Shown here: positions 1 through 32,981 of the stretch, one piece after another
Layout of the letters: every line of letters begins with the position of its first letter
Position numbering within the stretch: position 1 is the stretch's first letter
Source: Gemmatimonadota bacterium
GTDB taxonomy: Bacteria > Gemmatimonadota > Gemmatimonadetes > Gemmatimonadales > GWC2-71-9
Length of the DNA stretch: 32,981 nucleotides
NCBI GenBank assembly: GCA_036679645.1
Contig: JAZDCY010000045.1
Coordinates: 1-32,981 of the forward strand
Reading direction: 5' to 3'
Position numbers and translations under genes: made by a program
The notes under the pieces: model-generated
The model's database searches: none
What the model saw: only the letters and a program-made list of their open reading frames with translations
Told to the model about the DNA's origin: nothing

Positions 1-68
1 AGCCGGCGCTTCAGCGCCGGAACTAGAGGGGCAGTAGCGAATCCATACCCGGTACGAAGCAACCGCGA

Positions 69-470
69 CTAGGCCGGGTCGTCGGCCTCCAGTCCCTCGA
101 TCCGATGAAGTTCCACCTGGCTCTGTCGCACATCTGCCGGCCGATACATGATGACGCGTGCCCGTTCGAGCGTGATCAACCCGCCGCCGATCATCTCGTC
201 GAGGTCGGGCAGGATCGACTCGATCGTCTCTTCGGTCTCTACCACCTCGATGATCAGCGGCAAGTCAATCGAGAGCCGTAGCACCTTTTCGGTGTGCATC
301 GTGCTGCTGGCACCGAACCCCGCTACGCCGCGCAGCACCGTTGCGCCGGCGAGGCCGCGCTCGCGGAACCGGTTCAGCACCGCCTGGTAGAGGGGTTTGC
401 CCTTGTACTTGTCGTTCTCGCCGATGAAGATGCGCATCAGCGTGCGTTCTCCCTTGAAGCGATGTGTCAT
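69..470 (-). CDS. DUF190 (PII-like) protein, usual crcB neighbour
   Basis: MRIFIGENDK..GKPLY...GATVLRGVAGFG...LSIDLPLIIEVVE pattern. ATG at 470 follows AGGAG. Directly downstream of crcB. Confidence 0.9.
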   Translation of the reverse strand: MTHRFKGERTLMRIFIGENDKYKGKPLYQAVLNRFRERGLAGATVLRGVAGFGASSTMHTEKVLRLSIDLPLIIEVVETEETIESILPDLDEMIGGGLITLERARVIMYRPADVRQSQVELHRIEGLEADDPA

Positions 471-478
471 GGCGGCTC

Positions 479-853
479 CTAGAGCAGCCGGCTTGCGAGC
501 GCGGTGCCGGCGATCACCGCGATCACGCACCCGAAGATAGTCCCGCCGAGGTAGAGTCCCGCCTGCCAGTACTCCCCGTCGGCGAGCAAGGTGTAGCTCT
601 CGTAGCTGAACGTGCTCATGGTCGTGAACGCGCCGCAGAATCCGATGGTGACGCCGGCGCGCAGCTCGGGGGAGAGCAGGGTCGTGCCCGTGGCGTAGCG
701 GATCAGGAATCCGAGGAGCAGGGACCCCACGATGTTGACCGTCAGTGTGCCGCTAGGAAACAGGCTGGTACCGGTGCGATCCTGCACGAGGCCTTGCAAT
801 AGGTAGCGAGCAACGGTTCCGACGGTCCCGCCAAGCGCTATGTAGATCAGCAC
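479..853 (-). CDS. crcB: Fluoride efflux channel Fluc/CrcB
   Basis: 124 aa, hydrophobic; GGTVGTVARY, GTLTVNIVGS and GFCGAFTTMSTFSYE signature motifs. Confidence 0.95.
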   Translation of the reverse strand: MLIYIALGGTVGTVARYLLQGLVQDRTGTSLFPSGTLTVNIVGSLLLGFLIRYATGTTLLSPELRAGVTIGFCGAFTTMSTFSYESYTLLADGEYWQAGLYLGGTIFGCVIAVIAGTALASRLL

Positions 854-902
854 TGCGTATCGCCACGTGGGGTAATGCGCACCGCCATGTCGCGCGACGG
901 CC

Positions 903-1982
903 TCACGGGATTTCGATTACGTAGATGAGCATGGTGTTGGGCGAGATGACGAACCGTTGCACATTTGGTTGAGATGGAGCGTAGTAGCCGCGCGTGCCGT
1001 ACGCCAGTGCCACCGGAACGATGACCAGGCGCCGCTCGCCGCGTCGCATATGCGCAAGGGCATCGTCGAAGGCTGGAGTCGCGGCACTGGTCCCGACAAC
1101 GAAGACGAAGGCATGCCCGCCTTCCGCACCCGGTTCGGGCCAGTTTGGTGTACCGCCATCGCTGCTCGCGAATGACAACCCTGAAGGTGTGTGTCCTGCG
1201 TACCGCACGGTCACGCTGTCGCCCGCTGCGATGGGCGTTCCGGAACCATCGTCCAGGATAACATACGACCATCCCGAGTCGGTCGTGACGGCGGTCGGCC
1301 AGTTTTGGCGCACGTATTTCATGTCTGCAGCGTGCTTCCGCGCTTCGTTGGCCCGCACGAGGTCCTCGACCGTGGCCACGAGTTGCCGGAACGACGCGGT
1401 GGTGGGGTGGAACGCCTCGGCGCGTTCGCCCACGCGTACGATACGCACGCTGTCGATCTGGTCGTCTTGCACGATGGTCATCACGACGTCCATTCCCTGC
1501 ACGACCTCGCCGAACACCGTGTAGTCGCCGTCCAGGTACGACCGGTCTCCCAGCGTGATGTAGAACTGGTTGGTAGCGGTATGCGGTCCCGCGTTGGCCA
1601 TGCCCACCATGCCGGCGCGGCCATGTCCCAGCGCCGGGTCGATCTCGTTGGGAATCTGCGTGCCCGATCCATCCGCGCTGTCCGGCGCCGGGACGCCACC
1701 CTGGATGACGTGTCCCGCGACGACGCGGTGAAAGGTGGAGCCGTCGAAGAACGGGGTGCCGAGCGGAAACGCATCGTTCTGAATGGTTCCCTCGGCCAGG
1801 CCCACGAAGTTGGCTACGGTCATGGGTGTCCGTTCCAACTCTAGTTGAATCACGATCGTGCCCTTGGGCGTGTGGATCTTGCCGTAGAGGCCGTCGGGGA
1901 GCGGGGTTTGCGCGTCCACACGTGCTGCGACAGTCGCGAGTGCGAGGACAAGCCAGGGAATATTCCGACGAACTCGAGTCAT
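903..1982 (-). CDS. Secreted peptidyl-prolyl isomerase, cyclophilin + FKBP fusion
   Basis: Signal-peptide-like N-terminus (MTRVRRNIPWLVLALATVAARVDA). Cyclophilin motifs PMTVANFVGLA, FHRVV, GMANAGP, QFYIT, YTVFGEV. FKBP motifs GDSVTVRY, MRRGERRLVIVPVALAYG, ISPNTMLIYVIE. Confidence 0.9.
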   Translation of the reverse strand: MTRVRRNIPWLVLALATVAARVDAQTPLPDGLYGKIHTPKGTIVIQLELERTPMTVANFVGLAEGTIQNDAFPLGTPFFDGSTFHRVVAGHVIQGGVPAPDSADGSGTQIPNEIDPALGHGRAGMVGMANAGPHTATNQFYITLGDRSYLDGDYTVFGEVVQGMDVVMTIVQDDQIDSVRIVRVGERAEAFHPTTASFRQLVATVEDLVRANEARKHAADMKYVRQNWPTAVTTDSGWSYVILDDGSGTPIAAGDSVTVRYAGHTPSGLSFASSDGGTPNWPEPGAEGGHAFVFVVGTSAATPAFDDALAHMRRGERRLVIVPVALAYGTRGYYAPSQPNVQRFVISPNTMLIYVIEIP

Positions 1983-2082
1983 GGATGTGTTGGATAGATG
2001 GCCAGGGTTTGGGCGCGAGCTGAGCTTACTAACGTAGCGAGACCACCAAGTGAACACACGGCGTCCACCCATAGATCCCGAG

Positions 2083-2103
2083 GAGGGCACGGAGGGCCGG
2101 GGA
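2083..2103. repeat. att-like direct repeat, copy 1 (duplicate of tRNA-Ser 3' end)
   Basis: GAGGGCACGGAGGGCCGGGGA is identical to 28367-28387. Confidence 0.85.
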
Positions 2104-2326
2104 CGGCCTCTTAATTCATGTGGGCATGCTTATCGGCTCCAACCTCCAAATGGGTCGCCAGCTGCAGTGCTTCCCACCCGCGCTTGGGCCCGGCGCGGCA
2201 CGGGTTGGCCATCGAGCGACCGAGGCGCTGCGCGAGGAGGAGGAGTAGGAACGCTGTCCGGAAAAGCAGCGCGGGACGGCACAATAGGCCCGTCCCGCGT
2301 CGCATGTTCTCCGCAGCGTGGCGAGC

Positions 2327-2668
2327 TCAGCCCCCCAGGCCGGCTGGTGCATCCGGCTCGCTGCCTGCGGTGCCGCCGCCACGACCAGATGTCGAATGGC
2401 CACCCTTGCCGCCCGCTACGGCGGCCAGCTCGAACTCGGCCAGCTCTTCTTCTTCATACGCCGCCCGCGGCAACACCGCCGTCAGGTGCGCGCCTGCCGG
2501 ATCGACGAAGCGGATCTTGAAGCCCTCGGGCAGCTTCCGCCCGGTTGCTTCCTCGACCGCCGCGCGACCATCCCGCAGCGCCAACGCCCGGAAGTCGGCG
2601 TCGTTCGCCGCCATGCGGAAGATCTTCTCCTGCGCTTCCTGCTGAGCCTGCTCGGTCCATTCGTGCAT
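2327..2668 (-). CDS. NHLP (nitrile hydratase-like leader) RiPP precursor
   Basis: Leader with DADFRALAL, LPEGFKIRFV and ELAEFELAAVAGG double-Gly site. 26-aa core KGGHSTSGRGGGTAGSEPDAPAGLGG. Next to an NHLM exporter. Confidence 0.9.
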   Translation of the reverse strand: MHEWTEQAQQEAQEKIFRMAANDADFRALALRDGRAAVEEATGRKLPEGFKIRFVDPAGAHLTAVLPRAAYEEEELAEFELAAVAGGKGGHSTSGRGGGTAGSEPDAPAGLGG

Positions 2669-2780
2669 GGGTCCCTCGCGCGTGTGGGTGGATGAGTCTT
2701 GGGGGGCAAATCTTGGTGCGTACCCGTCTCCTGAACGTCACCCTGCCAGGTGACGGCTGGGGGACGGTGCTCGCGCGCCT

Positions 2781-4427
2781 TCAGCCGTACAGCGCCCAGC
2801 CCCCCTGCCACGGCACGACCGTTCCCTCCAGCGTCACCCGTTCTTCTCCCGGGTTCCGGTCGGCCAATGGGGACTCCTGGCGGTACACGTCGCCTGAGAG
2901 GCTCAGGAGCTCACCGTCCGCGAACGGCTGGAATGTCCGGGGGACAGCCTTGAGCAGCTGCGATGTCTCCTCGCTGTCGAGACCGACAGTCTCGTCGTAG
3001 GTGAGATCCCACACGGTCCGCCCGGCACGGGCGTCGCGACGCGAAAGACACAACACGAAGGAGACCGGTCGGGCGTCATCGCCGGCACAGGGCTCGAGAT
3101 AGCGGTGCGCGACGTCGGCATGGATCGCCGCGAGCGGAATGTCCGCCCCGCGCGTCGGCGAGAGGATGTGGAAGGCCGGCAACGCCCACCCCTCCCGCGG
3201 CACCACCGCCGCGCCGAGCCTCTCGGCGAGCGCCGCGCACACACGGTCGTAGAGCCAGCCGAAGCGTTGCGACAGCTGAGGATTTGCCAACGCGGCCGAT
3301 CGTTCGTATACCGCGGGATCGTCGAACGCGTCGATCGCGGCCACGGCGCCGAAGGTGTGGAACGCGATGGGCATCGTCCGCGCCGTCCAATGTGGGCGCG
3401 CGGCGTACAACTCGGTGAGGACGGCGGCACACTCCGAAGGTGACAGCAGCGTCGCGCGCGCTACCGGCGACCGGGCGGCCCGGCGGCCGGCGCGCGAGGG
3501 TCGGCCGCGGATCGTCTTTCGCACCTCCCGCTGTTCCGTGATCTCCGCGCCAAAGGGCACGAGGTGACGCTTGATGAATCGCACCATCGCGGGCAGCGTC
3601 GAAGGCGTGCTCCATTCCCCCAGTCCCTGGCGGTTCCCGATGGCCTCGGCGTGACGCCGGATCGCTTCGCCCATCAGCGCCATGCCGCGCCCGAGGCGGG
3701 CCAGGTCCTCGCGCACGAATAGGCAGCGGTAGTACATCGTCGTGGGCGCGGTGCGGTGCGTGATGAGCCATCCGACCACCTCGCCGCGGTAACGCAGCGC
3801 GAGGCTGTTGAGGATCTCCATGTCAGGCTCGAAATGGAACGGATCAAGCGTTTCGGCAAACCACGCCCGGCCCTGGCGTGGCTCGGCGATGCGCGCACGA
3901 TCGACCGCGGTGAGATCGACCCAGTCGACGATCTCGTACTCGGGCGGGAGCTGGAGTTGCTTCCGCATCAGCGGCGCGTCGAGGATCGACCGTCCGGCGC
4001 GGCATTGCAGCATCGTGACTTCGGGTGCGCTCCAACCGGCGGAGCGAAACAGGGCTTCGAGCGCCACGAGCGCGCTGGACGGCGGCAGCGCGTAGCGGCA
4101 CGAGACCGATTCCACGCCCTCGGCGGCAAGCGACGATTCGAGCGCGTCCAGCAGCGCGCGGCCGACGCCGATTCGCCGCCATCCGCGCGCGACCGCGAGG
4201 GTGAGCAGGCGCGCGGTTCCAACGACCGGGGCTCCGGCGAGCGCTCCCGGCTCTGCCCAGCCGTGCACGGCGAGTCCCAGACCGATGGGCCGTCCCATCA
4301 GCGTGGCCCCGACGGCGTGGACCCGGTCGAGGGCGGCGAGGTCGTGTAGCACCGGCCGGACCTCGAACGGGGCCAGTCCCTCGAAGCGACACGCCGCCGA
4401 CGGGTCTACCGGACCGATGGCATACAT
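2781..4427 (-). CDS. Tandem GNAT acyltransferase fused to a C-terminal 2OG-Fe(II) oxygenase-like domain
   Basis: Acyl-CoA motifs LAVARGWRRIGVGRALL and LFVREDLARLGRGMALM. C-terminal PAFHI...IHAD...SFVLCL...GELLSLSG...RVTLEG double-stranded beta-helix pattern. Start at 4427 or 4442. Confidence 0.7.
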   Translation of the reverse strand: MYAIGPVDPSAACRFEGLAPFEVRPVLHDLAALDRVHAVGATLMGRPIGLGLAVHGWAEPGALAGAPVVGTARLLTLAVARGWRRIGVGRALLDALESSLAAEGVESVSCRYALPPSSALVALEALFRSAGWSAPEVTMLQCRAGRSILDAPLMRKQLQLPPEYEIVDWVDLTAVDRARIAEPRQGRAWFAETLDPFHFEPDMEILNSLALRYRGEVVGWLITHRTAPTTMYYRCLFVREDLARLGRGMALMGEAIRRHAEAIGNRQGLGEWSTPSTLPAMVRFIKRHLVPFGAEITEQREVRKTIRGRPSRAGRRAARSPVARATLLSPSECAAVLTELYAARPHWTARTMPIAFHTFGAVAAIDAFDDPAVYERSAALANPQLSQRFGWLYDRVCAALAERLGAAVVPREGWALPAFHILSPTRGADIPLAAIHADVAHRYLEPCAGDDARPVSFVLCLSRRDARAGRTVWDLTYDETVGLDSEETSQLLKAVPRTFQPFADGELLSLSGDVYRQESPLADRNPGEERVTLEGTVVPWQGGWALYG

Positions 4428-4524
4428 GGTCTTACCAACCATCCCCCAATGAAGTACCGTCTCCTGTCCCACCCGCCCCGGCGTGACGGTCCGGATGGGC
4501 TCGTACCGTCCACAGCCAGGTCTC

Positions 4525-5757
4525 ATGATCGAATTGCGCGTGCTGGGCCCGACATCGCTGCGGCGTTCGGACGGGAGCAGCGTCCAGGCGCTCCTCGCGC
4601 AGCCCAAGCGACTCGCGCTGGCCACTTACCTGGCCACGCCGCCGCCCCACGGCGGCCGCTGTTTCTACCAAAAGGATACGCTGCTCGCCATGTTTTGGCC
4701 CGAGCTCGACCAGCCGCACGCCCGGGCCGCCTTGCGCAACGCGCTGTACTTCCTGCGAACCCATCTCGGTGCGGCGGCGGTGGTCACGCGCAGCGGGGAC
4801 GTCGTGGGGCTCGACCCAGCCGAGGTGTGGTGCGACGTAGACGCGTTCGACGTCGCGGTGCGGCTGCGCGACCACGCGACCGCGTACCAATTGTACCGCG
4901 GGGCGCTGCTGGAGGGCGTGTTCGTTCCAGACGCGCAGCCGTTCGAGGAGTGGCTCGACACTCAGCGCCGATGGTGCAGCAACGAGGCGCGGGAAGCCGC
5001 CAGTCAGGCGGCGCGGCGGCATGCAGCGGCCGGGTGGGTGGACGACGCGCTCGAGTGGGCGCGGCGCGCCCGGGAGCTAGCGCCGCTCAACGAGGATGCC
5101 GCCCGGCTGGTCATGGCGTTGCGGTATCTGACCGGCGACCGGGCGGGCGCGCTTGACGAATACAAGCGGCTCGAGACGTCGCTCGATGCCGAGCACGGCG
5201 TCCTCCCCGCGGCCGACACGCAGCGTCTCGCCAGGGCGGTTCGTGATCCGCACGCGCACGCCGAGAGTGTGGCCAAGGCGGTGGCCCAGCTTCCGGTGAC
5301 GGCGAGGATCTCCCCGCAGCGCGGTGCGTCGGCCGCGGGAGCGGCGCGGGTCCAGGGGCGGCCGGTTCTCGAGGCGCTGCTGCAAACCCGTCTCGGTCTC
5401 GCGCGGCGGCGCGGCGAGCGCGTCGGCGTGGTGCTGGTAGCGCTTCCCGATGGTGCCGCCCCTGCCGACGGCTCCGGCTCGCAGCTCACGTTGCTCGGGG
5501 ACTGTGTGCTCGGGGGAATCCGGATGGCCGACCTCGTGGCCGAATGGGACGCGCGCACGCTGGCCGTCGTGCCGTCGTCCGACGCCGCGGTGGATGTCAA
5601 CGCGCTCGTGGGCCGCCTCGCCCGTTATCTCGAGCGCGTCGCCGCTGCCGACTTCGGAGTCGCGCCTGGTCCCGATTGCATTCGCACGCTGTGGCTGAAC
5701 CCAACGTGGGGACGGACCGTCCGGGAGCTGCTCCTGGCCGGTCAGAGCCACCCCTAA
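4525..5757 (+). CDS. SARP/BTAD transcriptional regulator with degenerate GGDEF-like C-terminus
   Basis: MIELRVLG, QPKRLALATYLA, LLAMFWPE, ALRNALYFLR, VWCDVDAF, LYRGALLEG, FEEWLD, PLNEDAARLVM. Divergent from the GNAT/precursor genes. Confidence 0.85.
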   Translation: MIELRVLGPTSLRRSDGSSVQALLAQPKRLALATYLATPPPHGGRCFYQKDTLLAMFWPELDQPHARAALRNALYFLRTHLGAAAVVTRSGDVVGLDPAEVWCDVDAFDVAVRLRDHATAYQLYRGALLEGVFVPDAQPFEEWLDTQRRWCSNEAREAASQAARRHAAAGWVDDALEWARRARELAPLNEDAARLVMALRYLTGDRAGALDEYKRLETSLDAEHGVLPAADTQRLARAVRDPHAHAESVAKAVAQLPVTARISPQRGASAAGAARVQGRPVLEALLQTRLGLARRRGERVGVVLVALPDGAAPADGSGSQLTLLGDCVLGGIRMADLVAEWDARTLAVVPSSDAAVDVNALVGRLARYLERVAAADFGVAPGPDCIRTLWLNPTWGRTVRELLLAGQSHP

Positions 5758-5784
5758 CCCCGCCTTCTCCGGAGGCGCCGCCCC

Positions 5785-7038
5785 ATGCCATCGATTCAGC
5801 AGAAGATCTTCCGGACCGCCGCGCTCGCCCGTCACGCCAGTCCCGAGGGGCTCGACGCTCTGCTCGACATCACGACGGTGCCGGGATGGATCGGCCTGAT
5901 CGGCCTGGCGGCCGTGGTCGTCGGCGCGCTGGTCTGGGGGGTGCTGGGCCGGATTCCGGAGGTCATCGAAGGGCAGGGGATCATGGTGAGCGCTAGCGGC
6001 GTGTTCCGGGTGCAATCGCCAGCGGCGGGGCAGATCGACTCATTGCTGACCGACGTCGGCTCGACGGTGCACCGCGGCCAGACGATCGCCGTGCTGGCGC
6101 AACCCGAGCTGCGCAGGTCGATCGCGCAAATTGAAGAGTCGCTGGAGGAGCTGCGCGCCAATCGCGCCGCCACCGCGGCGTTGCTGGCGGCGAACCGGCA
6201 GATGGAGATGTCTTCGATCAGGCAGCAGCAACAACAGGCTGACGAGGCGATCAGTGCCGCGGACCAGCGGCTCGCCTACCTCGACGCGCGCATCGCGAAT
6301 GAGCGCCAGGCCGTCGAGAAAGGGCTGCTCACACCCGACGCGTTGCAAAGCACGGTGGCGCAGCGCGCCGAGACGCAGCTCCAGAGGCTCACCATGATCG
6401 CGCGCAAGCAGGAGCTCGGTGCGAACGCGGTGCAGGGCCAGGTCTCGTCGCGGCAGCGTCTCTTCGAGCTCGACCAGCAGATTCTGCAGACCGAGCATCA
6501 GCTGGCGCGCGACAGCGCCCGCCTCGCGGAGTTTTCCAACGTCACGAGCCCCTACGATGGTCTCGTGGTCGAGCGCCTGGCCGATGTGGGTCAGGCGGTC
6601 ACCGCGCGCACGCCGCTGATCACGGTCGTCCCGAGCGGTGGGACGCAGGTCTTGATGTTCATTCCGCTGGAGGGCAAGCGCATCCACGAGGGGATGCGCG
6701 CGCAGATGGTGCCCGGGGGCGTCCGGCCGGAGGAAACCGGCTACTTTCTCGGCGAGGTGCGCTCCGTTTCGGCCACTCCGCTCAGCGGCAGCGGTCTCGA
6801 CCGCTATCTGAAGAACGAGGTGCTCGTCCAACAGTTCACGAGCCAGGGCGGCGCGTACCTCGTCGAGGTCGACTTGGAGTACGACACGACGACCGTGAGC
6901 GGATTCAAGTGGACGTCGCGCGCCGGCGCCGCGCTCAGCTTCGGCAGCGGGACGCTGGTCACCGGAAGGATCATCGTCGAACAGACCCGGCCGGTAGCCC
7001 TCATCATGCCCGCCATTCGCCGCTGGCTACGTGGCTGA
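5785..7038 (+). CDS. NHLM bacteriocin system secretion protein (HlyD-type, TIGR03794-like)
   Basis: IFRTAALARHASPEGLDALL N-terminus, one TM helix, coiled coil, SGFKWTS motif. Confidence 0.9.
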   Translation: MPSIQQKIFRTAALARHASPEGLDALLDITTVPGWIGLIGLAAVVVGALVWGVLGRIPEVIEGQGIMVSASGVFRVQSPAAGQIDSLLTDVGSTVHRGQTIAVLAQPELRRSIAQIEESLEELRANRAATAALLAANRQMEMSSIRQQQQQADEAISAADQRLAYLDARIANERQAVEKGLLTPDALQSTVAQRAETQLQRLTMIARKQELGANAVQGQVSSRQRLFELDQQILQTEHQLARDSARLAEFSNVTSPYDGLVVERLADVGQAVTARTPLITVVPSGGTQVLMFIPLEGKRIHEGMRAQMVPGGVRPEETGYFLGEVRSVSATPLSGSGLDRYLKNEVLVQQFTSQGGAYLVEVDLEYDTTTVSGFKWTSRAGAALSFGSGTLVTGRIIVEQTRPVALIMPAIRRWLRG

Positions 7039-9205
7039 CAGCTCCCGGTCCAACGGTCCGCCGCCACGGCGGCTCCGGCTGCGCACGCCGACGGTGCTTC
7101 AGATGGAAGCCGTCGAGTGCGCCGCGGCGTCGCTCGCCATGGTGCTCGCCCACCACGGCCGCTTCGTGCCGCTAGAGGAGCTCCGCGTGGCATGCGGCGT
7201 GTCGCGCGACGGATCCAACGCGGTCCACCTCACGCGTGCGGCCCGGCAGTACGGGCTCGAGGCCCGCGCGTTCAAGCGCGAGCCGGAGGCGCTGCGCCGC
7301 TCCCTCCTGCCGGCCATCATCTTCTGGGAGTTCAACCATTTTCTCGTCGTCGACGGCTACGACGAAGGCGGATTCTACCTCAACGACCCCGCGGTAGGAC
7401 GCCGCCGCGTGACGAACGCCGAGATGGACGAGTCGTTCACCGGCGTCGTCATCGAACTCAACCCCGGACCCGGGTTCACGCGGGGCGGCGCGCGGCCACT
7501 CCTTCTGCCTAGCCTCGTCGCACGGCTCCGCGGGTCCGGGCCGGCCGTGGTGTTCGCGCTGATCGCCGGGCTGTCGCTCGTGGTGCCCGGGCTCATCGTG
7601 CCGATGTTCGCCAAGCTGTTCATCGATCAGGTGCTGGTACAGCACATGTCGAACTGGCTCAGGCCTCTCCTCGTGGGGATGGCCCTGACCGCGGTGGTGC
7701 GCGCGGGACTTGTTTGGCTTCAGCAGTACTACCTGCTGCGCCTCGAGACCAAGCTGGCGGTCACGACGGCGAGCCGCTTCCTGTGGCACGTGCTGCGGTT
7801 GCCGCTCGAGTTCTACTCCCAGCGCTACGCTGGCGAGATCGGCTGGCGGGCCGGGCTGAACGACGAGGTCGCGCAGTTCGTGTCGCGGCGCCTCGCCTCC
7901 ACGGCCATCGACGCGCTGATGATCGTGTTCTTCGGGCTGCTGATGCTGTCGTATGATGTCGTGTTGACCCTAGTGGCGCTGGCGGCCGTCGCCGTCCTCG
8001 CAGCCACTACGCTGCTCGTCAATCGGCGGCGCGTCGAAGGGAGCATGCGCGTGCTGCAGGAAGAGGGCAAAGTCATCGGAACCCTGATGGCCGGCCTCGC
8101 GGCGATCGAGACCCTGAAGGCGTCGGCGATGGAGTCGGACTTCTTCGCGCGGTGGGCCGGACACCAGACCAAGTATCTGGCGGCTGAGCAGTCCCTGGCG
8201 CGCACCACAGCGCTGTTTCTGGCCGTCCCGCCTTTCACATTGGCCGTCACCCACGCGCTGGTGCTGCTGATCGGCGCCCAACGCGTCATGGACGGCGCAT
8301 TCACGCTCGGCACGCTGGTGGCGTACCAGACGTTGGTGGCGAGCTTCATCGGACCGGTCCATCGGTTCGTCAATCTGGCCGAGGCGCTGCAACAGATGCG
8401 CGCGAAGATGGCGCGCATCGACGACGCCATGCGGTACCCGGTCGACGGGCAGGATGACGACCCTGATGCACCGGTCGAGCGGCTCAACGGGCACCTCGAG
8501 ATGCGGAAGCTTTGCTTTGGCTACGCGAAGAACGCCGACCCCTTGCTCCGCGACTTCGACCTGGTGTTGCGTCCCGGCGCACGCGTGGCCCTCGCCGGAC
8601 CTTCCGGATGCGGCAAGTCGACCGTGGCGCGGTTGCTCACCTCCCTCTACCAGCCGTGGAGCGGCGACATCCTGCTGGCGGGAAAGCCGCTGCGGGAGTG
8701 GCCGCGGGCCACCCGCGCGGCCACGGTGGCCATGGTCGATCAGGACATCTCGTTGTTCGCGGGCACCATTCGCGACAATCTGACCCTGTGGGACTCCTCG
8801 GTGCCGAGCGACGCGATCATCACCGCGTGCAAGGATGCGTGCATTCACGACGACGTGATGGCGCGCCCGGGCGGCCTGGACGCGCGCGTGGAGGAGGGCG
8901 GCGGCAACTTCAGCGGCGGCCAGCGGCAGCGGCTCGAGATCGCGCGGGCGCTCGTCTCCAACCCGTCGGTGCTCGTGCTGGACGAGGCGACCAGCGCGCT
9001 CGACGCGGTCACCGAACACCAGATCGACCGTAACCTGCGGCGGCGCGGGTGCACGTGCGTGATCGTGGCGCACCGGCTGTCGACCATACGCGACGCGGAC
9101 GAGATACTGGTGATGGATCGCGGCGCGGTCGTGCAGCGTGGCATGCACGAGGAACTGATGCGCGACGAGCAAGGGCTGTACTACACACTCGCCGCAGAGC
9201 TGTGA
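7031..9205 (+). CDS. NHLM ABC transporter with C39 peptidase domain (TIGR03796-like)
   Basis: PTVLQMEAVECAAASL (catalytic Cys), WEFNHFLVV, LNDPA. Walker A GPSGCGKST, FSGGQRQR, LDEATSALD. Confidence 0.95.
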   Translation: MADSSRSNGPPPRRLRLRTPTVLQMEAVECAAASLAMVLAHHGRFVPLEELRVACGVSRDGSNAVHLTRAARQYGLEARAFKREPEALRRSLLPAIIFWEFNHFLVVDGYDEGGFYLNDPAVGRRRVTNAEMDESFTGVVIELNPGPGFTRGGARPLLLPSLVARLRGSGPAVVFALIAGLSLVVPGLIVPMFAKLFIDQVLVQHMSNWLRPLLVGMALTAVVRAGLVWLQQYYLLRLETKLAVTTASRFLWHVLRLPLEFYSQRYAGEIGWRAGLNDEVAQFVSRRLASTAIDALMIVFFGLLMLSYDVVLTLVALAAVAVLAATTLLVNRRRVEGSMRVLQEEGKVIGTLMAGLAAIETLKASAMESDFFARWAGHQTKYLAAEQSLARTTALFLAVPPFTLAVTHALVLLIGAQRVMDGAFTLGTLVAYQTLVASFIGPVHRFVNLAEALQQMRAKMARIDDAMRYPVDGQDDDPDAPVERLNGHLEMRKLCFGYAKNADPLLRDFDLVLRPGARVALAGPSGCGKSTVARLLTSLYQPWSGDILLAGKPLREWPRATRAATVAMVDQDISLFAGTIRDNLTLWDSSVPSDAIITACKDACIHDDVMARPGGLDARVEEGGGNFSGGQRQRLEIARALVSNPSVLVLDEATSALDAVTEHQIDRNLRRRGCTCVIVAHRLSTIRDADEILVMDRGAVVQRGMHEELMRDEQGLYYTLAAEL

Positions 9206-12186
9206 TGCGCCACACCCGCACGTTCGCGCGGTTCTCTACCGCGGTCGCGGTGCCGAGCCTGGAGGAATCGTCGGCGGCGGTACTGCGGGCCGAGCCGTAC
9301 CCCGACGCCTTTCCACTGACTGCCAACAGGCCGCTGCGCCTGGACGATCCCGCCCAGCTCTGGATAGTAGTGAGCGGCGAGGTCGATCTCTTTCATGTCC
9401 TCGGCAGCGGCGACACCTACCTGGCGCACCGCCGCTACGTCGGGACGCTGTCGGCGGGCGAGGTAGTGGCGGGTGCCCGTCCCGTGCCCGAGACCGGCGA
9501 CGGCGTGCTGATTGCGGTCGGCTTCGGCGGCGCCCGGCTCCACGCGGTTCCCCGCGCCGCGATCGACGAGGCGGCTGGCGACGGCCGGATCGCGCGTGCC
9601 CTGGCGAACGGTCTGGCGGAGACGATGGGCCGGGCGATGTACCGCTCGAGCCGCTCGTCGGCGCGCCCGGTGGATCTCAGCGAGCGGCGCCTCTCGCTGG
9701 ACGCCGGCACGGCCATCACCGCGTTGGCCGACGTGATGTGGTTCCAGCTCGATGACGGTGAGCTGGCCCTGGGCGGTGACGTCCCTGTCGCCCCCTCGCC
9801 GCTCTACCTACCGCTGGCGCGCGGCATGTGGTTCACGGCGGGAAGCGACGGCACGGCGCTGGTGGTGGTCGACACGTTCACCGCCTTCGCCGAACGGTCG
9901 ATCGGCGCTGCGCTCGTGCGGGCGTGGGGCATCTTCATCGCGTGGCTCGCGGCGCAGGCGGATAAGGACGACGCGGCCGAACGCGCCCGGCTCGAGCGGC
10001 GGGTTGAGGGCGAGCGCGCGAAGCATGCGAGCGCGCTGGCGAGTCTCGCGGGCTTGTTGCAGGGGCGCGGCGGCGCCCAGCCGGCCGAGCCGCAGGGCGA
10101 TCCCCTGCTCGACGCCTGTGGGATGATCGGCACGGCGTGCGGGATTGCCTTTCGGGCGCCGCCGGTGGCCAACGGCCGTCCCCCGGCGGCCGGTGACGCC
10201 GCCGACCCGCACCGGGATCTGGTGATGCGGATCTGCGCCGCGTCGCGGGTGCGCTATCGCCGGGTCACGCTGCGCGACGGATGGTGGGAATCCGACGCGG
10301 GGCCGATCCTCGGGTTCCGCGCGCGCGACTTTGCGCCGGTGGCACTGTTGTCCTCCCCCGACGGCGGGTACCTCCTGCACGACCCGGCGTCGGGGGAACG
10401 CGTGCCGGTAACCCCCGACGTCGCCGCCGGGCTCAGCAGGCAGGGTTACACCTTCTACGTGACGGCGCCGCCGGGCGCGCTCAATGCGCGCATCCTCGGC
10501 CGCCTGCTCGGGCGCGAGGTGTGGCCGGACGTGCGGCGCGTCCTGGGTTTCGTTGCGGCCGGTGCGGCGCTGGGCCTCGGCCTGCCCGTAGTCACGGGGT
10601 TGATGTTCAACCGCGTCATCCCCAGTGCCTCGATGGCCAACGCTGTGACCCTCGTCGCGGCGCTGCTGGCCCTCGTGGTGGCAACGGCCGCGGTCGACAT
10701 CGCGCGCGCCTTCGCGCTCATCCGGGTGGAGACCCGCACTAACGGCCTTCTGCAAGCGGCGGTCGTCGACCGCCTGCTCGCCCTGCCGCCTCAGTTCTTC
10801 CGCGCGTACTCGGTGGGCGACCTCGCGCTGCGCGCCGCGGCGGTCAACGCCGCGCGGCAGGTCCTCACCTCGCTGGCGCTGACGTCGCTGTTCGGCGGCG
10901 CCCTGGTCATCACCAGCGTGTCGCTGATGGCATGGTACAGTCTCAAGCTCGCGCTCGCGGCGTGCGGCATCCTGGCCGGCAGCGCCCTGGTGACGACTCT
11001 GGTCGGACTCTACGCCCTGCCCCACGAACGCCGCCGCCAGATGCTGCACGGCTCCATCAGCACGCTCGTGTTCGAAATGCTGAGCGGCGTCGCCAAGCTG
11101 CACGTGGCCGCGGCCGAGCGCCGCATGTTCGCGCTCTGGGGCGCGCAGTTTCGAGCGCAAAAGGTCGCGGCGTTTCGCGCCGGCGCGGCGGCCGCGGCGC
11201 TCGCCTCGTTCAACGCCCTGCTGCCGATCTTCGCCGCCGGCATCGTGTTCGTGGTCGCGGCTCGAGTGTTCGCGGCGGCCGGCGGCCTTACCACCGGCGA
11301 CTTCATCGCCTTCCTCACGGCCTTCGCGTCGGCGCTCGCCGCCGGTATCGGCGTGAGCACGACGATCGTGTCCCTGCTGAACGTGATACCCCTCGTCGAG
11401 CGGGCCGCGCCGATACTGTCGACCGCGCCGGAGGTGGATGACGCCAGACCCGACATCGGCACGATCAGCGGCCGCATCGAGATGTCCCACCTGACCTTCG
11501 GCTACACCGCCGGCACTGCCCCAGTGCTCGACGACGTGTCGTTCGAGACCCGGCCGGGCGAGTTCGTGGCGGTCGTGGGACCGTCCGGCGGCGGCAAGTC
11601 GACCATGCTGCGGCTATTGCTCGGCTTCGAGAAGCCCGACCGCGGCGCCGTCTACTTCGACGGGTACGATCTTGCGAGCGTCGACGTCGCGTCGGTGCGG
11701 CGCCAATGCTCCGTGGTCTTGCAGCACAGCAAGCTGCTCGCGGGCGACCTGTTCACCAACATCGTGGGCGCGTCGCCGCTCACCCTCGACGACGCCTGGC
11801 GCGCCGCCGACCTCGCCGGACTCGCCGACGACATCAGCGCGATGCCGATGGGGATGTACACCGTGATCAGCGAAGGGGGATCGACGCTGTCCGGCGGCCA
11901 GCGGCAGCGCCTGCTCATCGCGCGCGCGCTGGTGCGCCGGCCGCGTATCGTGTTCTTCGACGAGGCGACGAGCGCGCTCGACAACCGTTCCCAGGACATC
12001 GTCACCCGGAGTCTCGAAAGGATGCAGGCGACCCGCATCGTGATCGCGCACCGCCTCACGACCGTCCAGCGCGCCGACCGTATCCTCGTGGTCGCGAAAG
12101 GACGCATCGTCCAGCAGGGACGGTACGACGACCTCATCACCACCGACGGCCTGTTCAAGGATCTCGCCCAGCGGCAGCTCGTGTAG
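9205..12186 (+). CDS. NHLM ABC transporter ATP-binding/permease (TIGR03797-like)
   Basis: ATG overlaps the upstream TGA. N-terminal LWIVVSGEVDLF, RYRRVTLRDGWWESDAGPILG. GPSGGGKST, LSGGQRQR, FDEATSALD. Confidence 0.93.
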   Translation: MRHTRTFARFSTAVAVPSLEESSAAVLRAEPYPDAFPLTANRPLRLDDPAQLWIVVSGEVDLFHVLGSGDTYLAHRRYVGTLSAGEVVAGARPVPETGDGVLIAVGFGGARLHAVPRAAIDEAAGDGRIARALANGLAETMGRAMYRSSRSSARPVDLSERRLSLDAGTAITALADVMWFQLDDGELALGGDVPVAPSPLYLPLARGMWFTAGSDGTALVVVDTFTAFAERSIGAALVRAWGIFIAWLAAQADKDDAAERARLERRVEGERAKHASALASLAGLLQGRGGAQPAEPQGDPLLDACGMIGTACGIAFRAPPVANGRPPAAGDAADPHRDLVMRICAASRVRYRRVTLRDGWWESDAGPILGFRARDFAPVALLSSPDGGYLLHDPASGERVPVTPDVAAGLSRQGYTFYVTAPPGALNARILGRLLGREVWPDVRRVLGFVAAGAALGLGLPVVTGLMFNRVIPSASMANAVTLVAALLALVVATAAVDIARAFALIRVETRTNGLLQAAVVDRLLALPPQFFRAYSVGDLALRAAAVNAARQVLTSLALTSLFGGALVITSVSLMAWYSLKLALAACGILAGSALVTTLVGLYALPHERRRQMLHGSISTLVFEMLSGVAKLHVAAAERRMFALWGAQFRAQKVAAFRAGAAAAALASFNALLPIFAAGIVFVVAARVFAAAGGLTTGDFIAFLTAFASALAAGIGVSTTIVSLLNVIPLVERAAPILSTAPEVDDARPDIGTISGRIEMSHLTFGYTAGTAPVLDDVSFETRPGEFVAVVGPSGGGKSTMLRLLLGFEKPDRGAVYFDGYDLASVDVASVRRQCSVVLQHSKLLAGDLFTNIVGASPLTLDDAWRAADLAGLADDISAMPMGMYTVISEGGSTLSGGQRQRLLIARALVRRPRIVFFDEATSALDNRSQDIVTRSLERMQATRIVIAHRLTTVQRADRILVVAKGRIVQQGRYDDLITTDGLFKDLAQRQLV

Positions 12187-12210
12187 GGGCAGTCCGCGGC
12201 AGGTCGTCGC

Positions 12211-13623
12211 ATGCTCGGGAGACCGCTCATGTTACTCGCGGCTGGATTCTTCCTCCTTTGTCGTGCGCTTTCCGCGCAGGCCCCCGGCGAAGTGGGGCCG
12301 ACGAGTGCCGATACCGTCGTCTTGGCCCTCGACGACGTGCTGCGCACGGCACTGGCGCAGAACCTCCGGCTCCGCGCCGCGTCGGCGGAGACCCGGGGCG
12401 CGGCAACCTTCCGAACCACGGCGTGGTCGCGATTCGACCCAGCAGTGAACGTCGGAGGCGAGTACAACGGGAGTGGCGTCGGCGTCCAGCTCGTCGGTGA
12501 GCTGCCGACGGGCGCCACGTACCTCCTCGGCTCGGTGGCGCCGTCGACCCTCCCCGGCGATCCCGTCTTCGCCGACGCGATCGTCGCGAGAATCGATCAG
12601 CCCGTGTTGCGCGGGCTGGGGCTCTACAGCGCGCGTAACGCCATTCGGGCGGCGGACGAGGGGGTGGAAGCGTCACGTGCCCGCCTGAGCCGCACGCGTG
12701 ACGAGGTGGCGGCCGTCGTCCGGCTGGCCTACGCGATCCTGGTGGAGCGGCACCGACAGGAGGCCACCGCCGAGCGCTCGGTGCGGCGCGCGCTGGAGCT
12801 GCTCGATGCCTACACGTCGCTCCGGGCCATCGAGAGGATCACCGAGGTGGACCTCATCACCGCGAAGCTGGGCGTAGCGTCGCGCCAGGCCACGCTGCTC
12901 CAGGTGCGTCGCGAGCGCCGGGCCGCCGAGGATGCGCTCCTGTTCGCGGTGTACGGCGCCGGAGCGCGCGCCGTGCTCGCCCGTGCAGGCGACGCCGTGT
13001 GGATCCCGCGGGACACGGTGGTCGACGCCCCGTACGTTCCCTCGATGGAGGACGCCACCGCACGCGCCCTCGCGGCGCGTCCCGATCTGGAGGCCGCGCG
13101 CCACCACGTGGCCCAGGCGCGGTACCGTTCGCAGCAGGCACGCAACGCGGCGCTTCCCACGCTCAACCTATCGGCGTCTTTCAGCAGCACCCGCAGCGAC
13201 ACCCTGCTGGGACCCGGCGTGGCGTTCGACGCGCGCGATCAGGGGTGGCGTTTCGGCGTGGTGCTGTCGCGCCCCTTGTGGAACTCGGGCGCCACTGCCC
13301 AGCGCGACCGGGCCACGGCCGCCGCCGATCAGACGGAGGCGCAGCTCATCGAGGCGGAGAACGTCGTGCGCCGGGAAGTGCGGGCCGCAGTCCGCGACAT
13401 CGAACTGGCGCGCGAGCAGGTGACCATCGCCGCGGACGCCTCGCGCCTGGCCCGCCAACAGTACGAGATGGAGCGCGAACGCCTGACGCTCGGGCTCACC
13501 GACATCTTCCGCGTACTCCAGTACGAGGAACAGGTGGGGACCGTGGAGCGGGCGGAGGCGGAGGCATGGCGGGCGTACGCGACGGCCGTTGTGCAGTACC
13601 GGTTGGCGATGGGGGAGGGCTAG
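12211..13623 (+). CDS. TolC-family outer membrane efflux protein
   Basis: Signal peptide; LDDVLRTALAQN, ALAARPDL, ALPTLNLS, ERERLTLG; last gene of the type I secretion operon. Confidence 0.85.
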   Translation: MLGRPLMLLAAGFFLLCRALSAQAPGEVGPTSADTVVLALDDVLRTALAQNLRLRAASAETRGAATFRTTAWSRFDPAVNVGGEYNGSGVGVQLVGELPTGATYLLGSVAPSTLPGDPVFADAIVARIDQPVLRGLGLYSARNAIRAADEGVEASRARLSRTRDEVAAVVRLAYAILVERHRQEATAERSVRRALELLDAYTSLRAIERITEVDLITAKLGVASRQATLLQVRRERRAAEDALLFAVYGAGARAVLARAGDAVWIPRDTVVDAPYVPSMEDATARALAARPDLEAARHHVAQARYRSQQARNAALPTLNLSASFSSTRSDTLLGPGVAFDARDQGWRFGVVLSRPLWNSGATAQRDRATAAADQTEAQLIEAENVVRREVRAAVRDIELAREQVTIAADASRLARQQYEMERERLTLGLTDIFRVLQYEEQVGTVERAEAEAWRAYATAVVQYRLAMGEG

Positions 13624-13814
13624 TGGGCGAGCCCTTGAGCGTGAAACACAGCGGCCTTCGGCGCCAGGCCCTACCCTCTTTCAGCTCCTGGGGACGGCCC
13701 CCGAGGACAAAGAGCATAGGGGGTTCCCGGGTGGCACTTCGTACCTCGGGTCGACTTGATCCGGGAGATCCTGTGGCGAGCACGGTGACGTTCCCGACGG
13801 GGGCCGGCTGCAGT

Positions 13815-14110
13815 ATGAGTGAGCACGACCGTCATGAGCGTGTGGTCGCCGAGCTCGACAGCTTTTTCCCCGGTGCGAGACAGCACGCCGAAGTCATCAG
13901 TCGCACTGCTGGCGGCACCAGCCGTGGGTGCGCGGAGGGCGGCCGATGGCGCGCGATGGGTTCGCGGATCGCGTTGCGGTGTTCCGCGAACCGGAGGGGC
14001 GCGTGTACTTCGCAGGTGACTACGCCACGGACCCGGAGTGGCTCAACACGTATGGAAGGTGCGATGGAATCGGGGGAATACGCGGCGACACTGATTCAGC
14101 GCGCCCCTCG
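13815..14110 (+). pseudogene. Frameshifted C-terminal remnant of a flavin monoamine/L-amino acid oxidase
   Basis: Frame A gives RVVAELDSFFPGARQH. A shift near 13905 gives WRHQPWVRGG...EPEGRVYFAGDY. A shift back near 14051 gives MEGAMESGEYAA. No N-terminal GxGxxG domain. Confidence 0.75.
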
Positions 14111-14223
14111 GAGATCGGCCACGTGGGCTTCTCGCGTCCGCGAACCGTTGCGCTCGGCCGCGCGTGGCGCGGAGCAGCCGATCGGCGGTGAAGAACTGGT
14201 AGGACCGTCGGACGTAGCAGACG

Positions 14224-16128
14224 TCAGCTGCGGTGCTCTTCCGTCGCCAGGGCGCGAGCGATGTAGTCCGGCGGCACGGTCGTACGCGGCACGGCATGCG
14301 CGAACCACTCGCGCACATCGAGGCCCAGCCCATCCCCTTCCTGAAACCGGTACGTAGCATCTCGCAAGCCCTTCCCAAGAGCGTCGTGATCGGTGCCCGT
14401 CGGGTCGTGGAACGGGAGGCTGAACTCCGTGAAGACGTGGTCGCCCTGCAGCACACCGGTGAGCTGGATACCGTACTCCTCGGGGTTTTGCCCGACCGGG
14501 CTGTGTCGCGTGGTGACGAAGCGGTGCCAGTTTCCCGACTGAAGACATCCGGCTGCGAAGAGCTGTCGCACGTACTCGAGGCTGTCGATCGTCTCCTGAA
14601 GGGTTTCGGTCGGGAAGCCGTACATGAGGTACGCGTGGACGACGATTCCGTGCTCGCTGAAGTGCCGGGCGACCCGCGCGACCTGGGTGACGGAAACGCC
14701 TTTCTTCATCTTCTCCAGGAGCCGGTCGGATGCTACCTCGAGACCGCCGCTGACCAGGACGCATCCGGCGCGTGCCATGAGTTCGGTCAGCTCGCGCGTG
14801 AACGACTTCTCGAAGCGGATGTTCCCCCACCACGAAATCGAGAGATCCCGTTCGAGCAGGCGCGCGGACAGCATCCGTAGCAGGGCGGGGGGCGCCGCCT
14901 CGTCCACCCAATGAAATCCCGAGAGACCCGTCTCCGCGCGTAGCTGTTCGATGTGCTCGATGAGGCGGTCCGCCGTCTGCGGCTCGTAGCGCCGGATGTA
15001 ATCGAGCGTGGTGTCGCAGAACGAGCACTTGCGCCAGTAACACCCGTGCGCAAGCGTGAGCTTGTTCCATCGTTTCGACCAGATCCGGTGTGCCGGCGTC
15101 GCCGATGTGAGAACCGAGATGTATCGCTCGATGGGCAGACCGTCGTACACCGGCGTGTTCGCTTCGGCAAACGGGACATCCTGTTCGTTCCTGGAGGAAT
15201 GGTAGCTCACCTTACCGTCTACGCGCCGGAAGGTGCGGAAGAGACCCTCCGGGCCACGCTCGTTTCGCAGGTATTCGAGCAGGCACGAGAGGGGGCGCTC
15301 ACCGTCGTCCAGCGTGACGAAATCGAAATAGTCGAACAAGCGGGGGTCGGAGATCGCGCGAAGGTAGGTGTTGACGTACCCACCGCCGAGGGCGACGTGC
15401 ACGTCGGGTCGTTCACGCTTGATCACCTCGGCAATGCGGAAGGCACCGGCCACGTTACCGGGGAAGGGTGCGGACAGGCCAACCACGTCGGGCTCGTGCG
15501 TCGCGAGACCGTCGAGCGTGATCTCCCGGATGAGCTGGTTGGTTGGGGTCTCTCTCTGTTCCTCCAGAAAGCGGTGGACGGCATCGAACGCGGTCGCCGT
15601 GCCGACGTGGTCCGCGAACGAGTAGAGGGCGAACCCGGGATCGACCAGTGCGATGACGTCCGTGATGTCGAGCAGGTAGTAGCTCGCCGCCAGTTGCGCA
15701 CGCTCACCGTCTTCGAGCGACGCGACGTTGTGCGGCATCCCGGGGATGGGACAATGGTCGTCAAACAGCTGTCGCAGGCGTGCGCCTTCGGGCAGGTATC
15801 CGCGTTCGTTGAGGTGAACGCCCACCGCGGGGTCTTTGGTCTGGAGGTAGGACATGACCGGCTCGACGGTATCCAGATACCGGTCGAGATGGGTGAGGAA
15901 GTGCGTTCGATTCTGGAGGTCTCGGGGCCCGACCGGTTGGCATTGCCCGACCGCGTGGCCGACCCGTTGGAGTCCGCTCCGCGACAGCAGCCGGTGCGCC
16001 AACTCGAGCGACCAGTCGGCCTGATGCGCGTCGACGCCGATCGAGCGGAGATGGCCCGTGAGCGCGGCCGTTGACGGATACGGAGTGTTCAGGTCCGCCA
16101 TCGGAGGGATCAACAGCAGCACGCGCAT
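14224..16128 (-). CDS. Cobalamin-binding domain radical SAM protein
   Basis: PDVVGLSAPF...VALGGGYVN B12-binding region, TLDDGERPL, CX4CX2C motif GCYWRKCSFC, GGLEVASDRLL, HAYLMYGFPTET. Confidence 0.9.
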   Translation of the reverse strand: MRVLLLIPPMADLNTPYPSTAALTGHLRSIGVDAHQADWSLELAHRLLSRSGLQRVGHAVGQCQPVGPRDLQNRTHFLTHLDRYLDTVEPVMSYLQTKDPAVGVHLNERGYLPEGARLRQLFDDHCPIPGMPHNVASLEDGERAQLAASYYLLDITDVIALVDPGFALYSFADHVGTATAFDAVHRFLEEQRETPTNQLIREITLDGLATHEPDVVGLSAPFPGNVAGAFRIAEVIKRERPDVHVALGGGYVNTYLRAISDPRLFDYFDFVTLDDGERPLSCLLEYLRNERGPEGLFRTFRRVDGKVSYHSSRNEQDVPFAEANTPVYDGLPIERYISVLTSATPAHRIWSKRWNKLTLAHGCYWRKCSFCDTTLDYIRRYEPQTADRLIEHIEQLRAETGLSGFHWVDEAAPPALLRMLSARLLERDLSISWWGNIRFEKSFTRELTELMARAGCVLVSGGLEVASDRLLEKMKKGVSVTQVARVARHFSEHGIVVHAYLMYGFPTETLQETIDSLEYVRQLFAAGCLQSGNWHRFVTTRHSPVGQNPEEYGIQLTGVLQGDHVFTEFSLPFHDPTGTDHDALGKGLRDATYRFQEGDGLGLDVREWFAHAVPRTTVPPDYIARALATEEHRS

Positions 16129-16273
16129 CGTGGGCTATCTTAGCGCGCGCGGGTATGGGATGCCAGCATCGGTCGCGCGACCACGAGCACGCATGACGTG
16201 GCACGCAATCGATCCCGCACGGGCAGTAGGTCCCCAGGTCTTCTGCGACGCGCCAACCTTCGCGCGCTCTGCT

Positions 16274-16756
16274 CTACGCTGGCTTATGCCGTACGGTGGC
16301 GAGCTTCCGCGCCGCCCAGAGCAGGAATCCCAGATAGACCACGCCCATCACGCCGGATCGGAACAAGCCAAGGAACACTTCGCTCCGATCGGCGGGCCGG
16401 AGGGCGGCCGACATCCCCGGCAACCTGACCGCAACGAGGCCGAGGAGGAGTATTGAAACGGCGGCGAACGCGAGGCTCAGCCACTGTACCCCTTTGAGCG
16501 CACCCTCACGCTCCTGGGTGATCGCCCAACTGGCCAGCGCCACGATCCCGATGATGATGACGGCCATGCCGTCGAAGAACCGCACCATCAGGTTCATTTC
16601 CCAGTTCAAGTCTCCGAAGGACACGGGGAACCAGTACTGGGCGTGCCGGGCGATCCCGACGAACACGAGCACCAGCCCCAGTCCGCCGACGAGCGCCCAC
16701 GCCCCTCGTCTGCTGTAGGTTGGGCTGCGTTCCTGAGGCTTGATTGGCGGAGAAAT
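16274..16756 (-). CDS. Hypothetical ~4-TM membrane protein (start uncertain: ATT 16756 or GTG 16672)
   Basis: Four hydrophobic segments. The frame is open upstream of 16672 through GAWALVGGLGLV to an ATT preceded by GGGAGG. Confidence 0.6.
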   Translation of the reverse strand: MSPPIKPQERSPTYSRRGAWALVGGLGLVLVFVGIARHAQYWFPVSFGDLNWEMNLMVRFFDGMAVIIIGIVALASWAITQEREGALKGVQWLSLAFAAVSILLLGLVAVRLPGMSAALRPADRSEVFLGLFRSGVMGVVYLGFLLWAARKLATVRHKPA

Positions 16757-17211
16757 GTGTCCTCCCGGTTACGCAGGGGCCATGAAGATCGGTACCAGGC
16801 GACCGGCGCGCAACGGGTATTTGCCTCGTCAAGCCGTCAGCGGCCCGCATCAGCCCGTTGCCGGGTCGCGACAGGTCCGGTCTCCATCGCGGGTGGCGAG
16901 GAAGATCGACTCGTCACTAACCCGTTGTCATTTTTGGAGTTCTAGTCGTCGCGATTGGTCACCGTCTCGGGCGGGGAGGCGAGATTCCCTCGTGCGATTC
17001 TTGCAATAATAAATACCGCTCTTTTCCGAATATCCGAGCTTTTGTGTCGGGTTTTGTCGATGCTGGGTTTCGGGACCCGCCGTCAGAATCGATGACCCTC
17101 TCATTACGGGATCACACGTGGTATGGATGCCATGGGCCGGTTGAACAGCACCGCGAGGAATCAGCCTGACCGCAACCGCTCGCACGCCTACCCTACAGCC
17201 CGGGGGGGCGC

Positions 17212-18456
17212 ATGGGAGTAGAACTTCGTCCGCTCGGCGTCCGCTGCAACATCCACTGCCAGTACTGCTACCAGAATCCGCAGCGGGACGCGGGTAACCT
17301 CGCCGATTCCTACGATATCGACCGCATGCAGGCCGCAATCGAAGCGGACGGGTCGCACTTCACGCTCTTTGGTGGTGAGGCGTTGCTCGTTCCCGAGGCG
17401 GATCTCGAGCGCTTGTGGGCGTGGGGACTCGAGCGGTATGGCTACAACTCGGTCCAAACGAACGGGACGCTGATTTCCGACCGGCACATCGAGCTGTTCA
17501 AGAAGTACAAGGTGCACGTCGGGATCTCCGTCGATGGTCCAGGGGACCTCAACGACGGGCGCTGGGCCGGTACGTTGGAGCGGACGCGCGAGCTGTCGGC
17601 GCGAACCCACGAAGCCATCGAACGGCTCTGCAGCGAGGGCATCCCCCCTGCCCTCATCGTGACGCTCCACCGAAACAACGGGACGGCAGACAAGCTCCCG
17701 CAGATGCACGACTGGTTCCGGTACCTCGAGACGCTGGGCATCTCGTCGGCGAGGATTCACATCCTCGAGGTCGACAACGAGTGGGTGCGGAGCAAGTACG
17801 CGCTCACGATCGAGGAAAACCTCACGGCGTTCATGAGCTTTGCCGATCTCGAGCACGAACTCGAGACGCTCAAGCTCGATCTCTTCCACGACATGCGGAA
17901 TCTGCTGTTGGGCAACGATGGCCAGACGACCTGTGTGTGGAACGCGTGCGATCCGTACACCACCCGAGCCGTTCAGGGTGTCGAGGGGGACGGGCAGCGC
18001 AGCAATTGCGGCCGCACCAACAAGGACGGGATCGATTTTACCAAGGCGAATACCGAAGGGTTCGAGCGATACATCGCGTTGTATCACACCCCGCAGGAAG
18101 ACGGTGGGTGTAATGGGTGTCGCTTCTTCCTGATGTGTAAGGGACAGTGCCCGGGGACGGCCATCGACGGCGACTGGCGCAACCGCACCGAGCACTGTGA
18201 AGTCTGGAAGGGCCTCTACCGGCACGTCGAAGGGACGTTGCTCGATCAGGGGCAGCGGCCGCTGTCCGTCATGCCGGAGCGGAAGCTCGTGGAGCAGTTC
18301 TTCCTCGACACGTGGGCCGGAGGGTCGAACACTTCTATCGAGCAGGCGGTCAAGCGTCTCAACGAACGCGGCACGGCCGCCGCAGGCGCAGTGCACCAGG
18401 GCGTGCGGCACGGGGACTCGAACCACGGCGACCACACCGATCATGCCGCCAACTGA
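17212..18456 (+). CDS. Radical SAM/SPASM peptide maturase with C-terminal HxD tail
   Basis: CNIHCQYC, FGGEALL, QTNGTL, GISVDGP. SPASM-like Cys set TTCVWNAC...NCG...CNGCRFFLMCKGQCP...HC. Tail HGDSNHGDHTDH. Confidence 0.92.
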   Translation: MGVELRPLGVRCNIHCQYCYQNPQRDAGNLADSYDIDRMQAAIEADGSHFTLFGGEALLVPEADLERLWAWGLERYGYNSVQTNGTLISDRHIELFKKYKVHVGISVDGPGDLNDGRWAGTLERTRELSARTHEAIERLCSEGIPPALIVTLHRNNGTADKLPQMHDWFRYLETLGISSARIHILEVDNEWVRSKYALTIEENLTAFMSFADLEHELETLKLDLFHDMRNLLLGNDGQTTCVWNACDPYTTRAVQGVEGDGQRSNCGRTNKDGIDFTKANTEGFERYIALYHTPQEDGGCNGCRFFLMCKGQCPGTAIDGDWRNRTEHCEVWKGLYRHVEGTLLDQGQRPLSVMPERKLVEQFFLDTWAGGSNTSIEQAVKRLNERGTAAAGAVHQGVRHGDSNHGDHTDHAAN

Positions 18457-19948
18457 CCGCCTGGATTTCGTCCTGCACGATTTCACCCGGCTGAGCTGGG
18501 TAAGCGACGCGGCGCGAGACCTCTGGGGTCCTCGCCTGCACCGTGTGACCGAGGCCTGGTTCGAGATCGAATGGCGCGCGGTCCTCGCGGGCCTGCGCCG
18601 GTGTGGCGTCACGGTCACCACGCCGGAAGGACTCATCGAGCGCGCCGCCAAATGGGTCGGGCACGGGCTGAACGCGCTGCCCGTGGAGCTCCACGGCGCG
18701 CGCGACAGCTATGCCAGTACGGGCGAGAAAGCCCGCCTCGGCGAGCCGTTCGTGTTCCGCATCGCGGTCGGCATCCCCGAAGACGTGGCGGAATTCAAGC
18801 AGGTTTGGGACGCGGCGGACAATCGCGGCATCGGGGGGTTCCTCGGATATCCCGAGTGCTGCCTGGACTTTTTCGAGGAGCATTGGGTCGACGGCCAGAT
18901 GATCGATACGACGTGGCCGATGGCGGTCGCGAGCAGCACGTCGCCAAACGGCACGCGGGACCTCGAGATCACCGGACCGCCCGAAGCCAACATTCTGTGG
19001 CGCTGGATGGGCGCGCGCGCGGTGCCGCACCTCCCCTGCCGCAGCGACTGCGAGGCGACGGTCGAGTTCGGCCGCGCGCTGATCGACGTCGGGCGCGGGG
19101 CCGGGTTCGACGAAGAGATGGACTGGTTACTCGAGATCCTCTCGTGGCCGGTCGAGTGGTCGGCGCTCCATGGCATCGCGGAAATCAAGACGCCCATTCT
19201 CAAGGTCGTCTCCCGCGCGGACGCGACGCGGTCCAAGTACACGGTTCGGCGACCCGGAACGGCGTACCCCGAGGCCGGAGCGCAGGGGCTCAAGTTCCCG
19301 TATCAGATGCCGCGCAAGACGATCACGGAATCGCGCGGCTACAAGCGGGGTCTCGACAACCCGATCGAGGCCGCACGCGCGCGTCCCGGTTGGTACGCGA
19401 GCGACAACGGGTTCGCCTCGATCGCAGCGATGGACCAGGCGCACACGCCGATCATCGGAGTGGCCGATGCGACGCTCGATGGCGAGGCCGCCAGTGTCCT
19501 TGACCTCGGGTGCGGAAACGGCGCCCTGCTCGAAGGCCTTCGCGACGCCAATCCCAAGGTCGTCCCGTACGGCGTGGAGATCGATGCGGAGCGCCTGGAG
19601 CACGCCCGGACACTGTTCCCCGATCACGTCGAGAACTTCACGGTCGGGGACATGTTCAGCGAAGAGATCTGGCAAGCCGGCCGTCGCTACGCGCTGGTCC
19701 TGCTCATGCCCGGTCGGTTGTTGGAAGCCGGGCCCGAACGCGCCGCCTGGCTGCGCGAGCAGATCAAAGCGCATTGCGACCATGTACTCGTGTATGCCTA
19801 CGGAGACTGGCTCACCAAGTACCGCGACCTGCAGGGGTTGGCCCGACGCGCGGGCCTGTCGCTGCTCAGTTCGGGCTCGGGCGCAACGGTCAGTCTCGCA
19901 AAATACCGGAAAGCTGGCGAGCAGCTTTCCGAGGCTGTGACATCATAA
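18443..19948 (+). CDS. Cys-motif domain (DUF483-like) fused to a class I SAM-dependent methyltransferase
   Basis: FLGYPECC and PHLPCRSDC motifs; C-terminal VLDLGCGNG, YGVEID, VGDMF. ATG at 18443 overlaps the rSAM 3' end. Confidence 0.7.
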   Translation: MPPTDRLDFVLHDFTRLSWVSDAARDLWGPRLHRVTEAWFEIEWRAVLAGLRRCGVTVTTPEGLIERAAKWVGHGLNALPVELHGARDSYASTGEKARLGEPFVFRIAVGIPEDVAEFKQVWDAADNRGIGGFLGYPECCLDFFEEHWVDGQMIDTTWPMAVASSTSPNGTRDLEITGPPEANILWRWMGARAVPHLPCRSDCEATVEFGRALIDVGRGAGFDEEMDWLLEILSWPVEWSALHGIAEIKTPILKVVSRADATRSKYTVRRPGTAYPEAGAQGLKFPYQMPRKTITESRGYKRGLDNPIEAARARPGWYASDNGFASIAAMDQAHTPIIGVADATLDGEAASVLDLGCGNGALLEGLRDANPKVVPYGVEIDAERLEHARTLFPDHVENFTVGDMFSEEIWQAGRRYALVLLMPGRLLEAGPERAAWLREQIKAHCDHVLVYAYGDWLTKYRDLQGLARRAGLSLLSSGSGATVSLAKYRKAGEQLSEAVTS

Positions 19949-19988
19949 CACTATTTCCTACTCGTTGTCGAATGACTGGGAGGTCATG

Positions 19989-20699
19989 ATGAGTTCTGAC
20001 GAACGTGGCAAGAAGCCGGATCCGGAGGACCATGTCAAGAAAGACCCGGAAGGATCGAGTACAACCCCGGACGGTGACAAGCCAGGGGGCAAGAGCGATA
20101 TCAGCCGTCGAGGACTGATCCGGGCCGGCTGGAGCGTCCCCATCATCATGGGTGTGTCCCTCCCCAAGAACGCGTTCGCGCAGTACGCGCACAGCGACAC
20201 CGCCCCGCACGCCGACACCCACAACGACCACGGTGATCACAGCGACCACGGTGATGCGCCAGGTCAGATACACGAGGATGCCGGTCACAACGATCACGGT
20301 GACACGTTCATTCCCCACGCGGACATTCCGCACCAGGACTTCATCGAAATCCCGCACGCAGACATCGGAACGATCCCGCACGTCGATACCGGACTGCACG
20401 TCGATGTCCTGCCGCACATCGATATCCCGTCGTTGCACGGCGATCTGGGGCACGTGGATGTGACGCCTCACGCCGACCTCGCGCTCCACATCGACGTCAT
20501 TCCGCACACCGATGTCCCGCATGCGGACGCGTCCTTCCACGGCGATGTTGGTGTCCCGGGTATCCACGGCGACATCATCCCGCACGTCGACGTGGGTCAC
20601 GTGGACATCGTCCCCCACTTCGACGTCGGGCACTTCGATGTGGTCCCGCACTTTGATGTGGTCCCGCACGGCGACATCGGCGGTGGGTTCGGGTTCTAG
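19989..20699 (+). CDS. His-Xaa-Asp repeat protein, putative RiPP precursor with Tat-like leader
   Basis: GGGAGG SD before ATG ATG (19986/19989). Leader SRRGLIRAGWSVPIIMGVSLPKNAFA. 172-aa core from 20181 with 29 HxD motifs. Sits among peptide-modifying enzyme genes. Confidence 0.85.
   Translation: MSSDERGKKPDPEDHVKKDPEGSSTTPDGDKPGGKSDISRRGLIRAGWSVPIIMGVSLPKNAFAQYAHSDTAPHADTHNDHGDHSDHGDAPGQIHEDAGHNDHGDTFIPHADIPHQDFIEIPHADIGTIPHVDTGLHVDVLPHIDIPSLHGDLGHVDVTPHADLALHIDVIPHTDVPHADASFHGDVGVPGIHGDIIPHVDVGHVDIVPHFDVGHFDVVPHFDVVPHGDIGGGFGF
20220..20303 (+). repeat. 18-bp coding repeats (H-N/S-D-H-G-D)
   Basis: CACAACGACCACGGTGAT (20220), CACAGCGACCACGGTGAT (20238), CACAACGATCACGGTGAC (20286). Confidence 0.85.
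20631..20669 (+). repeat. 18-bp tandem coding repeat (HFDVVP x2)
   Basis: CACTTCGATGTGGTCCCG CACTTTGATGTGGTCCCG CAC, with one synonymous mismatch. Confidence 0.85.
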
Positions 20700-20715
20700 T
20701 ACCGACGTTTCGATT

Positions 20716-20759
20716 GGTCAACGCCCGCGGCGGAGCTTGCTTCGCCCGGGCGATTGGCT
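20716..20759 (+). promoter_or_regulatory. Stem-loop after the precursor gene (mRNA stabiliser or partial terminator)
   Basis: GGTCAA CGCCCG C GGCGGAGC TT GCTTCGCC CGGGCG A TTGGCT; no U-tract. Confidence 0.5.
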
Positions 20760-20785
20760 CTATATGGATGTAGGAGGTGGCTACG

Positions 20786-21925
20786 GTGAAAGTGGAAAGT
20801 GTCACGGACATCGACTGGAAGCGCACGCCTGAGCCCCAGGCGGATCAGTACGACACGGACGTAGCGGAACGTTTGGCCAAGGGGCGCGGCCCCGACGTGT
20901 CTGGACTCGAGAACGCCCCACGCATCTTCGATGGCGCCGTACCGATCGAGGAGACCACTGCGGAGTCGGTGCAGTTCCCCGAGTCGTGCGTGCCCGCACC
21001 GGCCGATCACCCGAACATTCAGCAGGCCGTCGAGTTGATCCGGCTCTGGCCGACCGTATTCACGCAGTGCCAGCGTCTGATCCGCAAAGCGAACTTCTTC
21101 GTCGACACGGCGGTGCCGGAGAAGGGGTTCATCGGCTCGCTGTCGCGGGCCGGAGCCGACGGGTTCGGGACCGTCGCCGTGACCGTGAACGATCCCGTGG
21201 CGCTGGCCGAGTCCATCGTGCACGAGATGGGGCACAACAAGTTGCGCGCGCTCGGGGTCGATTTTACCAGTGCCAAACGGATCGTCACGAATACCGAGGG
21301 CGATCAGTACAAGAGCCCCGTACGATACGACTGCCTGAGGCCTATGACGGCCATTCTGCATGCGATGTGGTCGTACACGTACTTGACGGCGCTCGATGTC
21401 GAGATCCTGCGCGCCTCGTCCGACCATGCGGTGAAACATCGTGTCGCGCAGCAATCACTGGCCCTGAACCTGCCCAGGTTGGACTTCGGGCTCGACGTGC
21501 TGCAGTCGCATGTGCAGACGGACGAGGCAGGGAAGCAGTTCTTCTTCGGGTTCTTCCAGTGGCTCGATCGGGTTCGTGCGGCCGGCTATGACATTCTCGA
21601 GCGGGTCGGCATCAAGCCCCTTCCGTTCGTCCACCCCGATGACGCGCAGGGCAAGACCAATGGACCCCGGCCGGCGCGGGTCAACGGCCTCCATCAGTAT
21701 CGGCTTGGCGAAGAGACGCTGATCTACGTCCCCGACGCCGAGAAGGCCCACGCGCTCAACCCGTCGGCCGTCGCCATTTTCGATCTGTGCGACGGCTCGC
21801 GTACGGTTCAGGACATCTGCCGCGAGTTGGGCCCGCTCGTGGGCAAAACGGCAGGCGAACTCACGCCGGACGTGGAGCAGGGCGTGACACAGCTCCGCGA
21901 GCTCGGCCTCCTCCAGCCGGACTGA
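20786..21925 (+). CDS. aKG-HExxH peptide beta-hydroxylase-like protein fused to a C-terminal PqqD/RRE domain
   Basis: AESIVHEMGHNKL...YKSPVRYDCLRPMTAILHA; C-terminal AHALNPSAVAIFDLCDGSRTVQDI...LRELGLL. AGGAGG lies 8 nt before GTG 20786 (alternative start 20777). Confidence 0.88.
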   Translation: MKVESVTDIDWKRTPEPQADQYDTDVAERLAKGRGPDVSGLENAPRIFDGAVPIEETTAESVQFPESCVPAPADHPNIQQAVELIRLWPTVFTQCQRLIRKANFFVDTAVPEKGFIGSLSRAGADGFGTVAVTVNDPVALAESIVHEMGHNKLRALGVDFTSAKRIVTNTEGDQYKSPVRYDCLRPMTAILHAMWSYTYLTALDVEILRASSDHAVKHRVAQQSLALNLPRLDFGLDVLQSHVQTDEAGKQFFFGFFQWLDRVRAAGYDILERVGIKPLPFVHPDDAQGKTNGPRPARVNGLHQYRLGEETLIYVPDAEKAHALNPSAVAIFDLCDGSRTVQDICRELGPLVGKTAGELTPDVEQGVTQLRELGLLQPD

Positions 21926-21931
21926 AGAGTC

Positions 21932-22783
21932 GTGCGGTCTGCGTCGCCTGCCACGACGATGGCCGTCGCGTTTCAAGGCTGCGCTGTAGCCGTCCGGTCG
22001 ACGGCAGTCGAGGTGATTGACGAGTTCCGGCGCGTCTGCGGTACCATGGTCGTCGTCCCGGACGCGGTCACTCCGGTTGGGCACCTGCAGGTCGATCGTA
22101 CCGGCGAGGTCTATGTCGTCAGCGGGGACACCGACGTGGCGCTCGGTGACGGGTCCCTGGCAGACGTCATGCGCTGCCTGCGCTATTCGGTCATCCAGCT
22201 CTTCATTCAAGCCTTTCCCGGCCTGTACTGGTTCCACGCGGGCGCTGTCGCCTGGGGGGGAAACGCGGTGCTGATTCCGGGCCACCGTGGGCGCGGCAAG
22301 AGCACGCTGGTGACCGGCCTTGGCGATCACGGGTGGGACTACCTGTCGGACGACGTGGTCCCGCTCGACCCGCAAACACACACGCTGCTGCCCCTCCCAT
22401 TCGCTCCTGCGAAGCGCGAGTACCCCGGGCGTCGGATGCGATCGGTGTGGCTCCGGACAACTCCCAAGACGGACGTGACCGTGCCTGGCGAGCGCGTGCG
22501 CAGCGGCCCGACGCCCGTTGCGGCATTCGTGATCCCCCGATACCGGCAGGACGCTCACACCAAGGTCGCCGCGTTCTCGCCAGCCCAGGCCGCCGCGTTG
22601 CTGCTGGAGAACTGCTGGAACTTCGGCGCGCCCCGGGCCAATGCCGTGCGTTACGTCTGCGCACTCGCGGGCCGGCTCCCGGCGGTCCGTGCCGTCTTCT
22701 CGGACGGGGCCGATGCGGCGCGCGTCCTCGCTGGCACGCGCGAAGAGTGGATGATGGACCGCGCCGCGGCGCGCGAGGCCTGA
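21932..22783 (+). CDS. HPr kinase-like (HprK-related) kinase
   Basis: FHAGAV, P-loop GHRGRGKSTL, YLSDDVVPL. Confidence 0.85.
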   Translation: MRSASPATTMAVAFQGCAVAVRSTAVEVIDEFRRVCGTMVVVPDAVTPVGHLQVDRTGEVYVVSGDTDVALGDGSLADVMRCLRYSVIQLFIQAFPGLYWFHAGAVAWGGNAVLIPGHRGRGKSTLVTGLGDHGWDYLSDDVVPLDPQTHTLLPLPFAPAKREYPGRRMRSVWLRTTPKTDVTVPGERVRSGPTPVAAFVIPRYRQDAHTKVAAFSPAQAAALLLENCWNFGAPRANAVRYVCALAGRLPAVRAVFSDGADAARVLAGTREEWMMDRAAAREA

Positions 22784-22788
22784 GCGTC

Positions 22789-23994
22789 GTGGATATACAG
22801 CAGTTCAAGGTCCTGGGCAGGGAAGTCGACGAGGCATGGCGTGCGCGGCAATACGACGAGTTTCAGTTTTCCGAGGTTGCGCTCGAGGTGCTCGGCAACG
22901 CCTCACTATCGACATCCGTCGATCTGCAGTCGATTCTCGAGCGGTGTTTGGATCCCGCGGCGAACGAGTTTCGGATAAGGGGATCGTTTGGCGATCTCCC
23001 GTTGATCGTCTACGAAACACCGCAGTTCTACGTTCAGGTGCTGATGTGGACCACCGCCACCACCAACATTCATCAGCACGGCTTCTCCGGCGCGTTCCGC
23101 GTGTTTGCCGGATCGAGCATCCACAGCCAGTACGAGTTCCACACCCGCGAGCGCATCAACTCGCGTATCTCGGTTGGGGATGCCGAGCTCAAGACCATCG
23201 AGCTGCTCCGTCAGGGACAGACCCACGAGATCATCTCGGGCAGCGGCCTGACGCATGCGCTGTTCCATCTCGATCTGCCGAGCGTCTCTGTAGTGGTTCG
23301 GACGCACGCGGAACCGTGGTCGTCACCGCAGATGACCCTTTACCCGCCGCACCTCGCGGTCGATACCGTGACGTTGGGTTCCGATCCGGTGTGCAACGCC
23401 ATCGCCAAATGCCTGCGAGTCATGCGACACGCCCAGGACCCCCGGATCGCCGACTCCATCATCTCCCTGGTACCACGCCTCGACTTCGCACGCATCTACC
23501 AGGTCTTTCAGCGCCATCGACAGCAGCTGGGTAGTGAGGAAGGGCGCTTCCTAGATGCCGTCCGGGAGCGACATGGTCAGCTGACCGACCACATGCTCGA
23601 ATCGATGCAGTACGAGCGCCGACTCGAGAAGATCCGCGAGCTACGCGGGACGGTGCGAGATCTCGAGTTGCGGTTCTTTCTGGGTGTGCTGCTCAATGCG
23701 CCTAACCAGAAGCGCATCTACGAACTTGTGGCGGCCCAGTATCCCGAGGTGGATCCGGAGGACAAGGTGGTGGAATGGCTTACCGGTCTCCTGCGCACCG
23801 GAGAGTTCCCGGCCAAGGCGGGTGTGTCTCTCCTGAGGCCCTTGTTGCGCGGCTCGAGCCTCGAAGAGACCGTCCGGGCCGTTGGGGACGCAATCGACGA
23901 TACGGAGGCCCAACCCCCAGCGGCTCTCGTGGCTACGATGTGTGAACAAATCAAGGGCGTTCCGGCCTTCGACCGACTGTGGATTCGGAACTGA
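22789..23994 (+). CDS. Cupin (cysteine dioxygenase-like HxH...H) domain protein
   Basis: VQVLMWTTATTNIHQHGFSGAFRVFAGSSIH...LTHALFHLD; helical C-terminal extension. Confidence 0.65.
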   Translation: MDIQQFKVLGREVDEAWRARQYDEFQFSEVALEVLGNASLSTSVDLQSILERCLDPAANEFRIRGSFGDLPLIVYETPQFYVQVLMWTTATTNIHQHGFSGAFRVFAGSSIHSQYEFHTRERINSRISVGDAELKTIELLRQGQTHEIISGSGLTHALFHLDLPSVSVVVRTHAEPWSSPQMTLYPPHLAVDTVTLGSDPVCNAIAKCLRVMRHAQDPRIADSIISLVPRLDFARIYQVFQRHRQQLGSEEGRFLDAVRERHGQLTDHMLESMQYERRLEKIRELRGTVRDLELRFFLGVLLNAPNQKRIYELVAAQYPEVDPEDKVVEWLTGLLRTGEFPAKAGVSLLRPLLRGSSLEETVRAVGDAIDDTEAQPPAALVATMCEQIKGVPAFDRLWIRN

Positions 23995-25868
23995 GGCCCG
24001 CGGGACAGGCGCACGTCCCGGCTGACACGCCTGTGGCGCTCGTGAACATGCCGTTTGCCACGATACGGCACCCGTCGATTCAGATCGGGTTGCTCCAGGC
24101 CCACGGGTGCCGCGCCGACATTCCGCTACGCAGCCTGTACGCCAACCTCGACTTCGCGGCACGCATCGGTTTTCAGCTCCACGAGGCGCTGGCGATTCAT
24201 CGCGGGGCCCTCATCGGAGAGTGGTTGTTCACGAAGGCTGCGTTTCCGGAGCATGAAGCCGCCGACGAGTTCCCTCGACGGTACGGGAACATCGTCGATG
24301 AGGTCGCCGATGTCGCCGGCGTGCCGCGCGCGGATGTGGTGGCCATCAGGGACGTCCACGCGCCCGCGTTCGTCGCCGAGATGGCCGACCGGCTCGTCGA
24401 AGCGGGCACACGGGTCGTGGGCTTCACGTCCACCTTCGAGCAGAACGTGGCCTCCCTCGCGCTGGCACGTGCGGTCAAGGAGCGCGATCCCGCCATCGCG
24501 ACGGTGTTCGGCGGGGCCAACTACGACGCCGACATGGGTCGCGCGTATCTCGACGCGTACCCCTGGATCGACATCGCGGTGGCCGGTGAGGCGGACGACA
24601 TCTTCGTCCCGCTGATCCAGGCCCTCCTGGACGGAGCCGCCATACCGGAACTCATCGGCGTCAACACACGGACCAGTAACGGCAACGGCACCCGGGGGAC
24701 GTACCGCGGGTCGATGGACGCGCTCCCCGTGCCAAACTACGACGACTACTTCGAGGCCATTCGGCGCAATGGTTTCCATCAAGAGGAGATCAAGTGGAGC
24801 CTCGCCCTACCGTTTGAATCGTCGCGTGGCTGTTGGTGGGGTGCCAAGCATCACTGCACCTTCTGCGGGTTGAACGGCATGGCGTGGCGGGCCAAGTCGG
24901 TGGAAACGGTGGTGTCGGACATCAGCACCTTGGCGACGAAGTATCATGTCAGTTCCTTCCTCGCCGTCGACAACATCATTGGTGTTGACATGCTGCGCGG
25001 CCTGGTGTCGCAGATGACCGAGGAGGAGTACGACTACGATTTCTTCTACGAGATCAAGGCGAACCTCACGAGGGCGCAGATCCGCGGCATGCGCGACGCC
25101 GGTATTCTCCGCGTCCAGCCGGGTATCGAGAGCCTGAGTTCGCCGGTCCTCTCCCTGATGCGGAAGGGCATCACGGGAATCCAGAACATCAACACGCTAC
25201 GCTGGTTGCGATTCTACGGCGTGCAGGCAATCTGGAATATCCTCTTCGGCTTCCCGGGCGAAGCACAGGAAGATTACGACCGCCAGCTCGAGGTGATCGA
25301 GCTGACCCCTCATCTCCGGCCCCCGAAAGGGGCCGGCCGCATCTGGCTGGAGCGGTTTGGGCCGTACTTCAAGGAGGCGGAGGCCTTTGGGTTCGACAAC
25401 CTGCGGCCCGACGAGTGCTACTCGTATATCTATCCCCCGCCGCTCTCGCTGCACGATGCCGCGTATTTCTTTCAGAGCGATCCCACGCAGACGCTCACCG
25501 ACGACGTGTACGCTCCCACGCAACGAGCCGTCGAGCGGTGGCAGGAGATGTGGCGGCAGCCCAAGCGTCCCTATCTCCTCGTCACCAAGACGCACCCTGG
25601 GATCAGGGTCATCGACGGGAGGAGCAACCAGCAAGACCCCACCACGCGGTTCTACAAGGAGCCGCTGTCGCACGTCTACCTGTATTGCAGCGATCGGCCG
25701 CGTGGCATGCGTTCGATTCTCGAGTTCGCTTCCGAGAAGCGGCTCGAGTCATCCGATATCGAGGGCGACGTGCAGGACGTGCTGCAGACGTGGGTGCGTG
25801 ATGGCGTGATGATAGAGGAGGATGGGCGATATCTGAGCCTGGCACTCCCGCGGATGCCGTGGCGTTAG
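23979..25868 (+). CDS. B12-dependent RiPP maturation radical SAM C-methyltransferase (TIGR03975-like)
   Basis: ALVNMPF, PSIQIGLL, VVGFTSTFEQN, FGGANY, CX7CX2C motif SRGCWWGAKHHCTFCGLN, QPGIESLS, WNILFGFPGE. Confidence 0.92.
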   Translation: MDSELRPAGQAHVPADTPVALVNMPFATIRHPSIQIGLLQAHGCRADIPLRSLYANLDFAARIGFQLHEALAIHRGALIGEWLFTKAAFPEHEAADEFPRRYGNIVDEVADVAGVPRADVVAIRDVHAPAFVAEMADRLVEAGTRVVGFTSTFEQNVASLALARAVKERDPAIATVFGGANYDADMGRAYLDAYPWIDIAVAGEADDIFVPLIQALLDGAAIPELIGVNTRTSNGNGTRGTYRGSMDALPVPNYDDYFEAIRRNGFHQEEIKWSLALPFESSRGCWWGAKHHCTFCGLNGMAWRAKSVETVVSDISTLATKYHVSSFLAVDNIIGVDMLRGLVSQMTEEEYDYDFFYEIKANLTRAQIRGMRDAGILRVQPGIESLSSPVLSLMRKGITGIQNINTLRWLRFYGVQAIWNILFGFPGEAQEDYDRQLEVIELTPHLRPPKGAGRIWLERFGPYFKEAEAFGFDNLRPDECYSYIYPPPLSLHDAAYFFQSDPTQTLTDDVYAPTQRAVERWQEMWRQPKRPYLLVTKTHPGIRVIDGRSNQQDPTTRFYKEPLSHVYLYCSDRPRGMRSILEFASEKRLESSDIEGDVQDVLQTWVRDGVMIEEDGRYLSLALPRMPWR

Positions 25869-25887
25869 GCGGCCCGACGGCCTGGGT

Positions 25888-26904
25888 TCAGAGCGCGAGG
25901 TAGCCTACGGTCGGGTGCGCCCGCAGCATGTATCGGAACGAGTCCGGGTACTCGGAGAGACCGAGGAGATGCTCGATGCGCGCGATGTGGGCCATGGTGT
26001 AGGTTGCGAATGCCGAGAGGCAGCGCAACTCCTCGAGTCCGAAACGGACACCGCGCGCGCGCTGGTATTCTTCGACAAAAGCCGCTGCTTCTTCCGGCGT
26101 GACCGTGCCGCGTGCCGCCCCCCGCGCAAAGCTCACCGCTGCCCCCCCGACCAGCCAGAGCTCGTCGATGATGCGGAGGCTGTCCCAATCGTATATGACC
26201 GAGACGGCGTTACCGCGGTATCGGAAGTGCTGGTCTGTCCAGTCGTTGTGTGCGAGGACCGCGGGGTACTTCGCGTGTTCATGCACGACCTCCTTGGCGG
26301 GTCGCGCGATGCGATCGATCCACTCGGCCTCCGATGCCCGGTTGCTCGCGTCCAGCACGTGATGGGGCGGCCAGAGGGTGTCCGGTGGTAGCCACGGCGA
26401 TGGAAGCCCCGGTGTGTCGCGTAGGGGCTCGGCGCGGTCGATCAGTTCGGCGAGGGTCGAGGCCATGACGGCACGGATGGCGGGGTCGTGGGGATCGCCT
26501 CGCTCCCCGTCGGCCACGAACGCATCGATCGTCATCCGGCCAACGGGGAGCTCGACCGGCGGGTGCACCACCGCAGGGCATGGAAACCCACGGGTCGCGA
26601 GCACGGCCTGCACGCTCGAGGTGGCGGTGAGGGACGCGAGCGGTGCGGTGGGATTGTGCACCTTGACGAAGATACGGCGGCCGTCCTCGAGGGTCAGGCT
26701 GATGGCCGCTCCGTCCGCGCACACGGCCGAGGGGCATCCGCTGACGGCCGCGCCGAGGCGATGGCGACAGAACCCATCGACGACTCGCGCGACCTGCTCG
26801 GCGCCCGCGCCGCGAAATAAGCCCCGTGGAATGTCCGCGCTCGGGGCGGTATCTATTGCGCGCGTGAGTTGCGCGGTAAGCTCGTCCATCCCGATAGGCG
26901 GCAT
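25888..26904 (-). CDS. APH/choline kinase-like phosphotransferase
   Basis: RIFVKVH, GFPCPAV, Brenner-type LAHNDW, VIYDWDS. Start 26904 or 26889. Confidence 0.8.
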   Translation of the reverse strand: MPPIGMDELTAQLTRAIDTAPSADIPRGLFRGAGAEQVARVVDGFCRHRLGAAVSGCPSAVCADGAAISLTLEDGRRIFVKVHNPTAPLASLTATSSVQAVLATRGFPCPAVVHPPVELPVGRMTIDAFVADGERGDPHDPAIRAVMASTLAELIDRAEPLRDTPGLPSPWLPPDTLWPPHHVLDASNRASEAEWIDRIARPAKEVVHEHAKYPAVLAHNDWTDQHFRYRGNAVSVIYDWDSLRIIDELWLVGGAAVSFARGAARGTVTPEEAAAFVEEYQRARGVRFGLEELRCLSAFATYTMAHIARIEHLLGLSEYPDSFRYMLRAHPTVGYLAL

Positions 26905-27023
26905 CTCGTTGGCGGTTAAGGTACGAACTCCAAACCTGTCGGACCAGCCCGGGCATGCCCGATACGCGAAGAGCAAACCGCGTCCCGCGCGCTGGCGCAC
27001 CATGGTCGTCACACGGTGAACCC

Positions 27024-28229
27024 GTGAGCGCGGGCGGCGATCGCCGGGAAACCGCCTTGCTGCTCGAGGTGTGCCGCCCGGACCGGCAGGCTGAGCGCAT
27101 TCGACGTGCGTTTGGCGAGGTGCCGGCGGGACACGGCGTCGTGACTCGAGCCATCGCGCTCGACGTGGGGCCGCTCTTCTTTGCCGCGCTTCGTGAGGTG
27201 GCGTGCCTGGATGAGTTCCCCGAGCAGACCCGCGCGACGCTCTCGAGGGCGTACTATCGCGAAGCGGCGGTCAACGCGCGGGCGCACGCGCGGTTGGAAG
27301 AGGTACTAGCCTGGCTGAGCCGCGAGGGAATCGACACGGTGCTGCTCAAGGGCGCGGCGCTTGCGGAACCGGTCTACGGCGACCTCGCGGTGCGCCACAT
27401 GCGCGACTTGGATCTTCTCGTCCCGGAATCCGGGCTGCGATCGACCCAGCGAATCCTCGAGGGCCACGGGTACGTGCGCAGTGAGGCGTGGCACTCGGCC
27501 GAGTGGTACGAGACCGCGCACCACCACCTGGTCCCGATGCACTCCCCGGACGGCGCCGTGACGATCGAAGTGCACCGCCACATAGTGCGTTCCACCGATC
27601 CCATCTCGATCGATGTCCATCGGTTATGGGAACGCACGCGCGCGGTCCGGATCGGTACGACCGATACGCGGTCGCTTGCACCGGTCGACCTGCTCCTGCA
27701 TGCGGCGGTGCACCGGACGCTGGCCGGCGAGTTCGTCGGCCAGATGCAGACGCTGTGTGATATCGCGACCATCGTGCATCGTTTTGGCAGCGACATCGAC
27801 TGGGACGATTTGCTCGAGTGGGCTCCCGGCCGCAAGGCGGCCAAGTACCTCGCCTACCCGTTGCGCTGGGCCGCGGCGTTGTTGCATGCGCCGGTGCCCG
27901 CCGCGGTCATGACAGATCTTGGCGCACGCATGGCCCCGACGGGTCGCGCCCATGCGCTGCTCGACCGTTGGGGAAGGGCGGTGAGCACGTGGCCGGGCGC
28001 GGTGACGTCGCCGCGCCGCGCGTGGCTGTGGAACGACCTGCTCGTAGCACTGCTCGGAGCGAACCACGCGTCCGGGGTCGGTGCCATCGTGGGCGTTCTG
28101 TCGCGCGGTCTGATCACGTCGGCTCGAAAGACGGTGCCGCGATTAGGCGTGTTCCTTCCGATTTACGCGGTAGCGATTCACCCGTTCGTGCTGGTGTGGC
28201 GCTGGCTGGCGCGGCGTCGCCGTCGTTGA
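27024..28229 (+). CDS. Nucleotidyltransferase family protein (NTP_transf_5-like)
   Basis: VLLKGAALAEPVYGDLAVRHMRDLDLLV, IEVHRH, LLLHAAVH, LCDIA. Start is approximate. Confidence 0.88.
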   Translation: MSAGGDRRETALLLEVCRPDRQAERIRRAFGEVPAGHGVVTRAIALDVGPLFFAALREVACLDEFPEQTRATLSRAYYREAAVNARAHARLEEVLAWLSREGIDTVLLKGAALAEPVYGDLAVRHMRDLDLLVPESGLRSTQRILEGHGYVRSEAWHSAEWYETAHHHLVPMHSPDGAVTIEVHRHIVRSTDPISIDVHRLWERTRAVRIGTTDTRSLAPVDLLLHAAVHRTLAGEFVGQMQTLCDIATIVHRFGSDIDWDDLLEWAPGRKAAKYLAYPLRWAAALLHAPVPAAVMTDLGARMAPTGRAHALLDRWGRAVSTWPGAVTSPRRAWLWNDLLVALLGANHASGVGAIVGVLSRGLITSARKTVPRLGVFLPIYAVAIHPFVLVWRWLARRRRR

Positions 28230-28345
28230 TGATCTTCGGCCTTGGACGTTCAGCCTGGAGGCCCGGTGGCTTCTGGCGCTTGTGTGGTGTGAGGAGGCAG
28301 GCGTAGGGACTCGATACAGTCCCCGATGGGCGCGGGAACCCCCGT

Positions 28346-28380
28346 CCCTCCCGGCCCTCGCGGAGCGAGGGCACGGAGGG
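28346..28380 (-). terminator. GC-rich hairpin in the tRNA 3' trailer
   Basis: GCCCTCGC-GGA-GCGAGGGC stem (28354-28372), extendable by CCCTCC/GGAGGG; no clear U-tract. Confidence 0.4.
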
Positions 28381-28387
28381 CCGGGGA
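28367..28387. repeat. att-like direct repeat, copy 2 (tRNA-Ser 3' end)
   Basis: Identical 21-mer to 2083-2103. Confidence 0.85.
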
Positions 28388-28456
28388 TTCGAACCCCGAT
28401 GCGCTTGCACGCGGCGGTTTTCAAGACCGCTGCCTTACCGTTAGGTCTAGCCCTCC
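28374..28456 (-). tRNA. tRNA-Ser(UGA)
   Basis: GGAGGGC/GCCCTCC acceptor stem with G discriminator. Anticodon arm GCGGT-CTTGAAA-ACCGC, long variable arm GCGTGCAAGCGC, T arm GGGGTTCGAATCCCC. CCA is not encoded. Confidence 0.96.
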
Positions 28457-28701
28457 CAGGACGGTAAGGTAATCGGGATCAGGAAGTTGCCCAAACCGGC
28501 CTCGCCTGAGGTGCTCGGGCTCAGCCTCCGCAACACGCACGTCGGTACGGAAGGTTGCACGTTCTTGTTGGCAGGCCTAAACGCTAGGTCGTAGAAACGC
28601 TCCGGCCATTCTCAGAATGATGCTCCTCTTGAGTGCGCCCAGCACTATGATCGCGGGAAACGGTAGAACCGTCCCCCACCCACCAGCGATCGCCTATATT
28701 C

Positions 28702-28890
28702 ATGAGGATTCGTGATCTGATTCGACTGCTCGAGCGCGACGGGTGGTACCTTGCCCGCACTCGCGGGAGCCATCGACAGTTCAAGTACCCGTCCAAGCGG
28801 GGTGTGGTGACTGTCGCAGGCAAAGCGCGTGATGATCTGGCACCGGGGACCTTGAACAGTATTCTGAAGCAGGCGGAGATTGAGCTATGA
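28702..28890 (+). CDS. hicA: HicA toxin (type II TA mRNA interferase)
   Basis: LERDGWYLARTRGSHRQFK...VTVAG...DLAPGTLNSILKQA. Confidence 0.93.
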   Translation: MRIRDLIRLLERDGWYLARTRGSHRQFKYPSKRGVVTVAGKARDDLAPGTLNSILKQAEIEL

Positions 28891-29099
28891 GAATTCTAGT
28901 AATCGTGGAGCGGACGCCAACCGGTTTTTCCGCGTTTTCCCCGGACGTGCCGGGATGTGCCGCGACCGGTAGCACGCAGGAAGAAGTTGAGGCCGTCATG
29001 CGGGACGCGATTGCACTCCATCTCAACGGCCTCAAGGCCCAAGGGTGCAACGTGCCCGAACCGCACGCGTACGCGACCTATGTCGAGGTCGCCGCGTGA
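28887..29099 (+). CDS. hicB: HicB antitoxin (short form)
   Basis: FSAFSPDVPGCAATGSTQEEV...AIALHL; ATGA overlap with hicA. Confidence 0.92.
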   Translation: MRILVIVERTPTGFSAFSPDVPGCAATGSTQEEVEAVMRDAIALHLNGLKAQGCNVPEPHAYATYVEVAA

Positions 29100-29136
29100 T
29101 CGCTTGACGTTGGCGCACCCTTGGTTCGATCGAGAT

Positions 29137-29547
29137 TCAGGCCAAAAAGCGTTCGATCTTCTCTCTAATATCCGGTGGCGCCGCAACGGCCTCGAAGCTG
29201 TCCATTGAAACGAAAACCAGCGTAATCAATGCGGTCACACTTGGCCTTCCGTCGACCGATCCGTCGATGATCAGACAGAGACTGCTCTCGCTCATTTCCT
29301 CCACCGATAGCTGCAACTGAAGTAGGTCGCCCAGCCGCGTAGGACGCCGGAAGTCGCATTCGATTCTCACCGCCGGAATGCCAATTCGCCGATCTTGCAC
29401 GAGGGTCCTGATATCCTGCCCGATATCCTTGGCGAACCAATCCTCAATGAGGTTGTTGAACATGTCGAGATACCGCGGATAGAACACCATACCAGCGGGA
29501 TCGGTGTGTGCGAATCCTATTCGTTGGTGGCCGGCGAACGTTGCCAA
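29137..29547 (-). CDS. 4-hydroxybenzoyl-CoA-type (hotdog) acyl-CoA thioesterase
   Basis: FAHTDPAGMVFYPRY, ECDFRRPTRLGD. Confidence 0.88.
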   Translation of the reverse strand: MATFAGHQRIGFAHTDPAGMVFYPRYLDMFNNLIEDWFAKDIGQDIRTLVQDRRIGIPAVRIECDFRRPTRLGDLLQLQLSVEEMSESSLCLIIDGSVDGRPSVTALITLVFVSMDSFEAVAAPPDIREKIERFLA

Positions 29548-29689
29548 TGGAAGCGTTCCTCGTGGCCAAGAGGCCGGTAGCGGGGTGAATCCCGGACTCG
29601 TAACTTATGTCCCTTCACATGCCGTAGCGATAGACTGACTCGCTCGAGGCAAGAGGCCCGATAAAGCGTCCTTCCCAAACTCGCTTGAG

Positions 29690-30817
29690 ATGTCAATCCG
29701 ACCGCACTTCCCCATACTCGAGAAGAAGGCCTACCTCAATAGCTGCTCGTATGGAGCGATGTCCATCGAGGTGCGAGATGCCTACAGCCGGTATCTCCAA
29801 GATTGGAACGAGTACGGCTCGGCTTGGGACAAATGGGTCGAGCTATATGAATCCGCTCGTGAGTCATTCGCACGCCTGATCAACGCAGCGCCTGACGAGA
29901 TTGCCATGACGTACTGCGCGTCGGACGGCGTCAACGCGATCGCAAGTGCGCTTGACTACTCCGGTCACCGAAACAGAATCGTTGTGAGCGACTTCGAGTT
30001 TCCGACAGTTGCGCAGATCTGGCACGCTCAGGAGCGCAGGGGTGCCAAGGTATGTCATGTACCTGAGCAGGACGGCCGTATTCCCCTGGAGGCGTACGAG
30101 CGAGAGATCGACGACCATACCCTGATCGTCTCGGTCGCCTCAGTGTGTTACCGCAATGGCTCCAAACAAGATGTACAGTCCATTATCGACCTGGCGCACC
30201 GGCACGGTGCCCTCGTGTTGGTTGACGCCTATCAGGGACTCGGTTCCTTTGCCATAGATGTCAGGGCGCTCGATACGGATTTTCTGGTGGGGGGCACGCT
30301 CAAGTATCTGCTCAGCTCCGCCGGCACGGCCATGCTGTTTGTGCGACGCGACCTCGTGGAGAAGCTGGTACCGACGCACTCCGGTTGGTTCGCTCAGCGA
30401 GACATCAACGCCATGGACATACATGCCAACGATCCGGCTCCCTCGGCCAGGAGGTTTGAATCGGGCACGCCGCCGGTGGCGAACATCTACGCGGCGCTGG
30501 CCGGAGTTGCCCTAATCGAGTCCTGGGGTGTGGAGACGATCGAGCGCCAGATCGGAGAACTCACGCAGATGGTAAAGACGGGGATTCGGGCGGAAGGGCT
30601 GGAGCTGGCAACGCCGGAGGATGCCGCTCATCATGGGGCGATGATTGCTGTCCGGGTGAAGGACGAGGCCGCCATCGTCGAAGCCCTTGCGCGCGACGGT
30701 ATCGTGACGTCTTCTCGAGACGGCAACCTGAGGGTCTCCCCTCACGTCTACAACAACGACGAAGATATCGAGCGGCTGCTGGAGAGCCTACGACGGAATC
30801 GGCGGTATATGGTTTGA
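29690..30817 (+). CDS. Class V PLP-dependent enzyme (kynureninase/cysteine desulfurase-like)
   Basis: YLNSCSYG, EFPT, LVDAYQGLG, GGTLKYL (PLP Lys), FESGTP, LRVSPHVYN. Confidence 0.88.
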   Translation: MSIRPHFPILEKKAYLNSCSYGAMSIEVRDAYSRYLQDWNEYGSAWDKWVELYESARESFARLINAAPDEIAMTYCASDGVNAIASALDYSGHRNRIVVSDFEFPTVAQIWHAQERRGAKVCHVPEQDGRIPLEAYEREIDDHTLIVSVASVCYRNGSKQDVQSIIDLAHRHGALVLVDAYQGLGSFAIDVRALDTDFLVGGTLKYLLSSAGTAMLFVRRDLVEKLVPTHSGWFAQRDINAMDIHANDPAPSARRFESGTPPVANIYAALAGVALIESWGVETIERQIGELTQMVKTGIRAEGLELATPEDAAHHGAMIAVRVKDEAAIVEALARDGIVTSSRDGNLRVSPHVYNNDEDIERLLESLRRNRRYMV

Positions 30818-30881
30818 TCAACGCGCGCTCTGTGCGCGCACCAGAAACGTTTTGCTGGGTTACCCAACAGGAGCAAGCCAA

Positions 30882-31673
30882 ATGGTCACAAAGGTCGACA
30901 CGCTCGCCAATCTGGTGGCGGATCTGGCAAGTGGAATGTTGAGAGTAGTGGACCTGACGCAGCCACTGTCGTGTGACACTCCCGTTATTCAACTCCCGCC
31001 TGAGTTTTCGGCCTCTCCACCTTTCTCGATGACCGAACTCTCGCGCTACGACGATCGTGGGCCCGCGTGGTATTGGAACTCCATCGCTTGTGGCGAACAC
31101 ACGGGCACACATTTCGACGCGCCGATCCATTGGGTTACCGGCAAGGACTACGCCAATCACAGTACGGATACCATCTCGCCCGATCGCTTCGTGGGGCCGG
31201 CATGCGTCATCGACGCGGTGGCGCAGACCCGGGAAGATCCGGATTTTCTCCTCACACCCGATCACGTGCGAGCGTGGGAATCAGACCATGGCGAGATTCC
31301 AGCCGAGGCGTGGGTTCTGTTGCGTACGGATTGGTCCAAACGAAGTGATCCTGTCGAGTTCCTCAACATTCACGACGATGGACCGCACTCGCCCGGACCG
31401 CATCCTGACACGGTGAAGTTCCTGGTTGAGGAACGTGACGTTCGGGGCTTTGGCAACGAAACAGTGGGTACCGACGCCGGCCAGGCAGGCGGGTTTGATC
31501 CGCCGTTTCCATGTCATACACTCATGCATGGCGCGAACAAGTTCGGTCTCGCCAGCCTCACGAACCTGGATCAACTTCCGGCCACCGGAGCCGTGCTGAT
31601 TGCGGCGCCGCTCAAGATCGTGAACGGGTCGGGGAGTCCGTTGCGCGTATTGGCACTGGCTCCGGCGCTCTGA
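30882..31673 (+). CDS. Cyclase-family metal hydrolase (isatin hydrolase/kynurenine formamidase-like)
   Basis: VVDLTQPL, GEHTGTHFDAPIHW, VLLRTDWS, PLKIVNGSGSPLRVLA; AGGAG upstream of ATG 30882. Confidence 0.9.
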   Translation: MVTKVDTLANLVADLASGMLRVVDLTQPLSCDTPVIQLPPEFSASPPFSMTELSRYDDRGPAWYWNSIACGEHTGTHFDAPIHWVTGKDYANHSTDTISPDRFVGPACVIDAVAQTREDPDFLLTPDHVRAWESDHGEIPAEAWVLLRTDWSKRSDPVEFLNIHDDGPHSPGPHPDTVKFLVEERDVRGFGNETVGTDAGQAGGFDPPFPCHTLMHGANKFGLASLTNLDQLPATGAVLIAAPLKIVNGSGSPLRVLALAPAL

Positions 31674-31718
31674 CGTTGATACGAGAGGCGGCGGGTTTGG
31701 CGGCTAGACGAGGTCGGG

Positions 31719-32981
31719 ATGGCTGAACGATCGTTCGCCAAAGAGGTACAGTCGCTCGAGCTGGGTGACGGAGAGGTTTTTCGCGGCGAGGGCATACTCG
31801 CAGTTACAAAGGCTCTCCTTCAATCAGGCGTCGCATACGTGGGTGGCTACCAGGGCGCCCCAATATCGCACCTGATGGACGTGTTCACCGACGCCTCCGA
31901 CATCCTCGAGGAACTCGGCGTTCACTTTGAGACGTCTGCCAGTGAGGCCGCCGCTGCGGCGATGCTGGCGGCATCGATCAACTATCCGCTGCGCGGTGCG
32001 GCAACGTGGAAGTCAACCGTCGGGACCAACGTTGCGTCAGATGCTCTCTCCAACCTGGCATCTGCCGGTGTACAGGGCGGAGTCCTCATCGTACTTGGTG
32101 AGGACTACGGCGAGGGTGCAAGCATCATGCAGGAACGCACTCACGCGTTCGCCATGAAATCTCAAATGTGGCTGCTCGATCCCCGCCCGAATCTCCCCAG
32201 TATCGTCCGGGCTGTCGAACAGGGCTTTGAGCTATCGGAGGCAAGCAGCACACCGGTCATGCTCGAGCTTCGCATTCGCGCGTGCCATGTGTATGGCAGC
32301 TTCCGGGCAAAAGACAACCGGCGACCCCCGCTCACGGCCCGCGAAGCGCTCAGGCGACCCAACCGTGCCGCCGACAAGATCATCTTGCCGCCGTTCACGT
32401 TCCTGCAGGAGATCGACAAGGTAGAACGACGTTGGCCGGCTGCCGTTGAGTTCGTCGTGAGAAATGGGATGAACGAGTTTGTTGCCGGACAAACAGACGA
32501 GATCGGCATAATCCTGCAGGGTGGTTTGTACAACTCGGTCGTCCGAGCCCTCGACTTGTTAGGGCTGTCGGACAGCTTTGGAGTAGGGAGAGTCCCGCTC
32601 TACGTACTCAACGTCACGTATCCGCTCATCGAATCAGAGATTCAGAACTTCTGTACCGGTAAGCGCGCGGTGCTGATCGTCGAGGAGGGACAACCCGATT
32701 TCATCGAGCAGGCGCTCAACCAGTACCTGAACCGCGCGGAACTAGACACGAGGGTGGTCGGTAAAGACGTGTTGCCCATGGCTGGTGAGTACACGGGCGA
32801 CGTCGTTCGCGAGGGCGTTTACAACTTCCTCGAGCAATGGCAGCCGGGACTGCTACAGAACGGCGCGCGGGCCACGAGAAGTTTCGTGCCGGACGCGGAG
32901 TTTCAACGCGCCGTGCCGCCGAGGCCCCCGGGGCTATGTGTTGGGTGTCCCGAGCGACCGTTGTTTACCGCCGTAAAGCTG
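31719..32981 (+). CDS. iorA: Indolepyruvate ferredoxin oxidoreductase alpha subunit (runs off window end)
   Basis: Read by hand because it is absent from the ORF track: MAERSFAKEVQSLELGDGEVFRGEGILAVTKALLQSGVAYVGGYQGAPISH...WKSTVGTNVASDA...GEDYGEG...PRPPGLCVGCPERP. Confidence 0.9.
   Translation, partial: MAERSFAKEVQSLELGDGEVFRGEGILAVTKALLQSGVAYVGGYQGAPISHLMDVFTDASDILEELGVHFETSASEAAAAAMLAASINYPLRGAATWKSTVGTNVASDALSNLASAGVQGGVLIVLGEDYGEGASIMQERTHAFAMKSQMWLLDPRPNLPSIVRAVEQGFELSEASSTPVMLELRIRACHVYGSFRAKDNRRPPLTAREALRRPNRAADKIILPPFTFLQEIDKVERRWPAAVEFVVRNGMNEFVAGQTDEIGIILQGGLYNSVVRALDLLGLSDSFGVGRVPLYVLNVTYPLIESEIQNFCTGKRAVLIVEEGQPDFIEQALNQYLNRAELDTRVVGKDVLPMAGEYTGDVVREGVYNFLEQWQPGLLQNGARATRSFVPDAEFQRAVPPRPPGLCVGCPERPLFTAVKL

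Follow-up and report, generated by a model that had tools for sequence, protein, structure and literature searches.

The triceptide synthases (HaaB with HAA, YhhB with HNR, HtkB with HTK, and ChlB together with ChlH) share with the locus described here an rSAM/SPASM enzyme, repeated aromatic-X-X3 triplets, and an HExxH partner, and in both cases His, Tyr, or Phe occupies position 1. The His-Xaa-Ser systems (HxsA/B/C/D) also have His-based three-residue repeats beside rSAM genes. In published accounts, rings from His C2 to a C-beta are established for HaaB, YhhB, and HtkB (PMC11499958), and in a cyclophane peptide both His and Asp are hydroxylated by ChlH (PMC12636437). Phosphorylated lasso peptides (paeninodin, pseudomycoidin) and LPP clusters have in common with the locus a [Y/W]xxPx[hydrophobic] leader, a PqqD/RRE domain, an HprK-like kinase, and a nucleotidyltransferase; passages of PMC8498205 and PMC13381572 provide the precedent for this kinase and nucleotidyltransferase, the latter also reporting no detectable effect of LppN in a heterologous test. 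Thermus phages Cumys and phiMa have an 'rSAM module' (PMC11437467) of the same family as the core genes: Cumys_12 matches the rSAM enzyme at 53% and Cumys_11 its partner at 36%.

All nine genes of the original prediction are confirmed in the window (the whole 32,981-nucleotide stretch of DNA analysed), at or near the positions and in the orientations given there. The HxD system differs from the triceptides in that X3 is always Asp, triplets number up to 84–104 per protein in relatives, a DUF483 partner is near-obligate, three extra SPASM Cys are present, every family cut-off is unreached, the putative substrates extend to lipoproteins, giant proteins, and phage proteins, and the chemistry at HxD is a prediction. 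It differs from the lasso and LPP clusters in having a twin-arginine-like leader, a long HxD core, and an rSAM pair as the primary enzyme, and no lasso cyclase, B2, or S26/signal-peptidase-like protease is present among the ORFs scanned with Pfam and NCBIfam. There are no HxS triplets in the core, and no Hxs model is among the NCBIfam matches listed for the rSAM enzyme or the precursor.

No described family with this gene set had been recognized originally. The core trio is in print as the phage 'rSAM module', whereas its repeats go unmentioned in the passages of PMC11437467 concerned, which suggest DNA modification and report homologues lying near deazapurine genes. We regard action of the rSAM/DUF483 module on DNA as very improbable, as the module's third gene, Cumys_13, encodes a long HxD array, and the neighbours in the window are peptide-tailoring enzymes and an RRE; genes for a kinase, an HExxH enzyme, or a B12 enzyme are absent from the Cumys region, unlike the window, and so are a leader and an RRE. 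No paper on an HxD rSAM enzyme was found in the literature covered, outside of which lie most subscription journals, including the 2022 triceptide survey.

A conserved trio of rSAM maturase, DUF483-like partner, and HxD array

The rSAM/SPASM maturase (17212–18456, forward strand; PF04055) is a 414-residue protein without an RRE, with a CxxxCxxC motif, eight SPASM Cys that are kept in 79–80 of 80 relatives, and three HxD triplets in its own C-terminal tail. The downstream gene (18443–19948, forward strand) overlaps it by 14 nt and encodes a DUF483-like domain (18443–19396) fused to a class I SAM methyltransferase domain (19397–19948; Pfam Methyltransf). DUF483 (PF04467) scores 15.9 bits against this partner, with a gathering score of 25, and matches 49 of 70 members of the partner family at E≤0.1 (best 4e-8). 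The partner model has a pLDDT of 94.9, structural matches cover the N-terminal half only, and there is no sequence match in the PDB and no fold match in BFVD at E≤0.001. Conserved residues (C139-C140 and H196-x-P-C199-xxx-C203) likely form a metal site. The best PDB matches of the methyltransferase domain are plantazolicin N-methyltransferases (E 3e-9).

The HxD protein (19989–20699, forward strand) consists of a 64-residue leader (19989–20180) and a 172-residue core (20181–20699) containing 29 HxD triplets. Every His and every Asp in the core (29 of each) is in the HxD register, compared with a mean of 4.85 and a maximum of 13 in 100,000 shuffled cores, and HD, HxxD, HxE, HxN, and HxS are each absent from it. 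Only two of 72,691 six-frame ORFs of the genome have at least five HxD per 60 residues; the top-ranking frame is this ORF, with 12 per 60 residues, and the other has five. The second half of the core is rich in Val, Ile, and Pro, and the 172 residues include 12 Ser, Thr, or Tyr.

These three components constitute the conserved HxD system, and the expectation of a dedicated system is borne out by their co-occurrence across phages and roughly ten groups at phylum level. The predicted neighbourhood is likewise seen: HxD arrays are located near 46 of 53 rSAM loci and none of 62 control loci, and the partner is present in all 47 long loci, counts that, as for all 126 loci, include near-duplicates and kin. 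The remaining seven of the 53 are below the array threshold, one of them (L118) showing no candidate substrate, and support in the tree is mostly weak. The methyltransferase domain (30/47 long loci, 65/126 loci) and the HExxH gene (14/47 long loci) are common accessories. Candidate substrates across the relatives comprise NHLP-type peptides, lipoproteins, giant proteins, and proteins from phage tail regions. Short natural candidates occur at three loci (L009, L018, and L052).

Predicted aromatic-to-Asp crosslinking

On balance we favour a triceptide-type crosslink from aromatic residues to Asp, in which the rSAM enzyme and its partner would join the ring of each His to the Asp at +2, with loss of 2 Da per triplet, and a lasso-type leader would recruit a kinase and a hydroxylase. 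The relatives' substrates point the same way, as the replacement of His by Tyr or Phe fits such a crosslink: away from His, Asp is present at +2 after 79 of 140 Tyr and 27 of 81 Phe, compared with 65 of 1914 non-aromatic residues, and the cores at L019 and L009 are mostly F/Y-x-D. Trp-x-Asp is not enriched (0/22). Moreover, the nearest families and folds of the maturase include the cyclophane synthases AmcB, DynA, YhhB, GrrM, and ChlB.

Against the crosslink, the maturase is far under the cut-off of every cyclophane synthase. Its best NCBIfam match is AmcB (71 bits, cut-off 425), and the triceptide-type models YhhB (54/445), GrrM (53/310), XyeB (44/450), and FxsB (33/370) also stay below theirs; DynA (69/450), DarE (43/650), and DarW (47/650) are also unreached. 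Of the four models originally proposed for comparison, three (FxsB, XyeB, and GrrM) thus fall short, and the fourth, HxsB, does not, any more than the other Hxs models, figure in the best 25 of 51 NCBIfam families or in the 12 at E≤1e-10. The anaerobic sulfatase maturase model TIGR03942 scores 68 bits (cut-off 349, unreached), and anSME, whose chemistry is other than cyclophane formation, ties with ChlB in Foldseek comparisons. No sulfatase is present among the window ORFs scanned. To our knowledge none of the triceptide synthases in the literature covered needs a DUF483 partner. In alignments, the HaaB/GrrM homologues are missing the first three SPASM Cys, whereas the HxD enzyme keeps all eight. 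The X3-selecting His204 of HaaB (Asp214 in HtkB) corresponds to the invariant His183 by MAFFT but lies beside Glu186 by hhalign, and an acid there would disfavour Asp as X3. Residues Y20, F53, Q82, S106, D247, and P248 are putatively at the catalytic site, as judged by motif.

The two enzymes might modify HxD otherwise, through a dynobactin-like N-to-C His-Asp link, by epimerising or oxidatively decarboxylating the Asp, or by SAM-dependent methylation that the partner carries out; we think this unlikely, yet worth keeping in view. More doubtful still is that the arrays are unmodified His/Asp metal ladders, with the rSAM enzyme and its Cys/His-rich partner loading or building a metal centre or serving another substrate. 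His and Asp are metal ligands, the partner has its conserved Cys/His set, 38 of 116 rSAM relatives have HxD in their own tails, and many of the substrates look exported. However, a ladder does not account for a register so strict that no His or Asp stands outside it and HxE, HD, and HxxD are all missing, a ligand would be lost where Phe or Tyr takes the place of His, and arrays without the enzyme are absent from the control loci.

Under the favoured crosslinking model, a 5'-deoxyadenosyl radical would abstract a hydrogen from the Asp C-beta, the resulting Asp radical would add to the His ring (at C2, by analogy with HaaB and HtkB), and the electron would pass to the auxiliary clusters. Since its putative substrates are as varied as NHLP-type peptides, lipoproteins, giant proteins, and proteins of phage tail regions, the maturase presumably reads the triplet rather than the leader, and the partner probably holds the substrate or feeds it to the rSAM enzyme. 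If the predicted crosslink is real, a function would be assigned to DUF483, as part of a leader-free enzyme pair able to rigidify any His-x-Asp tag, and cyclophane chemistry would no longer be confined to short peptides but would include long proteins and components of virions. A bolder version, which we offer tentatively, is a two-component, leader-independent 'stapling machine' of rSAM enzyme and DUF483 metal protein, the latter with a largely unmatched fold, that processively forms cyclophanes on dozens of HxD triplets in nearly any protein to which they are attached, from exported lipoproteins, giant proteins, and proteins of phage tail regions to short RiPPs and the maturase's own tail. 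The array would be a portable tag with swapped leaders; in this locus a Tat/lasso hybrid leader would add kinase, hydroxylase, and methylase, and few predicted ribosomal polypeptides would be as densely modified as the product. Cumys offers a cultured host-phage system for HxD arrays.

The leader and its kinase module

The leader contains a twin-arginine-like SRRGLI, with the Arg pair late at residues 40–41, together with a hydrophobic stretch and an AxA site with a predicted cut after AFA, all of these identified by eye. It is a predicted Tat-type export signal, and the genome encodes TatC. The leader also includes WSVPII, corresponding to WxxPxI, a lasso-type RRE motif that fits the [Y/W]xxPx[LVIAFY] pattern given in passages of PMC13381572; 14 of 14 related GWxxP leaders also fit its final position.

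Three genes of the window may belong with this motif. The first (20777–21925, forward strand) encodes an aKG-HExxH beta-hydroxylase with a C-terminal PqqD/RRE fusion (TIGR04267, 69.8 bits, passing the cut-off of 40; PF05402), in which H149, E150, and H153 are invariant; the best PDB match of its family is ChlH (E 8.7e-7). The second (21932–22783, forward strand) encodes an HprK-like P-loop kinase with a visible Walker A motif, which matches TIGR04352 at E 4e-20 with 72 bits, below the cut-off of 200. The third is an NTP_transf_5 nucleotidyltransferase (27024–28229, forward strand; PF14907, E 1e-45); the original identification stands, and the start moves from 26955 to a probable GTG at 27024.

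The 11 of 126 loci that have HprK are also those with PqqD, and the nucleotidyltransferase (7/47 long loci, 13/126 loci) recurs with them. The WxxPxI leader tracks with PqqD and the HprK kinase: among the 47 long loci, both leader and module are present in nine, the leader only in one, the module only in none, and neither in 37, using a GWxxP pattern that was set after the data were seen. One locus (L056) on an 8.6-kb contig has the kinase module and no visible precursor. Kinase loci are not richer in Ser/Thr than the others (0.161 vs 0.171), and a query of genome contigs with the HprK protein alone returned one weak, unrelated locus.

We suggest that WxxPxI binds the PqqD domain and that this domain hands the chain on to the HprK kinase, which would phosphorylate Ser or Thr, perhaps with extension by the nucleotidyltransferase, and that the HExxH enzyme here may beta-hydroxylate His or Asp. 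Export is predicted to occur via Tat after modification, and the exported polypeptide, rich in His and Asp, would be rigid and heavily modified, with metal binding or adhesion as plausible roles. The locus shows how a RiPP pathway is assembled, with a lasso/LPP-type leader-RRE-kinase module plugged onto an unrelated maturase.

Other genes of the window

The original prediction had all of the enzymes acting on the HxD protein, and the recurrence of PqqD, HprK, and the nucleotidyltransferase upholds a part of this. An orphan cupin-like protein (22789–23994, forward strand) has invariant H95, H97, H156, and H160, no meaningful match in Pfam or among PDB sequences, and a weak CDO-like lead. It is absent from 126 rSAM loci (one query), and 80 cupin loci lack both rSAM and partner genes and have no conserved RiPP neighbours; it was therefore rejected as a core gene. 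A minus-strand ORF (25888–27012, with a start perhaps at ATG 26904) stands convergently between the operon and the nucleotidyltransferase gene. The ORF is as predicted, and its APH label derives from APH/choline-kinase motifs visible by eye; searches give no Pfam match at E≤1, no PDB match, and CcrZ only, at E=0.028. It too is absent from the 126 loci (one query).

The remaining gene (23979–25868, forward strand) encodes a B12-dependent rSAM C-methyltransferase of the proteusin type (PoyB/PoyC), passing the TIGR03975 cut-off of 282 with 596 bits and having the PoyC-type Cx7Cx2C motif (described in passages of PMC11285071). It is a locus-specific addition, being found in one of 126 related loci (L018), where a maturase of the same family is located in a proteusin-like cluster and the core has two HxD. 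That all nine genes, including the cupin, B12, and APH-like kinase genes, form one dedicated cascade on the HxD precursor is an arrangement we rate as quite unlikely. The cupin and B12 genes do lie against the operon or overlap it, TIGR03975 enzymes accompany an HxD maturase at L018 as well, and Val and Ile are plentiful in the second half of the core; set against this are the scarcity of the three genes elsewhere, the cupin neighbourhoods, the opposite strand of the APH-like gene, and a second potential substrate for the B12 enzyme upstream. The latter is a GG-type NHLP precursor (2327–2668), and with two candidate precursors in the window the B12 enzyme could act on the NHLP precursor or might, on a weak case, C-methylate Val and Ile in the second half of the HxD core. 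Both the cupin gene and the APH-like gene probably came along as passengers or were recruited locally.

NHLP exporter genes are also present upstream (5785–13623). These were rejected as a transporter for the HxD protein, as the exporter has its own precursor and its HlyD is unmatched in 46 genome loci. An island flanked by a tRNA-Ser repeat was similarly discarded, the second copy being absent from the window, and a promoter and terminator scan gave no more than chance level. The segment from 16500 to 28500 is present without difference in one public contig, possibly the window's own source.

The HxD precursor and its conserved partners

The window, a single complete contig of its genome, contains the run of genes from which the original prediction proposed a nine-gene His-x-Asp (HxD) cascade, extending from a radical SAM/SPASM enzyme (rSAM, 17212–18456) to a nucleotidyltransferase. 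The putative precursor (19989–20699) is a 236-residue ORF whose first 64 residues form a leader and whose other 172 form a core; the core's 29 histidines and 29 aspartates all lie within HxD triplets. Shuffling the core 100,000 times gives a mean of 4.85 triplets and a maximum of 13, and HD, HxxD, HxE, HxN, and HxS motifs are absent from it. The triplets are spaced at 3 to 9 residues with ten different residues at X, and the core is thus not a DNA tandem repeat. Six-frame translation of the genome gives 72,691 ORFs, of which two have at least five HxD per 60 residues; the window's HxD protein is one of them, with twelve. The leader includes SRRGLIRAG, WSVPII, and AFA in that order, and from motifs seen by eye we infer that the protein may be exported via Tat; TatC is encoded in the host genome. 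WSVPII also matches the pattern [Y/W]xxPx[L/V/I/A/F/Y], described as the motif bound by discrete lasso-peptide RREs (PMC13381572).

Among 7,439 candidates there are 2,703 rSAM relatives at E≤1e-20, and the 120 best are at least 65% identical. The 126 loci compared (46 from genomes and the best 80 of 100 confirmed from metagenomes) span ten phylum-level groups, one of them archaeal, but 400 other genomes of the host phylum have no rSAM match at E≤1e-60, and the system is therefore patchy. The N-terminal domain of the partner (a DUF483-like domain followed by a methyltransferase, starting at 18443) adjoins the rSAM gene in all 47 long loci, those with flanks of over 3 kb on the upstream and 5 kb on the downstream side, and in 113 of the 126 overall. 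HxD arrays, defined as at least four HxD per 40 residues no more than 5 kb from the rSAM gene, are present in 46 of 53 rSAM loci with 3-kb flanks versus none of 62 control loci (each at least 7 kb), counts that take in near-duplicate loci and kin. Both associations had been put forward as checks on the original prediction, and both are borne out; the HxD system is real and widespread, and its chemistry is a prediction. Of the seven related loci below the array threshold, L009 and L019 encode cores that are short and of the F/Y/H-x-D type, L018 has a core with two HxD, L036 and L039 encode giant proteins with sparse HxD tails, and in L056 the only HxD seen is in the enzyme's own tail; no candidate substrate was found near the L118 rSAM gene.

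Among the papers listed on HxD/rSAM/RiPP, triceptides, the kinase module, and DUF483, mostly from outside subscription journals, none was seen to describe an HxD system. In Thermus phages the trio has been named an 'rSAM module', made up of an rSAM, a DUF483 protein, and an unknown protein, with a suggested role in DNA modification (PMC11437467).

The rSAM enzyme and the triplet pattern

The rSAM has a CxxxCxxC motif and invariant residues H183, D247, and R268, and its eight SPASM cysteines are conserved in 79–80 of 80 relatives. It passes no NCBIfam cut-off, scoring best with AmcB (71 versus 425 bits), DynA (69 versus 450), and anSME (68 versus 349), and the system could be placed in none of the named families. 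The predicted structure (pLDDT 89.1) matches anSME (E 1.8e-14, TM 0.66) and the cyclophane synthase ChlB (E 2.4e-14, TM 0.64) about equally.

In 92 distinct arrays (107 prior to removal of near-copies) the residue at +2 from His is Asp in 1,853 of 1,958 instances, which is partly circular as HxD was the selection criterion. Non-circular counts away from His give Asp at +2 from Tyr in 79 of 140 and from Phe in 27 of 81, versus only 65 of 1,914 for non-aromatic residues; Trp gives 0 of 22, and F/Y-x-D is absent from the window's own core. Phe in the triplets would not fit arrays that serve purely as metal ladders. Tyr/Phe-x-Asp beside HxD is the pattern expected of three-residue cyclophanes, in which aromatic-to-C-beta links are formed on aromatic-x-x motifs, and of which HaaB, YhhB, and HtkB make the His type (PMC11499958). 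We regard a triceptide synthase-like mode of action as the most likely for the system, with moderate confidence. Against this reading, aligned HaaB and GrrM homologues lack the first three SPASM cysteines, unlike the rSAM. The X3-selecting His204 of HaaB corresponds to His183 in one alignment, and a profile comparison places it in a gap that immediately precedes Glu186; by the charge logic of PMC11499958, His at this site would suit Asp and Glu would not.

Accessory genes and the extent of the unit

Of the 126 loci, 11 encode PqqD, and the HprK-like kinase is encoded in exactly these 11. Among the long loci, a GWxxP leader and this module are found together in nine, the leader alone in one (L012), the module alone in none, and neither in 37 (Fisher p 7e-9, overstated because the pattern was defined after the leaders were seen and kin are not independent), and the nucleotidyltransferase is present in seven. 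The leader/module loci fall in five places on a quick rSAM tree, most inner branches of which are weak. L056, which is not among the 47, has the module with its precursor not in view. Kinases and nucleotidyltransferases are described as modifying lasso and LPP peptides (PMC8498205, PMC13381572), and deletion of lppN made no change in the test reported (PMC13381572). Two contigs of the host genome (C38 and C98) each carry a further PqqD, HprK-like, and nucleotidyltransferase cassette and no HxD maturase. Of the 47 long loci, 14 encode an HExxH protein, which in most cases lacks an RRE; in the window and in L009 it is fused to PqqD. The closest solved relative is ChlH, reported to act on a cyclophane peptide, in which it hydroxylates His and Asp (PMC12636437); if the Asp C-beta is crosslinked then His would be the likelier target of hydroxylation.

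The B12 enzyme, which belongs to TIGR03975, carries a Cx7Cx2C motif of the PoyC type (PMC11285071) and is found in one of 126 HxD loci. Its action on the HxD precursor is plausible, because its gene overlaps the cupin gene and the second half of the core is Val/Ile-rich, and a rival candidate substrate is an upstream NHLP-like precursor (2327–2668, minus strand; 113 residues with an AVAGG cut site, and an NHLP match at E 1.6e-10 that is below cut-off). The cupin-like and APH-like genes were each found in 0 of 126 HxD loci (by a single query, with many loci short), and neither the rSAM nor the partner occurs in the best 80 of 552 cupin genome loci, which also lack a conserved RiPP neighbour. 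The original cascade accordingly contracts to a defensible unit of rSAM, DUF483/methyltransferase, HxD protein, HExxH-RRE, and kinase, to which the nucleotidyltransferase probably belongs; the B12 enzyme may have been added locally, and membership of the cupin-like and APH-like genes is unproven. The cupin-like family (95 proteins; IHQHGFSGAF, HALFHLD; L127–L206) is a widely distributed orphan that is frequent in Verrucomicrobiota; four of its histidines are invariant, and it has no Pfam family.

Candidate substrates and flanking regions

HxD arrays follow lipobox twin-arginine leaders in 13 loci, largely of one actinobacterial clade, and GWxxP leaders in 14; others are at the ends of 900–1,900-residue proteins, in short peptides, or in phage proteins. 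Among the phage proteins is Cumys_13, a long HxD array encoded in a region of tail genes in a Thermus phage; its neighbours are an rSAM and a partner 53% and 36% identical to the window's. In the proteusin-like L018 cluster (3121–13665), an NHLP-clan precursor with the two-HxD core accompanies a YydG-like rSAM, two TIGR03975 enzymes, an HxD maturase, a partner-methyltransferase, and HExxH. As the maturase stays the same beside such widely differing candidate substrates, we infer that the rSAM and partner pair may read the triplet without a fixed leader. At least two HxD are present in the rSAM's own tail in 38 of 116 relatives, for which self-modification and a decoy substrate are candidate readings.

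In the window, three HxD triplets end the rSAM (18410–18453) and overlap the start of the partner. The L018 precursor is the smallest tractable substrate seen. An L019 precursor (11926–12489) with F/Y-x-D motifs and no HxD adjoins the same type of maturase, and in L092 (11662–17438) four HxD proteins, each holding between 25 and 104 triplets, are encoded in tandem on the other strand from the maturase. In Thermus phage phiLo (L210, 6001–8513) an rSAM (51%) is followed by a putative methyltransferase, with IS605 transposase genes adjacent, and a haloarchaeal plasmid has a more distant rSAM relative (34%) in a region of baseplate genes (L213, 3980–5554).

Upstream of the HxD operon is a separate NHLP-type RiPP cluster (2327–13623) that includes, besides the NHLP-like precursor, a GNAT protein with a further C-terminal domain (2781–4625), a regulator of the BTAD type, and an NHLP exporter that is complete, with C39 peptidase and TolC. 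A second B12-dependent rSAM (14224–16128, minus strand), with Cx4Cx2C and below all cut-offs, lies between the two clusters. Directly after the HxD cluster (28374–29099) there is a tRNA-Ser (minus strand) and then a drop in GC content to 57–63%, and the tRNA is followed by two small ORFs that by eye resemble a HicA/HicB pair.

Follow-up and report, generated by a model that had tools for sequence, protein, structure and literature searches.

The window (the whole stretch of 32,981 nucleotides that was analysed, from a Gemmatimonadota bacterium) carries a cassette formed, in this order, by a radical SAM gene, its partner, a repeat protein, an aKG-HExxH hydroxylase, an HprK-like gene, an ORF without family match and a B12 radical SAM methyltransferase. 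The first gene (17212-18456, plus strand) encodes a radical SAM/SPASM enzyme of 414 aa without N-terminal RRE, recognised by PF04055, its fold and its Cys motifs. The partner (18443-19948, plus strand) comprises a DUF483-like Cys/His domain of about 330 aa and a class I methyltransferase domain, and is fused to the radical SAM enzyme in many homologues. Its DUF483 matches are weak, being found in 75 of 113 aligned partners with a best E value of 6e-7, and the window partner stays below the cut-off (E 0.014); the fold search gave no clear match, the best being 2GUK (Z 8.9, rmsd 3.1, 104 aligned, model residues 33-153 only). The near-invariant partner residues C139, C140, C199, C203 and H243 could form a metal site. 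The third gene (19989-20699, plus strand) encodes the putative substrate, so assigned from its sequence, a protein of 236 aa with 29 HxD units at 20190-20675, all but one of its 30 His being in HxD register. Its leader is twin-arginine-like (SRRGLIR...AFAQ) as judged by eye and by regular expression, and no Pfam or NCBIfam family was matched in this protein.

The hydroxylase (20777-21925, plus strand) is of the aKG-HExxH peptide beta-hydroxylase type (TIGR04267, 69.8 bits against a cut-off of 40), ends in a PqqD/RRE domain (PF05402) and is likely a tailoring enzyme. It is followed by the HprK-related kinase-like accessory gene (21932-22783, plus strand; TIGR04352, 72 bits, below the cut-off of 200) and, at the end of the cassette, by the B12-dependent radical SAM RiPP C-methyltransferase (23979-25868, plus strand; TIGR03975, 596 bits against 282). 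The latter is accessory and present in few related loci, with 5 distinct homologous ORFs in the window and 160 loci. Neither Pfam nor NCBIfam gave a family match for the ORFs at 22780-23994 (plus strand) and 25888-27012 (minus strand); by eye, the former has an HQH...H pattern which we take to suggest a cupin-type metal site, and the latter what are presumably phosphotransferase-like motifs. A complete NHLP-type export set was identified at 5785-13623 (plus strand), 3.6 kb upstream of the cassette, comprising TIGR03794, TIGR03796 (C39 peptidase) and TIGR03797, each above its cut-off, and an outer-membrane efflux protein; the leader of the HxD protein is Tat-like and not of the double-glycine type. 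A second B12-binding radical SAM gene (14224-16128, minus strand) is divergent from the cassette and scores under every cut-off.

In nearly all of 160 cellular and metagenomic loci, the partner either follows the enzyme or is fused to it, and the enzyme usually lies beside an HxD array, which sits on Tat-type proteins, on short peptides or on the ends of very large proteins. In viral contigs the array is found mostly on the gene directly upstream of the enzyme. A search of 60 related genomes at E 1e-60 did not find the enzyme, in keeping with a cassette that is patchy and mobile. One cassette with an HxD protein was identified in a genome labelled as a Nitrososphaeraceae archaeon (L033:7496-9236), and in another locus (L004:7400-9918) the radical SAM gene lies between two near-identical HxD substrates of lipoprotein type. 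The segment 17000-21000 of the window matches letter for letter a contig of one public run, possibly the window's own source; the run search listed no RNA data among public runs.

The radical SAM motif CX3CX2C of the enzyme corresponds to C12, C16 and C19, all invariant, with a PF04055 score of 57.8 bits against a cut-off of 29.5, and eight conserved Cys are located in the SPASM region (241, 246, 266, 300, 303, 309, 313 and 329). The best Foldseek matches of the enzyme model were 4K39 anSME (E 5e-14) and 9GM3 ChlB (E 8e-14), the identity with ChlB being 17-18%. Among the best 25 of its 51 NCBIfam matches the enzyme lies below each cut-off, with 71 bits against 425 for AmcB, 54 against 445 for YhhB, 53 against 310 for GrrM/OscB, 44 against 450 for XyeB and 33 against 370 for FxsB; the HxsB and HxsC families are absent from these best 25. 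Basic residues R25, R117, H183, R268, K271, R286 and R323 are near-invariant in 381 cores, and by this conservation could be candidates for binding substrate Asp carboxylates.

The C-terminus of the enzyme reads HQGVRHGDSNHGDHTDHAAN. The tail (18400-18453, plus strand, residues 397-414) lies 3' of the last predicted helix, in a low-confidence region, and is probably disordered: AlphaFold2 block pLDDT values for residues 401-414 are 54 and 44, against 91 for the overall enzyme model. The preliminary description had the enzyme ending in three HxD triplets, and three units were identified in register within 18409-18441 (plus strand) as HGD-SN-HGD-HTD: HGD (His400) at 18409-18417, HGD (His405) at 18424-18432 and HTD (His408) at 18433-18441, in agreement with the family consensus HGD-x(1-2)-HGD-HxD. 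Two other His, His395 (HQG, at 18394) and His411 (HAA), are out of register. At least three HxD in the last 30 residues were found in one of the 2,939 stop-to-stop ORFs of at least 300 aa in the genome, which is the radical SAM gene; random 30-mers with the composition of the enzyme reach this number in 14 of 200,000 cases and shuffles of its last 20 residues in 0.75%. The HxD tail is real and not a product of chance. Its motif ties the enzyme to the repeat protein as first described, the only dense HxD array of the genome lying two genes downstream. The end of the tail also overlaps the next gene as had been observed: with the partner starting at ATG 18443, a start inferred by homology, the last 14 nt are shared. 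The close resemblance claimed between tail and precursor holds for the HxD motif, common to both, but not beyond it, since the tail is no closer to its own precursor than to those of others (longest common stretch 4 aa or 10 nt, against non-cognate medians of 4 aa and 12 nt).

Tails were identified in 171 of 381 non-redundant homologues from bacteria and phages, down to 34% core identity. Among the best 120 homologues, 71 have at least two HxD after the SPASM domain, a proportion biased upward by a query that included the tail. With a tail-less query, the 80 GTDB loci comprise 15 with tail, 47 without, 17 fused to the partner and 1 cut, and the 80 metagenome loci comprise 22 with tail, 47 without, 3 fused, 5 cut and 3 unreadable. 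The same kind of query found the tail in 61 of 133 representatives of 50% clusters, after leaving out 17 of 150 with the SPASM end missing; at least one of the representatives (P0233) looks like a frameshift artefact. In viral contigs the tail is present in 35 of 43 distinct complete enzymes from a set of 74 loci once 20 distant matches, 7 loci cut or without the SPASM pattern and 4 duplicates were left out. Two cultured Thermus phages have tails, with 4 units in Cumys and 9 in phiLo. Tail length ranges from 2 to 24 units; P0135, P0142, P0164 and P0200 have tails of 16-24 HxD units and are in effect enzyme-substrate fusions. Another group of unusually long homologues (P0156, P0158, P0215, P0219, P0221, P0231 and P0258), most of them with two or three matched stretches, suggests insertions, for example inteins, or N-terminal fusions.

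In an unrooted FastTree phylogeny of 381 core-only rows, the tail state changes at least 42 times, against a mean of 125 after shuffling, a pattern by which the tail is inferred to be inherited but unstable. The window enzyme is sister to nine enzymes which all lack the tail (support 96). Conservation among homologues had been proposed as a check, with a divided outcome: the HxD register is kept in many of them, but the nine nearest relatives and more than half of the family have no tail. As judged from this distribution, the tail is optional and dispensable for the system as a whole. Among the enzymes of the cluster it is almost restricted to one, being present in 35 of 149 radical SAM ORFs, 1 of 116 partners and none of 35 HExxH proteins. 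The sole partner-side tail is that of a 933-aa partner and methyltransferase protein ending in six HxD (L023:10915-13716, the same gene in L117). Tat-type substrates accompany 17 of 24 tail loci, 10 of 50 tail-less loci and none of 11 fused loci, with only one independent pair on well-supported branches; the methyltransferase is present on the partner in 20 of 23 tail loci against 29 of 69 tail-less ones, again with only one independent well-supported pair. Links of the tail with Tat-type substrates or with the methyltransferase cannot be separated from kinship.

Counted over 95 tails, HxD register holds for 327 of 331 His and for 327 of 335 Asp, and HGD-x(1-2)-HGD or HGDHxD is present in 151 of 171 tails, to 34% core identity. 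The H, G and D positions of 15 three-unit tails have 303 synonymous and 28 non-synonymous differences in 945 pairwise comparisons, which are between related sequences and non-independent; in the same tails the 12 residues upstream of the units are 14% identical. On these alignments, the tail is judged to be under protein-level constraint.

This bears on the reading of the tail as a neutral relic of a precursor-enzyme fusion, as had been suggested, or as a by-product that arises repeatedly by recombination with the repeat gene nearby. The frequent loss of the tail would suit such an origin, as would the DNA of the tails being slightly nearer to their own substrate (mean rank 0.75, p 0.0002, 24 loci), but the shared stretches are of only 8-13 nt and explicable by common codon usage, and the likeness at the protein level does not track the local substrate (mean rank 0.50). 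Gly occupies the middle position in 64% of the units in tails and in 17% of those in substrates of the same loci, with the higher share in the tail in 54 of 61 loci, and for this reason the tail is not considered a copy of the local substrate. Moreover, 21 of the 37 tails with HGDHxD adjoin substrates without it. With the synonymous excess and the same consensus recurring at 34-45% core identity, the suggestion of a neutral fusion relic is not sustained; a relic or recombination by-product is a very unlikely origin, already largely refuted by the constraint data.

Even less credible, to the point of being negligible, is that the HxD units are a by-product of the overlap with the start of the partner or with a ribosome-binding site. 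Many tails do end across the start codon of the next gene, but they are also kept at distances of 200-1,800 nt from the partner start (L001, L004, L023, L081 and L151), and these five loci refute this explanation. The codon usage of the tail matches that of the enzyme core. Genes without a tail show the same coupling, and in 94 tail-less loci no hidden tail of at least two HxD exists in another frame. In L004 the tail overlaps the start of the second substrate copy and not that of the partner.

The partner gives rise to a different explanation, by which the DUF483-like protein would be the subunit that reads HxD and the tail would hold the enzyme to it, becoming redundant on gene fusion. The partner gene adjoins the enzyme in nearly all loci, and no HxD tail was seen in 39 partner-fused representatives or in 20 fused loci; the fused enzymes of L084 and L010 have no tail though their sisters have it. 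The absence of the tail in fused enzymes weakly supports a tethering role in this comparison of sequences. However, most fusions occur in lineages already without tail, a mostly tail-bearing sister being present for only 5 of 36 fused clades. The tail is also missing from many unfused enzymes, and its loss on fusion could simply follow from the deletion that joined the two genes. A tether of this type is regarded as unlikely.

Metal chaperones have His-rich tails, and the HxD tail could likewise be a metal-binding appendage, modified or not, which would serve the enzyme or its Cys/His-rich DUF483-like partner by holding or sensing a divalent metal. A floppy, His/Asp-only tail, 2 to 24 units long, would suit this role, as would its optional presence and the possible metal site of the partner. 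The strict i, i+2 register common to tails and substrates is less easily accommodated, and so are the substitutions. In substrate arrays, Tyr is enriched 9-fold and Phe 4-fold at position -2 of Asp residues without His there, and Asn 11-fold and Glu 2.6-fold at position +2 of His residues without Asp. The tails follow the same trend, with Tyr enriched 12-fold at -2 of orphan Asp (11 of 49) and Asn 13-fold at +2 of orphan His (6 of 26), where Glu was found once (1 of 26). The second His slot of HxD-H-x-D is occupied in the tails by 129 His, 9 Tyr, 1 Phe and 2 other residues, none of them Arg, Gln or Asn, and the 9 Tyr come from five enzymes that are 39-67% identical. The signal for Asn in place of Asp is weak at one slot of the tails (4 Asn, 5 Gly, 1 Glu). 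His to Tyr and Asp to Asn are single transitions, so part of the enrichment is mutational; His to Arg, the other transition, is missing from the second His slot, and a change to Phe takes two mutations. Thus His is replaced by Tyr or Phe and not by other ligands, and Asp only rarely by Glu, and neither these rules nor the register would be needed in a plain metal tail, which we regard as a rather improbable explanation. By analogy, the aromatic-x-Asx pattern fits what a three-residue cyclophane chemistry would allow and suits a plain metal-binding tail less well. Since tails and substrates both accept Tyr or Phe for His, the sequence pattern is best fitted by self-modification or substrate mimicry.

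A tail that is modified by its own enzyme could be a fused product precursor, as in borosins, cut off after self-modification to yield a small cross-linked peptide. Fused autocatalytic precursors exist: in the accessible part of PMC8429565, the borosin OphMA has the substrate sequence at the C-terminus of the enzyme and the dimer modifies it between subunits. The tail resembles this arrangement in being a substrate-type sequence fused to an enzyme C-terminus, and some tails reach 10 to 24 units. The differences are that the borosin enzyme is an alpha-N-methyltransferase and not a radical SAM/SPASM protein and that its fused tail is the product precursor (same part of PMC8429565), whereas here the tail is optional and a separate substrate is nearly always present. 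Of 14 cellular loci with a tail and good flanks, 13 have a separate HxD protein, as do, by the rule of the script, 34 of 35 viral tail loci, of which L208 looks spurious; phiLo has large HxD arrays at 5-10 kb from the enzyme, and the linker 5' of the units is unconserved, so that no cleavage site stands out. With a separate substrate almost always present, the tail would not be the product precursor of the pathway, and a peptide released from it is a very improbable product. The phiLo region (MH673673.1:141900-147200, L238) comprises about 5 kb of dense HxD coding on the strand opposite to the radical SAM gene.

The reading that we favour, with a probability of roughly 45%, is that the tail is a tethered, optimal copy of the substrate motif, engaged and probably cross-linked by the enzyme, and that its likeliest selected role would be to keep the site filled before substrate comes in. 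For peptide-modifying radical SAM enzymes in general, a leader usually guides the recognition of the substrate. The substrates of this family have no common leader, as they are Tat-type proteins, short peptides, ends of 1,000-residue proteins and phage virion proteins, and the machinery would therefore have to read the repeat itself. In the proposed mechanism, the floppy tail would be bound in the active site of the enzyme itself or of another enzyme copy, in cis or between subunits as in borosins, and cross-linked in the way expected for the repeats of the adjacent protein. By analogy with triceptide chemistry, the aromatic ring of His1 would be joined to the beta-carbon of Asp3, with a change of -2 Da per unit. 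Without substrate, the tethered optimal repeat would fill the site and act as a gate until displaced or cross-linked. The parts of this proposal differ in strength. Recognition of the tail as a substrate-type motif is probable, its covalent modification stands at even odds, and a regulatory gate as the role for which it was selected is possible though doubtful. Somewhat more doubtful, being the broadest version, is that a widespread bacterial and phage radical SAM family cross-links its own HGD units as an on-switch or gate before stapling exported and virion HxD proteins.

Besides the dispensability of the tail for the system, several results count against the tethered substrate. AlphaFold2 leaves the tail unordered, and the scores for named cyclophane-synthase families are far below their cut-offs. 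In 25 sister pairs, none of 229 core columns co-varied with the presence of the tail (best p 0.016, none surviving correction), as expected if there is no dedicated docking site. A complex prediction with enzyme core 1-384, partner 1-330 and SAM, in which the tail 385-414 was the scored chain, gave a score of 0.02 and a mark of 0.32 and decides neither way.

The favoured reading draws on systems already described. Cross-links from His1 to the beta-carbon of X3 are established for HtkB and HaaB (His-C2 to X3) in the accessible part of PMC11499958, and ChlH, an aKG-HExxH enzyme, hydroxylates His and Asp according to the accessible part of PMC12636437. The triceptide synthases HtkB, HaaB, YhhB and ChlB share with the window system the radical SAM/SPASM fold without N-terminal RRE, the aromatic-x-x motifs in a neighbour and the aKG-HExxH hydroxylase in the cluster (accessible part of PMC11499958); in the neighbouring precursor of the window, the triceptide-like aromatic-X2-X3 motifs are the 29 HxD, with Tyr and Phe swaps enriched in such arrays. 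The window system differs in scores of 33-71 bits against cut-offs of 310-450, in the dozens of motifs per substrate, in the DUF483-like partner and in the motif-bearing enzyme tail; such a tail is not described in that part of PMC11499958. For the exported repeat protein, the nearest functional analogue is judged to be the HXS antiphage system (HxsA-D), with a radical SAM-dependent maturation of an exported His-x-X repeat protein (accessible part of PMC13128918). HXS has HxS in a basic context, 5 repeats, a peptidoglycan-binding domain, two radical SAM enzymes and a change of +8 Da, whereas the window protein has acidic HxD, 29 repeats and no Pfam domain; no enzyme tail is described for HXS in the same part of PMC13128918.

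The module formed by enzyme and DUF483-like protein has been named before, as the 'rSAM module' of Thermus phages Cumys and phiMa, for which Kolesnik et al. suggested DNA modification (main text of PMC11437467). The passages found on the module mention neither HxD repeats nor the tail, and the word 'histidine' occurs 0 times in that main text. The Cumys module is alike in its enzyme (54.6% identity over 381 aa), its DUF483 partner, an adjacent protein with 54 HxD and a tail of 4 units; the Cumys and phiMa modules are phage-borne, whereas the window cassette is cellular and has a Tat-type substrate and extra tailoring genes. In the openly accessible main texts of the literature, no substrate-like tail on a radical SAM maturase and no HxD substrates were found. 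The tail is a real, conserved and optional feature of an uncharacterised enzyme family, with kin in cyclophane-type maturases and in enzyme-fused substrates.

The tail points to HGD-x(1-2)-HGD-HxD as the minimal preferred motif, and the enzyme's own tail offers a cheap test of the chemistry without the repeat protein, which is hard to express. Cumys and phiLo, both Thermus phages in culture, offer the same arrangement. Should the tail prove to be a portable modification tag, other proteins could be equipped with it. If the broadest version of the proposal, the more doubtful one, is true, this would be a family of self-modifying and self-regulating radical SAM maturases.

Follow-up and report, generated by a model that had tools for sequence, protein, structure and literature searches.

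The gene at 18443..19948 overlaps a radical SAM (rSAM) gene and encodes an N-terminal domain rich in Cys motifs joined to a methyltransferase, which raises the question of what its product contributes to the locus. We examined it in the window, that is, the whole 32,981-nt stretch of Gemmatimonadota DNA analysed here; positions are counted from its first letter, and all features given with coordinates lie on the plus strand. The best reading of our analysis is that the product would be a conserved enzyme subunit in a new form of triceptide-like maturation. The gene translates to 501 aa, with an N-terminal domain (N-domain) ending around residue 305, followed by a class I SAM domain (roughly residues 315–490), and it overlaps the upstream rSAM gene by 14 nt (rSAM ORF end, 18456). 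Translation, Pfam and VIA confirmed the GYPECC (residues 135–140) and HLPCRSDC (residues 196–203) motifs, the class I SAM-binding domain and the rSAM overlap noted in a preliminary description of this DNA. The N-terminal part, described there as about 320 residues, is a real, DUF483-related domain, albeit with its boundary nearer residue 305. Together with folding, these analyses define two joined parts: a probable partner of the rSAM, related to DUF483, and a class I methyltransferase. A longer ORF from a GTG at 18197 was rejected, as it reaches back across the rSAM gene; relatives begin at the equivalent of residue 5.

The order of genes in the window is rSAM/SPASM, the 18443 gene, a His-x-Asp (HxD) peptide, HExxH–PqqD, HprK-like, a further ORF and a B12 rSAM. 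Family searches identified an aKG-HExxH beta-hydroxylase fused to PqqD/RRE (20777..21925), which is a variable tailoring gene, an HprK-related kinase-like protein (21932..22783), also variable, and a B12-dependent rSAM C-methyltransferase (23979..25868) that scores over the TIGR03975 cut-off and is likewise variable, being found in 3 of 80 other cellular loci. Upstream in the window, Pfam detected a C39-peptidase ABC exporter, HlyD and outer membrane efflux genes.

Pfam DUF483 (PF04467) matches this copy weakly (E=0.027, 14.9–16 bits, under the 25-bit cut-off), and among the 133 relatives in the alignment 117 reach E≤1 against it, the best at 4e-8. A profile of the family aligned with the stand-alone archaeal DUF483 proteins at 94% probability (E=1.4e-7), the GYPxCC...PCSxxC core being common to both. 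The family comprises 1,043 proteins among 7,998 scored candidates, and DUF483 as a whole amounts to 1,438 clusters at 50% identity. No relative of the N-domain was found in searches of PDB sequences or PHROGs, nor was there a match in the viral fold library at E≤0.001. Identity with a known housekeeping enzyme, which had been raised as the outcome that would undo the initial reading, is contradicted by a sporadic occurrence: besides its own genome, a single marginal match (E=9e-4) was retrieved among 400 genomes of the phylum, and the product is, therefore, not a housekeeping protein.

The upstream gene (17212..18456) encodes a radical SAM/SPASM enzyme that, according to family searches and alignment, has no N-terminal RRE and ends in a tail with three HxD triplets. 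The CxxxCxxC motif and eight Cys of the SPASM region are invariant across 83 sequences. Against named synthase families (AmcB, YhhB, GrrM, XyeB, FxsB), it scored 33–71 bits, with cut-offs of 310–450. The closest families are the cyclophane and dynobactin maturases; since the enzyme falls far below their cut-offs, we infer the stapling reaction discussed below by analogy.

Gene order, co-occurrence, fusions, conservation and substrate repeats tie this rSAM to its partner across the loci compared, which consisted of the best 80 of 106 confirmed GTDB stretches (cellular set) and 33 viral loci, several of them near-duplicates. An orthologous rSAM on the same strand was present in 74 of the 80 cellular and 31 of the 33 viral loci (105/113), and in all eight loci lacking it the gene lies no more than 325 nt from a contig edge. 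The gap between the two genes was at most 100 nt in 70 out of 74 cellular loci. Seeding in reverse with the rSAM (80 of 124 metagenome stretches kept, plus 13 viral) retrieved the N-domain in 66 of 68 loci with at least 600 nt downstream; both misses had short upstream DNA. Natural fusions were found of the rSAM–DUF483 and rSAM–DUF483–methyltransferase types (P0144, P0128), as were N-domain–HExxH and N-domain–PqqD–HExxH fusions. Pairwise identities of rSAM and N-domain correlated (rho=0.53 over 80 loci; best of 500 permutations, 0.25), although related loci are not independent in this comparison. Separately, eight longer archaeal DUF483-like loci (L280–L287) were seen without this rSAM.

The class I methyltransferase domain (19385..19912) was delimited by Pfam, motifs (DNGF..M...H, DLGCGNG, MPGR, YxY), VIA and locus comparison. 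It contains a SAM motif, DLGCGNG, and matches Pfam Methyltransf_23 (E=2.5e-6) and, in VIA, many class I methyltransferases (Z about 12), with a Rossmann fold in which motif I and the acidic motif II are present. Its best PDB sequence matches, plantazolicin N-methyltransferases and Hen1, are all generic. Of the 80 cellular loci, 47 have a fused domain, 6 have one that is separate or frameshifted and 27 lack it, and in viral loci it is fused in 32 out of 33, shares that are biased because the scan patterns were built from an alignment of fused proteins. The core chemistry does not lie in the methyltransferase: given that the rSAM is nearly universal and the methyltransferase often absent, the N-domain is the constant partner, while the methyltransferase represents optional tailoring.

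Directly downstream, the 237-aa peptide encoded at 19986..20699 is the likely substrate. It carries a twin-arginine-like leader (SRRGLIRAGW...AFA/Q), and 29 of its 30 His residues stand in His-x-Asp, compared with a mean of 4.9 and a maximum of 14 in 10,000 shuffles. Repeat proteins, defined by at least six H-x-D/N per 60 aa, were found in 57 of the 80 cellular and 27 of the 33 viral loci (84/113), with a maximum of 2 in 20 shuffled loci. Many loci without repeats are short contigs; several long loci, among them L032, L043, L044, L068 and L070, have no array or a short one. The cellular repeat proteins are of two kinds, short ones with an RR leader and large ones with an HxD tail; a strict pattern detected twin-arginine leaders in 23 of 57, and some carry a lipoprotein-like Cys. 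Phage arrays stand at the end of proteins from the tail region, one of which matches collagen-like tail fibre families, and the phage repeats also include H-x-N, F-x-N and Y-x-D. On the favoured explanation, the bacterial substrates would be peptides or lipopeptides exported by the twin-arginine route, along with large secreted proteins, and the phage substrates would be proteins of the tail region.

The co-occurrence proposed as a check in the preliminary description is thus borne out for the rSAM (105/113 loci) and for HxD/N repeat proteins (84/113), and the suggested link to HxD substrates is supported by the same repeat proteins. Taken together with the natural fusions and the predicted complex described below, this favours the partner-of-rSAM reading, and the 18443 protein is very probably the partner with which the rSAM acts on His-x-Asp repeats.

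The isoAsp or aspartimide chemistry suggested at the outset did not find support. Here the fused methyltransferase would be PIMT-like, with aspartimide or isoAsp formed at the Asp of each triplet, and two features would suit it, namely the Asp nearly fixed at +2 from His and the intact SAM motifs of the C-terminal domain. However, no PCMT/PIMT family matched at E≤0.1 in Pfam or NCBIfam, and the top PDB sequence matches are the generic ones named above. No PIMT chain appeared among the top 50 VIA rows or the top 60 PDB sequence matches, an absence that does not in itself exclude PIMT. Moreover, phage substrates also use Asn, and HxD substrates exist without a class I domain (Cumys, phiMa and phiLo). 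We consider this chemistry very unlikely.

How the N-domain might cooperate with the rSAM was approached by predicting a complex between rSAM residues 1–392 and the N-domain, alongside three controls. The predicted complex scored 0.91, and the best control 0.00. Among solved complexes, 116 of 157 passed the score mark, as did 2 of 215 mismatched pairs; these figures apply only roughly here, as our own alignments were used and ligands were included. Runs agreed in at least 94% of contacts, with a partner pLDDT of at least 87. PDB sequence searches gave no solved relative of the N-domain that the prediction could have reproduced. In the model, the SPASM region of the rSAM (260–299 and 319–324) meets partner residues 7–25, 242–265 and 280–300 through invariant residues on both sides (R286, L290, R323 and N324 of the rSAM; W19 and L242–I245, LHGIA, of the partner). 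The predicted docking surfaces are an N-terminal strand, residues 7–25 with R16 and W19 (18461..18517), and an LHGIAE sheet and tail, residues 242–300 (19166..19342), the latter missing, according to profile comparison, in short archaeal DUF483 proteins. The model supports, rather than shows, binding of the N-domain to the SPASM domain. Considering that the docking parts are missing in short DUF483 and that R52 and the Cys set are not among the confident interface residues, the domain looks like a DUF483 core with an rSAM docking clamp.

Much of the conservation in the N-domain is explained by this interface, which fits a non-catalytic role. The domain would then be a structural Zn fold that stabilises SPASM and, standing in for an RRE, offers leaderless His-x-Asp repeats to the rSAM; methylation would fall entirely to the optional class I domain. 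This is consistent with the missing N-terminal RRE of the rSAM, with the invariant LHGIA and W19 being interface residues, and with the fusion of the N-domain to varied tailoring domains (methyltransferase, HExxH, PqqD). It also agrees with the unrelated N-termini of the substrates, which range from twin-arginine leaders to large proteins and phage fibres, and with the HxD triplets on the rSAMs' own tails (39/103, a count made without a control). On the other hand, R52, C139/C140, D155, H196, C199 and C203 are conserved yet fall outside the confident interface residues, and methanogens have the core by itself, with no docking parts, an indication that it serves some function independently. We regard a non-catalytic N-domain as doubtful, though with an appreciable probability.

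The residues conserved outside the confident interface include a likely Zn site (C139, C140, H196, C199 and C203; 18857..19051), assigned from conservation and Cys/His exchange. C139, C140 and C203 are invariant in 133 out of 133 aligned sequences, C199 is kept in 130 (His in the other three) and H196 in 131. Among 100 short DUF483 proteins, 46 have His in place of the third Cys. Cys-to-His ligand exchange is typical of Zn sites, and the four Cys and H196 are, therefore, likely to hold Zn rather than an Fe–S centre. Of the metal- or Fe–S-binding role first suggested for the domain, the metal site is plausible, whereas the exchange speaks against the Fe–S alternative. It bears likewise on the idea that the N-domain is a redox partner moving electrons to or from the SPASM clusters, through a Cys-ligated Fe or Fe–S centre or as a flavodoxin adaptor. 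The domain is predicted to dock beside the second SPASM Cys group (rSAM 297–299 and 319–324), and flavodoxin-like genes, identified by eye from sequence, adjoin its fold relatives DUF2023 (9 of 13 loci) and DUF3793 (12 of 25), which keeps a redox role alive; the DUF2023–fldA adjacency is also reported in PMC10434189. However, the Cys residues of the N-domain are outside the confident interface, and neither DUF2023 nor DUF3793 has the four-Cys set. A redox role thus appears quite improbable.

The full-length model rested on 36 sequences, and the methyltransferase dominated it; the N-domain was therefore modelled separately from 133 sequences (pLDDT 95.9). The fold searches chiefly test its residues up to about 153. 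The core fold, residues 33–153 (18539..18901), is common to DUF2023/PG1857 and, weakly, to the cysteine methyltransferase NleE. The best match was PG1857/DUF2023 (2guk; Z 8.9–9.4 over 103–104 aligned residues), a protein without known activity. NleE (4R29) followed with a VIA Z of 5.4–5.7 (rmsd 3.0, 98 aligned residues), in a range, below 8, that the tool treats as common, and ranked second in Foldseek (probability 0.87, E=0.11). Both 2guk and NleE cover the core through the GYP helix, and nearly all other top rows end at about model residue 125–130.

According to the available part of PMC4239114, NleE binds SAM via Arg107, Glu191 and Tyr212, with Arg107 the most critical residue for SAM binding and the R107A variant dead. 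The structural alignment starts at N-domain residue 38, equivalent to NleE 93, so that, ungapped, R52 (18596–18598) falls on Arg107. Independently, the best placement of the family profile on NleE gave the same register, ranking first of 209 positions (shuffle p 0.001–0.002). At R52, a putative SAM-carboxylate arginine, 129 of 133 sequences have R or K. A second motif within the core (G131–Y136...F144; G-x-x-L-G-Y with an aromatic at +8), pooled over four families, was best placed at NleE Tyr204, which puts F144 (F or Y in 123/133) on Tyr212 (p=0.016, post hoc); for the long-DUF483 family alone, it ranked third. The pooled first motif was not significant on NleE (p=0.25), short DUF483 was not placed on Arg107 (rank 93 of 209), and the 133-sequence alignment has no conserved equivalent of Glu191. 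An hhalign comparison of N-domain and NleE (0.5% probability, E=0.12) was no better than controls (E=0.12–0.67), and PF20798, the NleE family, matched neither this protein nor its 133 relatives (NleE itself, 414 bits). The likeness to NleE would thus comprise an alpha/beta core over 98 residues, R52 at Arg107 and, in an inferred register, probably F144 at Tyr212; the N-domain differs in its weak scores, the missing Pfam match and Glu191 counterpart, its own Cys set and its rSAM docking extension. We treat the likeness as a lead whose chances are about even at best. That the core carries SAM chemistry of its own is a proposition to which we give almost, though not quite, an equal chance of being right.

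Stand-alone DUF483 proteins point to another modified protein. Together with DUF2023 and DUF3793, they measure about 110–200 aa and lack the docking parts. DUF2023 shares the G-x-x-L-G-Y motif and the fold match given above, and DUF3793 the same motif and fold (hhalign E=0.002), but both are linked to flavodoxin rather than to rSAM. The stand-alone DUF483 (PF04467) of methanogenic archaea shares GYPxCC and PCSxxC and is linked, by contrast, to mcrA. Named homologues of this short form include those of Methanocaldococcus, Methanothermobacter wolfeii and Nezhaarchaeota. We surveyed it (E≤1e-23) in 301 genomes of Thermoproteota, the phylum of one archaeal locus, and found it in 29, exactly the 29 with mcrA, usually directly after that gene; this match is overstated because the genomes are kin. 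Nine further Thermoproteota genomes have weaker, longer DUF483 matches and no mcrA. mcrA lay inside the 1.5-kb flank in 23 of the 29 loci, and other short DUF483 loci adjoin methanogenesis markers 5 and 15 or the McrA YcaO. The available text of PMC7058361 described the gene for the N1-methylhistidine of MCR as unidentified in 2020. A universal McrA His methylase is disfavoured as the identity of short DUF483, since Methanosarcina acetivorans has mcrA and methylhistidine (PMC7058361, as far as its text was available) and no PF04467 match.

The substrates beside both forms of DUF483 are heavily modified proteins, and a role in modifying proteins is favoured on that account. On a broader proposal, DUF483 proteins would be NleE-fold, Zn-bearing protein methyltransferases, the long form N-methylating His in radical-stapled His-x-Asp arrays on phage fibres and on the surface peptides of bacteria. 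The short form, which marks mcrA perfectly among the Thermoproteota sampled, would be one missing MCR-modifying enzyme, possibly the N1-methylhistidine methylase of some methanogens. We find it unlikely that the proposal holds in this entirety. The tie of short DUF483 to mcrA offers a concrete target in the search for the enzymes behind the remaining MCR modifications.

For the present locus, we tentatively favour, at somewhat less than an even chance, the reading that the protein is a second, dedicated subunit in a triceptide-like maturase of His-x-Asp repeats; its N-domain would probably hold Zn and a second SAM, and its methyltransferase is optional. In this mechanism, the N-domain would dock to the upstream rSAM at the SPASM domain, and the rSAM may staple each aromatic-x-Asp/Asn triplet through a bond between His C2 and Asp C-beta, as the analogy with triceptide synthases suggests. 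The N-domain, with its Zn and second SAM, the latter presumably held by R52 and F144 of an NleE-like core, would alkylate the motif, most simply by N-methylation of His. The fused class I methyltransferase could add an optional tailoring step, with His N or Asp O as candidate acceptor atoms. If true, this would be a two-subunit radical-SAM machine modifying long repeat arrays on exported peptides and virus particle proteins, and DUF483 would gain its first fold, partner and candidate active site.

Parts of this system are already in print. A Thermus phage preprint (bioRxiv 10.1101/2024.08.14.607894) describes, in the portion available, a trio of rSAM, DUF483 and a third gene, for which DNA modification is suggested, and notes that DUF483 occurs fused to methyltransferase or rSAM domains. 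The N-terminal domain, initially called uncharacterised, is so in function, whereas its rSAM association and methyltransferase fusion are covered there. A literature search, with most subscription journals outside its scope, found no paper on the HxD system, the DUF483–NleE link or DUF483 beside mcrA. DUF483 is not mentioned in the main text and one supplement of PMC9635834, nor in one supplement of PMC12700198. The ‘DUF483’ of PMC13350694 is DUF4832 and irrelevant, and PMC12186529, judging from its available part, concerns another system. The docking of the N-domain on the rSAM, its link to NleE and the tie of short DUF483 to mcrA are new here.

The Thermus phage module (Cumys, phiMa) is among the closest known counterparts, with an rSAM 54–56% identical and a DUF483 protein 32–36% identical to those of the window. 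On a rival reading, the present module would install a DNA modification, as suggested for that of the Thermus phages, and homologues near deazapurine genes in cyanobacterial genomes (same preprint, available portion) point that way. However, the adjacent third gene, Cumys_13, encodes an HxD protein with 54 triplets and closes the baseplate/tail block, the cellular loci hold peptide-tailoring genes (HExxH, PqqD, HprK-like), and the rSAM is closest to peptide maturases, so that DNA modification is extremely unlikely. The available text of the preprint does not recognise the HxD substrate. The phage copies also lack the class I domain, and the present locus is a cellular peptide cluster.

A maturase acting on His-x-Asp repeats is best compared with the triceptide synthases (HtkB, HaaB, YhhB, XyeB, GrrM/OscB and FxsB). 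In the accessible text of PMC11499958, an aromatic-X2-X3 pattern defines triceptides, and these synthases, like the present system, pair an rSAM/SPASM enzyme with aromatic-x-x motifs, His-first ones included. The system described here differs in its rSAM, which is under all family cut-offs, and in its substrates, which present dozens of motifs each and include whole proteins. It also has a constant, predicted second subunit, whereas HtkB and HaaB, according to the same text, function without one.

The rSAM of the window carries three His-x-Asp (HxD) triplets in its own C-terminal tail (window 18395-18453), and 39 of 103 rSAM orthologues have at least one within their last 60 aa, a sequence pattern that suggests self-modification or leaderless recognition. 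The cluster precursor looks to be exported by the twin-arginine route, which makes a link to the cluster uncertain for the genes at window 4483-13623, a region that encodes a BTAD regulator, HlyD, a C39-peptidase ABC transporter, a second ABC transporter and an outer membrane efflux gene. A second B12-dependent rSAM gene (14224-16128, minus strand) is divergent relative to the cluster. An ORF of ~398 aa (22798-23994), without a match in Pfam or NCBIfam or a counterpart among the 113 related loci, contains an HQH motif that we take to look like that of a cupin dioxygenase.

HxD proteins are also encoded by the cultured phages Cumys and phiLo, which makes the system open to testing. Cumys_13 (L114:3697-4728), the last gene of a baseplate block, combines 54 HxD with a GSxW-repeat N-terminus; the phiLo protein (L115:12236-13660; 72 HxD) lies 3.3 kb away from the phiLo module. 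F-x-N, not H-x-D, predominates in the phage repeat proteins of L100, L105 and L102 (2908-3945), with 37 F-x-N in the last.

Among cellular loci, a Nitrososphaeraceae archaeon bin (L036) has the full set of rSAM, fused partner and HxD peptide. An additional unassigned domain of ~300 aa is fused behind the DUF483-related N-domain in L057, L060 and L065, and in L057 it is placed between the N-domain and the methyltransferase.

Across 301 sampled archaeal genomes, the 29 with a short stand-alone DUF483 (L225-L253, in genomes within G617-G911) are the same 29 that bear mcrA, a match overstated by the kinship of the mcrA bearers within Thermoproteota. The two genes adjoin in 23 of the 29 loci. Short DUF483 is a candidate MCR modification or assembly factor.

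Two motifs are common to DUF483, DUF2023 and DUF3793 (L212-L224, L255-L279), and flavodoxin-like genes, recognised by eye, adjoin DUF2023 in 9 of 13 loci and DUF3793 in 12 of 25. Together with NleE, a SAM methyltransferase of weakly similar fold, these three families may form a single superfamily.

Follow-up and report, generated by a model that had tools for sequence, protein, structure and literature searches.

Organization of the Locus

The window, by which we mean the whole stretch of 32,981 nucleotides that was analysed, contains a group of genes (locus B, 17212-28229) that includes a precursor-like protein of 236 amino acids (19989..20699, + strand) belonging to no Pfam or NCBIfam family and having P0001 as a homolog. 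Translation most likely starts from the ATG at 19989, with a GGAGG ending 5 nt upstream, and runs to a stop at 20699. Upstream is a radical SAM/SPASM enzyme, the companion of HxD arrays (17212..18456, +), that lacks an N-terminal RRE and whose best NCBIfam matches are to cyclophane maturases (AmcB, DynA, YhhB and GrrM), with scores well short of the cut-off in every case. Its C-terminal tail (about 18400-18453) itself bears several H-x-D triads, as is also the case for some homologs (L003). The enzyme is followed by its conserved partner (18443..19948, +), in which an uncharacterised Cys-motif domain is fused to a methyltransferase domain.

Downstream of the precursor are an aKG-HExxH domain (TIGR04267, above cut-off) with a C-terminal PqqD/RRE domain (20777..21925, +; PF05402, E 8.8e-10, nt about 21662-21922), an HprK-like kinase (21932..22783, +; TIGR04352, 72 bits against a cut-off of 200), a 401-aa ORF that matches no family and is cupin-like by eye only (22789..23994, +), a B12-binding radical SAM enzyme of the RiPP C-methyltransferase subfamily (23979..25868, +; TIGR03975, 596 bits, above cut-off), an ORF on the opposite strand that is phosphotransferase-like by eye with a weak NCBIfam match only (25888..27012, -) and an NTP_transf_5 nucleotidyltransferase (26955..28229, +; PF14907, E 1.3e-45). 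The initial annotation had stated that locus B encodes neither a peptidase nor an exporter, and this holds in that Pfam and NCBIfam scans of the locus-B proteins (17212-28229) recognised no peptidase or transporter family, a result to be read strictly as "none recognised" because Pfam assigns no family to three regions, namely the 401-aa ORF at 22789, the ORF at 25888 and the N-terminal domain of the protein at 18443. Neither a lasso cyclase nor a B2 protease was recognised among the 30 ORFs scanned, and promoter and terminator scans gave hits at chance level.

A separate NHLP-type cluster spans 2327-2668(-), 2781-4625(-), 4483-13623(+) and 14224-16128(-) of the window, with genes for a double-Gly precursor, a GNAT protein, a BTAD regulator, a HlyD/C39-ABC/ABC/TolC exporter and a B12 radical SAM enzyme; its C39 peptidase/ABC exporter (5785-13623) lies about 6 kb upstream of the precursor of locus B and has its own NHLP precursor with the canonical double-Gly site ELxAVAGG (2327-2668, -). 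Beyond locus B there is a tRNA-like sequence near 28340-28430, ahead of two small ORFs that are HicA/HicB toxin-antitoxin-like by eye (28617-29099, +), so placed that an island boundary is possible there. The remainder of the window (29137-32981) is of lower GC content (0.57-0.61), with thioesterase, class V aminotransferase, cyclase and indolepyruvate oxidoreductase-like genes.

The Precursor and Its Leader

The precursor consists of a charged N-region (residues 1-38), a leader in which a twin-arginine motif is combined with WxxPxI (residues 39-64) and a 172-aa core containing 29 His and 29 Asp, every one of which is found within an H-x-D triad (29 triads). A single-sequence model of this core is of low confidence (pLDDT 39.6), with no folded passenger apparent in it. 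The leader, SRRGLIRAGWSVPIIMGVSLPKNAFA, is the translation of 20103-20180 (+), is followed by QY and contains SRRGLI, WSVPII and AFA|Q exactly as they had first been read. The twin-arginine motif S-R-R-G-L-I-R (20103..20123, +; RR at residues 40-41, nt 20106) is conserved in homologs and has L and I where the Tat consensus, given as S-R-R-x-F-L-K in PMC3712460, has F and L. W-S-V-P-I-I (20130..20147, +; W at residue 48, nt 20130) lies in the hydrophobic region and matches the RRE-binding leader motif [Y/W]xxPx[L/V/I/F/A] that was defined by experiment, as described in PMC13381572. A-F-A|Q (20172..20183, +; AFA at residues 62-64, ending at nt 20180) is a predicted signal peptidase I site whose A and Q are invariant in 14 aligned leaders, and Tyr66 (20184..20186, +) is found at W+18, a position that invites comparison with residue counts in homologs and, inferentially, with the spacing in LppA.

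The best 13-residue Kyte-Doolittle mean of the leader is 1.54, as compared with 1.12-1.77 for seven other RRxF-type signals of the genome selected by a rule of our own. The genome has matches above cut-off to TatC, to the TatA family and to signal peptidase I, and the sole signal peptidase I match is on contig C4, outside locus B. The initial annotation had also noted that the leader has no double-Gly site; the consensus is indeed absent, but a GG is present at residues 33-34 of the N-region, and it is missing from 13 aligned homologous leaders.

The motif alone carries little meaning, since six-frame translation of the genome yields 211 occurrences of a loose version of it, RR-x(4-9)-[WY]xxPx[IVL]. 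However, this motif is present in only 1 of 13 Tat-like N-termini of the genome as chosen by our own selection rule, and conservation extends over the entire leader (see below). Homologs must be sought through the leader or the neighboring genes, for a search with the full-length precursor returned one relative only because the core is of low complexity.

A Leader Family with Variable Cores

A profile built from 14 leader sequences gave 400 matches at E<=1e-3 among 1.84 billion cluster representatives (50% identity clusters), while the window leader matched 0 Pfam or NCBIfam families at E<=10. As judged from these alignments the leader is a large uncatalogued family carried by very variable cores, including long HxD repeats, tails of only a few residues (L089, L112), Pro-rich tails and one Hint domain. 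In the last case (L091:256-927(-), P0134) the leader is joined to a Hint-like domain with a PF13403 match just under cut-off (E 6.7e-6). The consensus of the best 150 of the 400 matches is RRxL[LI]xAGWxxP[VA][VI]-x5-P-x4-AQ.

Conservation of RR and AxA in homologous precursors had been put forward at the outset as a point on which the dual role of the leader could fall; the homologs did not refute it, and comparison favours both of its halves. Among the 149 that could be parsed of the best 150 matches the first motif is RR in 143, KR in 5 and RQ in 1, the cleavage site is AxA in 114, another small-x-A in 32 and absent in 3, and the RRE motif has W in 99%, P in 100% and V/I in 97%, counts that are partly circular because the profile itself selected the sequences. 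Where the first Arg is replaced it is by Lys only (KR), with KK in 0/149. The RR lies at a median position of 30 in homologs, 35% of which have it farther in than residue 35. Of the 105 homologs in which the AxA-[QED] site could be located, 86 have S, T or Y directly after it, for the most part at W+17 or W+18. When run against 151 genomes of the phylum of L006 the leader profile found no true member outside L006's own genome, with one spurious match.

Linkage of the Leader to an RRE and a Kinase

A degenerate leader pattern retrieved 60 loci on 58 metagenome contigs, and removal of 2 chance matches left 56. A PqqD/RRE gene is beside the leader in 42 of these, 10 are uninformative because their contigs stop no more than 634 nt downstream and the other 4 are genuine negatives (L085, L092, L097 and L134; L013 is apparently the same sequence as L092), so that linkage is observed in 42/46 informative contigs. 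After clustering the proportion is 36/40 at 90% identity and 24/28, plus one mixed cluster, at 70%. By way of background, the window's own genome of 4.05 Mb has 3 PqqD domains. Further WxxP leaders with no nearby RRE are L144/L147.

Among the 42 PqqD-linked contigs an HprK-like gene is found in 36, the other six contigs being only 1.0-2.5 kb long, an NTP_transf_5 gene in 15 and HExxH in 2, and the RRE usually stands alone. By these numbers the kinase is the constant partner of the RRE, with the HExxH fusion a local addition. The initial annotation had the leader recruiting the HExxH-fused RRE; the link to the RRE stands, on co-occurrence and on a weak complex prediction (see below), while the notion that the RRE is chiefly that of the HExxH enzyme does not. 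The gene order of the window, HExxH-PqqD fusion included, is reproduced in L088 and L106, and L010 contains a PqqD-HExxH fusion along with an additional free PqqD. All four same-phylum genomes with a strong leader match (4/4) encode a short peptide of about 55-60 aa together with PqqD, HprK-like kinase and NTase genes, and by eye no exporter or peptidase was seen in these four minimal cassettes.

Elsewhere in the genome of the window, on contig C38 (L149:2683-3183, -), a PqqD domain is fused in cis to a segment with a twin-arginine motif, LxxPxV and AxA|Q, ending in a short Cys/Asp-rich tail, with HprK-like and NTP_transf_5 genes on either side. The RR is retained in 9/9 members of this fusion family (the C38 protein and eight relatives), and such cis fusions tie RREs to twin-arginine leaders. 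The RR of these proteins comes at about residue 90, preceded by a folded PqqD domain, an arrangement that fits recognition better than it does ordinary Tat targeting. A third PqqD cassette, on contig C98 (L148:344-3708), comprises kinase, NTase, PqqD and methyltransferase-like genes, and no twin-arginine precursor was seen in the 6 kb examined.

A stricter pattern for an actinobacterial variant was found in 1/301 genomes, in two copies, one in a PqqD/NTase/HprK/signal-peptidase locus and the other an orphan. The first of these, L146 (G609:C1:843000-861000), is an actinobacterial polysaccharide locus with a WxxPxI twin-arginine protein, PqqD, NTase and HprK-like genes and its own S26 signal peptidase, and is a bridge towards the layout of the linear polyphosphorylated peptides (LPPs) discussed below.

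Loci Selected by the Radical SAM Gene

A second set of 46 loci from many phyla was picked by the radical SAM neighbor rather than by the leader. Here 24/46 loci have a twin-arginine HxD precursor, and the remainder have HxD arrays without RR, or none that could be found. WxxPx[IV] is present in 10 of the 24 twin-arginine precursors and in eight of these a PqqD gene directly follows; of the other two, L013 has no PqqD within 10 kb and L017 ends at a contig edge, so that 8/9 assessable loci are PqqD-linked, or 9/10 when the window is counted. By comparison, PqqD was found in 0/14 loci whose precursors lack the full WxxP motif, as scored with our own profile, and when 13 of the corresponding genomes (all but that of L005) were searched with the Pfam PqqD model, no match fell in these loci or overlapped them. 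Two borderline cases, L003 (W, no P) and L021 (WxxPxA, with shorter spacing), were scored as lacking the motif. The contrast is clustered by lineage, amounting to 1 independent motif-RRE pair when supported branches are counted and 3 when all are, with a sign test that is not significant; quick trees were used, from which L043, L046 and L047 were left out on account of short alignments. The Fisher p of 7.6e-6 (9/10 vs 0/14) was discarded as evidence because related loci are not independent.

The RR is present in these radical-SAM-selected precursors with or without WxxP. All 14 RRE-less loci retain the RR and a hydrophobic stretch, and mostly also a cleavage site, with a lipobox-like Cys at the end in nine and textbook RRxF signals in L023 and L044. 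Export features are thus kept without the RRE, whereas W-P goes with it. That the RR and cleavage motifs are present where both RRE and W are lacking, and that AxA and lipobox endings interchange, points to the export machinery, and it is likely that the precursor is exported by Tat. The window joins two modules, an HxD radical-SAM system and an RRE/kinase leader, and offers a contrast between systems with and without an RRE.

Several further observations were made in these loci. Twin-arginine lipoprotein-type HxD precursors are found in L002, L004-L007, L009, L032, L041 and L046, and a single W-type leader, that of L134, also terminates in a lipobox, for a total of 10 loci; their sequences make these products candidates for RiPP-like molecules that are lipidated and exported by Tat. 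The radical SAM family by which the loci were picked is also found beside very large HxD-array proteins (about 900-1570 aa) in which no twin-arginine leader was seen (L022, L025, L026, L027, L033, L034, L038-L040, L042 and L045). In L011, L012, L015 and L016 the RRE/kinase cassette is followed by Wzz/ParA-type and Wzy_C polysaccharide genes, resembling the capsule-locus setting described for LPPs (PMC13381572).

Predicted Binding of the Leader by the RRE

The prediction of a complex between leader and PqqD domain, which the initial annotation had suggested as a check, scores 0.58, with 0.02 for the best of 3 controls; the runs agree in >=92% of contacts and the partner pLDDT is >=67. On calibration the score mark was reached by 116/157 solved complexes and 2/215 mismatches, and a score of 0.58 has to be read in light of the range at <=0.60 holding only 18 solved complexes along with both mismatches. 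The value may also reflect memory, since similar complexes (9x8z, 5v1u and 6jx3) have already been solved. The predicted complex therefore lends weak support to binding.

The RRE profile matches LppB (9x8z) and TbiB1 (5v1u), each of which was solved with a leader peptide. In LppB the proline kink of the leader is fixed by Asn33, as described in PMC13381572, and an invariant Asn of the window-type RRE appears in sequence alignments to correspond to this residue. In a single-sequence fold of the PqqD fusion the leader segment has a pLDDT under 50. Overall, we consider it likely that WSVPII is bound by the PqqD/RRE domain.

Proposed Mechanism and Alternatives

On balance we lean towards a leader that does both jobs, serving as a handle for the RRE and then as a twin-arginine export signal. 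The PqqD/RRE domain would grip the WxxPxI segment and present the precursor to the adjacent HprK-like kinase and, at the locus of the window, to the HExxH oxygenase with which it is fused. Modification of the HxD repeats by the radical SAM enzyme and its partner would probably not require an RRE, because these two are found with Tat-type precursors having neither WxxP nor RRE. The modified product would leave via Tat, with housekeeping signal peptidase I cutting at AFA|Q, and binding of the RRE may hold back export until modification is complete, much as NapD may do for NapA. We infer binding, every modification, export and cleavage from what was observed, namely sequence, conservation, gene linkage and the presence of Tat and signal peptidase genes.

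More broadly, and with a confidence that falls somewhat short of even, we propose that a single 26-residue sequence serves as RRE-bound leader and Tat signal alike throughout a widespread class of exported, RiPP-like peptides and proteins, with the RRE acting as a Tat-proofreading gate and the housekeeping signal peptidase as leader peptidase. In the window this portable tag would have been added to the Tat signal of an HxD-repeat radical-SAM system that is otherwise independent of an RRE, so that a large secreted product, likely one that binds metal, would also be tailored by kinase, nucleotidyltransferase and HExxH enzymes.

One might instead regard the sequence as an RRE leader alone, the twin-arginine segment being a relic or a surface for enzyme recognition, with a product that is cytoplasmic or exported by other means and a leader that is removed by another protease, possibly the HExxH enzyme. 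The distance of the RR from the N-terminus (residues 40-41), its internal location behind a folded domain in all 9/9 fusion proteins and the occurrence of tiny cores are consistent with this picture, as are the description of an HEXXH enzyme with proteolytic activity (PMC12636437) and the use of an ABC pump by LPPs, which have the same RRE, kinase and NTase (PMC13381572). However, the RR and cleavage motifs are kept where both RRE and W are missing, AxA and lipobox endings are switched and locus B has no recognised exporter, so that we consider this reading unlikely.

Conversely, the leader could be a Tat signal alone, with WxxPxI a family signature of the hydrophobic region and the RRE either binding elsewhere (to the core or to another peptide) or linked for historical reasons. 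W-type leaders that are orphans with respect to a nearby RRE (L013/L092, L085, L097, L134 and L144), the small number of independent motif-RRE pairs and the finding that the Sec signal of bufferins is dispensable for modification (PMC11626156) argue in this direction, and the actinobacterial pair of copies neither rescues nor kills the case for a generic h-region motif. Yet the 42/46 linkage to PqqD spans unrelated cores, some of them only a few residues long, so that the leader is nearly the sole thing left for the RRE to bind; the motif fits the experimentally defined [Y/W]xxPx[L/V/I/F/A] (PMC13381572), and the contrast of 0.58 with 0.02 in the complex prediction, while weak, is in the same sense. 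We judge a pure Tat signal to be quite improbable.

Finally, cutting of the precursor at GG 33-34 and export by the NHLP-type C39 peptidase/ABC exporter (5785-13623) was rejected as most improbable, for although a complete exporter is nearby and the N-region contains a GG, that exporter has its own canonical double-Gly precursor, GG 33-34 is not conserved and the ABC-transporter cluster is shared with the window in only 2/46 radical-SAM loci (L009 and L035).

Comparison with Known Systems

The closest known system to the dual-function leader proposed here is that of the linear polyphosphorylated peptides (Popov et al. 2026, PMC13381572), whose genes lppA-K-B-S-D-N are described in that paper as restricted to Bacillota. 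Both systems combine an RRE, an HprK-like kinase and an NTP transferase with no macrolactam cyclase, and both place a conserved [Y/W]xxP leader on variable cores. In both, the distance from the motif to A-Q-[S/T/Y] is 16-18 residues and leader removal is by an enzyme of signal-peptidase-I type, which at the window is predicted only. They differ in that LPP clusters come with a SipW-like peptidase and an MsbA-like pump of their own, neither of which was recognised in 17212-28229, whereas the window has a twin-arginine signal, W in place of Y and additional radical SAM, HExxH and methyltransferase genes. The LPP leader, moreover, is YxxPxVLxHQxIxFETxxS with Ser3 phosphorylated, while the window leader differs in its C-terminal half and a Tyr occupies the corresponding position. 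In LppA the motif Tyr comes 18 residues before the Ser3 of the core A-Q-S that is phosphorylated (PMC13381572), and by analogy the spacing of Tyr66 would equal this distance. The same paper describes an S3Y variant that LppK did not phosphorylate, which counts against the dual-function model here because the window precursor has Tyr66 at that position. The words "Tat", "twin-arginine" and "signal peptide" are absent, as whole words, from the main text of PMC13381572.

The set of paeninodin-type lasso systems, as described in PMC13381572, consists of a B1 RRE binding WxxPxL, an HprK kinase and an NTP transferase. It shares with the window the WxxP motif, a discrete PqqD-type RRE, a kinase and an NTase, and differs in that the window has no recognised lasso cyclase or B2 protease and in that its core is a 172-aa HxD repeat. 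The system of the window thus works like the LPP and paeninodin tailoring set, yet it falls outside the LPPs by its peptidase, pump and leader.

On the export side the relevant precedent is NapD, which binds the twin-arginine signal of NapA (Grahl et al. 2012, PMC3712460), a single Tat signal peptide with overlapping roles in transport and partner binding. NapD differs in being a chaperone for cofactor loading whose target is a helical epitope covering the RR motif, whereas the RRE would recruit modifying enzymes and would contact the hydrophobic region, which, by analogy to lasso complexes, would be extended. The RiPP precursors of bufferins (PMC11626156) and DAG-RiPPs (PMC13056109) are described as relying on housekeeping export and signal peptidase I/II, like the product proposed here, but with signals that are Sec or lipoprotein in type and not Tat; DAG-RiPP systems are expected in PMC13056109 to be leader-independent or follower-guided.

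The NCBIfam "HPr-rel-A system" (TIGR04352 kinase, TIGR04353 PqqD chaperone) also has PqqD and HprK-like genes side by side, and the window proteins differ from it in scoring far under the cut-offs (72/200 and 17.7/35, respectively). To our knowledge no substrate has been assigned to that system. In the RiPP logic known to us, the leader, a device for enzyme recognition, is separate from export. No account of a Tat leader bound by an RRE turned up in the literature searched; subscription journals and the supplements of PMC13381572 may hold one.

A Tat signal that is also an RRE handle would, if confirmed, merge leader and export functions, supply a substrate for many orphan PqqD/HprK/NTase cassettes, explain clusters with neither protease nor exporter and provide a portable tag for modify-then-secrete engineering. 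The homologs constitute a natural experiment in which the same radical SAM system occurs with W and RRE present or absent. Each half of the proposal has a precedent, NapD-NapA for a Tat signal with partner binding and the LPPs for an RRE leader.
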